Shown here: piece by piece, positions 1 through 64,000 of the stretch | How the letters are laid out: each line of letters begins with the position of its first letter | Position numbering within the stretch: position 1 is the stretch's first letter | NCBI GenBank assembly: GCA_030704615.1 | Contig: CM060734.1 | Span: forward strand, 58,528,001-58,592,000 | Reading direction: 5' to 3' | Length of the DNA: 64,000 bases | DNA from: Takakia lepidozioides | Lineage: Eukaryota > Plantae > Bryophyta | Notes under the pieces: generated by a model | Seen by the model: the letters and a program-made list of their open reading frames with translations, nothing else | Told to the model about the DNA's origin: nothing | Database searches by the model: none | Translations under genes and position numbers: made by a program

Positions 1-565
1 TATCTAGACTGGCCCCCCTACATGATTCCATTGCCAGCTGCTGTTGGCAGAGTAAGCGAATTTAGTCTAAAGCCCTCTTCACCTTCTCAACAGCCATCAT
101 CTCTCCATCTCTCCTTGGTCAACATCTGAGAGACAACTGATGGTTCACAAAATCTCCCAGCCCCACTTTATCAATCCACTAACCGCTTCTTCCTTCTCCT
201 CGGATTTACAGATTGCGAGTCACTCCTCTCATTCTTCTAGAGTACAGTGATAATAAAGTTGTCATAGCTAGCTACTGATTTGATTGGGCCTTATCAAGGA
301 TCTTAGATTAAAACAAATCTTAAAGAGAGATGTTTGTCTAAAGCCACCAGATTTTTCCTAATCCAATCTCGATGTTGGCTTCATGGATTCTTTATCTTTT
401 AAGTGTAGAATGACTTAGGAAGAGTCTAACAAACTCTGCAAATAGCTTTCCATTGCCTTCACTATGTTGACCTCTATCCAGGCTTACATAAATTAAACGA
501 GATCATGAATCTTTCAACCTCACGTACGAGTTGACTGCTAAAATTCATATTGCATGGTGCTTGTT

Positions 566-3500
566 TCACCAGTAATCCCCACAAGAGCAACTTCCACCTT
601 GGAAGTGGTGAAAGCGGTTCGAATCCCGTACAATAACTGCTCGTCCCACTATCTTTGATATGAACTTGGTGGCAGTGTGGCAGTCACCACACACCCGAAG
701 GTTCTTGATCACGCGGATAGGTGTCCCAGGGGGTGTGCTGATGAGCCCAAAAGCAATGGCCAGCTTCTCACCATGGTGGCCAAGAGACAACTCCTTTTGC
801 TCCTCCTCCACATCATGCAATACAAAGCGTGTGTCAGGCACGTACCCTGCCTCCTTCATCTGACCAAACAACCTCTCCAGCTCAGTATGAATTTCTTCAG
901 TTTGCGGATGTGATCTGTCTTCTACAGCGAATTCATGCACCTTGTTGTTCAGCTCAATGCAGCTACGTCCGCGTTCCTTTCTGACACCTCTTTCCTCCAT
1001 CATTTCTCTCACCTTTGCTTTATCAGCCCACCTGCCAGCTGCAGCGTACATATTCGATAGCGTCACATATGATGGAGCATGCTGTGGATCTGCCTTGAGA
1101 CTGCATTTTGCAGCACGTTCTGCTAGCTCCATATTGCCATGAGCTCTGCAAGCACCAAGCAGGGCCCGCCAGACCCTGGCATCTGGTTCAATTGGCATTT
1201 GATTGATAAAGTCCTGTGCCTCATCCAGTCGCCCTGCACGCCCAAGAAGATCCACCATGCAGCCAAAATGCTCTACTGTAGGGGTGACACCATGATCTCG
1301 ACTCATGGAATCAAAGTACAGGCGGCCTTCATTGACTAGGCCTCCGTAGCTGCATGCAGAGAGAAGAGACATAAAGGTTATACTGTCTGGCTTCAAGCCT
1401 TCCTGTTGCATTTGCTCATAGATTTCAAAAGCCTCATCAGCATGCCCATGCTGGGCATATCCTGCGATCATGGCATTCCATGAGACAACATTTCTTTCAG
1501 CCATTTGTTTGAACACTTGATACGCATCCAGTAGGCTCCCACATTTAGCATACATGTCAAGAAGGGTAGTCTTCAAGTTAATACACCAGCCAATTCCAGC
1601 CTTGATGATGTCAGCATGGACTTGTTTGCCCTTTTCCAGAGCCCCTAGACTGGCACATGCATTGAGCACGCATATGAACGTAACCCTGTCAGGTATCACC
1701 CCTTCCAATTGCATTTCCTTGTACATTCTGAAAGCGTCTTCACCATGCCCATGCTGGACATAGCCTGCAATCATGGCATTCCATGAGACCACATTTCTTT
1801 CAGCCATTTTGTCAAACAATTGACGGGCATCTGTTAGGCTCCCACATTTGGCATACATATCAACAAGTGTGGTCTCCAAATTAATATATGACCCTATTCC
1901 AGCCTTGAGGATGTCAGCATGGACCCACTTTCCCTTTTCCAAGGCTCCTAGGCTGGCACATGCGTTGAGAACACAAATGAATGTGACCAAATCCGGCGTT
2001 GCACCTTCCCGTAGCATATGCTCATACATTTTCAAAGCCTCTTCACCATTCCCATGCTGGGCATAGCCTGCAATCATGGCGTTCCAAGAGACCACATCTC
2101 GTTCAGCCATTTGGTCAAAGACTTTACGCGCATCATTTATGCTCCCACATTTCGCATACATGTCAACAAGGGTTGTCTTCAAGTTAAGACATGATGAGAT
2201 TCCAGCTTTGAGGATGTCTGCATGAACACGCTTGCCCTTTTCCAGGTGTGCTAAGCTCGCACATGCTTTGAGAATGCAAATGAATGTGGACCCATTGGCC
2301 ACCACGCCTTCTTGTTGCATCCGCTCATACATTTTGAGAGCATCTTCACCATGCCCATGCTGGGCATAGCCTGTGATCATGGCGTTCCATGAGACCACAT
2401 CTCGTTCAATCATCTGGTCAAATATTTGTCGTGCATCCTTTACGCGCCCGCATTTGGCATATCCTGCGATCATAGCAGTCCATGAGACCACATTTCGTTT
2501 CACCATTTTATTGAACACTTGATGCGCATCCTTCATGCTCCCACATTTGGCATACATGTCAACAAGAGTAGTCTCCAAAGTAATATCAGACGCAATTCCA
2601 GTTTTGATGATTTCAGCATGGACCTGCTGCCCCCTTTCCAGGGCCCCTAGCCTGGCGCATGTATTGAGAACACAAGTGAAAGTGACCCTATCGGGCATCA
2701 CTCCTTCCCCTTGCATTTGCTCGTAGATCTCAAACGCCTTCTTAGCCTGCCCATTTTTGGCATATCCCTTGATCATCATAGTCCATGTAAATATGTCTCG
2801 TTCAGGCATTTTGTCAAACACTTCACGTGCATCCGACACGCTCCCACACTTGCTATACATGTTGATGAGGGTATTATCTAGAAAGATGCTTGGCTTGAAT
2901 CCACTTTGGATCAAGTGCGCATGCACCTGCTTTCCTTCTGCTAGGGCTTTCATGTTGATGCACCTCTCTAATAGACAGACATAAGTGTTGGATTCTGCCT
3001 GAAAGCCAGGTTGGTTCAGAATGTGCAGTGCCTCCTTCAGTCGTTTGTCCCTACAGAGTGACCTCACATCCTCATGAGTCCCACATGACCTATTGTTGAC
3101 TCCCTCTCTTTGTTTCCTTTCAAAACCAGGGGCGAGTGTGGAGGTGCTGCCACTCTGATGTCCAACAAACAATTGTGCATGACTCAACCATGGCATCCTG
3201 CAACTCAAAACACCTATAATTAAATTTTACTCAATGATATTGCAGTGGTCTGAGATACTTGAATGAAGATATCTCGGCGTGGAGACAAAAATTGAGAGAT
3301 TAACAGGGTTCAAATCTACTCCAGTCTATAATACTTCAAGACTGTAAGTCAAGCAATTCTAGTTGAAACCATCAACTCATCATCAACAAAACCATACCTA
3401 TTGCACTGTCGGCTTGGAGCACCCTGGTGCAAATTGACATAAGAAACAGCACCAGATGGTACTCGACCTTGCCCCATAGCAGCTAGCCCTCCATCCACCC

Positions 3501-5086
3501 AAGGTGGGTTAACCGAACTCTCAATCCATAAGACCTCATTTGTGCCATTATGTTTGGAGTCTGGCGATTTTGGAAATTTCTGTGAAAACCACAAATATAA
3601 GCATAAGCTTCAACAATCGGCTTGTATGGATTGGGCTAGAACACCAAAGCTCCAAAACATGTTTCATATAACAGGTATCCTTGAATGACCTTGAGCATAC
3701 TACTGTCAGTCCCTGTTAACCAGCAAGAACAACCTACTAATACCCACAATGAGACTCTTCAGGACAAAGAGCAACATGGATCTTAGCAACTGTAGATACA
3801 CCCAGTGACTGGAGATCCATAAAGTATCTTCATGTCAGTTTCTGTCCTGACTCACTTCCTAGATGAAGATAGTCTCACCTTCTCATTCCTGTTGTCAAAC
3901 GACCAAGAACGATCTAGGAAGGGCTCCTGCCAGATATGTTCTCTGCTCATTGTTTCATCTGCATACAAAATCTGCAAGAACATGATTGTTGCTAGCTTTC
4001 ACTTCTCTCAATCACTATTGACAGCTGGTGTAGCTTTGAAAAACATTCTCCAAGTCATGCACACACTGAGAAACATACAAACATACCAGAAATTACAGAT
4101 GTTGCAGAAGGTACTGTAGGGGCTTGCAGTGAACAGGCCCACCCTTACAAGCCAGGCTGATTGGGTGATACTCACAATCCTCCACCACCCTTGTCTGATC
4201 AGAATCTGAGAGTCCGCCATAATCTGCCATCCCACCAAGACCTGGCCACCTGTCTTGAAACTTCAATGGAGGTCCAATGTCCACAAGAGAAGGACCAGAC
4301 GTGGATATGTATCCACCATCGGATTGTATTCGACTTTGAGTCATGGCAGCTCGCTCTCCTTTCACCCGAGGGGGCTTCAACCAAGTCTCATACCAAAGGA
4401 CCTCCTTTGTGTCCGTAAGTCTTAGGTCTGCTGATATGGCGACAATCTGTGAAAACCACGAGTGTGAAGCTGAGTAGCCAAAGCTTCAACCACAGCCTCA
4501 AATAGACCAGGCGAAAAAAAAAATCTCTGCAGGCAAACAAAAGGCCACAACGGACCAGCTTCCATGCTACTGTGGAAAGACAGACAGGACGAACTACCGC
4601 AGGTATGACAGACAAAGACTGTCATAATTAAAACAATGGTTCAAAACTTCTAGTCAGACACTAAATTCAATGGGGCCAGTCTAGACAACCTCACCTTATG
4701 AAATCTGTTATCGCACCAGTGCCAATGATGTGACTTAAACTGAGCACCTGCAAGAAAATGCCACCAAACCATAAGATTTTTACGATCTCTTGATTATATG
4801 ATTCTTATGAGAAAAAACGGCTCTCTCTCTATCCCTCTGGACCTCTTAAGTGTGCGTAATAACTTTCTTCTTCTTCTTCTTCTTCTTCTCAGTCATATGT
4901 CACGGTGGTTGAACTTCTTCAACCAACATGGTGTACTTTTGCTGTCAGTTTGGAGCCTGGATGGCTCCTGCGGCACATGAGAACCCAGAAAATTGCAAGG
5001 ACTTTCGTGCTCGTACCCTCTTTCGGTATCCCTGAAGCCTTGGAAGGTCCCATGACCACCAATCGCACGGATCTCTGGCCTCGCAT
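566..5086 (-). CDS. PDF-motif (OSB-like) + PLS-PPR + E + DYW protein, paralog 1 (about 1095 aa, 6 exons)
   Basis: Proposed exons: 5086-5017, 4747-4695, 4446-4176, 3958-3879, 3579-3398, 3197-566. All introns are GT-AG with matching phases (1,0,1,0,2). The last exon encodes 18 PLS motifs, E1/E2 and DYW (HGEKLA...CGDCH...GDYW). Upstream exons give a degenerate PDF-1 (HWCDNRFHK|IVAISADLRLTDTKEVLWYE) and PDF-2 (IWQEPFLDRSWSFDNRNEK|KFPKSPDSKHNGTNEVLWIE). The start codon is uncertain; an upstream ATG at 5249 is out of frame. Confidence 0.85.
4865..4890. repeat. (TTC)n microsatellite
   Basis: About 8 TTC units in the first proposed intron of paralog 1. Confidence 0.9.
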
Positions 5087-5505
5087 TGTCAAGAGGTTTG
5101 TCCTGCTCCTTGACTGTAAGAAGAAATCAAGACCTTCACGATGGCGTCTTCCCGGAGCAGATTGCTACCATCCTCGTCTCCGTGTGCGAGCGAGCATCAC
5201 ACCTGAGAACTTCGAGCCTTTTCCACAACCGACTGCCGCACCTCCTCATGAATCGGGAGATCTAATCATGCATCAGTCGAGAGAGGAACATTCTTTCGTA
5301 TCCTAAACGAGTTTCTCGGCTCCTTTGCTTGCCTTCAACAGTAGGCCACTGTGGCAATTTTTTCTGAACGAAGATCATTGATAAATGGACGATGAGGCAA
5401 CATTTCGTTTTGATGACCTTAAAACTTTCCTCATGTCAACCCATTTCTCATTGACGCAACTTGAGGATCAAGTGCTCTGGTTCTGAATGGAACGATCTTC
5501 TCACG
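5087..5505. promoter_or_regulatory. Probable bidirectional promoter region between head-to-head paralogs 1 and 2
   Basis: The divergent first exons lie only about 260-420 bp apart. No specific cis-element was identified. Confidence 0.45.
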
Positions 5506-8500
5506 ATGGGCAACATGATGACCCCACACAAACGATTGAGCACATGCAACGATCGGGTCTGGAAGAGGACAGAAGATCGCAGGTGGGTTCCTCCCTCACG
5601 CAGGCATAGGGACGGTTGCAGCTTGGCAAGCAAGGGCCTGTTGTTCTCATTACCTCATTGGGCCGGATGCCTCACATCATGCACGACATTAAGGTGTCAG
5701 GCTGTAGAGCTCAAAGACACATCCACCTTGCCAGCGCAGGGCACAAGGTCCTTGCAAGTGATGGCTATGGCAGTTCCCACGCCTTCAGGGAAGCTCAAAG
5801 AAGGTATAGGCAAGCGACCCTTTTCTGTATCGTTAAATCTCCAATTCTTCGTCACATATAGACCCAGAAAGTGCAACCATTTGGTGGCAAGAAGTGCTGT
5901 ATAGGAACGTTGGCATGACCAACAGCCTTCCATCACCTCCTTCACTGTCGTATACATTCTTTGAGATACTTCTGTTTCTTTCTAAATGATAAATTCACCT
6001 GTGGAAGTCCTACCTCGCTCAATAAACGAGTAGTTTTTCGGTGGAAGAACTGATTTAACCTATATTGTCATCCAAAGAACTTAATTTCCATGGTGAAATT
6101 TACTGGACTATGCTTTCAGTTGCCTGGATTTACCATGCTGATCTCTCAGTCATAGTTCTTGTTGGATCGGTGGGTTATAAATCCATGAGTGGCTGGAATT
6201 TGGTTTTCTCGACGTAGTAGTAGCCTGTTGCTTGTAGGATGCATAGACATACTTGCCTGGTCTATACAAGTCTGTGGCTGAAGCTATGTCTGCTCAGCTG
6301 CACACTCGTGGTTTTCACAGAAAAGTTCAAGATCATCAGACTTCAGGCATAAGTTCACAAGGGAGGTCCTGTGGATTGAGACTCTGTCAATTCTCCCTTG
6401 TTGAAAGCAGAGCTAGCAACAATGACACAAAGTCGAACACAATTTGGTGTTGGGTTCTATTTGTGGTCTGATTATCAGAGCTCCATTGAAGATTCGAGTT
6501 GGGAGTCCAGATGCTGATGGGATGACATGTTATGGTCGAAGCAAAGAGTCTGATCAAACAAGGGCTGTGGCGGAGTGTGAGTTTGACCCAATTGGTCTGG
6601 CTTGGAGGGTGCCCTGTTCCCACAAGTTCAGTATCTCCTGCAAAATCTGTAATTTCTGCTTTTTTTTACGAGTGTATATAGATTGGAGCATGAGGTGGAG
6701 AAAGAGCCCGGAGTAACCTGCAGAAATGTTTCCAAATCTACACTAGCATTCCTCCAGAGAATCGAACCTGGAAACAGCTCTTATCTACTTGCGGTGTCTG
6801 GCATGCAGGTGTAAGACATCACGCTGAACAACTCTGGCATGAGTTCTTCTCAGATCTGTCACAGTTGTGGAACAACAGGTCAGAGAAGGTGAGAGGCATT
6901 AGGATGTAAGTCAAAGAAAGGTTTAGAGTGAACCTGGGTAAGGATGCTTTGTGGACTGGGACAGCATCTTTAGCTGCTAGTTTGAGTGACAAAATTTCTT
7001 TGTTCTTGAGGAGTTGCAATTATTGTCTGTACCGGTAGCATGTTCTGGCTTGTTAGCAGGATGGGAAAGTAGGCTGTTCAAAGTGGTTCCCTGTTACGTG
7101 CAAGAAGCTTGCGTGGTTGTTACCTGGTCTGGACAGGATTGTTATTAAACCTATTGCATATTGTCATTCTCACAGAAATATCCAAGATCACCAGATTTCA
7201 GACGTAAGAGCAATAAGAGGGTCCTGTGGATGGAGAGTTGGTTGAACTGCCATCCTATGAAAGGAGAGCTAGCTGTCATGATACATAGTCGATCACAATC
7301 TGGTAATGTTTCTGAAAGAGGGCCAAGACAGGGATTCAACAAGAAGTCTTCTGGACCTCATTGGGATGTAAGATCATTGTGTAAGGTGGGACGACTGAAA
7401 GAGGCGCTGCACATTTTGGACCAGACTGGCATACTAGCAGACTCCAGTACTTATGTCTGTCTCTTGCAGAGATGCATCATCATGAAAGCCCTTGCAGAGG
7501 GTAAGCAGGTGCATGCCCACATTATCCAAAATGGATTCAAGCCAAACATCTTTCTAGACAACACCCTAATCAACATGTATAGCAAGTGTGGGAGTGTGGT
7601 GGATGCACGCAAAGTGTTTGATAAAATGTCTGAACGAGACATGTTTACATGGAGTATGATGATTGGCGGATATGCCAAACATGGGCATGCTGAGAAGGCT
7701 TTTGAAATCTATGAACAAATGCAACGGGAAGGTGCGACGCCTGACAGGGTCATATTCACTTGTGTTCTGAATGTGTGTGCCAGGCTAGGAGTACTGGAAA
7801 AGGGCCAGCAGATCCATGCTGACATTGTCAAAACAGGAATTGTGCCAGATATTACCTTGGAGTCTAGCCTTGTTGACATGTATGCCAAATGTGGGAGCAT
7901 AAAAGATGCACGTCAAGTGTTTGAGAAAATGCCCGAACAAAATGTGGTGTCGTGGACAGCCATGATTGGAGGATATGTCAAATGCGGGAATATAAAGGAT
8001 GCGAAACTAGTGTTTGAAAAAATGTTGAAACGAGATGTTGTCTCATGGAACGCCATGATTGGAGGCTATGCTCAGCATGGGAATGGTGAAGAGGCTTTCA
8101 AAATGTACAAGCAAATGCAGAGGGAAGGCATGAGACCCAATGGGGTGACCTTCATTAGCGTTCTCAATGCTTGTGCCATCCTAGGAGATCTGGAAAAGGG
8201 TAAGCAGGTCCACGCTGACATCCTTAAAGCTGGAATCGTATCGTCTATTAATTTGAAGACAACCCTTGTGGACATGTACGCCAAATGTGGAAGCCTAAAG
8301 GATGCACGGCAAGTGTTTGATGAAATGGCTGAACAAAATGTTGTCTCATGGAATGCCATGATTGCAGGATATGCCCAACATGGGCATGGTGAAGAGGCTA
8401 TCCAAATGTATGATCGAATGCAACGAGAAGGAGTGATGCCTGACAGTGTCACATTCATCTGTGTTCTCAATGCATGTGCCAGCATAGGAGCTCTGGATAA

Positions 8501-9866
8501 AGGCAAACTGGTCCATTCTGACATTGTCAAAGCTGCAACTGTTTTATGCGTTAACTTGAAGACCACCCTTGTGGACATGTATTCCAAATGTGGGAGCGTG
8601 AAGGATGCACGTGAGGTGTTTGACAATATGGCTGAACGAGATGTCGTCTCATGGAATGCCATGATTGCAGGCTATGCTCAGCATGGGCATGGTGAAGAGG
8701 CTTTTCAAGTCTATGAGAGAATGCAACAGAAAGGAGTGATGCCCGACAGTGTCACATTCATGTGTGTTCTCAACGCATGTGCCAGCATAGGAGCCCTGGA
8801 TAAAGGCAAACTGGTCCATTTTGACATTGTCAAAGCTGCAACTGCTTCATGCGTTAACTTGAAGACCACTCTTGTTGACATGTATTCCAAATGTGGGAGC
8901 TTGAAGGACGCACGTGAGGTGTTTGACAACATGGCTGAACGAGATGCGGTCTCATGGAACGCCATGATTGCAGGCTATGCTCAGCATGGGCATGGTGAAG
9001 AGGCTTTTCGAGTCTATGAGAAAATGCAACAGAAAGGCTTGAAACCAGACAGTAGCACCTTCATCTCTCTTCTCTTTGCTTGTAGTCATATGGGTCTAGT
9101 GGATGAAGGCCGTCAGTTATTTGACTCCATGAGTATTCATGGCCTCACACCTACAGTGGAGCATTTTGGCTGCATGGTGGATCTTCTTGGCCGTGCAGGG
9201 CAACTGGATGAGGCGAGGGACCTTATTACCCAAATGCCAATGGATCCAGATGCTACGGTGTGGCGTGCCTTGCTTGGTGCCTGCAGAATTCATGGCGATC
9301 TGAAGCTAGCAGAACATGCTGCAAAATGTATTCTCATGTTGGATCCAGAGCAATCTGCAGCTTATGTGCTGCTATCAAACATCTATGCTGTGGCTGGCAG
9401 GTGGGATGACAAAGAGAAGGTCAGACAGATGATGAAGGATAGAGGTATTAGAAAGGAGCCTGGGCGCAGTTGGATTGAGGTGAACAACCAGGTGCATGAA
9501 TTTGTTGTAGAAGACAAATTGCATCCACAAATCAAGGAGATCCATGCTAAGTTGGAGAGATTGTCTGGGCAGATGAAGGAGGCTGGATATGTGCCTGACA
9601 AACGTTTTGCATTGCATGATGTAGAGGAGGAGCAAAAGGAAATTTCTCTTGGCTACCACAGTGAGAAGCTTGCCATTGCTTTTGGGATCATCAATACGCC
9701 CCCTGGGACACATATTTGCATCATGAAGAACCTTCGAGTATGCGGAGATTGTCATACCGGCACCAAGTTCATCTCAAAGATTGTTGGTCGAACAGTCATC
9801 TTGCGGGATGCCAGCCGCTTTCACCACTTCCAAGATGGGTTTTGCTCTTGTGGGGATTACTGGTGA
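5506..9866 (+). CDS. PDF-motif (OSB-like) + PLS-PPR + E + DYW protein, paralog 2 (about 1022 aa)
   Basis: Proposed exons: 5506-5803 (phase 1), 6809-6888 ([19 protein letters not shown], phase 1 to 0) and 7176-9866 ([11 protein letters not shown]...VLWME, 18 PLS motifs, PG box [25 protein letters not shown]). The model skips a disabled PDF-1 exon at 6321-6576. Confidence 0.88.
6321..6576 (+). pseudogene. Disabled PDF-1 exon inside paralog 2
   Basis: Acceptor ttttcacag and donor gtgagt are retained. It begins [20 protein letters not shown], then has two compensating frameshifts with three in-frame stops. Homologous to paralog 1 exon 4446-4176. Confidence 0.75.
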
Positions 9867-12014
9867 CGCCACCAACATGCAAGATGGAAGACAAGTGTGT
9901 TTTTCAAAGATGAGGGTGGTTGTCGTTATTGAAGCATTGTAAACTGGAAGGATATAACTGGTGTCCGGAAGTGCAATAGTCAGGACCTTAATGACAACCA
10001 TGTTAATGATTATAGTTCAAATGTGAGTATTGAAGTTATGGGAAACCTTCTGAAAATATTTTGTTGGCTTCAGTGCTTCACCAAGGACTTAGGAATTTGA
10101 TTGAAGGAAGATGCCTCTCCGATTTGCAGTGAATGCTTGCAACAGCATAAGGTGCAGATGCCTCTAGTGCTGGGAAGCAGGAGTGTAATCAAGCAGAGTG
10201 CAACAAAGGCAGAATCATGCACAGTGATGAAGGAGATACTTGGGCACGGTTTGCAAATTCAAGTGCAGAACGCCTGGTGCAACACGGATCTACGAAGAAG
10301 TTGGAGGAGATGATGGATCTTAACATTCACATTGTTGCTTCTTCCAGCCTGACAGACGGCTGGAACCAATGCGTGTGCTACTGCTCAACTTCAACGCATG
10401 CCTTTACCCATTCAGGCTGCAGTACATTTTCCAGGAGTTTCTTGTTCAGCTTGGGTGTTCCCTATCTGCACATAATTTTAAATGCCCTATGCAATGGCCA
10501 ACAATATTGAGTGTTGCCTTTGTGGAGCTTGGAAGTAAAGCAGATCCCCTTTAAAAGTCTGACAACAGAAGTTTTTGCAACTTGGTGCTGTTCTAAATTA
10601 TGAGATGCCCGCGTACCTAATTCGGCAGTCATTCAATCTAAGTGGCTTTGATATGAATGGGTTAAATGCCACAGGAGCTTGCCATGTAAGGTCCATGTAA
10701 GGTGATGCAAAAGCTGGTCATGCAGGTCCTACACTGAGACAAACCATTACTAATGCAAACTGGCTGCTCTATCCCTGTTAGCACCAGAAGACTCGAGAAG
10801 TATATACGCGTGAGGAAGGATCAGAGCAGAATTTCGAAGGGATGATTGCTTGTTTGAGCTTTGTCCATTGCAGGTATCTATCCAAGAGAGATTGGAACCA
10901 GTCTAGATGTACTCGAATTGTCAGCAAATGACAGTGATTTCGACCTACAGGTGACAATTGCAGCATAACCCTTGAAAGCTTCATTACATTGAGACCACAC
11001 AAGACAATTGTACAAGAGAGGAAGGTTCCCCCAGGGGGAGTGAAAAACAAAAGGAAAGCAAATAATAGTCCTTGTGATTGACTCAAGCCTATCGCGTGTC
11101 CAATCCTGCTGCTTGAAGCACATCACACTTTTGCGGAAGGGAGTGGGTAAGAGAGAGCTGAAAGGCAAGATGAAGCCATGCCAGCTACGTCTGCCCGCAG
11201 TGTAGACATGGCTTGTACTCAGTTGCATGTTGTCTAACTGACGCTGAAACATCGAAAAATCCCCACTGCAGACGGTAGGAATGCATCCTCAGGCCGACAG
11301 CTACCAAGGCGGGCGGTTCCTGCCTGGAGCGGCCAATCGAGAAAGCAAATCTGATCTGAAGGGACAATCAATCACTTGTAAAAGCTCTGCAGATTTTCCT
11401 GCCTATGACCACCCTTGTGAAGTCGATAACTATTTGCATCACTCCCTTCGATGACAAATCAAAAGCGCTCAGAATGTTTCTATTGTAGCTCTGGAGATAA
11501 GGCATACGATCAGCTCTGTATTCACATCGACATCCATTCAAATGATCATGGAAGCACAGCTGTACAATCAAGTCCCGCTTTATTCATTGTAATAGAGGAG
11601 TCCAGTTCTAGAATTCAGCTCAACTGAAAACTAAGCTTCACATGGGATTGTAGGAGCATACAGATAATGTCAAGTATGTCCACAAATGCCCCACATGAAG
11701 GATCACGTAGTTAACGCAGGTTCAGCCAAGGCTCTAGGCAAGCAAACAGGCCTTGCTCTATGTACTATAAAGCGACAGAAAAAGCCATCGAAGCTCTTAA
11801 CGCACACGATACCAGCTCCAAGTGACTCTTGACAACCAAAGCTCATTGTACCAGGCTACGAAGCAACTTATACTTGTTGCTGTTAGTATCTAATGTACGC
11901 TGCTCAACAGGTTGAGCACTCGCGTCTAAAAAGCAAGAGGTAAAGACGGACTTTCGGTCTGAGGACCCCTGAGGACTCGTGTCCATGTGACGGGGGAGAA
12001 GTAGAGTTGCCGGG

Positions 12015-12656
12015 CTACTCCTTGATGGGCACAACATCACCAAGAACCATAGCTTCTAGTGCTTCCTCTGTTGCTTCCACTGCTGCAGCGATTGTGGGAC
12101 TTGGCTGGGTCTCAGGCTGGTCAACAGCGGCCTCAGCCGCAGGCTGGGGATCGAATGGACTACTGATGGGATGCACACTCGGGGGAGCTGAGTGAGGACG
12201 ACGAGGATGACACAAAGCTGCAGATCGACAGCCATGGTGCTTCATGTGCTTCTTATGCAAATGCCGTCTTCCATGGAAAAAGATGGGCGGAGGTGAGAAA
12301 GCCCTCACAATTGGTGCCATCGGAGTGGAAGGTCCACAATCTTTAGGACCATCAAGCGAACTGGGTGGGCAGGGCATGGCACCACGAGCGGAGCCATGTT
12401 CAAGGCCATGACCGTGGCCATGGTGGTGGCGATGTCTGTGGTGGCCACCGTGCTTCACACGGTGGCCATGGTGATGATGAAAGCCGTGGCCTCGCAAGCC
12501 ACCATACCGGCCAGACCCATCTAAGGAAAACACCGTAGCATCCACCCCGTCGACACCAGAAGCCATGGCGAGCCTCTCTGAAGCCTCAGTACCCAGCGAG
12601 AAGAAGAGAAAACGCTTGTGAGATTTAGCCATCTCTCTAAACGACCCACCTCCCAT
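12015..12656 (-). CDS. His/Gly-rich, Pro-rich hypothetical protein, copy 1
   Basis: Open frame from ATG 12656 (or 12566) with HGFHHHHGHRVKHGGHHRHRHHHGHGHG and an acidic C-terminus. A TATA-like stretch lies near 12797. No recognised domain. Confidence 0.5.
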   Translation of the reverse strand: MGGGSFREMAKSHKRFLFFSLGTEASERLAMASGVDGVDATVFSLDGSGRYGGLRGHGFHHHHGHRVKHGGHHRHRHHHGHGHGLEHGSARGAMPCPPSSLDGPKDCGPSTPMAPIVRAFSPPPIFFHGRRHLHKKHMKHHGCRSAALCHPRRPHSAPPSVHPISSPFDPQPAAEAAVDQPETQPSPTIAAAVEATEEALEAMVLGDVVPIKE

Positions 12657-13388
12657 CTTTCTACGTCCGACACAATCTCCGAGCCTCACTCCAAGGTGAT
12701 CGATAAGAAGATCTGTAGGCAGATGACGGCAAGCTCTCGCTATAAACGAGCAATGGCTTGGAGTGCAAGGCAAGCCATCCTCTGGTCGGTGCTACGTATA
12801 TATAAAGAAATACACACCTCTAGGTCGGTACCTACTGTACCAAACACAAGTATGTATTATAAATTAGCTTGCGTATGATCTACGCTCGCGAGTTCTAATT
12901 TTGTCTTCCTATTTCACCGAAGATGATCTGGCAATCTAATGTATGTCTTTGAACAAAGCACACACACAAATCAATTGGTAACTTGAGCTCATGCAGACAT
13001 CCCTTGATACATCTGCATGAATCTTCCATTCTCCTAAACTCTCTAGATTGCTGGAAGAACTTACTACAAAATTATCATTTGGACGTGAGCAGATGTCCCT
13101 GATCACATTATGACTATGAACCAGTTTCAATTTTGAGACAGGTTTGGTTTGATGGATGTTTGAATAAAGTAAGTACTCTTCATTGAACTAAGAGGTGAAT
13201 CAGTCCCGAATCAGTACAAGGTCATTTGATAATCAGCGAAGAAATGTCGCACTTCGATTGCGCCACCCTCTGTCGCCTGGGCGAGATCAAGTGCTAGAAC
13301 ATACATTAGCCCTGATTGTAGTGTTCTTACTGCGGTTCGTTTTGTGTTTTTGGTGTGTGGTGGAGCAACATCGAAGATCTTCTAAAGG

Positions 13389-14441
13389 TCACCTTATTTT
13401 TGTCTCCCAGTTGAGTTCATAGGTACCTTCGATGAGCTCAAACTTTCTACTTCTGCGATTATTGTCCGGGCCAGTCCACGGGAAAACTGTGTCTCCCCAC
13501 GCAGCTGTCATTACATCATAAAGACCGACGTCAGGATCCCAAAGAGCAGGCTTGAAGGCAATGAATCTGTCTCCACTCACCACCTCATAATCCTGGGAGG
13601 AAGACTGCTTGTGTGTTTCTGTTCTTTAGAAACAATCTTTTGAAAAGATGGTCAGGCATCAGGCCATTCTGCACTGGGCCATAGGAGCCTGTGGGGGGGG
13701 GGCCGTCTGGATTGAGGAGAACTTCAACAACCAGAATTTGATCGCATTTAGAATTTCTTCCGGATGTGGTGCTGTCAGATATGTCTGACGGCAAGTCTCA
13801 AGGTATGCTCAACCTACCGGTGGCTGGATTGTATCTAACTGAAAGAGACCAGGCTGCAACAATGCTGAGGTCGGTTGCTGCGGAATGCATGGCGTCGATG
13901 AGTGGATTAACTCCGGAAGAGGAGCTGGCTGTTCTACAGTTGCTTCTTTCCTGCTTTGCCAACACCTATGATCTGGAGGTTTGTTTACATTGAAACATGC
14001 CTATCCGGTTCTGCTTTGCTTGAACAAGTGGTATCTTCAACAGATGTCACTGAGGGGATCAGTACGAGTGATGGCGAACACTTTATCTGCACCGGCTCTC
14101 ACTACCTTGGGAGGTTCCACAGGCGCTGTGATCTGAGACGCTCCCAAAAAGAAAAATCGAAGATCAGTCTTTGGCGCCTACTCTTACTTACATTGAAGTA
14201 TATGACAGCTGGGTTTTTCTGATCTCTAAGGGCATAGGGTCGCGGACGGATTCTTAGTCCTCCCATGTATACTCCATAGTTGATGACGGCACATCCTGTG
14301 CGCCCGCCCATGGCTTTGTATGCATTTCTAGCATACTGGAGTGTGTCAAAATGGGTCCAATTCCGCTCCTTTGAAGAATACACAGCCAAAACCATCTCAT
14401 CTATGGGTTGCCTTGGGTTTACTGCTTGAATATGTTCATAC
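13389..14441 (-). pseudogene. Truncated duplicate of the 3' end of the F-box-like gene
   Basis: Matches 19127-19880 but has frameshifts and a 293-bp insertion at 13768-14060. Confidence 0.9.
13768..14060 (+). other. Captured filler DNA with an exon-like fragment from another gene
   Basis: Absent from the paralogous site (ccggatgt|agtacgag at 19497/19498), with no TSD. Open frame ...LPVAGLYLTERDQAATMLRSVAAECM...TYDLE followed by a donor-like gtttgt. Confidence 0.7.
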
Positions 14442-14443
14442 TG

Positions 14444-14677
14444 CAGTAGCACCTTCATCTCTCTTCTCTTTGCTTGTAGTCATATGGGTCTAGTGGATGA
14501 AGGCCGTCAGTTGTTTGACTCCATGAGTATTTATGGCCTCACACATACGGTGGCGCATTTTGGCTGCATGGTGGATCTTCTTGGCCGTGCAGGGCAGCTG
14601 GATGAGGCGAGGGACCTTATTACCCAAATGCCAATGGATCCAGATGCTACGGTGTGCGTGCCTTGCTCGGTGCCTGC
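14444..14677 (+). pseudogene. PPR L2-S2-E1 fragment copied from paralog 2
   Basis: Near-identical to 9050-9283 ([15 protein letters not shown]...[13 protein letters not shown]). Confidence 0.9.
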
Positions 14678-16194
14678 TGCAATTGTCACCTGTAGGTCGA
14701 AATCACTGTCATTTGCTGACATTTCGAGTACATCTAGACTGGTTCCAATCTCTCTTGGATAGATACCTGCAATGGACAAAGCTCAAACAAGCAATATTCC
14801 CTTCGCAATTCTGCTCTGATCCTTCCTCACACGTAAATACTTCTTTTGAGTCTTCTGGTGCTAACAGGGATAGAGCAGCCAGTTTGCATTAGTAATGGTT
14901 TGTCTCAGTGTAGGACCTGCATGACCAGCTTTTGCATCACCTTACATGGACCTTACATGGCAAGCTCCTGCGGCATTTAACCCATTCATATCAAAGCCAC
15001 TTAGATTGAATGACTGCCGAATTTGGAACGCGGGCGAATTAGAATTTAGAACAGCACCAAGTTGCAAAAACTTCTGTTATCAGACTTTTAAAGGGGATCT
15101 ACTTTACTTCCAAGCTCCACAAAGGCAAGACTCAATATTGTTGGCCATTGCATAGGGCATTTAAAATTATGTGCAGATAGGGAACACCCAAGCTGAACAA
15201 GAAACTCCTGGAAAATGTACTGCAGCCTAAATGGGTAAAGGCATGCGTTTAAGTTGAGCAGTAGCACACACATTGGTTCCAGCCGTCTGTCCAGGCGTTC
15301 TGCACTTGAATTTGCAAACCGTGCCCAAGTATCTCCTTCATCACTGTGCATGATTCTGCCTTTGTTGCACTCTGCTTGATTACACTCCTGCTTCCCAGCA
15401 CTAGAGGGATCTGCACCTTATGCTGTTGCAAGCATTCACTGCAAATCGGAGAGGCATCTTCCTTCAATCAAATCCCAAAGTCCTTGGTGAAGCACTGAAG
15501 CCAACTAGATATTTTCAGAAGGTTTCCCATGACTTCAATACTCACATTTGAACTATAATCATCAACACGGTTGTCATTAAGGTCCTGACTATTGCACTTC
15601 CGGACACCAGTCATTTCCTTCCAGGTTACAATGCTTCAATAACGACAACCACCCTCATATTTGAAAAACACACTTGTCTTCCATCTTGCATGTTGGTGGC
15701 GTCACCACTAATCTCCACAAGAGCAAAACCCATCTTGAGATGAACTTGGTGCCGGTATGACATGATGCGAATATGTGTCCCAGGGGGCGTATTGATGATC
15801 CCAAAAGCAATGGCAAGCTTCTCACTGTGGTAGCCAAGAGAAATTTCCTTTTGCTCCTCCTCTACATCATGCAATGCAAAACGTTTGTCAGGCACATATC
15901 CAGCCTCCTTCATCTGCCCAGACAATCTCTCCAACTTAGCATGGATCTCCTTGATTTGTGGATGCAATTTGTCTTCTACAACAAATTCATGCACCTGGTT
16001 GTTCACCTCAATCCAACTGCGCCCAGGCTCCTTTCTAACACCTCTATCCTTCATCATCTGTCTGACCTTCTCTTTGTCATCCCACCTGCCAGCCACAGCA
16101 TAGATGTTTGATAGCAGCACATAAGCTGCAGATTGCTCTGGATCCAACATGAGAATACATTTTGCAGCACGTTCTGCTAGCTTCAGATCGCCAT
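14678..16194 (-). pseudogene. Inverted copy of the paralog 2 E-DYW region and downstream flank
   Basis: Reverse complement of about 9290-10965. The DYW segment (about 15700-16194) has deletions removing most of KNLRVCGDC and RDASRFHHF. Confidence 0.92.
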
Positions 16195-17205
16195 TCATTA
16201 CAGAGAGACCACACAAGACAATTGTACAAGAGAGGAACGGTTCCGCCAGGGGGACGTGAAAAACAAAAGGAAAGCAAATCATAGTCCTTGTGATTAACTC
16301 AAGCCTGTCGCGTGTCACATCACACTTTTGCGGAAGGGAGTGGGTAAGAGAGAGCTGAAAGGCAAGATGAAGCCATGCCAGCTACGTCTGCCCGCAGTGT
16401 AGACATGGCTTGTACTCAGTTGCATGTTGTCTAACTGACGCTGAAACATCGAAAAATCCCCACTGCAGACGGTGCATCCTTAGGCCGAAAGCTACCAAGG
16501 CGGGCGGTTCCTGCCTGGAGGGGCCAATCGAGAAAGCAAATCCGATCTGAAGTGACAATCAATCACTTGTAAAAGCTCTGCAGATTTTCCTGCCTATGAC
16601 CACCCTTGTGAAGTCGATAACTATTTGCATCACTCCCTTCGATGACAAATCAAAAGCGCTCAGAATGTTTCTATTGTAGCTCTGGAGATAAGGCATACGA
16701 TCAGCTCTGTATTCACATCGACATCCATTCAAATGATCATGGAAGCACAGCTGTACAATCAAGTCCCGCTTTATTCATTGTAATAGAGGAGTCCAGTTCT
16801 AGAATTCAGCTCAACTGAAAACTAAGCTTCACATGGGATTGTAGGAGCATACAGATAATGTCAAGTATGTCCACAAATGCCCCACATGAAGGATCACGTA
16901 GTTAACGCAGGTTCAGCCAAGGCTCTAGGCAAGCAAACAGGCCTTGCTCTATGTACTATAAAGCGACAGAAAAAGCCATCGAAGCTCTTAACGCACACGA
17001 TACCAGCTCCAAGTGACTCTTGACAACCAAAGCTCATTGTACCAGGCTACGAAGCAACTTATACTTGTTGCTGTTAGTATCTAATGTACGCTGCTCAACA
17101 GGTTGAGCACTCGCGTCTAAAAAGTAAGAGGTAAAGACGGACTTTCGGTCTGAGGACCCCTGAGGACTCGTGTCCATGTGACGGGGGAGAAGTAGAGTTG
17201 CCGGG

Positions 17206-17847
17206 CTATTCCTTGATGGGCACAACATCACCAAGAACCATAGCTTCTAGTGCTTCCTCTGTTGCTTCCACTGCTGCAGCGATTGTGGGACTTGGCTGGG
17301 TCTCAGGCTGGTCAACAGCGGCCTCAGCCGCAGGCTGGGGATCGAATGGACTACTGATGGGATGCACACTCGGGGGAGCTGAGTGAGGACGACGAGGATG
17401 ACACAAAGCTGCAGATCGACAGCGATGGTGCTTCATGTGCTTCTTATGCAAATGCCGTCTTCCATGGAAAAAGATGGGCGGAGGTGAGAAAGCCCTCACA
17501 ATTGGTGCCATCGGAGTGGAAGGTCCACAATCTTTAGGACCATCAAGCGAACTGGGTGGGCAGGGCATGGCACCACGAGCGGAGCCATGTTCACGGCCAT
17601 GACCGTGGCCATGGTGGTGGCGATGTCTGTGGTGGCCACCGTGCTTCACACGGTGGCCAAGGTGATGATGAAAGCCGTGGCCTCGCAAGCCACCATGCCG
17701 GCCAGACCCATCTAAGGAAAACACCGTAGCATCCACCCCGTCGACACCAGAAGCCATGGCGAGCCTCTCTGAAGCCTCAGTACCCAGCGAGAAGAAGAGA
17801 AAACGCTTGTGAGATTTAGCCATCTCTCTAAACGACCCACCTCCCAT
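17206..17847 (-). CDS. His/Gly-rich hypothetical protein, copy 2
   Basis: Duplicate of 12015-12656 with four amino-acid differences and an intact frame. Confidence 0.5.
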   Translation of the reverse strand: MGGGSFREMAKSHKRFLFFSLGTEASERLAMASGVDGVDATVFSLDGSGRHGGLRGHGFHHHLGHRVKHGGHHRHRHHHGHGHGREHGSARGAMPCPPSSLDGPKDCGPSTPMAPIVRAFSPPPIFFHGRRHLHKKHMKHHRCRSAALCHPRRPHSAPPSVHPISSPFDPQPAAEAAVDQPETQPSPTIAAAVEATEEALEAMVLGDVVPIKE

Positions 17848-17998
17848 CTTTCTACGTCCGACACAATCTCCAAGCCTCACTCCAAGGTGATCGATAAGAA
17901 GATCTGTAGGCAGATGACGGCAAGCTCTCGCTATAAACGAGCAATGGCTTGGAGTGCAAGGCAAGCCATCCTCTGGTCGGTGGTGCTTACGTATATAC

Positions 17999-18571
17999 CA
18001 GTGTTGGTCGGTTATCAGGGACCCTCAGGTTATTTGTCGGGTGAGGGTAACTATAGCCGAAGGTTATGAGCATAAAAGAGAACCGTGGACACTGAACACC
18101 ACCAGTACTGCACAACTCAAATACCTGGAGCAACACCCTAAACATGTGAGTGAATAGCATATGAAGACATAGAACCGACCCGGATGTCTTTTAAGTGGAC
18201 GGAAGCGGTTATAGTAGCTATGGTTTGGTGGCAAATTGTAGTTTTCTTTTGGTATCCTTTTTTCACTATGTACATTGAGGTTGAAACGGCACATTGAACC
18301 TGAGCGATAGGTTCTGCAGCCTGCCTAGAGTATTTCAATTATATCCGATGGTAGGCAGGTTATATTTTGGTTACAACAAAGACCCGACTTGAAATGAATC
18401 GGCAAATAACCTGACCACACATATTGTTCAAATTTTCATAACGGTAACCTGCAAATAACCTTCATTCAATGTGCATATTTCACCTAGAACCGGAGGTTAT
18501 TACTGCGTTGAGTCAACTTGTATAACCTGAACCTCATGAGCTTTGAAAAAAATGATAACCAACCAACACTG
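17999..18571. mobile_element. Non-autonomous hAT element (MITE)
   Basis: TIRs CAGTGTTGGTCGGTTATCA and TGATAACCAACCAACACTG (1 mismatch in 19). 8-bp TSD GTATATAC at 17991-17998 and 18572-18579. Absent from the duplicated copy. Confidence 0.95.
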
Positions 18572-19126
18572 GTATATACACACCTCTAGGTAGGTACCTA
18601 CTGTACCAAACACAAGTATGTATTATAAATTAGCTTGCGTATGATCTACGCTCGCGAGTTCTAATTTTGTCTTCCTTTCTTTCACCGAAGATGATCTGGC
18701 AATCTAATGTATGTCTTTGAACAAAGCACACACACAAATCAATTGGTAACTTGAGCTCTTGATACATCTGCATGAATCTTCCATTCTCCTAAACTCTCTA
18801 GATTGCTGGAAGAACTTACTACAAAACTATCATTTGGACGTGAGCAGATGTCCCTGATCATCACATTATGACTATGAACCAGTTTCAATTTGAGACAGGT
18901 TTGGTTTGATGGATGTTTAAATTAAGTAAGTACGCTTCAAAACTAAGAGGTGAATCAGTACAAGGTCATTTGATAATCAGCGTAAAAATGTCCGATTGCG
19001 CCACCCTCTGTCACCTGGGCGAGATCAAGTGCTAGAACATACATTAGCCCTGATTCTGGTGTTCTTACTGCGGTTCGATTTGTGTTTTTGGTGTGTGGTG
19101 GAGCAACATCGAAGATCTTCTAAAGG

Positions 19127-22100
19127 TCACCTTATTTTTGTCTCCCAGCTGAGTTCATAGGTACCTTCGATGAGCTCAAACTTTCTACTTCTGCGATTAT
19201 TGTCCGGGCCAGCCCACGGGAAAACTGTGACTCCCCACGCAGCTGTCATTACATCATAAAGACCGACGTCAGGATCCCAAAGAGCAGGCTTGAAGGCAAT
19301 GAATCTGTCTCCACTCACCACCTCATAATCCTGGGAGGAAGACTGCTTGTGTGTTTCTGTTCTAAACAATCTCTTGAAAAGATGGTCAGGCATCAGGCCA
19401 TTCGGCACTGGGCCATAGGAGCCTGTGGGGGTGCCGTCTGGATTGAGGAGAACTTCAACAACCAGAATTTGATCGCATTTAGAATTTCTTCCGGATGTAG
19501 TACGAGTGATGGCGAACACTTTATCTGCACCGGCTCTCACTACCTTGGGAGGTTCCACAGGCGCTGTGATCTGAGACGCTCCCAAAACAGAAAAATCGAA
19601 GATCAGTCTTTGGCGCCTACTCTTACTTACATTGAAGTATATGACAGCTGGGTTTTTCTGATCTCTAAGGGCATAGGGTCGCGGACGGATTCTTAGTCCT
19701 CCCATGTATACTCCATAGTTGATGACGGCACATCCTGCGCGCCCGCCCATGGCTTTGTATGCGTTTCTAGCATACTGGAGTGTGTCAAAATGGGTCCAAT
19801 TCCGCTCCTTTGAAGAATACACAGCCAAAACCATCTCATCTATGGGTCGCCTTGGGTGTACTGCTTGAATACGTTCATACGTGGATATGGCAACTGGATC
19901 GTGGTTATTTAGAACATGTCCCAGAACAATGAGACGGTACCTCGAGCGTGATGCATCTGCAAAACTGAAGCATGCGACCTTGTCTTCGAGTATCTTATTA
20001 GGAATGGGGGGCAATATTGCGAACTCTTTGGTGAGAACGTTGGCAACGATCACCACTGATTGTCCCCTTACGGAGTCGAATTCTGGTCGAGACCAATGCG
20101 CTGGGACAGTACCAGTGCTAGGTTGCAAAAACTGTGTCCCGCCATCCATTACGAAAAGGCCATTGCTTGCAGCGATGACACGATCCACAAAGCCTGGAAT
20201 GAACGCTAGACTGGGCAAGAATACCCAATCGTAATATCGGCCAGCTTCCCGACGCGTCTGGGACAGATCATGATCGAATCCGTACATCAAGTGTCCTGGC
20301 CGGTTCTTCACGAGTATGACTGGAAAATATCGCTGGTACTTTCTTAGCGCAGGATCCGCAAATGAGGAGGCTGTCCAAATTGGAACTCTGGCATCGACAT
20401 GAAATCTCTCTAAGGCTCGATCCCTCTCTACTGTTAGGTTTGGGAGGTCCATGTTGATCCAGGCGGTGTCCAATTTCTCTACTGGAATCCTAGTCATAAC
20501 AGCACTTCGTACGCTGGCAGGCAGGTTATTACCCCACCCAATGCCTGCATCATGAGAAGAAATATAATCGACAAGTGGTAGGGCTGCTGCTAAAACACTT
20601 GCATCCTGCTCAGGACTAGGATCCGTTGAAGCCAAAGAATCCGAAGACTCGGTTTCGGTTGCAGGCTCAGGTGTTTTTTCTCGAAGTGGATTCATGACTT
20701 GTGGGTTGGAAGGATCCGCGACGTTGTCAGTTCGCTGACGTTTAGAAGGATTAGTGTCGGCTGGTGGCGACCCTGGTGGTTCCGGAGAGGCTCTAGATCG
20801 AGAGCCGGGTGGACTGTTGATATATTCAGGAACGGTGCTTTCTACACACGTTACACAAGCTGTGGTATCAGGCTCAGGGCCACCTTCGCAAGAGTAGACC
20901 GGTGGAGATACTAAGGGAAGTTGCTGAGTGGGATCTGTCATATATGCCCTCAGCGGTACCGTCTCTATGTTTTGGTTTACAGGAACCTGCGAAAGAGGCT
21001 GGTCCGTCTCCAAGGTGTCTACCAATTCATCTAAAGTGACGGCTGCAGAGGTGAGCTGCATCCACACCCTATCCATCACGTCACTTGCAATTGACGCTGG
21101 TGTGGAGGCCGCGTCCGTCATCACTGTATCTATTATGGCATTTACTCTCCTGGATGGAGAAGATCGAGTGGGCATCGAAGTGTCGACGTACGTTGCAGAG
21201 GTTGACGCTGCTGCATGATGAGACGGGTCCATCATCGTGGTGTCTATCCGATTTAAGTCATTTCCAGTTATCGGTTGAGCAGGTACTGCGCTTGACGTGG
21301 TGGCAGTGGTGGCCCTTACAGCCACCTCCTGCTCATCGGGATCAACCAACACCGTTTCGATCCATGCTACGTCTTCAGCTGACTGTAGCTCTGCGCTGCA
21401 TCCACACGTGTTTGGAGGCAACAATGCCTGCTCCACGTCGTCACCTTCCGTAAGCAAGGCCACGAAACCTTGTGCTGGTAACTGATTATCTGCGGAAGCT
21501 TGTGCCCCATCACCACTGTTGAGTTCACGTGGTGATGGAGAGGCTCTGGGAGCTGACTGGGCTGTTGGAAATCTGGACAAAGCACCACTGCTATCTACTT
21601 CAATTTCAAGTAAGTGGTCGGCGACTCCATCCTGATCAAGACGACGATCCCATTCTGGAAGGGCGATGGTATCAGTCCCTGGGCTACGTGGTGTACGAGG
21701 CTCCTCCTCAAGTGCAACAGTCTCATTATCATCCCTAGACGTTTGCAACCCTTGGTGACTTGATGAGACCGAAGCGGTACTACCTTGCCTCTGTAAAAGT
21801 GGACGATTTGGACTTGGCGGTGGCCGAGAATTCTCATCAGCGTGGTCATCGTCTTGTAGGTTAAAGGCATTAAGCACGCCGTTGTAGAAATCTTCCAGTT
21901 CCGGAACAGGGGCCCTTGTAACATGAGCTCCACTTACGTAACTCTGAAGGGGCATGTCCTGAAACGGGTCAGCCCTACTTAGATGACCAAGAAGATCCAG
22001 GTCAGCTCTACTGAAGCCAAGCTGCTCAGCTGGGTCCAACGGCACTGGCCATGGCACAGTGTCTGGCTGGGGCAAAACACAAGCAACCATCTGATTACAG

Positions 22101-22213
22101 GCATCATTGTATGCATTAACCTCGGCACTTACTTCAGCAAGTTCCTCGGCAATTTGCTTGCGAGTCACCGAACGCGAGGTACTATCAGTACTTCCAGACG
22201 ATCCCGAGGCCAT
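19127..22213 (-). CDS. Intronless F-box-like protein (1028 aa) with a long disordered acidic N-terminus and a C-terminal F-box-associated/kelch-like region
   Basis: Degenerate F-box WGNNLPASVRSAVMTRIPVEKL, then the plant F-box-associated signatures WVFLPSLAFIP, VIAASNGLFV, VIVANVLTKEFAILPPIP and VYSSKERNW. Confidence 0.7.
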   Translation of the reverse strand: MASGSSGSTDSTSRSVTRKQIAEELAEVSAEVNAYNDACNQMVACVLPQPDTVPWPVPLDPAEQLGFSRADLDLLGHLSRADPFQDMPLQSYVSGAHVTRAPVPELEDFYNGVLNAFNLQDDDHADENSRPPPSPNRPLLQRQGSTASVSSSHQGLQTSRDDNETVALEEEPRTPRSPGTDTIALPEWDRRLDQDGVADHLLEIEVDSSGALSRFPTAQSAPRASPSPRELNSGDGAQASADNQLPAQGFVALLTEGDDVEQALLPPNTCGCSAELQSAEDVAWIETVLVDPDEQEVAVRATTATTSSAVPAQPITGNDLNRIDTTMMDPSHHAAASTSATYVDTSMPTRSSPSRRVNAIIDTVMTDAASTPASIASDVMDRVWMQLTSAAVTLDELVDTLETDQPLSQVPVNQNIETVPLRAYMTDPTQQLPLVSPPVYSCEGGPEPDTTACVTCVESTVPEYINSPPGSRSRASPEPPGSPPADTNPSKRQRTDNVADPSNPQVMNPLREKTPEPATETESSDSLASTDPSPEQDASVLAAALPLVDYISSHDAGIGWGNNLPASVRSAVMTRIPVEKLDTAWINMDLPNLTVERDRALERFHVDARVPIWTASSFADPALRKYQRYFPVILVKNRPGHLMYGFDHDLSQTRREAGRYYDWVFLPSLAFIPGFVDRVIAASNGLFVMDGGTQFLQPSTGTVPAHWSRPEFDSVRGQSVVIVANVLTKEFAILPPIPNKILEDKVACFSFADASRSRYRLIVLGHVLNNHDPVAISTYERIQAVHPRRPIDEMVLAVYSSKERNWTHFDTLQYARNAYKAMGGRAGCAVINYGVYMGGLRIRPRPYALRDQKNPAVIYFNVSKSRRQRLIFDFSVLGASQITAPVEPPKVVRAGADKVFAITRTTSGRNSKCDQILVVEVLLNPDGTPTGSYGPVPNGLMPDHLFKRLFRTETHKQSSSQDYEVVSGDRFIAFKPALWDPDVGLYDVMTAAWGVTVFPWAGPDNNRRSRKFELIEGTYELSWETKIR

Positions 22214-24110
22214 TGCAAGTGCAATAGCACGCGAGTGAATGATAGACTTGGATCGGTAGAACCATCACTGGGCTCCTTTCACCCAGTTACTCGAGCAACA
22301 TGTGTTGAATCTCTCTCTTGAAATACATAATGTTCAGTGACACATTCCTGAAAGGCAGTCCCTGCAGGAATCTCAAAATATTACCCTTGAGAAACTGTTA
22401 TGATCTTCTGATGAGCTAGCAGTTGATCAGTAGATCTATGGATTAGGAGAGCTCTTTGATTACTCCCTCTTGTCAGGCTCTACAGAGCTGGAAAACCAAG
22501 GAGATGGGTTATGAGAAATTTTGGCTGGATTTGCAGGATCCTGTAGTACTCACAAGTTATTTTGCAACAAGTCAAAAGATCAATTTGCAGTCTTGTTTGA
22601 AACTGAATACTCAAACGAATGTTTCTTGAACAACGTGAAATATTTGTAACTCTTGCACGTGTATTGTAGCAGAGTCAGCCATCACAGATTGTAACTGATT
22701 TAATATGTTATATATGCTTCTCAATCATATATTGGATGAGCACTAAGGCATGTATGACAGAACCTTGCACGAGAAGAAGTTGTGCCCTCAGAATCATGGA
22801 AATGATCTGAATATGCACTGTAACTTCTATAAATTTTACTTTCTGTTAGCATCATAGTTCAGAAGCATACAAAATCAATTGTATAGGATTGTACTCACAG
22901 TCTGATCTTGAGCCCAACAGCATTCTCTGACCTGAGATCATGCTTAGATGATTCGTGTGATCTTCAAAATCTCGATCAATGTGTGTCTCTTTGCAGCAAG
23001 AGGAAATCACATGATAAGATAGGACAAAAAACTTAAGACGTCCGAGATATGAAAACTTTATGGAATCCACAGAGTTACTGAGTGAGTTTGGATCAGAACA
23101 TAATACCTTTCGTTTTCCCTCCTAATGACTTCTGGCACTAGTAACGTGGAAGCCATCTACAAACAGTGTCCTTAGAAAGGTAGTAAAGCCAACCATGCCA
23201 ATACCACGGAGGTAGCTCAAAGTCTAATGTTCTTAGGCTCCTCACAAACAGCCGAACATCCAGCCCTGCAGGGTGCTCTCATTATGCGGCCATTCACATT
23301 CAGTGTTGTTCGCGAGCTAGATTGTTTCTACGAGGACTTCAAACTCTATTTGTTAAGTGTCCGCACCTCTTCGCCCAGCATGCACCTCTTCGTCATATGC
23401 ACCTCTTCATCCCGTACACGTTTCTGCATAGAGTTCGGTTATGAATGTTCCCGCATTGCAGAACGGATAGATGGTGCAGATCGCTGTAGACCATTGCCGC
23501 TAACTTTTTGTGGGTCCGCTCCCATTTCAGTTGGTGGATTGCCAGATTTACTAGATTCAGAGGAATTCTTATTTCACTTTGTAGATTTTTAGATCCAGGA
23601 GTTTCAGAAGAATTTCTTTGATTGAATTGCTACTGCATGATAGAACTTGAAGTCCGATTAAGGTCCAATTACTCTAGATTGTGGCATGTCTTGTGATTCC
23701 TCATTCATACCTCAAGCTGGTATTTTGTCTTCATTCTCCTGAGATTCTGATACAGTCAAATCAGCCAAAGAGATGGTTATCCTTCTCCAGGTACATGTTG
23801 ATGACCATGGAGTCAATATGTAACTTGCTATCAACATGTTAGTCCTTTTAGCCGTAAGGTCCAGTACTTCTGTTTTTCTCCAAAAAGGAAAAACGGAACC
23901 AAAACAGGTTGATTTTCCCTAGTTAAATCGTGTATCAGTACCGGAGTGTCAGCCTTATCACCTGTCCTACCAACCTCAAGGAGATCTTACTGATAAGATA
24001 TGTGTCTTCAGTGCTGCTACTCAGACATTGTCGCGATCGAACCACAGCCAGCTCGAGATGTACCCAAGAGTGTCGACAAACATTCCGGAGTGAGTCCCTC
24101 ACAAAGCTAG

Positions 24111-24198
24111 TTTCTGCTCCCTTTTGTTCCGCCCAAACTGGGCGCGGGGTCTATGGCCACAAGGCTACAGCAAACATCGTCTTATGAGTATATTCTCA
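24111..24198 (-). repeat. Short interspersed repeat, probably a truncated LINE/SINE 3' end, copy 1
   Basis: Matches 39290-39423 and contains the hairpin GCCCA-AAC-TGGGC. It lies about 20 nt past the paralog 3 stop codon. Confidence 0.6.
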
Positions 24199-24216
24199 TG
24201 TCGAATGCTGCTCATT

Positions 24217-27200
24217 TCACCAGTAATCCCCACAAGAGCAAGCCCCATCTTGGAAGTGGTGAAAGCGGCTGGCATCCCGCAAAATAACTGCTCGCCCAAC
24301 AATCCTTGAGATGAACTTGGTGGCTGTGTGGCAATCACCACACACCCGAAGGTTCTTGATCACGCGGATAGGCAAGCCAGGGGGCGTGCTGATGAGCCCA
24401 TAAGCAATGGCCAGCTTCTCACTGTGGTGGCAAAGAGACAATTCCTTTTTCTCCTCCTCCACATCACGCAATACAAAGCGTGTGTCAGGCACATATCCCG
24501 CCTCCTTCATCTTCCCAGACAATCTATTGAGCTCAGCATGGATTTCCTCAATTTGTGGATGCAATGTGTCTTTTACAAGAAATTCGTGCACATGGTTGTT
24601 CACCTCAATGCAGCTGCGCCCCGGCTCCTTTTTGACACCTCTCTCCCCCATTAAGTGTCTCACCTTTGCTTTATCCTCCCACCTTCCAGCTGCAGCATAG
24701 ATGTTCGATAGCAGCACATGAGCTGCATCATGCTGTGGATCAAACCCGAGGATGCACTTTGTAGCACGTTCTGCAAGCTCCACATTGCCATGAGTTCTGC
24801 AAGCACCAAGCAAGGCCACCCACACACCAGCAACTGCCTCGACTGGAATTTTGTTAATGAAATCCTCTGCCTCCTCCAGTTTCCCTGCACGGCCAAGAAG
24901 ATCGACCATGCAGCCAAAATGCTTGACTGTGGGAGTAAGACCATAATCTCGACTCATGGAATGGAAGTGATTGCGGCCTTCAATCACTAGGCCGGCATGA
25001 CTACATGCAGAGAGGAGAGATATGAAGGTGATACCATCTGGCTTCAACCCTTCCTTTTGCATTTCCTTAAACATTTGGAAGGCCTCCCTAGCACCCCCAT
25101 GCTGGGCATAGCCTGCAATCATGGCATTGAATGAGATCACATCTCGTTTCCTCATTTTGTCGAACACTTGACGTGCATCCTGTACACTCCCGCATTTTGC
25201 ATACATGTCAACAAGGCTTGTATATATGTCAACAAGGGTGGTCTTTAAATTAACACATGATACAATCCCAGTTTTGAGCATGTCAGCATGGACTAGCTTG
25301 CCCTTTTCCAGGGCACCAAGGCTGGCACACGCATTGAGAACACAAATGAATGTGGCCCCATTGGGTGTCAATCCGTTCTGTTTCATTTGTTCATACAATT
25401 TCACAGCCTCTGCACCACGCCCGTGCTGAGCATACCCTGTGATCATTGCATTCCATGAGACCACACTCCGTTCAGCCATACTGTCAAACAGTTCACGAGC
25501 ATCAGCTAAGCTCCCACATTTGGCATATCCTGCAATCATGGCAGTCCAGGAGACCACATTTCGTTTCGACATTAGGTTGAACACATGACGCGCATCCTTT
25601 ATGCTCCCACATTTAGCATACATATCAACAAGGGCAGTCTCCAAAGTAATGTCTGGCACAATTCCAGTTTTGATGATATCAGCATGCACACGCTGGCCCT
25701 TTTCAAGGGTTCCTAGCCTACCGCACGCAACCAGAACACAAGTGAACGTTACACTGTCAGGCATCACCCCTTGCCTTTGCATTTGCTCATAGATTTCGTA
25801 AGCCTTCTCAGCTTTCCCATGCTTAGCATATCCCCCAATCATCATGCTCCAGGTAAAACTGTCTCGATTCGGCATTTTGTCAAACACTTGGCGTGCATCC
25901 GCCACACTCCCGCACTTGCTATACATGTTGATAAGGGTGTTGTCCAGAAAGATGTTTGGCTTGAAGCCACTTTGGATCATGTGGGCATGCACCTGCTTTC
26001 CCTCTGTTAGGGCTTTGAAGTTCATGCATCCATGCAAGAGACAGACATAAGGATCGGAGTCTATTGGAATCTCTAGTTGGGTCAAAATGTGCAGCGCGTC
26101 TTTCAGTCGTCCTTGCTTACACAGTGACCTGACATTCCCATCATTGTTTTCTTGCTCTTGGGTCCCATGCTGCACTTCATTATTAGACCGATCACCGGAT
26201 TGTGCTTGACCTTGTGTCATGGCAGCTAGCTCTGCTTTCACCCAAGCTGGGTTCAACCGACCCTCAATCCAAAGGACCTCCCTCGTGTACTTATGTCTGA
26301 AGTCTGGTGATGTTGGATATTTCTGTGAAACCACCAAGACACCATAGGTTTAACCACACCCCCACATAGACCCGGCTACAACCTCAAAAGCTCCTGAGCA
26401 CCTTTCACACCAAAAAAGGGGGGAGCAACCTTGAAAACCTACTTTCATGCCCTTGCAGCTTCTCTATAGCATGCTATAGATGGCCACAAATCTAAGATAC
26501 AGACCAGTCCACAAAGCATGCACATGCCAGCTCAGTCAAAAGCCCTCCTGTACTGAAGCTCCTATTAAAAGAAAATAGTCTCACCTTATCAGACCTGTTG
26601 TCCCACCACTGAGAAGGATCTGAAAAGAAATCCTTCCAGAGTTGTCCTCTGCTCATCACTCGACCTGCGCACCAGAAACTACAAGACCATAAAAACTATT
26701 GCCATAGTCTGATCGTCTCAGTGACATTGTGAATCGATTCGGGAAAACATTTCTGTAGGTTACCCTGGGCTACGCTCTGCCTCATGCACTCAGTGACATA
26801 CCAGAATTACAGATGTTGCAGAAGATACTGACGGGGCTTGTGGTGGACAGGGCCACTCTTCAAGCCAGGCTGATTTGAGTCATACTCACATTCCTCCACA
26901 GCCCTTGTTTGACAAGATTTTGTGCTTTGACTATAATCTGACATCCCACCAAAATTTGGACTTTGGTCTGGCAATGGATCTCCACTGGGAACACCAGAGT
27001 CAGAGCCATACTGTGATATCCATCCGCCATCAGATTGTTTTCTTCTTTGTGTCTTGTCAGCCAGGTCTTTCATCCAGCCAGGTCTGCGCCACTGCCAAGG
27101 CTCTGCCGAGACCTCCTCGTCTATACTCATTGCTTGGCCTGCATTCAGATACCAAAGATCTTTAGTGTACGTTCTACTGATATGGCTGAAGGACACTGCA

Positions 27201-27564
27201 GAGCCTGAACGACTCTGAAGCACAGTTTAGAGAAAGCCCACAAATTAGAAGAGAGAATCATGGCTCTACCTTTTCCTGAAGGCTTGGTAGTCGTCATAGC
27301 CACCACTAGAACGGATCTCGGGCCTGGCATTGCCGAGGTCGATGCCCCTTCGAGCTCCACGGCCTCACCCCATAATCTGCTTCGTGAAGTGAGGCACCAC
27401 CGCAGATGCGGTATAGAAGAAGACATGGAAGTTAGAGGAGTATCGGAGCACTCTGCCAGCAACTCCGTGTTTGCGTGTGTGAGACAAGGAACAACCCACC
27501 CGTAAGCTTCCATACTCTTCCAGGGATTGTAGAACCTCCTCAGTGGTCTCTGGCGATTGGTCAT
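24217..27564 (-). CDS. PDF-motif (OSB-like) + PLS-PPR + E + DYW protein, paralog 3 (about 909 aa, 4 exons)
   Basis: Proposed exons: 27564-27270, 27138-26890, 26664-26585, 26322-24217, with phases 1,1,0. The spliced product has the best PDF motif, [19 protein letters not shown]|[32 protein letters not shown], then 12 PLS motifs, E and DYW (HSEKLA, CGDCH, GDYW). Confidence 0.88.
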
Positions 27565-28191
27565 CCTGCCAAAGAAATGGTTCCTTGGAAAAGCAATGCT
27601 CCTTGCTCCTTCGGCTTGTACATACTCTAGCGACAGCTGCCTCGAGTAAGGGTCACACAAGAGGCAGCCGGGGGTCGGGGTCGTCGTAAAACCGAAGGAA
27701 ACCGATTGCAACTACCTCTTCCAGTCCCCGTTCTTCCTCAGGACGAAAATTCTGGGGCGGGACGCCATGGCAACCACGAGGGCATCTCTGTAAATACTTC
27801 TCATCAGCTTTTAGCACGCTCTTGTCCCAGCAATGAACTCTCCCCTCGCTCCTTCACTTTGCAGCAGTACATGTGATTGATCATCCCACTTGCGAGTAGA
27901 AAGCAGGAAGCCCACCGCAACACTAGTTTTCCAACAGACAATCCCTGGCCATCATCATCATCCGCGAAGGATTTCAGCTAGCTTTCATTCCTGCTCCACC
28001 ATTTCAAGCCTGTAAGTACAAGCTCCCGGCCAAACCAGACTTGTTGTGCAGCCTGCGACTAGCTCGAATCCCACGTCGTAAACTGAAGAAGAGAAGGAAA
28101 AAAAATCTGACAATTGGGTTACACTAGCAGATGCAGCTGCGCGAGGATTCTCTCGATGGGAAACTGAGATTTCTCGAACATCTCGAACTAG

Positions 28192-30087
<1,896 letters not shown>

Positions 30088-31682
30088 ACGAAACAGTGTT
30101 GCTGGGTACAGTATGTTTTGCTCAAAGATGTAGTAATGCATTTTTCCGGGATCTGTCTGTGAATGTTACATATTGAAGTCTTCCCGATACAAGTGTATCA
30201 GTACTGTGAAGGCCTAGAAACATGAGGGCATGTGACAAGCTACCAAAGCAGAAGTGTTTTGGATTACCTCTTCTTGACATGTGTACTGGGAAATTTGGTC
30301 TGAAACTTGTGAGCTCTAGTTTGCTGAAGAGTAGTGGTTTGCACATGTGGTTTGCTTGCGATTGTAGCAGGATGCTACATGCAATACCTGAGCATTGTTT
30401 GGTTCTCACAGTATTAACCTCTTAAGCGCCTGAGTGGCCCATTGGCTTCTTACTCTGCCCGTTTCTAACCTTAAGTAGGTGCGGTTGACCCCTGCAATGC
30501 TTTTTTCATGCTGAGCATCTGCCCGGTTATGTGGGCATCTGAAGCAGCCAACGCATTTGCCTGGTTGCAATGCTACATTCTGGCAGGATGGGTGTGGGTC
30601 ACAGCTGCACAGGGTGCAGAAAACCTGGTAGTGGGGGGGCACATGGCTGCATTTGCAGGGTCACCCTATGGAGAATTGAAGTGCATTGTAGGGTGGGTAA
30701 GTGAGTTAATGCTTCACATCCCTCAGGAAATTGAAGAGGATTGCATGAAATAAAAGGCCTCTAACTAGAAGGAAAAATCAACATGAGCAGTTACCTACTA
30801 CTAAAGTGGGTCAGAGGTTGGCCTGGTTTTGCCAAAATGGATCCTTTAGAGGCTAACTATACAGCATGGACTTTGTCTACATAAGTTAATTAAGTCCATT
30901 AATTTAGAGGTTCAATGGTGAACTACCTCAAATCCTAGAATGAACCAGGCAGCTGTTCAGGTTAGGTGAAATGAACTGTGTTGAAGTGCAAATCAGGTAG
31001 CAACTACATACAGAATTTATGCAGTAGCCCAAACAGTTGTTAGCAGTGTTTGCTAAAACACAAACTAGCAGACCAAAGTCTTAACATCGTGTTGTCAATC
31101 ACTTCACAGACACAGAAGCCCAGTTTTCAGACCTTTATGCAAGCTGAGCCAGTGTTCAGAAAGAGGATGCTCTTCGTGGAGATCTGTGCATGTAATGTCA
31201 GGTGGAGTGACAGCCTTTGAATCAGTATGGAGTGACCTCAGAAAATCTATTTCTGTTGCTGTAGTGGAAGGTGTGCATCCAAAATCTAGGCCTGGGGGAC
31301 TGCCCCGCCCTCAGACAAACTCCCCCTGCCCAGCCTACCTCCTCACGAAATTATATTGGAAGTGTTACTCACTAAATCTAGTGGTATAACATTCCCCTTC
31401 TTTTCAAGGGGGAAAGTAATCATATACATTGCAGAAGAACAACACTGGCAGTGATCTTTCCCATGCAGTCCCGTTCCGATACAGTTTACTCTGGGGTGTT
31501 ACCCTTTGCATCACCCAAAAATGAAAGAGAAAGACAGACACTAGTAATGTCCAGGGAGGCCATGGAGCTTATTGAAAGATTTTGATGGCTAGAGGCCTCC
31601 ACAATGGAAGGATAAATATCACCCTCCCAGCTAACAAAGTGGGGTTATGTCTTTCAGTGGTTAGCCAACCCAGTGCATAATC

Positions 31683-34600
31683 TTAGTTGGTAGCCTTAAA
31701 TGGGGTGTAATGCCGAAGGTCCTTGCTAATCCCTTCTATAGAGCCTATCCCTGCAGCTATTGAGACAACGAGACATATTAAGCTAAGGATTTGTAGGCTA
31801 ACCCACTTGGAGCTCCACCGCTGAACCTTGTGCTGAACTATGTACATCTGTACCGGGAAATACACTGTAAGGGGCCAAAATCCTGTAGCTCCAATCAAAC
31901 CCAGGACATCATTGAAAAAGGGGAGGAGCATGGATATGACTGTGGTTATAATCACATAGAGCGTACGCCAAACCAACCGAAAGTGGTTGAAACGCATTGA
32001 ACCAACCCATGGGAGCTTGACATAGTGTTCCTTGTTAATGAAGTTGCTCTTTGGCCACTTGCTTGACACCCAGGTCTCCACAAAACCAAACAGCGGCTGT
32101 GTATATACCTGAATTAAATCCAAACAGACCAAACTATTTTCAGGAGCAGATCGGCAATTCACAACATTTAAAAGACCTTCACTTCTGTGGCATATGTTCA
32201 AGAATGGGACCCACCTCAATTGTTAACAGCAATTTACTGGAAGGACTAGCAACAGATGTAGTAACTAACTATCATAATGCATATTTGTTAAGTCTTTGCA
32301 CATGTCACAAGTTAAGACTTGCACTTAGTAAACACACAATAGCAAGTTGGAACGAACAAGTACCTAACCACTGGGGATTGGGGGCACAGTTCCATACAGT
32401 GGGTGAGGTAAAACTACTCATAAATAGGGTTATAATATCTTGAGGGCCCAATGTCCTCCAGGGTATATCATACAGTAATCCACAGAGTCAGTCACACAAA
32501 TACAATCTTATGTGACAGGCCAAAGGCAAAACCAACCGCATGTTATCAGCTTGTTGTCAATCCAAGAGGTTGATTTGGGTAGGACAAATATGGATGTGTT
32601 ACCAAGGGGTACAGTCACCTGATAGGCGCCAACTAGATGGATGACAATGCAGGCATTTGCGAAGTCCACCAGCCAATAGGGCTTAAAGAATCCAAAGCCT
32701 GTGAGCAGGTTGCCTGGGGCATTGTTGCCAAAGGCAGCATATCCAACGCAGCCAACAGACATATAGAATGAGGTAGTAGTAAGAACTCCAATTAGTGTGG
32801 CCCGCTTCATCGTTTTGTTCTCAGGAGGCGGCGACTTCAAAGTATCCTGCTCAACATCAGAAGCAAAGCCCATGAGAGTGGAACATTGACAGTTGTTACC
32901 TTCAATGGATGCTTTGAAGAATTGAATTCCCTTCACTCCTCAGGTATAGCGCCTAAATAGAGTAAAAGACTTTCCTGGCACCTTTTTCTCCCCCGTAAGT
33001 CAATAACAGCAAATAAACTAGTTCCACTGTGTGGTAGCAGCCATAGAAGCAACCGCGTTGGGATGAACTGGGCCTGGATTAAGCACTTTGTTTTCCTGGC
33101 CTTCCAAGCATGTCTCAACTATTTGCAAGTTCCGTTTTTGGCCGTCGAAGACTAAAGAATCAATGATCCTGTATATCTTCTTGTCAAAAATCAGTCATCA
33201 TGGGTAAGGATGATGTTCCACATGAGTATTATCTCTCTCTGCCGGTGCACTGATGATTGCCCAATAACTTGTTTATTAAAGGAAGGAATAAGAAAGAGCC
33301 TGTGAAAAATACTTAAAGGATAGGATTGGGGGTGAATGGCAGGGTGGCCTATGGCTGTTGTTCCACACACTTGCACTGAGAGAACCCCAAGAGAGGTGCA
33401 TATCATCCATGGTGGCTTAGCAGAGAAGTTGCCAAGCATGGTGTTGGAGGGGAGAAAAGGACATGCCTGGATCTCAATGAGAATCATGGAGAAGGAATAA
33501 GCGAACGCTATGTTTCCAAGGGCATTAAATATTGCCCATACTTTTTCAGCTTTTGTAACATTGCCAACCACACTGATATCACCAATCGTCACCCCTGTCA
33601 GGGTTCCATGTGAATGCCCACTTTCTGCAAGCCAAATATGTTGTCCAAGGTTAGAAGCTCTGCAACAAGTCTCCAAAGGTGGGGTGAATGCCTAGTTGTG
33701 TGAAGAGTATTGAAACCAGAACCGAACACTCGGTACTATTGAAGAAACCTTTCTCGACCTCTGCTGTCTGTCAACAAACCCCTGACATTATGGTCTGTCA
33801 AACCTCATCAATTATCTATAAACTCAGTCTGTTTCCCTTCAGGCAGGTGCAACTAGAAAACTCTGGATGCTTGCAGGCTTTATCTTAACTCCAATATCAC
33901 TGCAAAGACACATTGAAACCAACATGTTGCTATTAGTCCTATGACAGTGGTGATACAAAGACAGAGTTAAGTAGACGTAGTCTCAAATATGGTGGTCTAC
34001 GTACCAAAAGCCTTCTCAAGACCGAGGCCGAGTCCGATTGTAGAATATGTGAAGGACATGACAGCAGCAACAATCGAAAGCCACCATATCTCACCAAAAT
34101 CTGGAATCTGTGAAAATATGATCTGAACTACACCAAACAATGACATGTACAAAATGTCTGACACATTGCATGGTGCATTGTCCCCTTTTTTATGGAAGCA
34201 GTCAGACCTTTGAATGGCCCTGCCGCAGACAGGAAGCAGGTCAGTACTTCTGAATAGGAACTGGATGAAGTGGCATGGATGGCTCACCTTACACACCTAC
34301 TCAATCTTGAGCTGACCGATTCATGACAGGTATTGGCCTTATGGCTTTACTTTGTGAATAATTAGAAACCATTGCTGGAGGAGAGTGAATGAGGATTAAT
34401 CTTCTGATCATTTCCAAGAATCACAAACCAACGGTAGTTTGTTGAAGACTCCAGGCAAACTCATGTTTCAAGCAATAAAGTGGATAGGAGCAGGTTCAAA
34501 GCAATTCTCCGACTAACAGAATGTCTCTTTCTGTGCACTCATTCCCATTTGCGTCTAGCACCTGCCCAAAGAGAGAGACAACTTACACTGCGCTGACCGA

Positions 34601-35572
34601 GGCAGTGATGGTATAGCCTATTGATGTTGCCAAGAGGTTAGTGTACTGTACAAGACCACAGAACCAAACTTGCCTTCTCCCTGCAGTCCAACAGATCAAA
34701 ACATAAGTTTGATGCTAGTTGGCTGTTCATTCATGAGCACTACTTAATTAGTACCCTGCTGAGCACTTGTAAGATTTCTAGTTGCCCTTTCCTTTCACTG
34801 AACTGAACTCTGCCGGATCGTCTAATGTAAAGCACAGTAGAGGCCACAAACCCAGATTTGCCCTCACTGCGTCCATGTATGTATAATTGCGTTTCCCGGT
34901 CTCGGGGTTGGGACTTCTGTAGCAATCGGCCAGCAACAAAGAGGTGTAGTAAGTGACAATGGCAAAGGCGAGAAGGACAAGTGGTCCTGCAATCCATCCC
35001 ATCTGGGCAATACTCCATGCTAAGGACAGCACCCCAGAACCTATGACTGCTGTTATCACATGTGCAGATGCTGTCCAGACAGTTCCTGAAAAAACCACCA
35101 AGATTGTATTAGCTAAAGGAGGGGACTATGGCAGACCATCTTCAAGCTGTAGAGATGGAAAACTGGGAAACAGAGATTATACAGAGAAGAGAGAGCAGAA
35201 TTACACTGAGAGTCACTGACTCATCCTTATAAAGAGTCATGTGCTTAATACTAGTTTTACTCTACAAATTGTGGAGATTGTTGGTGACTAGGCCAAGAAG
35301 ACAAGGAATGAATGCAGCTGTGTCGGAGAGTTTAGTCATAGTTCCATCTAACAGTCATGAACTAGATTGAGAGAGCATGAGAGAGAGAGAAATGAAATGG
35401 TGCTTTATAACGTCGAGAGAGAGAGACCTGTGCGGCGAGGTTTGCCATCGTCGTCGAGTTTGCTACTATAATCGTAGTGATGCTGAGTAGCACTTTTATC
35501 GCCATTCATATGGGGCTTTTCCGAGTCACCATTTTCAGCCTGCGCGAGCTTGTCATCTCCTTCCCATGCCAT
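31683..35572 (-). CDS. AAP: Amino acid permease (AAP family), 7 coding exons
   Basis: DDDGKPRRTG|TVWTASAHVITAVIGSGVLSLAW, GKRNYTYMDAV, FSQIPDF, GNIAFAYSFSMILIEIQ|DTLKSPP, APGNLLTGFGF, FWPLTVYFPV. Confidence 0.95.
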
Positions 35573-37693
35573 CCCGATCCCTTCTGTCTAAGAATATTTC
35601 GGCCTTAATTACTCCACTTAAGTCCACATGTGATACTACAGGGACCTCCTTCGTTCCTTCATCCAGAGTATTCTTTGCAATCAATTGGAAGTCCCTATAT
35701 CACCATCGTTTCCAAGTTTTGCCTGTAACAGACGAAGCTCTCTACAGTCACTTCCTGTAAGCAACAGCACCTTGGAATCATATTTGTGCAGTCACCATGT
35801 GAATTGTCAACAATCCTTGTAAGTTGGCACTGAGGCCAGTTTTCTCGCCTTAACTGTGGAGCTATCAGGTCAAATCTGCTCTTCACGACGATAGGAGGGG
35901 GGAGTGAAGACACAAAATATTACTAGAATCGCTATGTTTGATTAGCTATGATCGACAGGCCAATTAAACAGTCCGACAGAGCTCCTTTACAACATCAAAA
36001 GAAACCTCTTGTCTGGAAGGAGCTGGACCACTGATCCGGTGGCTGTGCACACACCCCAAAAACGACCCCTGACGTAATTCTGCAAGCAAGTCTACCATAG
36101 ACTACCATGCTGAACTAGCATACTGAAAGACAGACACTCACACGCACAAGCTGATAGCACAAGATGAGCTCCAACAGTACGCCCCCCGAACTGGAACCTC
36201 CAGAAATGTAAGAGTGTTAGAGGCATATAAAGCAGAGTGAACTGCAACAACTGCAGCCACAGCGACGCTATTTGGCCGCCGGTGTCCTCATAGCCACATC
36301 ATGTCGCAGACCCCCGGTCTCGCATACGACAGAGTCCGGATTCGCACGAGGGACACAGCTACAGAAGGATCTAGGAGAATTTTACTGAATACGAGACTGT
36401 ATATACCTGTGAAGAAGACCAGGCCGCGTCTTCCAGAGAGACAGAAGGCGAGACAGTGGGGTCAGAACAAGCCGCCCTTGAATCCTGGCTGGTCAGATCG
36501 AGAGAGGGACAATCACCGACTTGCAGGCACATACTTCGCCACCTTCATTTTTATATTTGAGAAGCAAACTCCTGGTAGCACACCCGTGACCGCCGGGACA
36601 GGAACCCGAGACGCACACTCCAGTCTCCCACAGATGAGGAGCGACCACGGAATGCAGAGTATGCGCAAGTCTGGCAGATATTAGGTAGAGCATTCACTCC
36701 GCCAGGCTGCGATTTGCACTTTATTAGCAAATCTCCTTAAACCTTCTTAGTCTTTCACTTGCGTTGGAAGCCATCGCCATCTCCTCGCTAAACCTTCGCA
36801 ACTGTAGAGCTTGCCACACTCTCCTTCCCCCCGGCATCTTCTTCTTCAATAGCCGTCCTAGTCAATGCGCCTTCAGAAACAGCAAGTGAATTCCAACTTA
36901 CAGCAATCGACAGCGTGAACTTAGACTTTGACAAGAATCCCAGTGTGACCGCTGACGCCACACCGAGCTTATCACGATGACGGCTCGTCCAATTATATAC
37001 CTCCGCATTGCGGCCGCAGGCGCAAACGATATGGGATAAACAGTACGTACGATAATAAAAGTGATTTTATTATTATTTGAGGCCCTCCACGTTCGGCGGC
37101 AGTGCGGCACACGACCGTAAGTCCAAGACCGTTTGACCGCTGGTCGCCAGAAGACTGCGGTTTGTTCGCTGGTGGGGCCCATCTTCCTCCAGACGCCGAC
37201 CGAGTAAAAAAAAAGCTTATCCACTCTTGCTAGTTTTTTTTGTCTTGTTTTTTAATTTAGTTAGGGTAATCGTCGTTAATTGCCCTGCCTAATTCGGCGT
37301 AAATTTCAGATTCTGGCGCCGGAAACTTAAATTTAAAACTGAAAAATGTAGATTCCGTTCGGGTCATAACGCACGTGCACGGAGCCAAAAGGAACACGTG
37401 TGGCGGCTTTCGGGTGAGATTGGATAGATAAATTATATAACTTGAGGGTAATCATCGAGCGACATGTGTCACGCACATGCAGGATCGACGCAGACCTGGT
37501 AATGCGATTGGCTGCAACGTGTCGCGATCTCAATATGCCCGCGCTGGCCAACCGCGGAAGGCCACTTGACGGCGCTGCGGTCAGATCGACCGCGCCGCGC
37601 GGTCGTCACTCCGGGGGCCACGCTTGTCCAGAAAGGAAGGAAGCTGAAGAAGTCGGGGAGAGTGTGAAAGGAAGTGTAATTGAGCGGGTTGAG

Positions 37694-37721
37694 GTTTTAG
37701 GGTTTAGGGCTTAGGGTTTAG
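37694..37721. promoter_or_regulatory. Telo-box-like (TTTAGGG) motifs upstream of the At4g37920-like gene
   Basis: ttttagggtttagggcttagggtttag about 80 bp before ATG 37800. Confidence 0.55.
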
Positions 37722-37799
37722 CGGAGGTGAGAGTGAACGGGAGAGGAGGAGGGGATTGTAGAGAATTGATTTGTGCGAGGAGAGAGGGCAGCAGTGAGA

Positions 37800-40700
37800 A
37801 TGCTTCCCAGCTCATCTTTGGCCAGGGCACAATCCACATTCTCGGCCTGCTGCAGCCAGAGCAAGGATGCAGGGTTGCAGGGGCGGGCGGCCCTGGTTAG
37901 GAATGGAGGGACCACGCGTATGGCGTTTTCGTTTTCGAAAGGAATTTTGAATTCAGGGAATCTGGCTGCAATGGTGGCTTCCAAGGATCTTACATGGCTT
38001 TCGGCTTCGATTGGCCCAGCGAGGAAGTGCAGAGGCTTGAATCTAAAAACCGGTAGCTGTCGCATTTGACTCCTCTTTCCCTCGTCATGTCTTTCTCCCT
38101 GACCCCGGTTTTTCTCTGCACAGAGGGTCTGTCTGTGCATGCTATCTCTGTCGCTCTCACTCTCTGTGTCTCTGCCCCACCTAGAACGAATGTTTGCGTC
38201 AAATTGATGCTAAAGAAAGTGCTTTTTGGATAAATTTTGGAAGGACAGAATGAATTTTAGTCTATTAGTCCCAGACCTCTGCTCTCGTGTTGGCATCCCT
38301 CCTCCCCCATAGTTCGAATGGTGGGTGGGGTTTGTCTGACTAGGTTACAGCAAGCGAAGACGAACTGATACAGGTTCTCTGTATCTCTCTTAGGTCTCGA
38401 TTAGGGATTTGATATGATATTTTTGCAGTGTGTATTATGGTTCTGCTGGCCTTAATTCAAGTCTAAAATATGAGTTTTGTGCTCAGTAGGTTGAACGTAT
38501 GTGTTTGTCCGTCTCCAGCCCTCAGCCTTCCTTCACTTATAGTCTACTTTCTCTCTTGTGTCGTCTATCTACCCCCATTCCCCACCTTTTCTTCGTTTGT
38601 TTGTCATTGCTGTCGCATAAGAGAGTTTATCTATTTGAAGGTGCCTTGGCGGATGCTCAAAGGGCGGACCTAGATGTACAGATGAAACCAAAAGCCCTTG
38701 ATCGAAAATCAAAGCCAACAAATAAGGAGGAGGTGCAGGGTGCACTTGTTGCGGAGCCCGAGACAGCTGGGGAGACGGAAAAGGAAGGAAATATATTAGG
38801 AAGTGCAGAGACTGTAATTGACCCTGAGTCAGAAATAAAGAGAGATGGGCAGAAAGATATAGAGGAATAGAACAGGAACAGGGAACCTCAAGCAGATCGG
38901 AGGACATGGAGGACATTGAAGTTGAAAAAGGCTACAAAATGGGTCGTGTTTGTGATCGACTGATTGAAGTATTCTTGGTAGAGAAGACTAAGCCTGCAGA
39001 GTGGAGACTTTTGCTGGCATTTAGTGAGGAATGGGTTCGCATAAGGCCATATTTCTTCAAGCGGTGCAAGTCGCGGGCGAAAGCAGAAGAAGATCCCAAG
39101 AAGAAAGCGGACTTGCTGAAGCTTGCAAGGCGGCTGCAAAAGGTACTAATAGTCACTGAGGCTGAAATGTCACCCTTTTGAAAGTGCACGAGCTGTTGTC
39201 TCATTTTGACAATGTTTTCTTGTATTTCTGAAGTAACCTCTTGGCAAATGTCACATGCTAGAATTGGTAGGTTCTGTCCTGACAGAGGTAGGTTCTGTCC
39301 CTTTTGTTCCCGCTCAAACTGGGCGCGGGGTCAATGGCCACAAGGCTACGGCAAACAACGTCTTATGAGTACAATCTCTCTCCCCCAAGGCTACAGCAAA
39401 TAACGTCTTATGAGAATATTCTCTCCCTCTCTCTTGCTCAGTCTTGAGAAATGGGTTGGTCAGGTGGATGATGATATGCTGCGGCATGATGAGCTCCTTG
39501 CGGAGATCGAGAAAACCTCAATGGAATTGGACACACTGGTGGCCCGGCGCAGAAAAGACTTCACTGGAGATTTTTTCCAACACCTTCGCATACTCTGTGA
39601 TGCCAGCTACACGAATCCAAATCGAAGAGATGGTATGACGATTCCTTTCCATTTTCCTTTATTTCAATGAAAATGAAAAAGTTGTTAATGATATGCGGAT
39701 TATGACATTGCCTAACCTCAGTATCTTATTGAAATTTCCTGGTTGTTTTCAGATATTGCAAGCATAGCTGCAAGGTGTCTGGCAGGCGTGGAAGCGTATG
39801 ACAGTGCTTCAGAAGACAATGAAGCCTTGAGCATTGCTCAGCTGAAGTTTGATGACATTTTGAGTTCCCCCTCTCTAGAGGCTGCGGCAAAGAAGATCGA
39901 TAATCTGGCCAAGCATAAGGAGCTGGATTCCACACTTATGCTGCTCATTACAAAGGCCTGGGCGGCGGCAAAAGAATCTACTATGATGAAAGATGAGGTG
40001 AGAATCGTTTTTGTGTTAGTCTTCCAGCTGAGTGAAGTCGTCCTTCATTGGCTCATCAAAACTCATGGGTCTTCATGTATTCGAATGTAAGTTGTGTGAA
40101 CCTGGGGCGTCACTATTGCTGCTCTTTACACATGATTCTTGAGCTGTGTTAAACAACGGGAATGTCATTGCATCCAGACAAGAAAGGCCTACTGACAGTG
40201 CCATAATAGACGTTTAGCCAATTCACTTGTTGACCGTAGAGGAGGAACACTTCTTAGTTGTCATATTTGCAATATTAGTGTTGCCAGATGTTCCTCAAGT
40301 CCAAGTGATAAGCTTGACACAAAAAATTTCCAGTGGATTAGATCTCTAGAATCAGAGCACTCCGCATTTGGAGATGTGCAAGCTGAAATCCCCCGAGTCC
40401 AAACAGCCACAATGTTTGCCTCACCTAGTCCATCCCCTTTGAAATTGCTTTTTTTCAAATAGTGGAATGATCCCTCAAGCAGTCATGTCAGTGGGGTTGG
40501 TCAGGCCTTTCCTCGGCAACTAATCATATGATTGCAGTTTCCAATGTTGAGGGTATTCATGAGACTCATTACTATGGCAGGTGAAGGACATCATGTATCA
40601 TCTGTACAATGTGGCAAGGGGCAACATGTCAAGACTAGTACCCAAGGAAGTTCGTATCATACGCCACCTCCTCTCTATTGAGGACCCCCGGGAGAGGTTT

Positions 40701-41091
40701 ACCGAGATGACCAATGCATTTTCTCCCGGTGACGAATTGGAGGGGAAAGACACCGACGATCTTTATACGTAAGCCTCTACCTCCTGGATCATGAAAAGTC
40801 TTTGGCCAAAGTGTGTATTTCTCTCTCAACGTCATTGCCTTGTTTAATGAATAGGGTATAGTTGGAGACTCTAATACTGTCTCCTTCCTCAATTGTAAGC
40901 TGATGGTTTTTGTTTCTTGTGGGATGGACAGAACCCCAGACAAACTGCTCAAATGGATTCAAATTGTGTTGGAAGCCTTTTACTCTAACAAGAAAGGGAC
41001 TCTCATCAAAGAAGCCCAGAATTTGATGAACCCTAGTGTCATTAGCAGATTGGAGATTCTTAAGGAAGTCCTGGAACACGAGTTTATGTGA
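37800..41091 (+). CDS. At4g37920/At1g36320-like organellar protein, multi-exon, with an apparent frameshift near 38827-38870
   Basis: Transit-peptide-like exon 37800-38052, then the conserved blocks CDRLIEVFLVEK, EWRLLLAFSEEW, VARRRKDFTGDFF, AQLKFDDILSSPSL, ITKAWAAAKESTMMKDEVKDIMYHLY, PKEVRIIRHLLSIEDP and IKEAQNLMNP. Family recognised from memory. Confidence 0.8.
39290..39423 (-). repeat. Short interspersed repeat, copy 2 (intronic)
   Basis: Homologous to 24111-24198. Has an internal ~40-nt duplication and a duplicated flank ggtaggttctgtcc (39266, 39287). Confidence 0.6.
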
Positions 41092-43037
41092 GATGTCCAC
41101 TTGAATTGTTCTAGAAAAGAAAAAATACCTAGGCAGGTTCAACAAATCCTATCTTGTCTGTTTGAAAGGGATTCAGTGCATGTAGGATCGTTGTTATAGA
41201 AAGTCTAGCATGAACGCCCCATTCAGGGACTCTGCAATTCCAACAGGGTTAATGTCTTACTGAGTTAGGCCAAACTCCAGTATCAGGAAGGAATCGCCGT
41301 ACATTGTTGAGAATAAGGCAAACAGCAGTTTGTTGGCATCTGTACAATTCAGTATCATTGTAAATGTAATGGACAGCTTGCTAGGTGGCCCAAGCGGTAC
41401 AACCACAGTAAGCAACATTGTTTTCAGAGGCTACTATTTGAATGCTCAATTGATGTCGCAAAACCAAGCCGATGTTCTCCTGAAAGTTTCTGGGTGAGAC
41501 TTATGGAGCAGACTAGGTTTCTTTGACCAGATGCACTACGAAATCTTTGTTTCCCAATCACTTGCAGTGAATAAAGTTGCCCAAATCACCCTTCCTTGAA
41601 GAGTTATCAGGTAAGCTTGAGTTTCTTGCATCTAAAACATCTTTGTCAGCCTTCCAAATTCCTCACTTCGGCCTTCATCCCAACTCCAAAGAGCAGCAGG
41701 AGCGATTTTCTATTTCTATCCAACATCAGCAACACTCCATGAACACGTCTTCAGTGTGAAAGCCACAGCCAAGAACTACTTGCCAAGTGATTATCATAAG
41801 ACGAATCTGTTTGGCAAGAAGAGAGAGAGAGAGAGCGGGAGAGAGATGGATCGGCAAGAACTTCAAAAGCTTCAGAGCAGGGGGCCAAGCAGCCTGAAAA
41901 GCACAGGAGCAAGATGACGTTGGAGAGAAAGAAAGCCGAGCACTTTCCGGTTTTCAGTTTTCACGCACAAAGCGCAGGCCCGATTGGCTTGTGAAGCTGA
42001 TTCTCTACCGTCCAGTTGCATGCGATGAACGACTCGTAGGTGGATTGCGTGGAAGCCTTGTTTCTGTTTGTTGTGATGGCCGATGGGCTGCGTGTCTCTT
42101 TGTAACCTATTCCTCCCTGCTCATCTGCTGTGTAGTTGTTTCGCAATCTCTCCCTGCGTGATCTGACCCCTAGTTATGTTTCTAGTTTCTACAAACATTT
42201 TGATGTACCGATTCCGTATCCGAGGGACGTGTGGCTGCATGCATCCGTCCAGTCATTGTGCGCGTCTCGCTCCCCCTTTCTCTTGCTCATCTTCCCATGC
42301 TTTTTTAATGTAGTTGTTGTGTTCGCAACCTCTTCCCTCTGAATTCCTCTTCGGTCTTCACATGTCGTCTGCATTAGAGGTGTTACGGCCTCTTGTCAAC
42401 CGCCATCATACCAGAAGCGTCAGATCCAATTCAGGTGCTAACGTAATACCTTCATGAACGGGAGTCAAGCCAGTGTATGCCGTTACCCTACTTCTTTACT
42501 TTCGTCTTTATTTTGTTGCATGTACCCGGCCTAATACCCAGCTCATCTTTCCGCTCGTGCATTCATGTGGCTACCATCCTGTACGTTATTGATCAATCCT
42601 CGGTCCTTTGACCTTTCCACCCGTTGCCACGGATCACCTTAAACCCTAAACCCTGAACACGACTTTCCGTTTAAAGCCTGGGATGTGAAGGATTTGGTCT
42701 GTGGTTTTTCGCAGATAAACTGTCGGGGTCAAATTGAGGATACTGTTTCCTGTCATGTGCAAAACTTGTGCCTAGGTATATGAGTTCTGTCTGCAACGTC
42801 TGCTTGGCTGGATTGTAACTTCTCGGTATGTCTATGTGAGTTCAGTTTGCTAGGTCTGCTTGACTGGATTGACTTTTGAGTTTGTAGCACCCAGTTGACC
42901 GTTCTTCCTCATTTGCCGATTCCTGTCTATCACTGTTTTGAAACTGTTTATGGTGAACCCTAATTGGATCTTAATCCAGTCTGTCTGACATTGCTTGTAC
43001 TCACCACATCCGGATCCCCTCGTTTCCGAGCAGTGAT

Positions 43038-43757
43038 GCAATGACGGGGATGAAGAACATGATCTTGATGTACCGATTGAGTATTGGCGCAGCTGCGTAC
43101 GTTCATCTCCCAATGTGCTTTGTGATGCGTTTCGGTTGCTATTGTGTTTCGAACAAGGTCAATCTGTATCAAGCATATTTCCAGGGGTTCTTGATCTGGG
43201 TAGCATTCCCAAGCAAAGTTCTTATCTTCAGAGATTGTGTGAGCGCAGGTTGATGGTGCTGGGGGTTACAACATATGATATTCACCGGTCAATCAAGGCT
43301 AATCAGATTCCCCCATCTGAGGCACAGGTGGCAGCATTGTCAGCTCACATAGATGAATTAAAGCACTCAAAGGCAGTTTCTTCTTTTGATGAGTATGGCC
43401 CAGAAGATAAGTCCGTCTGAGGTAATCATGTGTCTTTGCGAGATTGCTATATTGTTTTCTCTCTCTCTCTCTCTCTCTTCCTGGGTTTTGTGTGACTGGA
43501 TGGATTCTTTCTTTGGGCTTACGGTGGATGTAATCATCATCTTCCTTTCTTTCTTTATTTTCTGTATCTCGCACAGAAGTCCTCTAAGAAGATTGAGGCA
43601 TAGTAAGGCTCCAATGCTTACTCAGGCATTATTGGCAGCCTCTGGTATGGAAGTCAAGGACCACCTAAATGCCTTTCCCATGCTGGGAACTATGTTTAAG
43701 TCGATTTTCAACAGGTTGCCTACCGGAAGGAACCCGCATTTCAGACCTGTGGCATGA
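43038..43757 (+). other. Possible exons of an unidentified gene or pseudogene
   Basis: Exon-like open frames (…IEYWRSCVRSSPNVLCDAFRLLL…; …RSPLRRLRHSKAPMLTQ…) separated by gtaatc...cacag. No recognised domain. Confidence 0.3.
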
Positions 43758-44137
43758 TTACAAGGATAGGAAACATGGGACATGGGTACTCTTCTGGAAA
43801 AGATGCCCTCTTTGACAGCATGAAATGACACTCACTGCATGTCCTTCCTCTCAGGTTCATGAGGCTCAAGACAAAGGCTGAAAGCTGTGGCCCTCCTCGG
43901 GTTTTGCAAACCCTAGTACAAGGTCATATCGTAGTCTCCTTAAATTCAACATGCTCACCTTTTCCACTTCGTCCAAAGCCAGTGTGGGGTCTGTGATGAA
44001 GGCTGCACCAAAGTCTAGTGAGCACGTCTCCTGTACTCGTGTATTTTGGGCAATCAAAATTGTCATCTACCAAGTAGTGTACTGTAGAACAGAAGAGGTG
44101 TTGTGAAAGCTAGTTTGTTCTTCAATCATGTTGTATC

Positions 44138-46449
44138 ATGCAGGACGTGGCTGCGAGGGTGGGGGATGAGGGAGGGACGATTGTAGGGCTTGTTTCAGAC
44201 ACACACGGTGTTTTGGACACTGAAACTGTCTTTCTTTTGCGAAGAGCCACTAACACCATCATCCATGCAGGTAATTGTTATTTTTCTTCCTCTTTCTCAA
44301 TCCCCACATGGAGAAATAGGGGAGAGGAGGGTGATGTCACGGTCTAGGCTATGATTGCCCCTATCGTGACCTTTGGAACTAAAACCATTGTGTTACCTTT
44401 GATTGATTTAGGTGATGTAGGGGACAGCAAGCGGACGAACCGCCTCTCTGCTAAGGCAGTGATCCAGCGCTTACAGGTTGGGACTGGGAAGGATGTGGTT
44501 GCTGTGGCTGGAAATGTTGATGAAGGGTGAGCATTCTCTAGCAACGTATTTCATGAGTACTTGATATTCCCCCTCTGCATCTTTTTACCATCCATCACCT
44601 GATCTATCTGGTTGTAATCAACAGCGGGGTGCGAGTATAATCTATAGTTCGCTCATGTATCTATATCATTTTGAGGCTGCAAACTATCAATCGGAAGTTG
44701 CATTAGAGTTGTGAGAAGAGAGCTCTTTCTTATATGTTTAGTCCAAAATTACGCAGTTAGGTGAGATTTTTTAATTATAAACGTATTTATTTCCATTGTC
44801 TTGCACCCATGTGCATTTGAGCATGGTGCCATGGCGGTGGCTGAATTGCTACATACAGTCCCAGATTGTCTTTGTGGTGGATTTCTTGTCAATGATTTGA
44901 CCATAAATACAGTAGATTTTATCCTTGATGGATACAGAGAGTGGAAGTTTGCTTCATGCCTTCAATTAGAATGAAAATACTGGGAAAAAATCCTGTACAC
45001 ACATTCCCAAGTTTGTATTGATCCAGTACCTCTCAGCTCCTTGTTGCAAATACCTTTGTGAAGGGTTGCAGTAAGATCCCAAGCTAAAATGAGTATTGTA
45101 TGTATCCCAGTGCAATTTTCTAATGGGGCCTTTGGCAGGTGCTCAATGGGGTAGTAGGCTACACAATGTTAAGCTATGTTTTTTGTGTTTCATCTGGCCT
45201 CTTGACAATCAGGGAGACGTTGCTTCGAGAGTAAGGGGGTTCAGTTTATCTTCATGTCTGTGTTGGGAACCAGGGCAGTGTTGCAGACTTACTCGCTTCA
45301 CAGATTGTGACCATTGTTGGCAAGAAGATTTTGATTATGTAAGCAGCTACATGCACAACTCCTCTGCTTGGTGAAATAGAGATGCATGCATTAGCAATTC
45401 CCTGTGATTAATGTTGCCTACGATGTGAGGTCAATGTGGTGCCAAACTTGACAGACTAAGAAGCTTGATGCCCATTCTAAACTCCAGCACCAATTTGACA
45501 AGTCTGGTGCTGGTTGTACTGCCAGTCACACTTACTATGAGAGACGTGGTTGTCCCGAAGCTTGATCAAATTCATGTATGTCTTCTGTACTTGTAGAGCC
45601 CCTTGCACTGACTGTAATATATCACCTGTGTTTCTGCAAAACTTGTGATGTTAGTATTCTTCTTTCTCAGGCACATTTGTGGTTTCCCTGCAAACGACTC
45701 CCAACAAGCCAGGGTGCTGATAGGCACCACAGCTCCTGACATTGTTGTGTTTGGGCATTCACATGTGCCAGGGGCACTTTGGCATCAAGGCATTCTCTAC
45801 ATCAATCGTGAGTTTCCGTTTCCTTACGATCTTACAGAGCTGCAAATATCACTGCAGTAGTGTACCGACAAAAAGTCTTTCTGTCAATTGTTTTATCCAG
45901 CAGTGAAAGTCGAGACTCCAGGGGTGAAGCAGAAGTATGGTTTTTGTCAAGCTTACGGGCTGGAGGAATGAGCAAGTGGGTGCCATTTGCCCCTAACATA
46001 TGGAAGGTGGCATTTCCCTGAAAAGGACAATTGGCTCGGCCCATAGGGTAGCTCATTATCATGTGGTGATGTTAATTTTAGTGGTGTACAGAACTTATCC
46101 TGATTCTCTATTTATATTAACTTGTGATCTTATCTGAAGCAGAGCTGGATTTTGGTTTGTCTGTGTAGCTGGGAGTGCAGGGCCCCGCAGGTTCAAGCTT
46201 CCACGCTGTCTTGCTTTTCTGAGTATCACTCCGTCTGGTAGTATGGATGTGGAATTTGCACCTGTAACCACTTTGCCACATGATTTTACCACCATACCCC
46301 CTCCATTACATGTTCATGGGGGCAGCGTCAACCTTCCTCCCACTGCAAACTTGGATAGGGTTCAAAGTGTAGCAAATGAAGTAGAAAACTGTGGCAGGTG
46401 TAGAACGACTGTAAAAGTTGAGTGGAAAACTAAGCGGAAACGCCTCTGA
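44138..46449 (+). CDS. Calcineurin-like metallophosphoesterase (YfcE/MJ0936 type), multi-exon
   Basis: Motifs VGLVSDTHG, IIHAG|D, VAVAGNVD, IVVFGHSH and YIN|PGSAGPRRFKLP lie across exons. One middle exon junction could not be resolved. Confidence 0.85.
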
Positions 46450-48308
46450 TGCAGTTGCCATGGCAACTGCCGATGGGTTTGCAGTTCAATTGTCGAAGTG
46501 AGCAATTGTGATCCTCTTAAGTAAAATGGGATTGTGTTCTCCTATGCCCACTATTCCCGGTATGACTTCAGAAAGTCTGCCAGTTTCACCTCATCCCCTA
46601 GTGATCCCCCTAGTTTGCAACAAAGCTGAGCACTGGGTTTATGAACAGATCTTATAACCTTCGCCACTAACATGGTGTTCAGAAAAACCCACACAAATCC
46701 ATCAAACTTTTGAGTTCCCGTAGCTCTTGTAGTTACTCAGGTCAATGCACAGGCAAACACACAAATTTCGTCCGATACCTCAGCTCAAACTATGATTGTC
46801 CTTTTGCCAATGGATTCAGGCAACCTATTCAAGTTGTGACAGCACAAAAAATGCAGGTGCATGAGGAGATGGATTTAGTCTCTCAGACTGTCAAATATCG
46901 CAGAGGTGTGCAAGTTGAGCACCTCAAGCTTTGTTGTGTTCCAGTTCCACTTTAGCTTTGACAATTGTCCAATTGAGTATGGTAACTTGATCAAAAATAT
47001 TGGTATGCCCATGATGGTTCAATGCTTTGAAGGAAACACTTGAGACCAAGGATACCTCCAAGACCACACGCTCATAAGACCTATGCATGACTTGTGGGTA
47101 GATTTGCAGTTGAGCAAGGCCCCTAACATCAACATGCTTGTTTAGGGCAAAGGATCCTAAACACTTTGACAATTAACTTGCTTTCTTTTTAGGCTTTAGT
47201 CCTGTGCTCAATTGGATCTATGCTCCGCTCACTTCATCACCAACTACCAACACCCTGGCTGTCACCTTTCCTCTAACAACTGCCACCAAAGCCCAACTCC
47301 TTAGGTCTAGTTCTAATCCTATTCATGCATTCCACAATTTCACTCAAGTCACAGTCTTGGAGTCCAAGTAGGATCGCTTGTATCTTCATGGTGTATAGTA
47401 GCCTCTTCTTCCTAAGTTCTTACTCCTATAGTCAAATCCATTATCCCATATTTATCTCCCTCTAGTCTTCTCTCTATCTCACTGTCTCTCTGCTCTGCTC
47501 CTACCTTAGTCCGTACTCCATATGACAAGGATCACACAGTAAAAGATCATTCTACCTTCATCGGCCTATGCGCTCTTGATTCAGTGCACTTGCTGTTCAA
47601 AATAGTACCCCCTAGTTGTCATTCAAGGATTATTCCATGTGTTTTCACATTGAATATTCACCAATATTACGTATTACTTTGGATGTTTTTTGTTTTTTTC
47701 AATAAATTTCATTTTTCTGGTGCCCACATCGGAAAAATATACATGACGACACTGCGCACCTGTAATTGCCTGCATTTCTTAAAAGAGCCATTATAGGTTT
47801 GTGTACCTTACCGGTGAAGAGTTCTATACCCTCTATCCTTGCATTGTATCACGACTTAGTGTTTACTAGTCAGTTTGGGTTGAAGAGATTGTGGCTCCGA
47901 ACGCAAATAGTTTTATTGGAAAGGTATGCATAAGGATGTGGCTGACTATCTATGTATAAACTTCCGGGAGCATTGATGGTAATTGAGCTATAGTCCAAAC
48001 CTGTGGGTATGGATCCGGTAGGCCCTCTTAATCCATAGTTGCACAAAATGTCACGTGGGCACTCACATCCTAATTGCACCTCAAAAATTGACTTTACGTT
48101 TTGTAATGTTTTTTAATTTTAACTTCTACACTGCAGCCCCAAGTGCCCCTAGGAGTAAGGGGGCGGCTTAAGCAGATATTCTGTAAGGGGCGTCCTCACC
48201 CGAATTACCCTTTGTTGGGCGCAAGAAAAACATCCCTTCACAATCAGCAACCAAGTAGTCTTCACAAGCAACAACCGAGTTTTACTAGACCCCAACTGCC
48301 ACATCTGT

Positions 48309-48310
48309 CT

Positions 48311-48340
<30 letters not shown>
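48309..48340. repeat. (TTTA)n tract next to a repeat-terminus motif
   Basis: The reverse complement reads aagggcctccgtccccttt followed by an A-rich tail. The same motif occurs near 60142 and 60527. Confidence 0.6.
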
Positions 48341-48342
<2 letters not shown>

Positions 48343-48399
48343 AGGAAAGGGGACGGAGGCCCTTTTAATCAAATTAATTAAAATAAACGTCATCTCCCT

Positions 48400-49330
48400 T
48401 TCTCTTCAGCTGCACTCAAAGACTCCTAGACAGATTCCTGGTAGCTCTTTTCACTCCCATCAGAGACTAGAGTATGTTGTTGGACCCCAGAATCAAAGGA
48501 AATGGATCCTGTACCGCCACCACCCTTGGCTGAGCTTCAATTCGATCCCAATGAATGGTCCTAGGCCTTCTCAAGGACACCGGAACCCTTCTTCAACTAT
48601 ACCACCAAGAAAGGTTACAAAGCTTTGTCCAACCCTAAAGCACTGCATGCAAAATGGGAGGCAAGATGGGAGCACCTTAGATTCAGGAATGAGAACTGGG
48701 CATTGATCTGGGCCTCAGAATGGATAAAAACTCTCCCTGCTAAGATAGCAGCTTTCCTCTGGCAACTTGTTAATAGAGTTCTAAAGGTCGAGGAGTGGCT
48801 TCAGTTCGACGAAACTCTCCACTGCTCTTGCTGCTCGTCTGGCATCCTCGAGACCATCGAACACAGTCTGTTGGATTGCCAAGCCCCTGCTAAATTGTGG
48901 CCCTTCATCAGATCATGGGACACCACACACCTGTCCATTTTCAGATATTTTGCTCAATTATGACCCTAACTCGAAGCAAAAGATCATTCAGCTGTGCTAT
49001 CTTTGAGACTCTTAGAAGCTCCACCCTATGGCACCTGTGGAAAGCACGATGTGTGAAAACTTTCTCTGGAAAAACCACGACCCTCTCTGCTATTCTATCT
49101 TGTATCTTTTATGTCCTTGGAATTGAATCCAGGAAAGCGTGGATCAAAGTGTGTGCAGACATCAAGTGTAGACCGACTAGTGCAGCGGACATCCACGCCG
49201 CATTTCAAAACTCATGGGGGAGGCAAAGCCTCATCTGCGAAAGCCCCTCCATCGACTCCTGCGTCTGGACAGAGTTGCCCCCACCTAGCTGGAGAGACCT
49301 CCGTAACCCCATTCACAACGTCATCTAAGT
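48400..49330 (+). mobile_element. Non-LTR retrotransposon (L1-like) ORF2 C-terminal fragment with zf-RVT
   Basis: LPAKIAAFLWQLVNRVL...CSCC...ETIEHSLLDC...LW, then LWHLWKARC...F; frameshifted. Confidence 0.85.
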
Positions 49331-50291
49331 TCGAGCGCGAAATAAATTGGAAACATATCAAAACCACTACAAGGGCCTCCAGGCCTCTTATCGGTGACCG
49401 TTTCATCTGCTCTATCATTACTGACTCGATCTTAATCGCCTCAGCTCTTTGAAATTGAAGAGGTGACAGATCTCTTGAAGCAATTGACTTTGTTTTCTAA
49501 ACCTACTATTGGTTGCCCACAAATTTATTCACTAGAAGGAAGAATGACATTTGAAAATTCCACATGGATCTCCGGAAAGTGAGATATGGGAACGTATCGA
49601 TCCATATGCAAACATTGAAATTGAAAGATGACAAACCCATATTAGACTCAGTGGCACACGAGCGACATTTTCGTCATGTCTAGGCATTCGATGTGATTAC
49701 CATGTTTCTAAAACAACACCCTAGCTGGATGAGACAGTTTCAGATCTGTAGAAAGTAGGATATCTACATTGCAGGTTGCAAACTGTCTACAGTTATTTTC
49801 AGTCAATTTGACATGTAACTCTATAGACTGGGAGCACGGCAGTGTCTCGATTATTAGCCTGTAAGATTATTTTTCCTTACCATCTCAATAAAATTTTGGG
49901 CTCCATCCCCTTTGATTAAAAAAAAAGAAAAACTCTATAAATGTTGTGTTACTATCACATGGATAAACGTTAAAGAAGAGTCTTTAAGAGAGGGAGACAA
50001 CACTCCGGCCATCCAGATGTTCATGTAAGAAAGGCTTGTGTAGTTACAGCGCCAAGTTCCACCACCTCTCTCATCATCCCAAAAAAATCTGTCTTATGGC
50101 AATTTTTTTCTTGCCTTGTTCAACTCATTGGGGTTCCAGGCTCCAACTCTTTTCTGAGACAGCTATGCATTCCGGACCTGGAGAACCTTACTTCTAAAAT
50201 GCGCGTTTTTAGCAATGGCACACAGAGGACCACATACAGTAACTGCTCAAATGGAGTTGAAAAAGACAGTGTGAATGTAGGGCCAGGCTAT

Positions 50292-51932
50292 CTAGTAATG
50301 GAAGAGCAACCCAGAATCTGGCCCTGACTCGGTAAGAAGCTCCCAATCTCCAGCAGTGTATCCACCCTTTGGTATGTCATCGTGGATGGGACGTTGTGCA
50401 TGCGAATATGCACAGTATTTTGCACTGTAGGTTGGCACTCCTGATAGTGGTTCGGACAGTGACATCCCAATCCCTAGTTCACCCGCCACAATCAGATTTA
50501 GCTACGTCAAAAATACCTTCCAGTAGTAATAATCTGGATCCCTCGTCCGATGCATCCATTGTCAAAGCGAAGCTGAAAAGGAGTGCAACAAATTGTAACA
50601 GTAGCACTGTATTCACTTTTCTTACTGTCGTATGCTGCTACAGGATGGTCACAGTTTGCTGCAAAAGCTAGAGAACCCCACTCGTGAAGTCATGAGTATG
50701 GATGCAGTAACGAACTCTAGAATTCCATCTAAGTACTCTAGACTCTCTTGTTCATCCTGAACTCCCCCAACTAAATCAGTCGAGAAATTTAAGGCAGCTG
50801 ACACTGCAACTGTCGCTAGCAAGGCTGACGATTATGGTCTCGGGAACACAAACAAAAGATTTCAAATGTTTCACTAGGCTGTTTCAGAGTGAGAGGTCAC
50901 CTATACCATGAGTGATGCACAGAACGTTTTCCCTAGGGAAACTGTCAGCAGCAACTTTGAAAGTGATGGCATAGCGGTCACAAGCATCATCATAAGTCTC
51001 CTTCCACGCGGGTAGCTGCATGAGAGCTAAAATTAAATGAATGAGAAGGAAACTAGGTTCGAACTATTACACAACCCAGACACAAATTACTGAAAAAGTT
51101 CTGAGGGGAAGTGGAAAGTGGTCTACTTACCATTGACCAAATTGGCTGTACTGAACTGTCGAGAGTGCCACTAGGAAGCAAGGCCCAAAGCTCTGGCAGC
51201 GGCAAAGTCCAGGCCACTTGACGACAATCCATGTCTTGGGGCTGAGGTTGGCAGATAAATATTGCGTTCATCACCTGTGCCAAGCCATTTTCTATTGACA
51301 CCTGCCCCACTCAACGCCATCCACCCACAATACATGTCTGATGATACAAACGATATTTCATGTATGAGTAACCATAATGGCCCGAATTACAAAATAGTCT
51401 ATGATTTGGGAAGCCTCTTGAGGCATGCATTGCGTGATGGACCCCTAGACATTTTAGAAAAATGGGGGTTGCAATCCCGACTTTACGCATTCACAGCTAG
51501 CCAAAGCTCGCAAAGCACACAGTACTTGATAAAGCACCGATAACAAGTTACCTTCACCTTGGATGGGTCGATGACAGCCCCAAGGCTACTGTGGGCCTCG
51601 CTAGATTGCGCCACCAAGCAGAGCCCAGTAACAACCTCTGCAGCTGTTTGCACACAACGTAAGAAAGGGGAAACCAAGACACGGTTTACTTCCCATCCAT
51701 CACTACGCAAGAATTTGCCCACCACCCAGGCCTGCTGCTTCCCCAAATCTGTGAGAGGGGGATCCCAAGGGCGGGCAGCAGTTGAAGCCCAGAGGGAGTC
51801 TACATCATCCAGTCCCTCCCCATGCCACATGATGAATAGGTTTTGCATGAACGGATCTACCGAATTCGTCTCTGCCGTGTCAGGTCCCCTGGTAACATTT
51901 TCAGAGTTGCAATCGTAGTTTTCTGTTGTCAT
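50292..51932 (-). pseudogene. Histidine phosphatase / phosphoglycerate-mutase-like gene, probably decaying
   Basis: Family motifs AARPWDPPL, SPFLRCVQTA, NVLCITHG and YCAYSH are present. The RHG motif reads WHG, and the last acceptor reads GG rather than AG (50483-50484). Confidence 0.7.
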
Positions 51933-53337
51933 CTGAAGAACAATGAGAATAAAAGCTCACTAAAAAATTATGGTCGAAGAAACGTTAAAAGTTTAGATTC
52001 ACAAATGTGGAGAATCGACTGCTTTTAGGCTTCAGTATTACTTCGGGTTCTTCGGCGTCGAACGTTTCTGAATATTGGTTACGAGACGCAGAGTTAGCAC
52101 TGCAACATAAAGAGCACAGTGCACATGCACGGTCGGAGTCGGAGGGGAAAGACTGTCATGCAACTGTAGAGCCGTTGGCAAAGGTGAACTACAGGCGATG
52201 GGAGATAGAGAACAAAAACGAGACACAAGATATCCATGGAGAAAGAGCGTGCGTCAAATCATTTCTACAAAATACAAATGACATATTGTGCAAGCCAACA
52301 CCGAGGATTCCAATGTCCGCAAGGACCCAGGTGCCTGTTCAGTCTAACAAATCATCCGACAGCTCGAGAACCCAGCTCAAGTTGAAAGCCGAGAACCAAG
52401 AGTCGTTAACGCTGGCCGTGAGAAGAGACAGAGAATACAGCCTGACGGTGAACTACCACAAAACGTACAACATCCGAGACCGGTGGACCCACCACTAGAA
52501 GCTGCATTTAAGAAGGAAAGCTCGCAGGCGTACAAGGCGTCTTCTTCTTGTTCTCTGTCGATTCATCCCATCTCGTTGCTTTGTTTAAGCAATGTTGTAG
52601 CAGCTCAGCAACTATACATCTTCTTTGCCTTGTGGCAGGTATAAATTATGTCCACTCATACCACTGTGTTGGTGACTTTCGAGCATGTACTCGTACTAAA
52701 GTCTCACTGCACAACGTAAAATTTAGTGTGGGCTACTTACTCCAGGTAACTTTGACATTCCTCGGGGGTACCACCTATTGAATCTTCTGCATGGTGCTAT
52801 GAGCACGCCAGATGGAAGGAAGGTGAGACTCGAGAGCCAGCAGGCTAGGTAAGGTAACAGGTTGCATGCGCCACGGATTGAACGGTGCGATATCAATTCT
52901 TAGCTTACTCGTCTGCGGGTGGCGGATGGCATCACCACCTCTCTCCACAGGAACACACGAGTGTTGCGTGATTTCGCCCCAAGCGCGGATGTGGACTGCT
53001 ATTTGACGAGAGGTAAGTAGGCTAGCCAGACTCGACTGCGCTCGCAGCTTGCGCGTCGGACAGCCTCTAACTTAGCCGCTCAGGACTTAGCCGCTCAGGA
53101 TTCCACTTTCAAACACCATGCCGACAGCTATCTTTAGATGTCCACTATTTTTGTCGTTTTATACTGATCAGATATGACCAGTTTCAGCAGCTTCGACAAA
53201 CTAGCTGTAACCAGTATCGCTAACAAGCGCACCGCAATCACATCTCTTCAAAGGCCATTTAGAAATGATGGGCTGCATCTAATACACTTGCTTGTTTTCT
53301 ATATAAATTTAAATTAGTGTACATCTGTAGCATGGAA

Positions 53338-53402
53338 GTGGCTGTAGCTCAATGGAAAGCAATGAAAAGCTCTTGATCTGGGTTCAAATCCTAGCAGCCA
53401 CA
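53338..53402 (+). ncRNA. tRNA-His-like element without a normal anticodon arm, copy 1
   Basis: 7-bp acceptor stem GTGGCTG/CAGCCAC, A-box TAGCTCAATGG, T-arm CTGGG-TTCAAAT-CCTAG, upstream TATA and downstream oligo-T. Confidence 0.5.
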
Positions 53403-53432
53403 CGCATTGTTTTTTGTTTCTCAATAAGCACC

Positions 53433-53658
53433 ACCAACAGTCAGTAGCTCAGTTGGTAAAGTGCACTGAGTGCCATCCGGATGACCCTGGGGTCAAATCC
53501 TGCTACTTGACGGGTGTGGTACGCTCTTCTCCCCCTTCCCTGCGCAGTGTCGCATCAGAAAGCCTTACGGCGAGGTTACTGAGAGGTTATTTTCTCCTCT
53601 CTCTATCAAGGGGCCTGATTTGTGAGCTGTAGCTCCCAAGTGTTTCCCTTAAAACAAA
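53433..53658 (+). mobile_element. tRNA-derived SINE
   Basis: A-box TAGCTCAGTTGG, B-box GGTCAAATCC and an A-rich tail. TSD AAGCACC at 53426-53432 and 53659-53665. The second repeat copy shows the empty site near 54420. Confidence 0.85.
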
Positions 53659-54336
53659 AAGCACCGTTAGCTGACTGACCTCATTTTTTCGTTTTTTTGT
53701 TTTTTTGTTTTATTTTTTTTAGAGAACAGGGGATGGTAGCTCTGGAACTTTATTTGATAGCTAAGGAAAAACTAACCTTACAAATGCCATGAAGGCTGAG
53801 AAAGGGGGTTCCACTCCGAGCTATTCGGTTTCTACAGGACCTCTTGATCAAAATAAAGAGGCAGGGAAGAAATACCAAATAAAGTTCCGTCGTTCCGTCC
53901 CTGTTTTTTCTTTTCTTTTTTCTTTTGGTCCCTGTTTCTCCCACTCAGAGCATCCTCCCATGATAAACAACTTTTTTTTTTTGGGTGAGGAAAAGGGGAA
54001 AAGGAGAGGTAGCCATTGGGAGTTTTATTAATGATTATTGAAGGGAAAAAAATTAAAACCCTTACAAGCCCGAAGGCGGCCATGAGGCAAATACTCACGG
54101 GAGACCATGACGGATGACCCAAGGAACAAACAACTGCATGTCTATTATTAGTTCTTTTTTTTTCTTTTTTTTTCTTTTTTGATGAACAGTGGATGCGCTT
54201 CAACTGTTATTATTATTGTGAATAGTCACATCCATGGCATGCTCCTCAAAGGCCATTTTGAAATGATGGGCTGCATCAATAATACACTTGTTTGTTTTTG
54301 TATAAATTTAAATTAGTGTAAATCTTTAGCATGGAA

Positions 54337-54397
54337 GTGGCTGTATCAATGAAAAGCGAAATAGCAATTGATCTGAGTTCGAATCCCAGCAGCCACA
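54337..54397 (+). ncRNA. tRNA-His-like element, copy 2
   Basis: GTGGCTG...GATCTGAGTTCGAATCCCAGCAGCCACA. The 3' half resembles plant cytosolic tRNA-His as recalled from memory. Confidence 0.45.
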
Positions 54398-54640
54398 TGC
54401 ATCAGTTTTTGTTTCTCAATAACCACTGTTAGCTGACTAACCTCCTTTCATTTTTTTCATTTTTCGGTTTCTAAGAGGACCTCTTGATCAAATTAACCCT
54501 TAACGTCCTACATGGTTAGCTTTTTGACACCTAAGAATTACTGTCCATGCCCACTAAAATGAGACTAAGTACCTATCAAACAGGTGCGCACCTGGGATCT
54601 GCATGTTCACCAAAAATGAATTTTGTTTCACAGTGAAATA

Positions 54641-55205
54641 CCGTCCCTTCCCAACCATTTAGGCATTTTTGCGACTAATAATATGCTTAGGCAAACCTTC
54701 TCTTCACATTACGCATCTTCATGCTATAAGTTTTTTGAATTAGGCACACGAAAGAGATAGATTGATTTTATTGATTGTAAATATAAATAAATAAAAACCC
54801 AATGCCCATGGTCCTTTTGTCCCCTGCCAATAGGCCCAGCTCAATTCTCCTCCAAGCTTGCACCTATCCGGCCCCGCCTGATAAGTCCTTACTCCGTTAG
54901 GTTTTTCAATTTTGTACCTTCACCTTATGGGTGTGCAGCAGTCCACGAGCAAACAAATGGATTGGGATTTGTAGGAAGTTGTTTCCGCGCGCATATATTT
55001 GTATTGATTTTTGTTCAATGAAATTTTCATCTTATTACAAACAACATGAGAAGAGGCTTGAAAGTTTTTTGCTGGAATCTTTAGGAATTAGGCACTTTGG
55101 TCCCATAGTTTCCGAGCAATTAGGCCAAAATTTGAAAAATTCCGAAAACGCGTTAGGCACTTTCATTTTGAATTAATTATCGCCTAAATAGTTGGTAAGG
55201 GACGG
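54641..55205. mobile_element. Tc1/mariner-superfamily MITE
   Basis: 24-bp TIRs CCGTCCCTTCCCAACCATTTAGGC (2 mismatches), TA on both sides and repeated internal TTAGGCA motifs. Confidence 0.88.
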
Positions 55206-56449
55206 TATGGGAGATTATATGTTATTAGAGAGGATGGATTTTTTTGCTTTTGTTTTTGAAAACATGGGTTTTCTTAGCCTTGACCAACTAATTTGAGAGG
55301 TTTTTAGATTTTTGTGGAGTGTTTATTCCACACATTCCTAATTTGTGGTAGGAATGCCATGTCCATGCAGAAAATGAGGGGCAAAGCCTGGTTTAGCATG
55401 GGGGTGCTTGGTATGTGTTCCTTGGCAGGGGGTCTTCAAAACTACCTTCCTTACAAAGATCCAAAAAATGGGATGTGGCCTCCCACAAGAGGCTATGAAA
55501 TGTTACTCAAATTCCTAATCTCTTTGATGAGGGAGTGATTCCCTTCACACCTACACCTTGGTCCAAATTGTGCCCACTCCAATGGTAGAAATTGTTGAAG
55601 TGCTGTCCAATCAGCGATGGCCACGTAGCAATCAACTACGCTTGGCCCCCTCTATACAAGAGCATTTCTGACCCACTAGTTTTTGGAAATTTGAGGACGT
55701 GGCAGACTTTCTCCAAATGGTATGCTTCCAATTGGATAAACCAGCCCCAGGGGACTTAAATCAACGGAAAATTTTAAATTTTAAAAATTGAATTTTGAAA
55801 AATATTCCGCGAATGTGCTCTATTGTTGATTTCTTCTTTTCTTTTGTTTCTTCACACATTCAAAGTAAATGCTTAAGCACTTCTGAATATTAATTATGTT
55901 AAAACCACCAAACATAAATCAATGGTTTAGTTTTCGAAACCCTCATAATTGGTTTTATGATGAGTAAGTTTAGAATTATAAATATATTACGATCATATGG
56001 TGGTAATAGTTAATGAAAATATCAAAATTCTTAATATTGGATTTCAATCTTTTGTCGATATTTAAAGAAATTATAGCTCTTAGTTACATCAGCTCCTGAG
56101 GCTTCAGCTGTAGCCAGAGTCTTTTTCATCTTTATATTAAAACCAGTTTCATTAATTGATTAGATATTTTTTTAATAATATTTTTAATTAAAAATTATGT
56201 GAAGTGTATTTTTTAAAAGATGTGTTGTATTTTTATTTAAAATTTAAAATAAAAGACACATTGAACTATATAAGAAAGAAGAAAATAATAATAATAATTG
56301 TCAAAACACACTTTAAGGTGTCACTTCACATTTCATTTTGAAGTTAAACAGTTTTTAACAGTCGTAACCAAGGCAATATGGGAGGGTTAAATAACCGTGT
56401 GTTCCAATGTCCCTTTTTTCTCAACAAAGCTTTAAGGAGCTGACGCTGC

Positions 56450-57920
56450 CTGAATCTGGCAAAAGTATTGTCAAATTGCACGCTTGCATTAAGTTCTTAC
56501 ATTTTGGACATCCTTCGTAATCAGTGATGCCCAAATTAAACAAACACTTTGATCTCAATATGGAAAGTTCATGGGCAACCAAAGACATCAAAGACATGAC
56601 TAGTTTTGGCCTTTGTTATATCATAAGAAACGCACATTATGCCTTACCTAGCCCCCTCGAGTTATAAACATGTGGTTGCATCTTCTTCTCCACTGTAAGC
56701 ACCCTATAATCCATGGACTCCACATAACGTCCCAACATAACTAAAGGGTTTGGCAGCTTCAAAAGCTTCTTATGCCGCACCCTATGGTCTAAATCCAGAT
56801 CGTTTAACTTATGAATGCAGACACATTCCAAAGTAGACTACCAGATCACCATATGATTTTTCCATGACTCATACCATGCACATGCATTGAATACCCACAT
56901 GTCTCTGTCTAGCACAACTATGTCATGTACTTTTGCTAGTACATGGACTCCATATCTTGTCGCCATTGCCAGCAGGACCATTCCCTTCTCTCACCATCCA
57001 TATCATAGAACTTACATTCTGCCATGATAGATATCCCTACCAACCGATATGTATAAACGTAAAAATGCGGGTTCAAAATGTACACGTTAGTGAAGCATGG
57101 TAATGAAGCATGGCATAAAAATATGGGATGTTGCATGTTCGATTTCGAAGTATATTCATAATTTCCTTGAAAACAAGGGGCATATGGTATGCATGGACAA
57201 TTCTTCACTTCTCTGTGCCTCTTCCATGTAATCTACTTGAAAAGGACATTATGGACTGTGGTACAACTCGCACTCATCGCAAGGGCTTCCCTCCATCACT
57301 TGCTAGACTTTCCAGATGCAAGAAATGCAAGGGGGGCATTGCACTTCAAGGTCCAGCGTAGCAAGAGTATGTATGTTGTAATTTGTTGGACTCATAGCAA
57401 AGAAGTTTTTTGTTATTTACTGTACTTTCAGATCCTACTGCAAATGTTTGCTACATTGAGAGGTAGGTGGACCGTGCACTTGTCTTGGCTACAAGCTCTC
57501 ATGTGCACTCCATGTACCAACAATACATGAGGGGAGTGGATGTGGCAAATCAATTACGAGGAAAAGCGTGCAATCTTGCTCCCATAAGTGGTACTGGCAC
57601 CGTCTTTTGTTCTTTGCACTTGATACATCCCTTGTGGATGCTTATTTGTTGTACAAATTGCACTGGGTCGAGGAGAATAGGCGGCAGCCCATGGATCACT
57701 TAGATTTCAACATGGTATTGGCGGATGCTTTGACACGATGGTGGAGGTAAGGGGCTGTTGTCCCCCAACATGTGAATGATGTCCATCAGCCTGAGAGAGT
57801 GACGATACATCGTTAGTGTGTGGTTTGTAGGAAGAGGATACGACAGGCTTGTGCGGCGTGTAGTGCACATGTGTGCTCTGGTTTCTGCTTTGTTACCTTC
57901 CATTCCAATCTACCATGTAT
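56450..57920 (+). mobile_element. Degenerate piggyBac-like transposase
   Basis: GHMVCMDN(F)FTS, CGTTRTHRKGFP, YQQYMRGVDVANQLR, KWYWHRLLFFALDTSLVDAYLLYK and the C-terminal Cys-rich CVVCRK...CAAC...VC..FCFVTFH. Many frameshifts; left boundary approximate. Confidence 0.85.
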
Positions 57921-58496
57921 AGATTGACTCTCGACCTTATTTCTTTTAATGTAAATTTTGTAATGGGGTCACTGTAGTCATCAGAGAATCTTTATGTTCT
58001 TTATAATTGTGCAATCTATGTGCAATACAATTAATATGTATTGGTATTTTATTGTCATTTTATGGGGTTGATAGCATAGCCATTTTGAATTGAAACTTTG
58101 CATGCCATGTTGACAACAGAAAGAGGGTGTCAATGAGTAAGAGTATCTGGATGGCAATATATTCAAATCTATGTTTACAGCTTATAGTCTATATCTGCTT
58201 AGAAGGTCAAAAGAGGAAATCTAATCAAGCTGGAGTAATTTTATACTACTATAACCCGTGAGTTTACTCAGGTACATAGATATCTATTTATCTTCCTAAC
58301 GATCCATCATGGGTGCCGGATTGCATACATAATTTCAGCATTATCAAATCTACATTTATTTGATTAGATGAGTTAAGATTCTTTGGTCACATAAACATTA
58401 AAATACATGGCACGGGTTTATCATTGGCCAAATACATTTTTTTCTCATCTCTAATACTTTTGCTGGTTTTCTGGTTTTCAGGTTACAAGGATTTTC

Positions 58497-59845
58497 TACA
58501 ATATTGTGGAAGCTGCCATTGATATGAGTTTTTACACACTCCAATTTTCAGTTTTACAAACTTTAGTTTCAGTTTTCAGCAAGATTTTCAGCTAGTCTGT
58601 GGTGAGTCCAAATACCTGAAGCAACTGTCTCAATTGTAGACGTTGCACATGACAAATCCCTGGATGCATGATTGATTACAATATGTAGATGTCAGCGACC
58701 TTTCAAGGAAACCCTCATGCGCTTCATGGGCCCAAACAACCACGTCTCAACAATAGTAACCCAGAGGCTTCAAGCCTCCCGCGCATTAAGCCTACATGCA
58801 ACACAATTCACGTGAACACACAGCCTTCAAATCCTCCAGCCTTAATCTGCCAAAAAGGTTGGTTGCGGCAGAAACAATTCAGACGTTTCATTTAATTTTT
58901 CAGCTACTATTCAATTCTCTTTCAGTTTTACAGACTTCAGTTTTCAGTTCTACAAACTTCATTGATCCAAGCATATAGTTTACTATTACCATTATTATGG
59001 CACCATAGTTGGCACCAATCCTAGCAGATCGCGTCCGGGGAACAATTTGTCAACGCTCAATCAAGATTGTCTATTGATGTACAGGAGAATCGCGACTCCT
59101 GTTTTCCCATCACTTTTTGTTAACCAGTATCTCAGATCACCTCGGAGCATTTCTAGGGAGTCCGAAACTCTAACCTCCACGACAAAGGATGGCCAGTCAT
59201 ATCGGAATTCATGAAAAGAAAGCTTCTAAGCGACGTCGGGTTCTTTGGATCTCTCTTCCCGATTCCGAATCTGACTGATCCAAGTGGTTTTATTGAACTT
59301 CATGTAGGATCACTCAAACGCAAAACCTCCTCGAATATATACTTAAACTTCTCTGTCGCGCACTCATGCACTACACCACACATCAACTTAACGATTAAAG
59401 TCTCGTTTACCTTGTCATAAAGAAAAACCATCTGAGGTAGGCTAGAGTGTTCCTCTCGCGGAGGCCATCAATCTGCTCAGAAACCCCTGGAGAAACACCA
59501 ATAAACGCCAAGTATGGACAGCCTTGGTCCTCAATCAAACGATCTATCATAGTCTTGCAATTCCCTTTGAAAGAAGCCACACTTGATAAATTCACTGTAA
59601 GTACAATGGGTATCTATCCAGCACTTCTTCGTTCTCAAACTCCAAGGTTGGAGTTGGATCCTTTGAAGTATGATCATAGGACACAAACTCAGCATCCCAA
59701 TCTCCACCACTATCTAACGTCATCTTGAAGAACAACTCGAATCCGACGACCTAATCCATAAATCAAATCAAACTACAATATTGTGGAAGCTGCCATTGAT
59801 ATGAGTTTGACTTCAGTTTCAGTTTTCAGCAAGATTTTCAGCCAG
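58497..59845. repeat. Imperfect direct repeats, probably TE-derived
   Basis: ctacaatattgtggaagctgccattgatatgagttt...ttcagttttcagcaagattttcagc at about 58497-58592 and 59774-59843, with a partial copy near 58895-58960. Confidence 0.65.
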
Positions 59846-61244
59846 TTATTTAGACATCTCAGGATCAACTATATGCAGCTCCCACATCTACCTGAGCTCC
59901 CAAGGAACGAGTATGACTTAGCAGGGATATTATTCCCTGTGCAGCACGGAAAACTTCCCGTGTCAAGGAAAGTCTATCGGAAGATATATAGGGAGAAGCC
60001 TAAGGTGGCAGCGAGGTTTCTGCCAGGTTTGGCATTTTACCTTTGCCACTATTTTGTCCGCTCCACAAGGAAAACACTGGTGATCAGGCCTTGGGGCATG
60101 TACGGGTTTTAATTTTTTTCAATAATTTTAATAAAGCTCTAAAGGGCTACCTCCCCCTTTCTTTTTAAAAAAAAAACAATAGTAAAATTCTTATTTGATT
60201 TCATTAGAATTTGGTTTGTTGGCTCCTCTTTATTCTCAAGAAGAGACTACGCATAGTGTCAAAATCGCTAAGCCCCTCTTGTGCCTTCCCCGGGTGTCAC
60301 CTCCTCTCCTTTGTTGAAAGCCACTTGATGAAGGGCCTCCAGATAACACCTCCCTCAGGTACCATCTCTCTTACTGAACAATTTACGAAAAATAAATGGA
60401 TGAATTTTCAAGTTTATTATGGATGAAAGTTGATTCCTATATTCACAAAGAGGAGCCATATGTGACTAGTTTAAAGGCCCTGGAGACAATGAATGAAAAT
60501 GAAAATTACGAAAAAACAGCTTCATAAGGGCCTCTGTCCCCTTTTATTAAAATGAAAAAGAGATGAGATGTGATGGAGCTCCGCGTTTCGCGGAGTGAGG
60601 GAGAGTGCTGCAACCACCTTCCTCCGACGCCTTCCAAGCTTCTCGCTCAACTTGCAAACCTAAGTCCTACAGCGCCATCCAATCATTCTCTCATTATCAT
60701 CGGTACCCTTCAGGCTCTCCCCTGTACCCTAGTTATCAAAAAGATCTATCATGATCCATCACCCCTCGCAATGTAACGATTGCAAACCTCGCTTCAGCTG
60801 CTTACCCGACGAACTTTAACCATTTCATCCTTCAAACAGACAAGATAGCCAGCATTGCGGGGGTTCTCCATAACCCCCCTTAATGCTCAACCGCCTTCAC
60901 TCTGATACATCCCCCAAATATCCTCGGCAATCTATCCACATCCAATCACCTTCAGACTCCTGCCACCAAATTAAGAGCTCCGCCAACCCCTGGAGGCAGT
61001 CACCATGCAGCCGTCACGATCACTAAATTCTCCCCCATGTTGCCCAACTCGATGCTATCACTGCTCCTCAGCTGATCAGCTCCGAGGCTCTCGCTAACAG
61101 CCATCGCTCCTTTCCAAGCTTCCTAATCTAGCTCTGCTGCCCACCCTCGTAGCTCTTTCTCCTTACTGCCGCTTCAATTTCCCCATCAGTTCTCGCTCCC
61201 TCCCCGCCCTGTCTTTCCGAAGTCCTGCAGTCCACATATCATCT

Positions 61245-63732
61245 GTGGCTCCCCAACTCAACAATTCCTTCAAATCCGCTCTAGCAAGGCCAGGTCGCTC
61301 CTCTTACGTTGAGGAAATTTCACCCCTCTACAGGCACAGGGTACTTCATGGCTCACCAGTCCCAGTCATTGGGCCTCATCCCTCCTGGGCTCCCCCAGGC
61401 CCACCATCCTCCAATTTCAAACTGGCGTCACGCGACATCTAAACCAGCGCCACCCTGCGATAGCAACGAAGAAGGCTCCAGCCCAAGCGTTTCTCCACAG
61501 ACGGCCAGAGATACTGAGCTCCTGGATGGACCTCTAAATGCTACAGCTACCCTGAGAGACTTGCTTGCCAAAGAGCAGCCCATTATGGCAGTCGAGCTGA
61601 ATCACATCAAATTCAATGTCAAACATTATGAAAACAATGGAATCTTGCTGCACTTCCCGGGCAAGAAAGTGAGCAGATCTCATGCTCGAGAATGGACCTT
61701 AAGGCACTTAGGGGGATCTGGAGACCTATTGCATCATTTCTGCCAGCCCAGAGGATGCGGCTTCTTCTCAGTTCTCATGGACTCTAAAGAAGCGGTGGAG
61801 AAAGCGTTGTCATTTAATCCTAATCTGCAAGGTTTCAACGTCAACATATTTCGATGGTCTAAAAGCATGGGCAACATAAATGGTAAGATCTGGAGCCCGC
61901 GTACTATATCTCTACCTTACATCCCGGATCAATACTTATCTTGCCTACCAACGATAGGAAACTTCTTTGGAGCATTTTTGGGGTGTCTGGCAGTTTTTGA
62001 TCCAAACATGAACACAGCTTCATTGAGGGAAGACCCAGCATGGAGGAAGGCCACTATCGCTTCAAGGCCAAATGACAATGGTTTTCCTAAGATTGTAGTG
62101 ATGATGCCAGCGGATAAGATCCTACCAGATTTTATCAGGCTGCCAATGGACAATCAAGGAAATTACTTTTCGGTCAGCACAGCCTTTTAAAAATAGTCCT
62201 CCACCAGCATTTTATGTCCAAGCTAGAACTGGCCAAGATCCAAATTACCAGGCTTGAGACTTTGATGTCAGGCAAATCTCTAACTCCTCCCCTACCAAGA
62301 GAAGGAAAGCGCTACAGGATCCGATGCTAATTGAGGCAAACATTGCCCCCTGCTTTAGGCTTCCATTCACCAACGGGTCTTCAGCAAAACTTCCAGACGA
62401 CTCAGGCACCAAAGGCAACTCAGGCTCGTCATCTTCTAACATCCTCTTGCAGCACGCCCCACCATCTGCTCCTTTGCCAACGTCAAGTCTGATCTCTTGG
62501 GAAATGGAAATGGCAGAATTACACGGCAAGCATGTCACCGCGGGCAACATTCTTCAGGGATTGCCAAGCTAGCAGGCCCCTCAGCAGGTCCCTCGGCAGT
62601 TGTTACGCCACTCACCAATAGTGCACAACCCGCTCACGGCAAGCACCTGTGCAAGGCTATGCTCCTTTCCACTACTGCCCCTCAAAGGCTGCTCCCAGCT
62701 GGCCTTAAGAAGTCATCCCGCCATCTAGAACCCGGTGGCTACCTGCCTCACGCCATTGATCTTTCGCAAACATCCACACCCGGCATTCTTGGTGACAGGC
62801 AAAGACAACATGAACTTCAACTCCATATGGATCTCAGTACGGGATGTTCAATCCTTTTCATCTCCAAGAGCCCTATGGACAACAGCCCAATTCCTACTTT
62901 ATGCAACAAGATTAATGACTACTTCCACGCTAACCTCCCATTATACTCTCTCCCATCCACGTCGGCTGTCATCTGGGGAGCATACTCCGAGGCTTTTCCA
63001 GGCCTTTGTGATGACCTCACCCCTAACACTCACATTCTGGCTATCATGGATGAAGACTCGCTTCTGGCTTCCACCAGTACAACTCTGCCAGGAGTTTGGG
63101 CTCAGGAAGATCACTACCAAGGCCCATATACTCAAAGCAAATCCCTGATCAGATCCAATGACACCTTACAGAATGCCTTCATAGTTTTGCATGCCATCTC
63201 CGAAGCAGGAAAAGAGGGAAAGAAGGGAGCAAGGAAGAAGCATTGCCCAGCAGGCCTCATCAATCACTCCTTCGACCCCTTTGGAGAAATTTCAAACCCC
63301 AGCTCCTCGGAACTGCAAGTCTCGCAATTACAAACCCAACAAGCGCCGCATTTGTCCCAGCGTCATAGCGATCTTGCAGGTCACAACACTCTTCTACCTT
63401 CCCCAACACTTGCTCCGGCGGCATCCCTCCAGCTCTCTGTGAGTCCCCTATCCCCCTCTTGGTCCATTCCTATTTTGTTCTTCCATGACAATCCCAAACT
63501 CAGTAGCAAATGCAAAATCCTATGCCTCCGTCCAATCCTTTCTCTCCCATCCTCTTGGAAAATCCTACCCTCCATAACCTACCCACCCTCGCAAGATGAC
63601 TTTGCTCGAATACTAGGTCCTAGCAACCTACCTCTCCAGTCTCTTGTGTCCATTAAGACATTGTCGTGCGCGTACGTATCGCTACACAACTACATCGTTG
63701 TCCAAACCACACCACACATATATGCACAATAA
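61245..63732 (+). mobile_element. LINE ORF1-like (DUF4283-type) remnant followed by low-complexity ORFs
   Basis: ORF 61309-62190 has REW, RGCGFFSVLMDSKEAVEKAL, IFRWS and ISLPYIP...IGNFFGAFLG, as in plant L1 ORF1. No ORF2 seen in the window. Confidence 0.65.
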
Positions 63733-64000
63733 AGTAGTCTGCCACAATCGATTGAAAACTGAAAACACACTGTTGACACAAGAAACATGAAAACCAACAG
63801 CATCACTCATCACTCTTTAAAATAGAAGTCGAGCCAGGGGCACCCCAAGCTATGGGGACTCCACCCCACAACAACCTATCCTCCCTTCATAAGCACACTC
63901 AGCTTCTAAAGCGTGAAGGAGCTCGGTCGCGCAGGCTCAACTCGAGAGAGATGAGCTGCGCGACTGACACTCTCGTGAAGATAAGACGGTTCAGGTGTCA

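Follow-up and report, generated by a model that had tools for sequence, protein, structure and literature searches.

Within the 64,000-nt stretch of Takakia lepidozioides DNA analyzed here (contig CM060734.1, the window), three related genes, named P1, P2, and P3, carry in front of a PPR array a PDF module of approximately 57 residues, which is encoded across two exons, the first being exactly 80 nt long. In P1 and P2 this module evolves as neutral sequence would, although its reading frame, length, and splice sites have been preserved. Sequence comparison makes it probable that P1 and P2 are old local duplicates of an ancient PDF-PPR-E-DYW architecture, in which the module is decaying and the frame is retained.

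P1 and P2 are PLS-class PPR-E-DYW genes, and their products are predicted organellar C-to-U RNA-editing factors. PPR, E, E+, and DYW_deaminase were detected with Pfam in P1, P2, and P3, the PPR arrays scoring 365–370 bits and the E_motif 49–80 bits; Eplus_motif is found in P1 and P2, and in these two genes the DYW_deaminase match covers profile positions 1–93 (scores in Table 1). Both also have the deaminase residues H-G-E or H-S-E and C-G-D-C-H and a G-D-Y-W terminus, in line with canonical PLS-class PPR-E-DYW editing factors, which have the same PPR array, E1/E2, and DYW deaminase (HxE, CxDCH, terminal DYW). The PG box of P1 is altered to R-G instead of P-G. The PPR-DYW open frames comprise 880 codons in P1 and 901 in P2. 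The copies are old (Ks 0.52–0.67), and the PPR-E-DYW part of P1–P3 is under purifying selection (Ka/Ks 0.21–0.31 over more than 630 codons). As originally predicted, P1 and P2 are arranged head to head, their putative first-exon ATGs flanking a common 5′ region. The 3′ end of P2 has a truncated copy, 97% identical, at 14444–16220, and the region is thus prone to rearrangement.

Table 1. Features of P1, P2, and P3 (window coordinates; a slash in a motif marks the exon end)
Feature	Position	Strand	Evidence or remark
P1 gene	566–5053	−
P2 gene	5761–9866	+
P1/P2 common 5′ region, putative bidirectional promoter and 5′ ends	5054–5760		inferred
P1 putative exon 1	5017–5053	−	inferred; ATG 5053 (longest in-frame ATG 5086); homologous to P2/P3 exon 1 in alignment; ends in phase 1, GTACGA next
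P1 exon 2, shortened first half of degenerate upstream PDF module	4695–4747	−	13.6 bits with first-half profile; 53 nt, phase 1 to 0, 3′ end AAG/gtgagg
P1 exon 3, degenerate second half of upstream module and linker	4176–4446	−	16.8 bits
P1 exon 4, 80 nt, first half of PDF module, strongly eroded	3879–3958	−	11.3 bits; 8/14 near-invariant residues kept
P1 exon 5, second half of PDF module (P-D-S) and linker	3398–3579	−	45.9 bits; ends in phase 2 at AG/GTATGG
P1 extra intron, 200 nt, GT-AG, phase 2	3198–3397	−	P2 and P3 without it
P1 exon 6, PPR array, E1/E2, DYW deaminase, G-D-Y-W then stop	566–3197	−	DYW_deaminase 144 bits, PPR 370 bits
P2 putative exon 1	5761–5803	+	ATG 5761 (longest in-frame ATG 5506); phase 1 end before GTATAG
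P2 exon 3 relic, second half of upstream module and linker	6321–6576	+	28.2 bits, profile positions 1–21
P2 exon 4, 80 nt, first half of PDF module	6809–6888	+	36.4 bits; 11/14 near-invariant residues kept
P2 exon 5, second half of module, linker, PPR array, E1/E2, DYW	7176–9866	+	DYW_deaminase 138 bits
P3, reference paralog	24217–27297	−	PDF module nearly intact, 26/28 residues kept; 46.2 and 58.3 bits
P3 exon 1	27297–27270	−
P3 exon 3′	27138–26890	−
P3 80-nt exon	26664–26585	−
P3 last exon	26322–24217	−

The exact 80-nt phase 1-to-0 exons that the original prediction had placed in P1 and P2 were recovered both by direct reading and by script. The exon is preceded by AG (...tgcag in P1), consists of two lead bases and 26 codons ending in AAG, and is followed by gtgaga, with the same boundaries in P2. 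The tcacag acceptors before AAA are present as described, and the exons that open behind them, at 3579 (−) and 7176 (+), begin with K-F/Y-P-x-S-P-D and continue to V-L-W. P3 repeats this architecture, as had also been claimed, having its own 80-nt exon and, at 26322, the acceptor seen in the other two. P1, P2, and P3 do not differ in the 9-nt donor AAGGTGAGA or in the acceptors. The 80 nt and the adjoining 108 nt at the start of the next exon are free of indels in all three copies; judged from the flanking introns, approximately 7.3 events would be expected over these 188 nt in the three-copy tree (P ~6.5e-4), and 3.1 in the 80-nt exon taken by itself (P 0.044). None of the six half-module exons contains a stop. 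With profiles derived from relatives in other plants and searched exon by exon, the window exons scored 11–46 bits in the first half and 23–58 bits in the second half, compared to approximately 8–12 bits for the best match elsewhere in the window in six frames. Exon conservation across the three copies is more than chance.

Concerning the proposed fusion with PDF exons, the architecture, the homology, and the age stand, but the conservation does not support a working PDF motif in P1 and P2, given near-neutral Ka/Ks and lost residues. The dN/dS of the PDF exons, which had been set beforehand as a refutation test, came out close to neutral: module Ka/Ks is 1.6 for the pair of P1 and P3 and approximately 1.0 for the other pairs, compared to 0.21–0.31 for the PPR-E-DYW part, the module values being noisy (61 codons, counts summed across separate exons) and equally readable as relaxation or diversifying selection. 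Ka is also approximately equal to Ks in the linker next to the module, and the nucleotide identity of exon 4 (62–69%) is no higher than that of introns (54–70%). Such ratios near one and intron-like identity are also compatible with untranslated exons. From the 28 near-invariant residues of the module, eight have been lost in P1, nine in P2, and two in P3. S-P-D-F is present in P2 and P3. The second half in P2 (22.6 bits, 8/14 residues kept) has retained P-D-F and is devoid of the N-P-x-W-V part. P1 has P-D-S and K-H-N in place of an intact Pro-Asp-Phe motif and keeps 20 of the 28 residues; its module is a recognizable yet eroded copy.

A second PDF module upstream had been missed in the original prediction. 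All three copies have it in degenerate form, and in P2 its exon is broken, the exon 3 relic having stops in all three frames; the tcacag acceptor and the T/GTGAGT donor of the relic survive. This phase 1 donor of exon 3 is common to the three copies, lies approximately 80 nt upstream of a TAA also common to all of them (4095–4093 in P1), and restores phase 1 in each; reading exon 3 as an ORF up to the TAA was rejected in its favor. Since exon 3 ends at this donor, frame-breaking indels are seen solely downstream of it, and within the last 150 nt of the exon the indels of P1 relative to P2 and P3 are all multiples of three. The extra intron of P1 shares its phase and rough position with an intron of Diphasiastrum genes. 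One open frame runs through six GT-AG exons in P1, where the leader is short, and through four in P3, and the broken exon 3 of P2 requires either a start codon further downstream or skipping from exon 1 to exon 4, for which the phases are compatible. The P1 and P2 exons are predicted to be spliced and translated, splicing being deduced on a comparative basis.

The label "PDF motif" holds because a profile of PPR-linked modules retrieves SSB proteins with the motif in their C-terminal part. The A3 profile (40 positions, PPR-linked second halves only), searched against 1.84 billion proteins, matched 639 proteins at E ≤ 1e-3, and SSB-domain proteins were among them at E 1e-21 to 1e-33. In the 96 matches of 200–1000 aa, Pfam found SSB (PF00436) in 34 and PPR in eight. 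A 58-column PPR-linked profile gave 72–86 bits per module on the SSB-domain proteins P0177, P0197, and P0198, which combine SSB with two to three C-terminal module copies each (the OSB architecture). By the cluster names checked, none of the SSB-type matches is named OSB by its source, and they are therefore called OSB-type by architecture alone. In OSB proteins an SSB-like OB fold precedes the PDF motifs, which are C-terminal (2006 work, summarised in PMC4166229, PMC6963530, PMC13393729), and ssDNA binding by the PDF motif has been reported for AtOSB1/2 (PMC6963530, PMC4166229). The PPR-linked module resembles that of OSB in its W..FF..P..WWDNR..K ... PDFKHK ... LW ... P.WV pattern of approximately 50–57 residues, and tandem copies occur in both kinds of protein. 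Unlike in OSB, however, it lies N-terminal of a PPR-E-DYW array with no OB fold, and OSBs are without PPRs. Pfam detected no SSB domain in P1, P2, or P3, which thus share a motif with OSB, yet are not OSB genes. The one OSB gene mapped, from Sinapis alba, has three modules within a single exon, whereas in the PPR genes a phase-0 intron splits each module. Peptide deformylase and plant defensin, also abbreviated PDF, were rejected, as Pfam shows neither.

Pfam has no model for the module, judged from each exon piece and from whole Diphasiastrum proteins. A word search with the first 75 residues of the P3 last exon returned five candidates, none of them significant, and an ESM Atlas look-alike search with the P0041 module gave no usable match. 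AlphaFold models a PPR-linked module confidently (pLDDT 92.9) as a helix-strand-strand-helix, for which comparison with the PDB yielded no solved relative above chance (Foldseek best E 6.4, VIA-align best Z 3.1).

That the fusion predates the duplications had been proposed from the window, and it does so by far. In the window a phase-0 intron follows the D-N-R-x-x-K codon and the short phase 1-to-0 exon ends in AAG/GT; the annotated gene models of Diphasiastrum, Sphagnum, and Calypogeia contain the same exon, with the module interrupted at the identical position and in the identical phase. Of the seven first-half exons mapped, four measure 80 nt (Sphagnum, one Calypogeia gene, and two Diphasiastrum modules) and the remaining three 71–89 nt. 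The module occurs in at least 62 PPR protein clusters of Diphasiastrum complanatum, as well as in PPR-DYW proteins of Sphagnum jensenii and Calypogeia fissa. These relatives, the Diphasiastrum "hypothetical proteins" O6H91_15G000200 and O6H91_11G109000 included, have the same PDF-PPR(-DYW) architecture with one to three modules per protein and, similarly to P1–P3, remnants of an upstream module. A Logan contig of 4755 nt, assembled from another plant's public sequencing run (SRR4210093), encodes three modules and PPRs in one uninterrupted ORF. The common split in a lycophyte, a moss, and a liverwort, together with the three-module contig, indicates a fusion much older than the P1–P3 duplications. 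Overall the relatives' proteins are only approximately 50% identical to P2; conservation of their modules is good, in contrast to the eroded modules of P1 and P2. Within the top 120 matches, the proteins from Ginkgo and Cryptomeria showed no module under the motif patterns used. Of the 342 fetched proteins, none reached 75% identity to the window, and neither a protein of the species itself nor a P1 or P2 transcript was recovered.

The same data can be read differently. If the upstream exons of P1 and P2 were no longer coding, being 5′-UTR exons or dead relics of a PDF leader, translation would start at the Met in P1 exon 4 or early in P2 exon 5 and the products would be plain PPR-E-DYW factors. 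The near-neutral module, the intron-like identity of exon 4, the loss of 8–9 of 28 residues, and the stops in every frame of P2 exon 3 are what such a state would leave behind; moreover, an in-frame ATG is present within the 80-nt exon of P1 and P3, and two Diphasiastrum models begin at the corresponding Met. We nevertheless consider it rather unlikely: 188 nt without an indel, splice sites shared by three copies, stop-free half-module exons, and exon 3 indels in multiples of three all argue for a frame that has been kept, and a start within exon 4 or 5 leaves no space for an organelle-targeting leader.

Wholly unexpressed pseudogenes, either P1 or P2 or both, with exon conservation as a remnant of recent duplication, seem very improbable. 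Copies with the Ks values given above that still have frames of 880 and 901 codons, a full DYW domain, and low Ka/Ks require long-lasting purifying selection on the PPR-E-DYW part, even if the altered PG box of P1, the broken exon 3 of P2, the truncated copy in rearrangement-prone surroundings, and the lack of transcript-derived proteins of the species among the fetched sequences would suit dead genes. Least credible, and hardly to be expected, is a module that, driven by positive selection, is diversifying to suit a new binding partner instead of decaying. None of the Ka/Ks estimates is significantly above one with 61 codons, the adjoining linker behaves in the same way, and the changes fall on residues near-invariant in PPR-linked and OSB-type modules; the ratio of 1.6 between P1 and P3, the values of approximately 1.0 for the other pairs, and the strictly kept frame and splice sites would fit diversification.

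In the preferred reading, that of a decaying module within a retained frame, the architecture would comprise one or more PDF modules between a targeting leader and the PPR array, each made of a short phase 1-to-0 exon with an AAG/GT end (80 nt here) and the first part of the exon after it. Two modules in tandem would have been present in the gene from which P1, P2, and P3 descend. The downstream one probably still lies, in P1 and P2, within the frame leading into the PPR-DYW part, which would account for the preserved length, phase, open frame, and splice sites. The residues of the P1 and P2 modules would be under relaxed constraint and the motif decaying, P3 retaining its module. The module may help the editing factor to hold single-stranded nucleic acid and might be dispensable in P1 and P2. 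More tentatively, and with somewhat less than even confidence, PDF-PPR-DYW proteins could represent an ancient undescribed class of organellar RNA-editing factors, in which an OSB-like single-strand-binding mini-domain assists or tethers the PPR array; the class would be no younger than the ancestor shared by bryophytes and lycophytes.

C-to-U editing in plant organelles is carried out by PPR-DYW proteins, which are also being developed into RNA base editors and whose known components are the PPR array, E1/E2, and DYW. The OSB proteins are guardians of mitochondrial and plastid DNA recombination. The searchable literature contained no description of an N-terminal PDF module in PLS-class PPR-E-DYW factors, and the PDF-PPR architecture appears undescribed. 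A conserved N-terminal module with putative nucleic-acid binding, which many genes of seed-free plants encode and which also occurs in proteins binding single-stranded organellar DNA, would add a new component with a possible bearing on affinity, site choice, and the coupling of editing to nucleoids. The split-exon structure, seen in a liverwort, a moss, a lycophyte, and the Takakia genome, amounts to a simple signature with which members of the family can be annotated, useful because the small exon is often overlooked by gene callers. With one copy intact and two eroding, natural variants are at hand for probing the need for the module. If the proposed reading is true, the loss of the module from two copies whose editing part is still selected would offer a small-scale picture of its loss in other lineages.

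Three PPR-E-DYW paralogs lie in the window. They are here called P1, P2 and P3, of which P1 and P2 are the pair under study and P3 serves as the reference paralog (see the table). As the original prediction had it, P1 and P2 are divergently oriented, and the 80-nt exons it placed ahead of their PPR arrays were read directly at exactly the predicted positions. Each of these exons comes directly after an AG and is made up of 26 codons preceded by 2 lead bases, with AAG as its last codon just ahead of gtgaga. The predicted tcacag acceptors are also present, the next exons opening at 3579 (-) in P1 and 7176 (+) in P2, and P3 repeats the arrangement with its own 80-nt exon, tcacag acceptor and next exon from 26322. 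Intron 4, which separates the two exons, is 299, 287 and 262 nt long in P1, P2 and P3, respectively.

Single open frames can be followed across six GT-AG exons in P1 and four exons in P3. P2 has the same layout except for its exon 3, and it would need either a direct splice from exon 1 to exon 4 or a downstream start. The junction of exons 1 and 4 is phase compatible in 3/3 copies. The exon 3 donor (T, then GTGAGT) is common to all three genes, and the frame-breaking indels of the three-copy alignment all lie downstream of it, i.e., in the intron.

Features of the window and their positions
Feature	Position	Strand	Remarks
P1 large ORF	566-3208	minus	Pfam: PPR repeats, E, E+, full DYW deaminase domain
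P2 large ORF	7161-9866	plus	Pfam: PPR repeats, E, E+, full DYW deaminase domain
P3 large ORF	24217-26337	minus	Pfam: PPR repeats, E, E+, full DYW deaminase domain
P1 exon 1	5053-5017	minus	six-exon open-frame model
P1 exon 2	4747-4695	minus	first part of degenerate upstream PDF module, 13.6 bits
P1 exon 3	4446-4176	minus	rest of degenerate upstream PDF module, 16.8 bits, and linker
P1 exon 4	3958-3879	minus	80 nt, PDF module first half
P1 exon 5	3579-3398	minus	after tcacag; PDF module second half
P1 extra intron	3397-3198	minus	200 nt, phase 2, between PDF linker and PPR array
P1 exon 6	3197-566	minus	six-exon open-frame model
P2 exon 1	5761-5803	plus	phase 1
P2 exon 3	6321-6576	plus	stops in all frames
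P2 exon 4	6809-6888	plus	80 nt, phase 1
P3 exon 4	26664-26585	minus	80 nt
Inverted copy	9050-10965; 14444-16220		97% identical; P2 3' end and downstream DNA
E-DYW fragment	15626-16318		truncated ORF in inverted copy; DYW profile positions 1-47 only
Tandem segmental duplication	11119-14441; 16316-19880		98-100% identical, offset ~5.2-5.7 kb
His- and Pro-rich ORFs	12015-12773; 17206-17964		252 residues, one per duplication copy; no Pfam match
1028-residue ORF	19127-22213	minus	no Pfam family; C-terminal part repeated in duplicated segment (ORF 14102-14458)
ORF pieces	31683-33676	minus	several, resembling exons of a putative membrane amino-acid transporter gene

The E-DYW fragment in the inverted copy is a recent partial pseudogene of the P2 3' end. 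The extra phase-2 intron of P1 is absent from P2 and P3, which fits with these two being the closest pair (lowest Ks), and Diphasiastrum genes have an intron similar to it in phase and rough position. In the PG box, which precedes the DYW domain, P1 (566-3197, -) has E-R-G-R-S-C-I-E and P2 has E-P-G-R-S-W-I-E; P1 has thus lost the conserved Pro, although purifying selection acts on the surrounding region overall.

The module ahead of the PPR array comprises ~57 residues split over exons 4 and 5. The PDF motif of OSB proteins, with ~50 residues, has been reported to bind single-stranded DNA (PMC6963530, PMC4166229). No Pfam match was obtained over the module region, either with each exon piece or with whole relatives, and therefore the OSB link was tested directly by profile. 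Ten 40-residue second halves, each from one exon (window 3, Diphasiastrum 4, Sphagnum 1, Calypogeia 2), gave a profile that matched 639 of 1.84 billion representative proteins at E <= 1e-3 and 179 at E <= 1e-10. Among 96 matches of 200-1000 residues, Pfam SSB was found in 34 (best 1.9e-23) and PPR repeats in 8. Three of the proteins retrieved (P0177, P0197 and P0198) combine an SSB domain with two or three modules after it, and a 58-column full-module profile, built locally from 48 PPR-linked modules, gave each of these modules 72-86 bits, matching along almost all of its columns. The PDF label of the original prediction holds, since a profile made solely from PPR-linked modules retrieves SSB-domain proteins carrying the module, and the module ahead of these PPR arrays is, judged by sequence, a true PDF motif. 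P1, P2 and P3 are nevertheless not OSB genes, because Pfam finds no OB fold in them. AlphaFold2 modelled one PPR-linked module (70-row alignment, pLDDT 92.9) as a small helix-strand-strand-helix unit; neither Foldseek nor VIA-align found a relative among solved structures, and therefore the fold gives no functional clue. Among other proteins from the searches, P0276 (1526 residues) has three PDF-like stretches and then a Pfam kinesin motor domain, and P0169, an 1160-aa protein of Kingdonia uniflora, contains 13 PDF stretches; these are either other PDF architectures or fused gene models.

In a word search with the P2 last exon, the closest relatives, ~50% identical, came from Diphasiastrum complanatum, none exceeded 53% identity, and no protein from Takakia lepidozioides was among the 342 fetched sequences. 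In many annotated Diphasiastrum relatives a complete module immediately precedes the PPR array; the number rises to two or three in some, and some show an upstream remnant. A search confined to the module of one Diphasiastrum protein returned 62 clusters, all of them Diphasiastrum PPR proteins. The module also occurs in PPR-DYW proteins of Sphagnum jensenii and Calypogeia fissa. When the proteins of five genes from these three genera were mapped onto DNA, a phase-0 intron split the module after the D-N-R-x-x-K codon in all cases, and the first half was always a short phase 1-to-0 exon ending in AAG before gt. This exon is 80 nt long in Sphagnum, one Calypogeia gene and two Diphasiastrum modules, and 83, 71 and 89 nt in three further cases. 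In a 4755-nt Logan contig, assembled from the public sequencing run SRR4210093 of another plant, a single unbroken ORF of 1371 codons covers three modules plus a PPR array; because the genomic copies of all four lineages examined carry introns at this place, the contig most plausibly represents a spliced mRNA. In contrast, the one OSB-type gene mapped, from Sinapis alba, has three unsplit PDF motifs within a single 711-nt exon; the intron split therefore belongs to the PPR-linked lineage. The original claim of a fusion older than the duplications was correct but understated, given the equal split in Diphasiastrum, Sphagnum and Calypogeia.

P1, P2 and P3 diverged long ago and to much the same extent, with Ks of 0.52-0.67 over the PPR-E-DYW part, which is under purifying selection (Ka/Ks 0.21-0.31). 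Constraint had been expected on the PDF exons as well, but by the original prediction's own criterion the module in P1 and P2 is about neutral: over 61 codons, with counts pooled from both exons, the three pairs give Ka/Ks values of 1.00, 1.63 and 0.96, and the non-synonymous/synonymous ratio differs significantly from that of the PPR-E-DYW part (Fisher p 1e-5 to 3e-3). Nucleotide identity among the copies is 62-69% in exon 4, 54-60% in intron 4 and 68-70% in intron 3. Of 28 near-invariant positions (>= 90% conserved in outgroup modules), P3 keeps 26, P1 20 and P2 19 (Fisher p 0.025); P1 reads P-D-S at the PDF signature, and the N-P-x-W-V stretch is gone from P2. Against a window background of ~8-12 bits, the first-half profile scores 46 in P3, 36 in P2 and 11 in P1, and the second-half profile 58, 23 and 46, respectively. 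The predicted conservation of length, phase and reading frame is borne out: the 188 module-coding nt have 0 indels in any copy vs. ~7.3 events on the three-copy tree predicted from the introns (P 6.5e-4), the 80-nt exon by itself has 0 vs. 3.1 (P 0.044), no stop has arisen in the module exons, and the exon 4 donor AAGGTGAGA does not differ among the three genes.

The simplest reading is that the module exons of P1 and P2 are still translated in one frame with the PPR-DYW part downstream, so that their frame and splicing would still matter, while the motif residues no longer would; P3 may retain a working copy. No description of a PDF-PPR fusion was found in literature on the PDF motif in combination with PPR, DYW or OSB, and an OSB family survey from 2026, limited to proteins having both OB fold and PDF domain, leaves PPR unmentioned (PMC13393729). 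The PDF-PPR-DYW architecture is real and ancient, and apparently undescribed; P1 and P2 are members of it with an eroding module, the upstream part of P2 being broken as well.

Follow-up and report, generated by a model that had tools for sequence, protein, structure and literature searches.

A gene on the reverse strand of contig CM060734.1 of the moss Takakia lepidozioides (assembly GCA_030704615.1) encodes a PDF motif, known as the single-stranded DNA-binding module of plant OSB proteins, just ahead of a PLS-class PPR protein with a DYW cytidine deaminase domain. As best explanation of the collected observations as a whole, to which we assign a probability of about 0.6, we regard this gene as transcribed and as belonging to a conserved family of organellar C-to-U RNA-editing factors found in seedless land plants, which is, as far as we could find, undescribed. 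The proteins of this family would share a layout in which a presequence is followed by at least one OSB-type PDF motif, a PLS-class PPR array, E motifs and a DYW deaminase. The combination is of interest in light of the described roles of its parts, with PPR-DYW editors constituting the core of RNA editing in plant organelles and being engineered as programmable base editors, and OSB proteins protecting organelle genomes from ectopic recombination. All coordinates refer to the analysed stretch of 64,000 nucleotides (positions 58,528,001 to 58,592,000 of the contig), which is termed the window in the following.

Results

Exon structure of the focal gene

The PDF motif of the focal gene is distributed over two exons. 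Its first half resides in a short exon of 80 nucleotides on the reverse strand (26664-26585), which consists of two nucleotides completing a codon and 26 further codons, the last of which (AAG) is complete. In the sequence, this exon is preceded by an acceptor cag (26667-26665) and followed by a donor gtgaga starting at 26584, and its coding frame, which runs from 26662, contains an ATG at 26656-26654. The subsequent GT..AG intron of 262 nucleotides (26584-26323) is in phase 0 and cuts the motif after the sequence DNRxxK, with the 3' end of the short exon encoding ..SQWWDNR..K and the large exon, which opens with a whole codon at 26322, encoding the second half of the motif (K.P.SPDFRHK...LW....P.WV, 26322-26224). 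The conserved residues P-D-F can be read in its translation. The large exon (26322-24217) is open down to a stop codon at 24219-24217 and, joined to the short exon, provides an open frame of 26 + 701 codons that spans the PDF motif, the PPR array and the E and DYW regions.

Behind the motif, Pfam identifies a PLS-class PPR array (approximately residues 64-510 of the exon product, 26133-24793), which is matched by PPR_2 at 7e-79 in seven stretches, by PPR at 8e-76 in nine stretches and by PPR_1 at 4e-60. It is followed by an E motif (E1/E2, residues 511-573, 24792-24604) matching PF20431 over the full model length at 1.7e-21, and by a DYW cytidine deaminase domain (residues 609-701, 24498-24217 with the stop codon included) matching PF14432 at 6e-44 over positions 1-93 of 93. 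The match of the intervening residues 578-605 to E+ is weak, its 18 bits being below the cut-off of 24. The signatures of the DYW domain are all legible, including the PG box (EPG), HSE, CGDCH and the C-terminal CSCGDYW. As judged from its translation, the large exon is an intact PLS-E-DYW protein with all catalytic signatures, in line with the class proposed in an initial annotation of this DNA. Within one of its PPRs, the exon contains an in-frame duplication of seven codons near 25198-25240, which is private to the focal copy among the paralogues compared. The initial annotation had also remarked on the absence of an SSB-like OB domain, and we find no Pfam match to an SSB or OB domain in any exon product of the locus and no Pfam match at all in its upstream exon products. 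Without such a domain, the focal gene is not an OSB.

Spliced transcripts

The short exon does not appear among the listed open reading frames, and its splicing in phase 0 to the PPR exon was originally read from the sequence, with transcripts across 26585/26322 proposed as a check. Such transcripts are found in contigs of two public runs of the same organism, X1 (2017, study P1) and X2 (2021, study P2), which contain about half of the words of the locus and were taken to be RNA. Contigs of both runs use both borders of the short exon and skip 26323-26584 exactly, with 78 and 80 nucleotides on the shorter side of the join. Although the RNA type of the runs is only guessed, the same contigs also skip three more GT..AG intervals upstream and thus come from spliced RNA. 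One X2 contig matches 25192-25337 without difference, including the private duplication of seven codons, and this assigns the contigs to the focal copy rather than to a paralogue. A PDF-PPR-DYW transcript of the focal gene is observed in both studies, and we regard it as real with near certainty.

Relation of the motif to OSB proteins

The two halves of the focal motif were scored separately, exon by exon, and whole motifs were drawn from database proteins only. Against a profile built exclusively from the PDF motifs of OB-bearing proteins, the halves obtain 34.1 bits (short exon, model positions 3-24) and 34.3 bits (large exon, model positions 24-54) and abut at the intron. Their independent E-values amount to about 2e-9 among the 2714 stop-to-stop pieces of the window, whereas the highest-scoring piece outside the focal gene family reaches 6.7 bits. 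A second profile of 120 proteins, whose family is named OSB1/OSB2, yields 28.3 and 44.1 bits for the two halves. The resemblance to the OSB motif that had initially been recognized from the sequence alone is thus far above background, and it extends to the position of an intron and to the predicted fold. Chance and an artefact of gene prediction were considered as origins of the motif and are ruled out by the profile scores, the spliced contigs and the conservation across species.

The relationship was also found in the reverse direction. A profile of 13 PPR-borne PDF motifs (A1), run against 1.84 billion representative proteins, matched 1224 proteins at E ≤ 1e-3 and 550 at E ≤ 1e-10. Among the best 149 of the 1224 matches, 71 contain an OB/SSB-like region, with the PDF motifs located C-terminal to this region in 70 of the 71; nine are PPR proteins, and the remainder consists mostly of short fragments. 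Pfam confirms SSB in five sampled matches, including a protein from Rehmannia whose family carries the NCBI names OSB1 (mitochondrial) and OSB2 (chloroplastic). In contrast to the 71 OSB-like matches, none of the nine PDF-PPR representatives is matched by the OB profile. A word-indexed protein search with residues 1-45 of the exon product returned no candidate (OSB motifs share no exact 5-mers with the focal copy), a sequence-feature search of the ESM Atlas with residues 1-40 gave nothing usable, and a PDB sequence search with the second PDF half retrieved chance matches only, at an E of about 1.

An intron directly after DNRxxK is also present in a PDF-PPR gene of Ceratodon and in an OSB gene of Rehmannia, in both cases in phase 0 as in the focal gene. 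Two Sphagnum-type gene models start exactly at this boundary, and every PDF unit of the three PDF-containing genes of the window is split at the same position of the motif. The shared location of the intron in a PDF-PPR gene of a moss and an OSB gene of an angiosperm argues for common descent instead of convergence, and it suggests that the motif has spread by exon shuffling.

A comparable relationship is apparent in the predicted structure. The AlphaFold2 model of the motif, based on an alignment of 81 sequences, has a pLDDT of 93.4 and shows a succession of helix, strand, strand and helix, which are predicted to assemble into a compact alpha-beta-alpha unit with many exposed aromatic residues. 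In the ESM Atlas, this model superimposes on a streptophyte cluster of SSB-bearing proteins with a TM of 0.90 and an rmsd of 1.1 Å over 57 residues, and on three streptophyte PPR/DYW clusters (57-127 members) with a TM of 0.84-0.90. Foldseek against the PDB and VIA-align wide, queried with the PDF model, returned nothing beyond an E of 2.6 or a Z of 2.1, and no solved structure sharing the fold was observed among the PDB sequence and structure searches. Based on the profile scores, the shared intron and the shared predicted fold, we conclude that the focal motif is a true homologue of the PDF motif of OSB proteins. In a tree computed from 81 PDF motifs over 57 columns with a quick method, which contains no starred branch, the PPR-borne motifs cluster, with 4 label changes compared to 13.2 in shuffles; a single origin of the PPR-borne motifs is neither shown nor excluded by this tree.

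The confidently predicted, compact unit with its exposed aromatic residues would also be compatible with a module for protein-protein interaction or oligomerization, which would serve to recruit a second editor, OSB or further proteins of the nucleoid instead of binding nucleic acids, and OSB2 has been reported to be tetrameric (PMC6963530). We nevertheless find such a role distinctly improbable, in view of single-stranded DNA binding being the sole reported function of the motif, for which the PDF of OSB1 is reported to be sufficient (PMC6963530).

Distribution in seedless land plants

Of the best 120 homologues retrieved with the PPR exon as query, 18 show a match to the PDF ahead of their PPRs. 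The whole contiguous motif is present in 16 of these (63-83 bits), and the second half only in the other two (39-42 bits), whose models begin at the exon border. The layout is found in the lycophyte Diphasiastrum complanatum, where it occurs at many loci, in the fern Adiantum, in the liverwort Calypogeia fissa and in the mosses Ceratodon purpureus and six Sphagnum species including Sphagnum fallax. The motif is absent from all homologues of Ginkgo, Cryptomeria and Taxus among the best 120. Annotated proteins of a lycophyte, of mosses, of a liverwort and of a fern share the PDF-plus-PPR(-DYW) layout, for which a search of plant proteomes had been suggested from the sequence of the focal gene. 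In the homologues of Ceratodon and Sphagnum, an arginine-rich N-terminus resembling a presequence is located directly before the PDF motif. The loci of Diphasiastrum are annotated with 11-13 isoforms of differing length.

Paralogues in the window

Two further PLS-E-DYW genes are contained in the window. Paralogue A (5300-566, reverse strand) shares 63% amino acid identity with the PPR part of the focal gene, and paralogue B (6321-9866, forward strand) is 62% identical to the focal copy and 73% to A. Both carry two PDF units, all of which are decayed, with scores of 8.8-27.6 bits per half. In paralogue A, the halves are located at about 4721-4692 and 4446-4330 in the first unit and at 3944-3873 and 3579-3484 in the second, with the latter pair scoring 27.6 and 8.8 bits. 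The pieces of paralogue B at 6321-6383 (a second half followed by a stop), 6823-6888 and 7176-7238 obtain 22.9, 15.9 and 16.1 bits. The focal gene contains one well-kept PDF unit, which is the best preserved in the window, and the remnant of an earlier one. The decayed state of the motifs in A and B implies that the constraint on the PDF varies within this genome. A truncated DYW fragment is found separately at 15626-16318.

The 5' end of the focal gene

A candidate first coding exon (27564-27270, reverse strand) starts with an ATG at 27564 and comprises 98 codons and one nucleotide. Its 3' border is used in contigs, and the encoded N-terminus is arginine-rich and resembles a presequence. An upstream exon, which begins at 27138 and has alternative 3' ends at 27012 and 26802, holds the decayed remnant of an earlier PDF-plus-linker unit that is homologous to the linker of paralogue A. 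Contigs of X1 and X2 join 27270 to 27138 and 26802 to 26664, and contigs of X2 additionally join 27012 to 26664. The upstream model implied by the initial annotation, with a start at 27564, does not hold for either of the joins into 26664, as both lose this frame. The 27012 form throws it out of register with the PDF motif, and the 26802 form, read from the same ATG, runs into a TAA at 26809-26807. The first ATG in the frame of the motif is located at 27030 in the 27012 form and at 26656 in the 26802 form. In the observed splice forms, the PDF-PPR-DYW frame consequently starts just before the motif. A long upstream reading frame precedes it, and a presequence is missing. A donor GTGAGT at 26889, which is conserved in paralogues A and B, would preserve the frame of ATG 27564 into the PDF, and it is used by no contig of X1 or X2. 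An alignment of the 5' regions of the paralogues failed to distinguish exons from introns, as the introns also align at about 70%.

These features could reflect a focal copy that is transcribed yet no longer working, owing to decay of its 5' part with loss of the first PDF unit and a shift of the splice donors. Its mRNA would contain a long upstream frame and give rise to little or no imported PDF-PPR-DYW protein, with the architecture being real in the family. Besides the disruption of the ATG-27564 frame in both observed upstream joins, such decay would account for the reduction of the first PDF unit to a remnant and for the duplication of seven codons within one PPR, and it would be in keeping with the truncated DYW fragment nearby. 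It is more difficult to reconcile with the continuous open frame from the PDF to the DYW domain, in which all catalytic residues are kept, and with the conservation of the focal PDF as the best kept in the window despite a PPR part that is just about 62% identical to its paralogues. Moreover, the loss of rare isoforms from Logan contigs and the numerous annotated isoforms of unequal length at the Diphasiastrum loci leave room for a productive form of the focal gene that may proceed through the donor at 26889. A loss of function in the focal copy appears to us possible though doubtful, and we are evenly divided on whether this copy itself makes an imported protein.

Discussion

The focal gene and its homologues share several properties with OSB proteins, including a PDF motif of about 50-55 residues with profile scores well over background, a phase-0 intron inside the motif, a predicted alpha-beta-alpha fold and, in some members, tandem repeats of the motif. 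In contrast to OSB proteins, the focal gene lacks an SSB-like OB domain and the rest of its product is an RNA-editing factor, with the PDF motif preceding the PPR array at the N-terminal side, whereas in OSB proteins the PDFs are located C-terminal to the OB domain. In its downstream part, it corresponds to PLS-class PPR-E-DYW editors of the DYW:PG type such as PPR56 and PPR65 of Physcomitrium. It shares with them the PLS PPR array, E1/E2 and, in the DYW domain, the PG box, HSE, CxxCH and the terminal DYW. Unlike editors of this type, members of the focal family have at least one PDF motif located behind the presequence and ahead of the PPRs.

The attachment of a nucleic acid-binding module to a PPR editing factor has parallels in the RRM-PPR, MORF-PPR and RanBP2-Znf-PPR fusions of Archaeplastida described in a kingdom-wide survey of editing-factor fusions from 2026, which makes no mention of OSB or PDF (PMC13386178). 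Similarly, a review of PPR proteins in Physcomitrium names RRM, LAGLIDADG, SMR, NYN, CBS and SAP as accessory domains in mosses but no PDF (PMC9459714). A survey of OSB proteins from 2026 demanded the presence of both OB and PDF domains (PMC13393729), by which PDF-PPR fusions would be left out. The PDF motif is without a Pfam model and domain-based surveys are thus blind to it, and with the N-termini of editing factors being routinely trimmed in editing assays, surveys and experiments would both miss the motif. The initial annotation knew of no description of this architecture, and our full-text literature search likewise found no paper pairing DYW with the PDF motif, the PDF domain or the full name of OSB, and the motif strings in no paper with plant context. 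What the present analysis adds is the evidence from RNA, the intron in common with an OSB gene and the match of the fold.

By analogy to other PLS-DYW editors, the PPR array would pick the RNA site and the DYW domain would deaminate the cytidine. The N-terminal PDF motif would face the 5' side of the RNA footprint of the PPRs and add there a sequence-independent binding of single-stranded nucleic acids. It would most likely anchor the editor either at nascent RNA or at the single-stranded DNA of nucleoids undergoing transcription, which would lead to an early meeting with the target. The motif would probably serve as an accessory for recruitment or affinity and not for catalysis. It cannot be required for the latter, given that moss editors truncated up to the start of the first PPR retain editing activity in E. 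coli (PMC10482289). We consider an accessory role of the PDF in single-strand binding or tethering about as likely as not. The initial annotation had conjectured that the motif could tether the editor to nucleoids or R-loops, act as a single-strand chaperone or direct deamination of single-stranded DNA. Binding of single-stranded DNA is reported only for OSB1 and OSB2 of Arabidopsis (PMC6963530, PMC4166229). Recombinant OSB1 and OSB2 were reported, in a publication citing Zaegel 2006, to prefer single-stranded DNA over double-stranded DNA or RNA (PMC4166229). This preference favours a tethering to DNA over a function as RNA chaperone, it implies that RNA binding by the PDF is no given, and it says nothing on the deamination of DNA.

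The latter would be at the heart of a different function, in which the PDF steers the DYW deaminase to single-stranded organellar DNA and the protein edits or mutates DNA instead of RNA. The only feature that would speak for it is that a single reading frame encodes both a module for single-stranded DNA binding and a cytidine deaminase, whereas the PPR array, the E motifs and the DYW domain are all of the ordinary RNA-editing type, the PDF is located at the opposite end of the protein from the deaminase, and an old and conserved family would be poorly compatible with a DNA mutator. We thus regard DNA deamination as extremely improbable.

Collectively, our study describes a conserved natural fusion of the nucleic acid-binding module of OSB proteins to RNA editors, which is not mentioned in the papers covered by our search. 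It provides a handle on the site of editing, which might be the nucleoid with editing proceeding co-transcriptionally, on the binding of RNA by the PDF besides single-stranded DNA, and on the question of how the motif has spread. In a more far-reaching proposal, which we consider rather unlikely, the PDF would tether DYW editors to the single-stranded DNA of transcribing or replicating organelle nucleoids, which in seedless plants would establish a physical coupling between RNA editing and transcription. If this were the case, PDF-containing editors would either compete or cooperate with OSB proteins at the same single-stranded DNA, and the control of genome recombination would be linked to RNA editing.

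The focal gene and its surroundings

The upstream exon of the focal gene, which encodes an OSB-type PDF motif followed by a PPR array and a DYW deaminase, contains a stretch (26802-26889, minus strand) that lies between a GTGAGT not used as a donor and the GTATGT donor in use; the counterpart of this stretch in the PLS-E-DYW paralogue A is located at 4081-4170 on the same strand. In both genes this stretch ends in the same terminal peptide, ..QYLLQHL, followed by a stop codon, and the differences between them are mostly synonymous. The upstream reading frame may code for a short protein of its own. The gene is arranged head-to-head with an ORF on the plus strand (28288-28521) that has a ubiquitin-like start ([18 protein letters not shown]..), and one contig from X2, a public run from 2021 containing spliced contigs of the focal gene, extends 468 nt past 27700 in the direction of this ORF.

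A DYW fragment on the minus strand (15626-16318) is near-identical to the C-terminus of the second PLS-E-DYW paralogue, B, from the E motif to the middle of the DYW domain. The segment carrying the CxxCH zinc site is missing from it, and its reading frame is lost past ..THIRIM. The fragment has the appearance of a recent, truncated pseudogene copy. The fragment is located between two almost identical 252-aa His/Pro-rich ORFs (12015-12773 and 17206-17964, both on the minus strand) spaced about 5.2 kb apart, and the ORFs and the intervening fragment together point to a recent segmental duplication. The window also holds an uninterrupted 1028-aa ORF (19127-22213, minus strand), whose N-terminal half is low-complexity and rich in Ser, Pro and Thr and whose C-terminal half looks globular, and a tRNA gene (53338-53402, plus strand; Rfam RF00005, 43.9 bits).

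PDF motifs in other proteins

The 1160-aa protein model P0121 from the angiosperm Kingdonia uniflora contains 13 PDF matches, which may reflect an extreme expansion of the motif. P0166 from Coptis chinensis combines PDF matches with a kinesin motor, and matches are also present in P0154 from Striga hermonthica, which is named interactor of constitutive active ROPs; both are probably merged gene models. Outside plants, the AlphaFold model of the PDF motif superposes on two ESM Atlas clusters of hypothetical phage proteins (Uroviricota, 187-199 aa) with TM scores of 0.67-0.77 over 55-57 residues, and the superposition on a bacterial Rad52/22 cluster from the same resource is weak (TM 0.48). These structural similarities may hint that the PDF fold originated in phage proteins that anneal or bind single strands.
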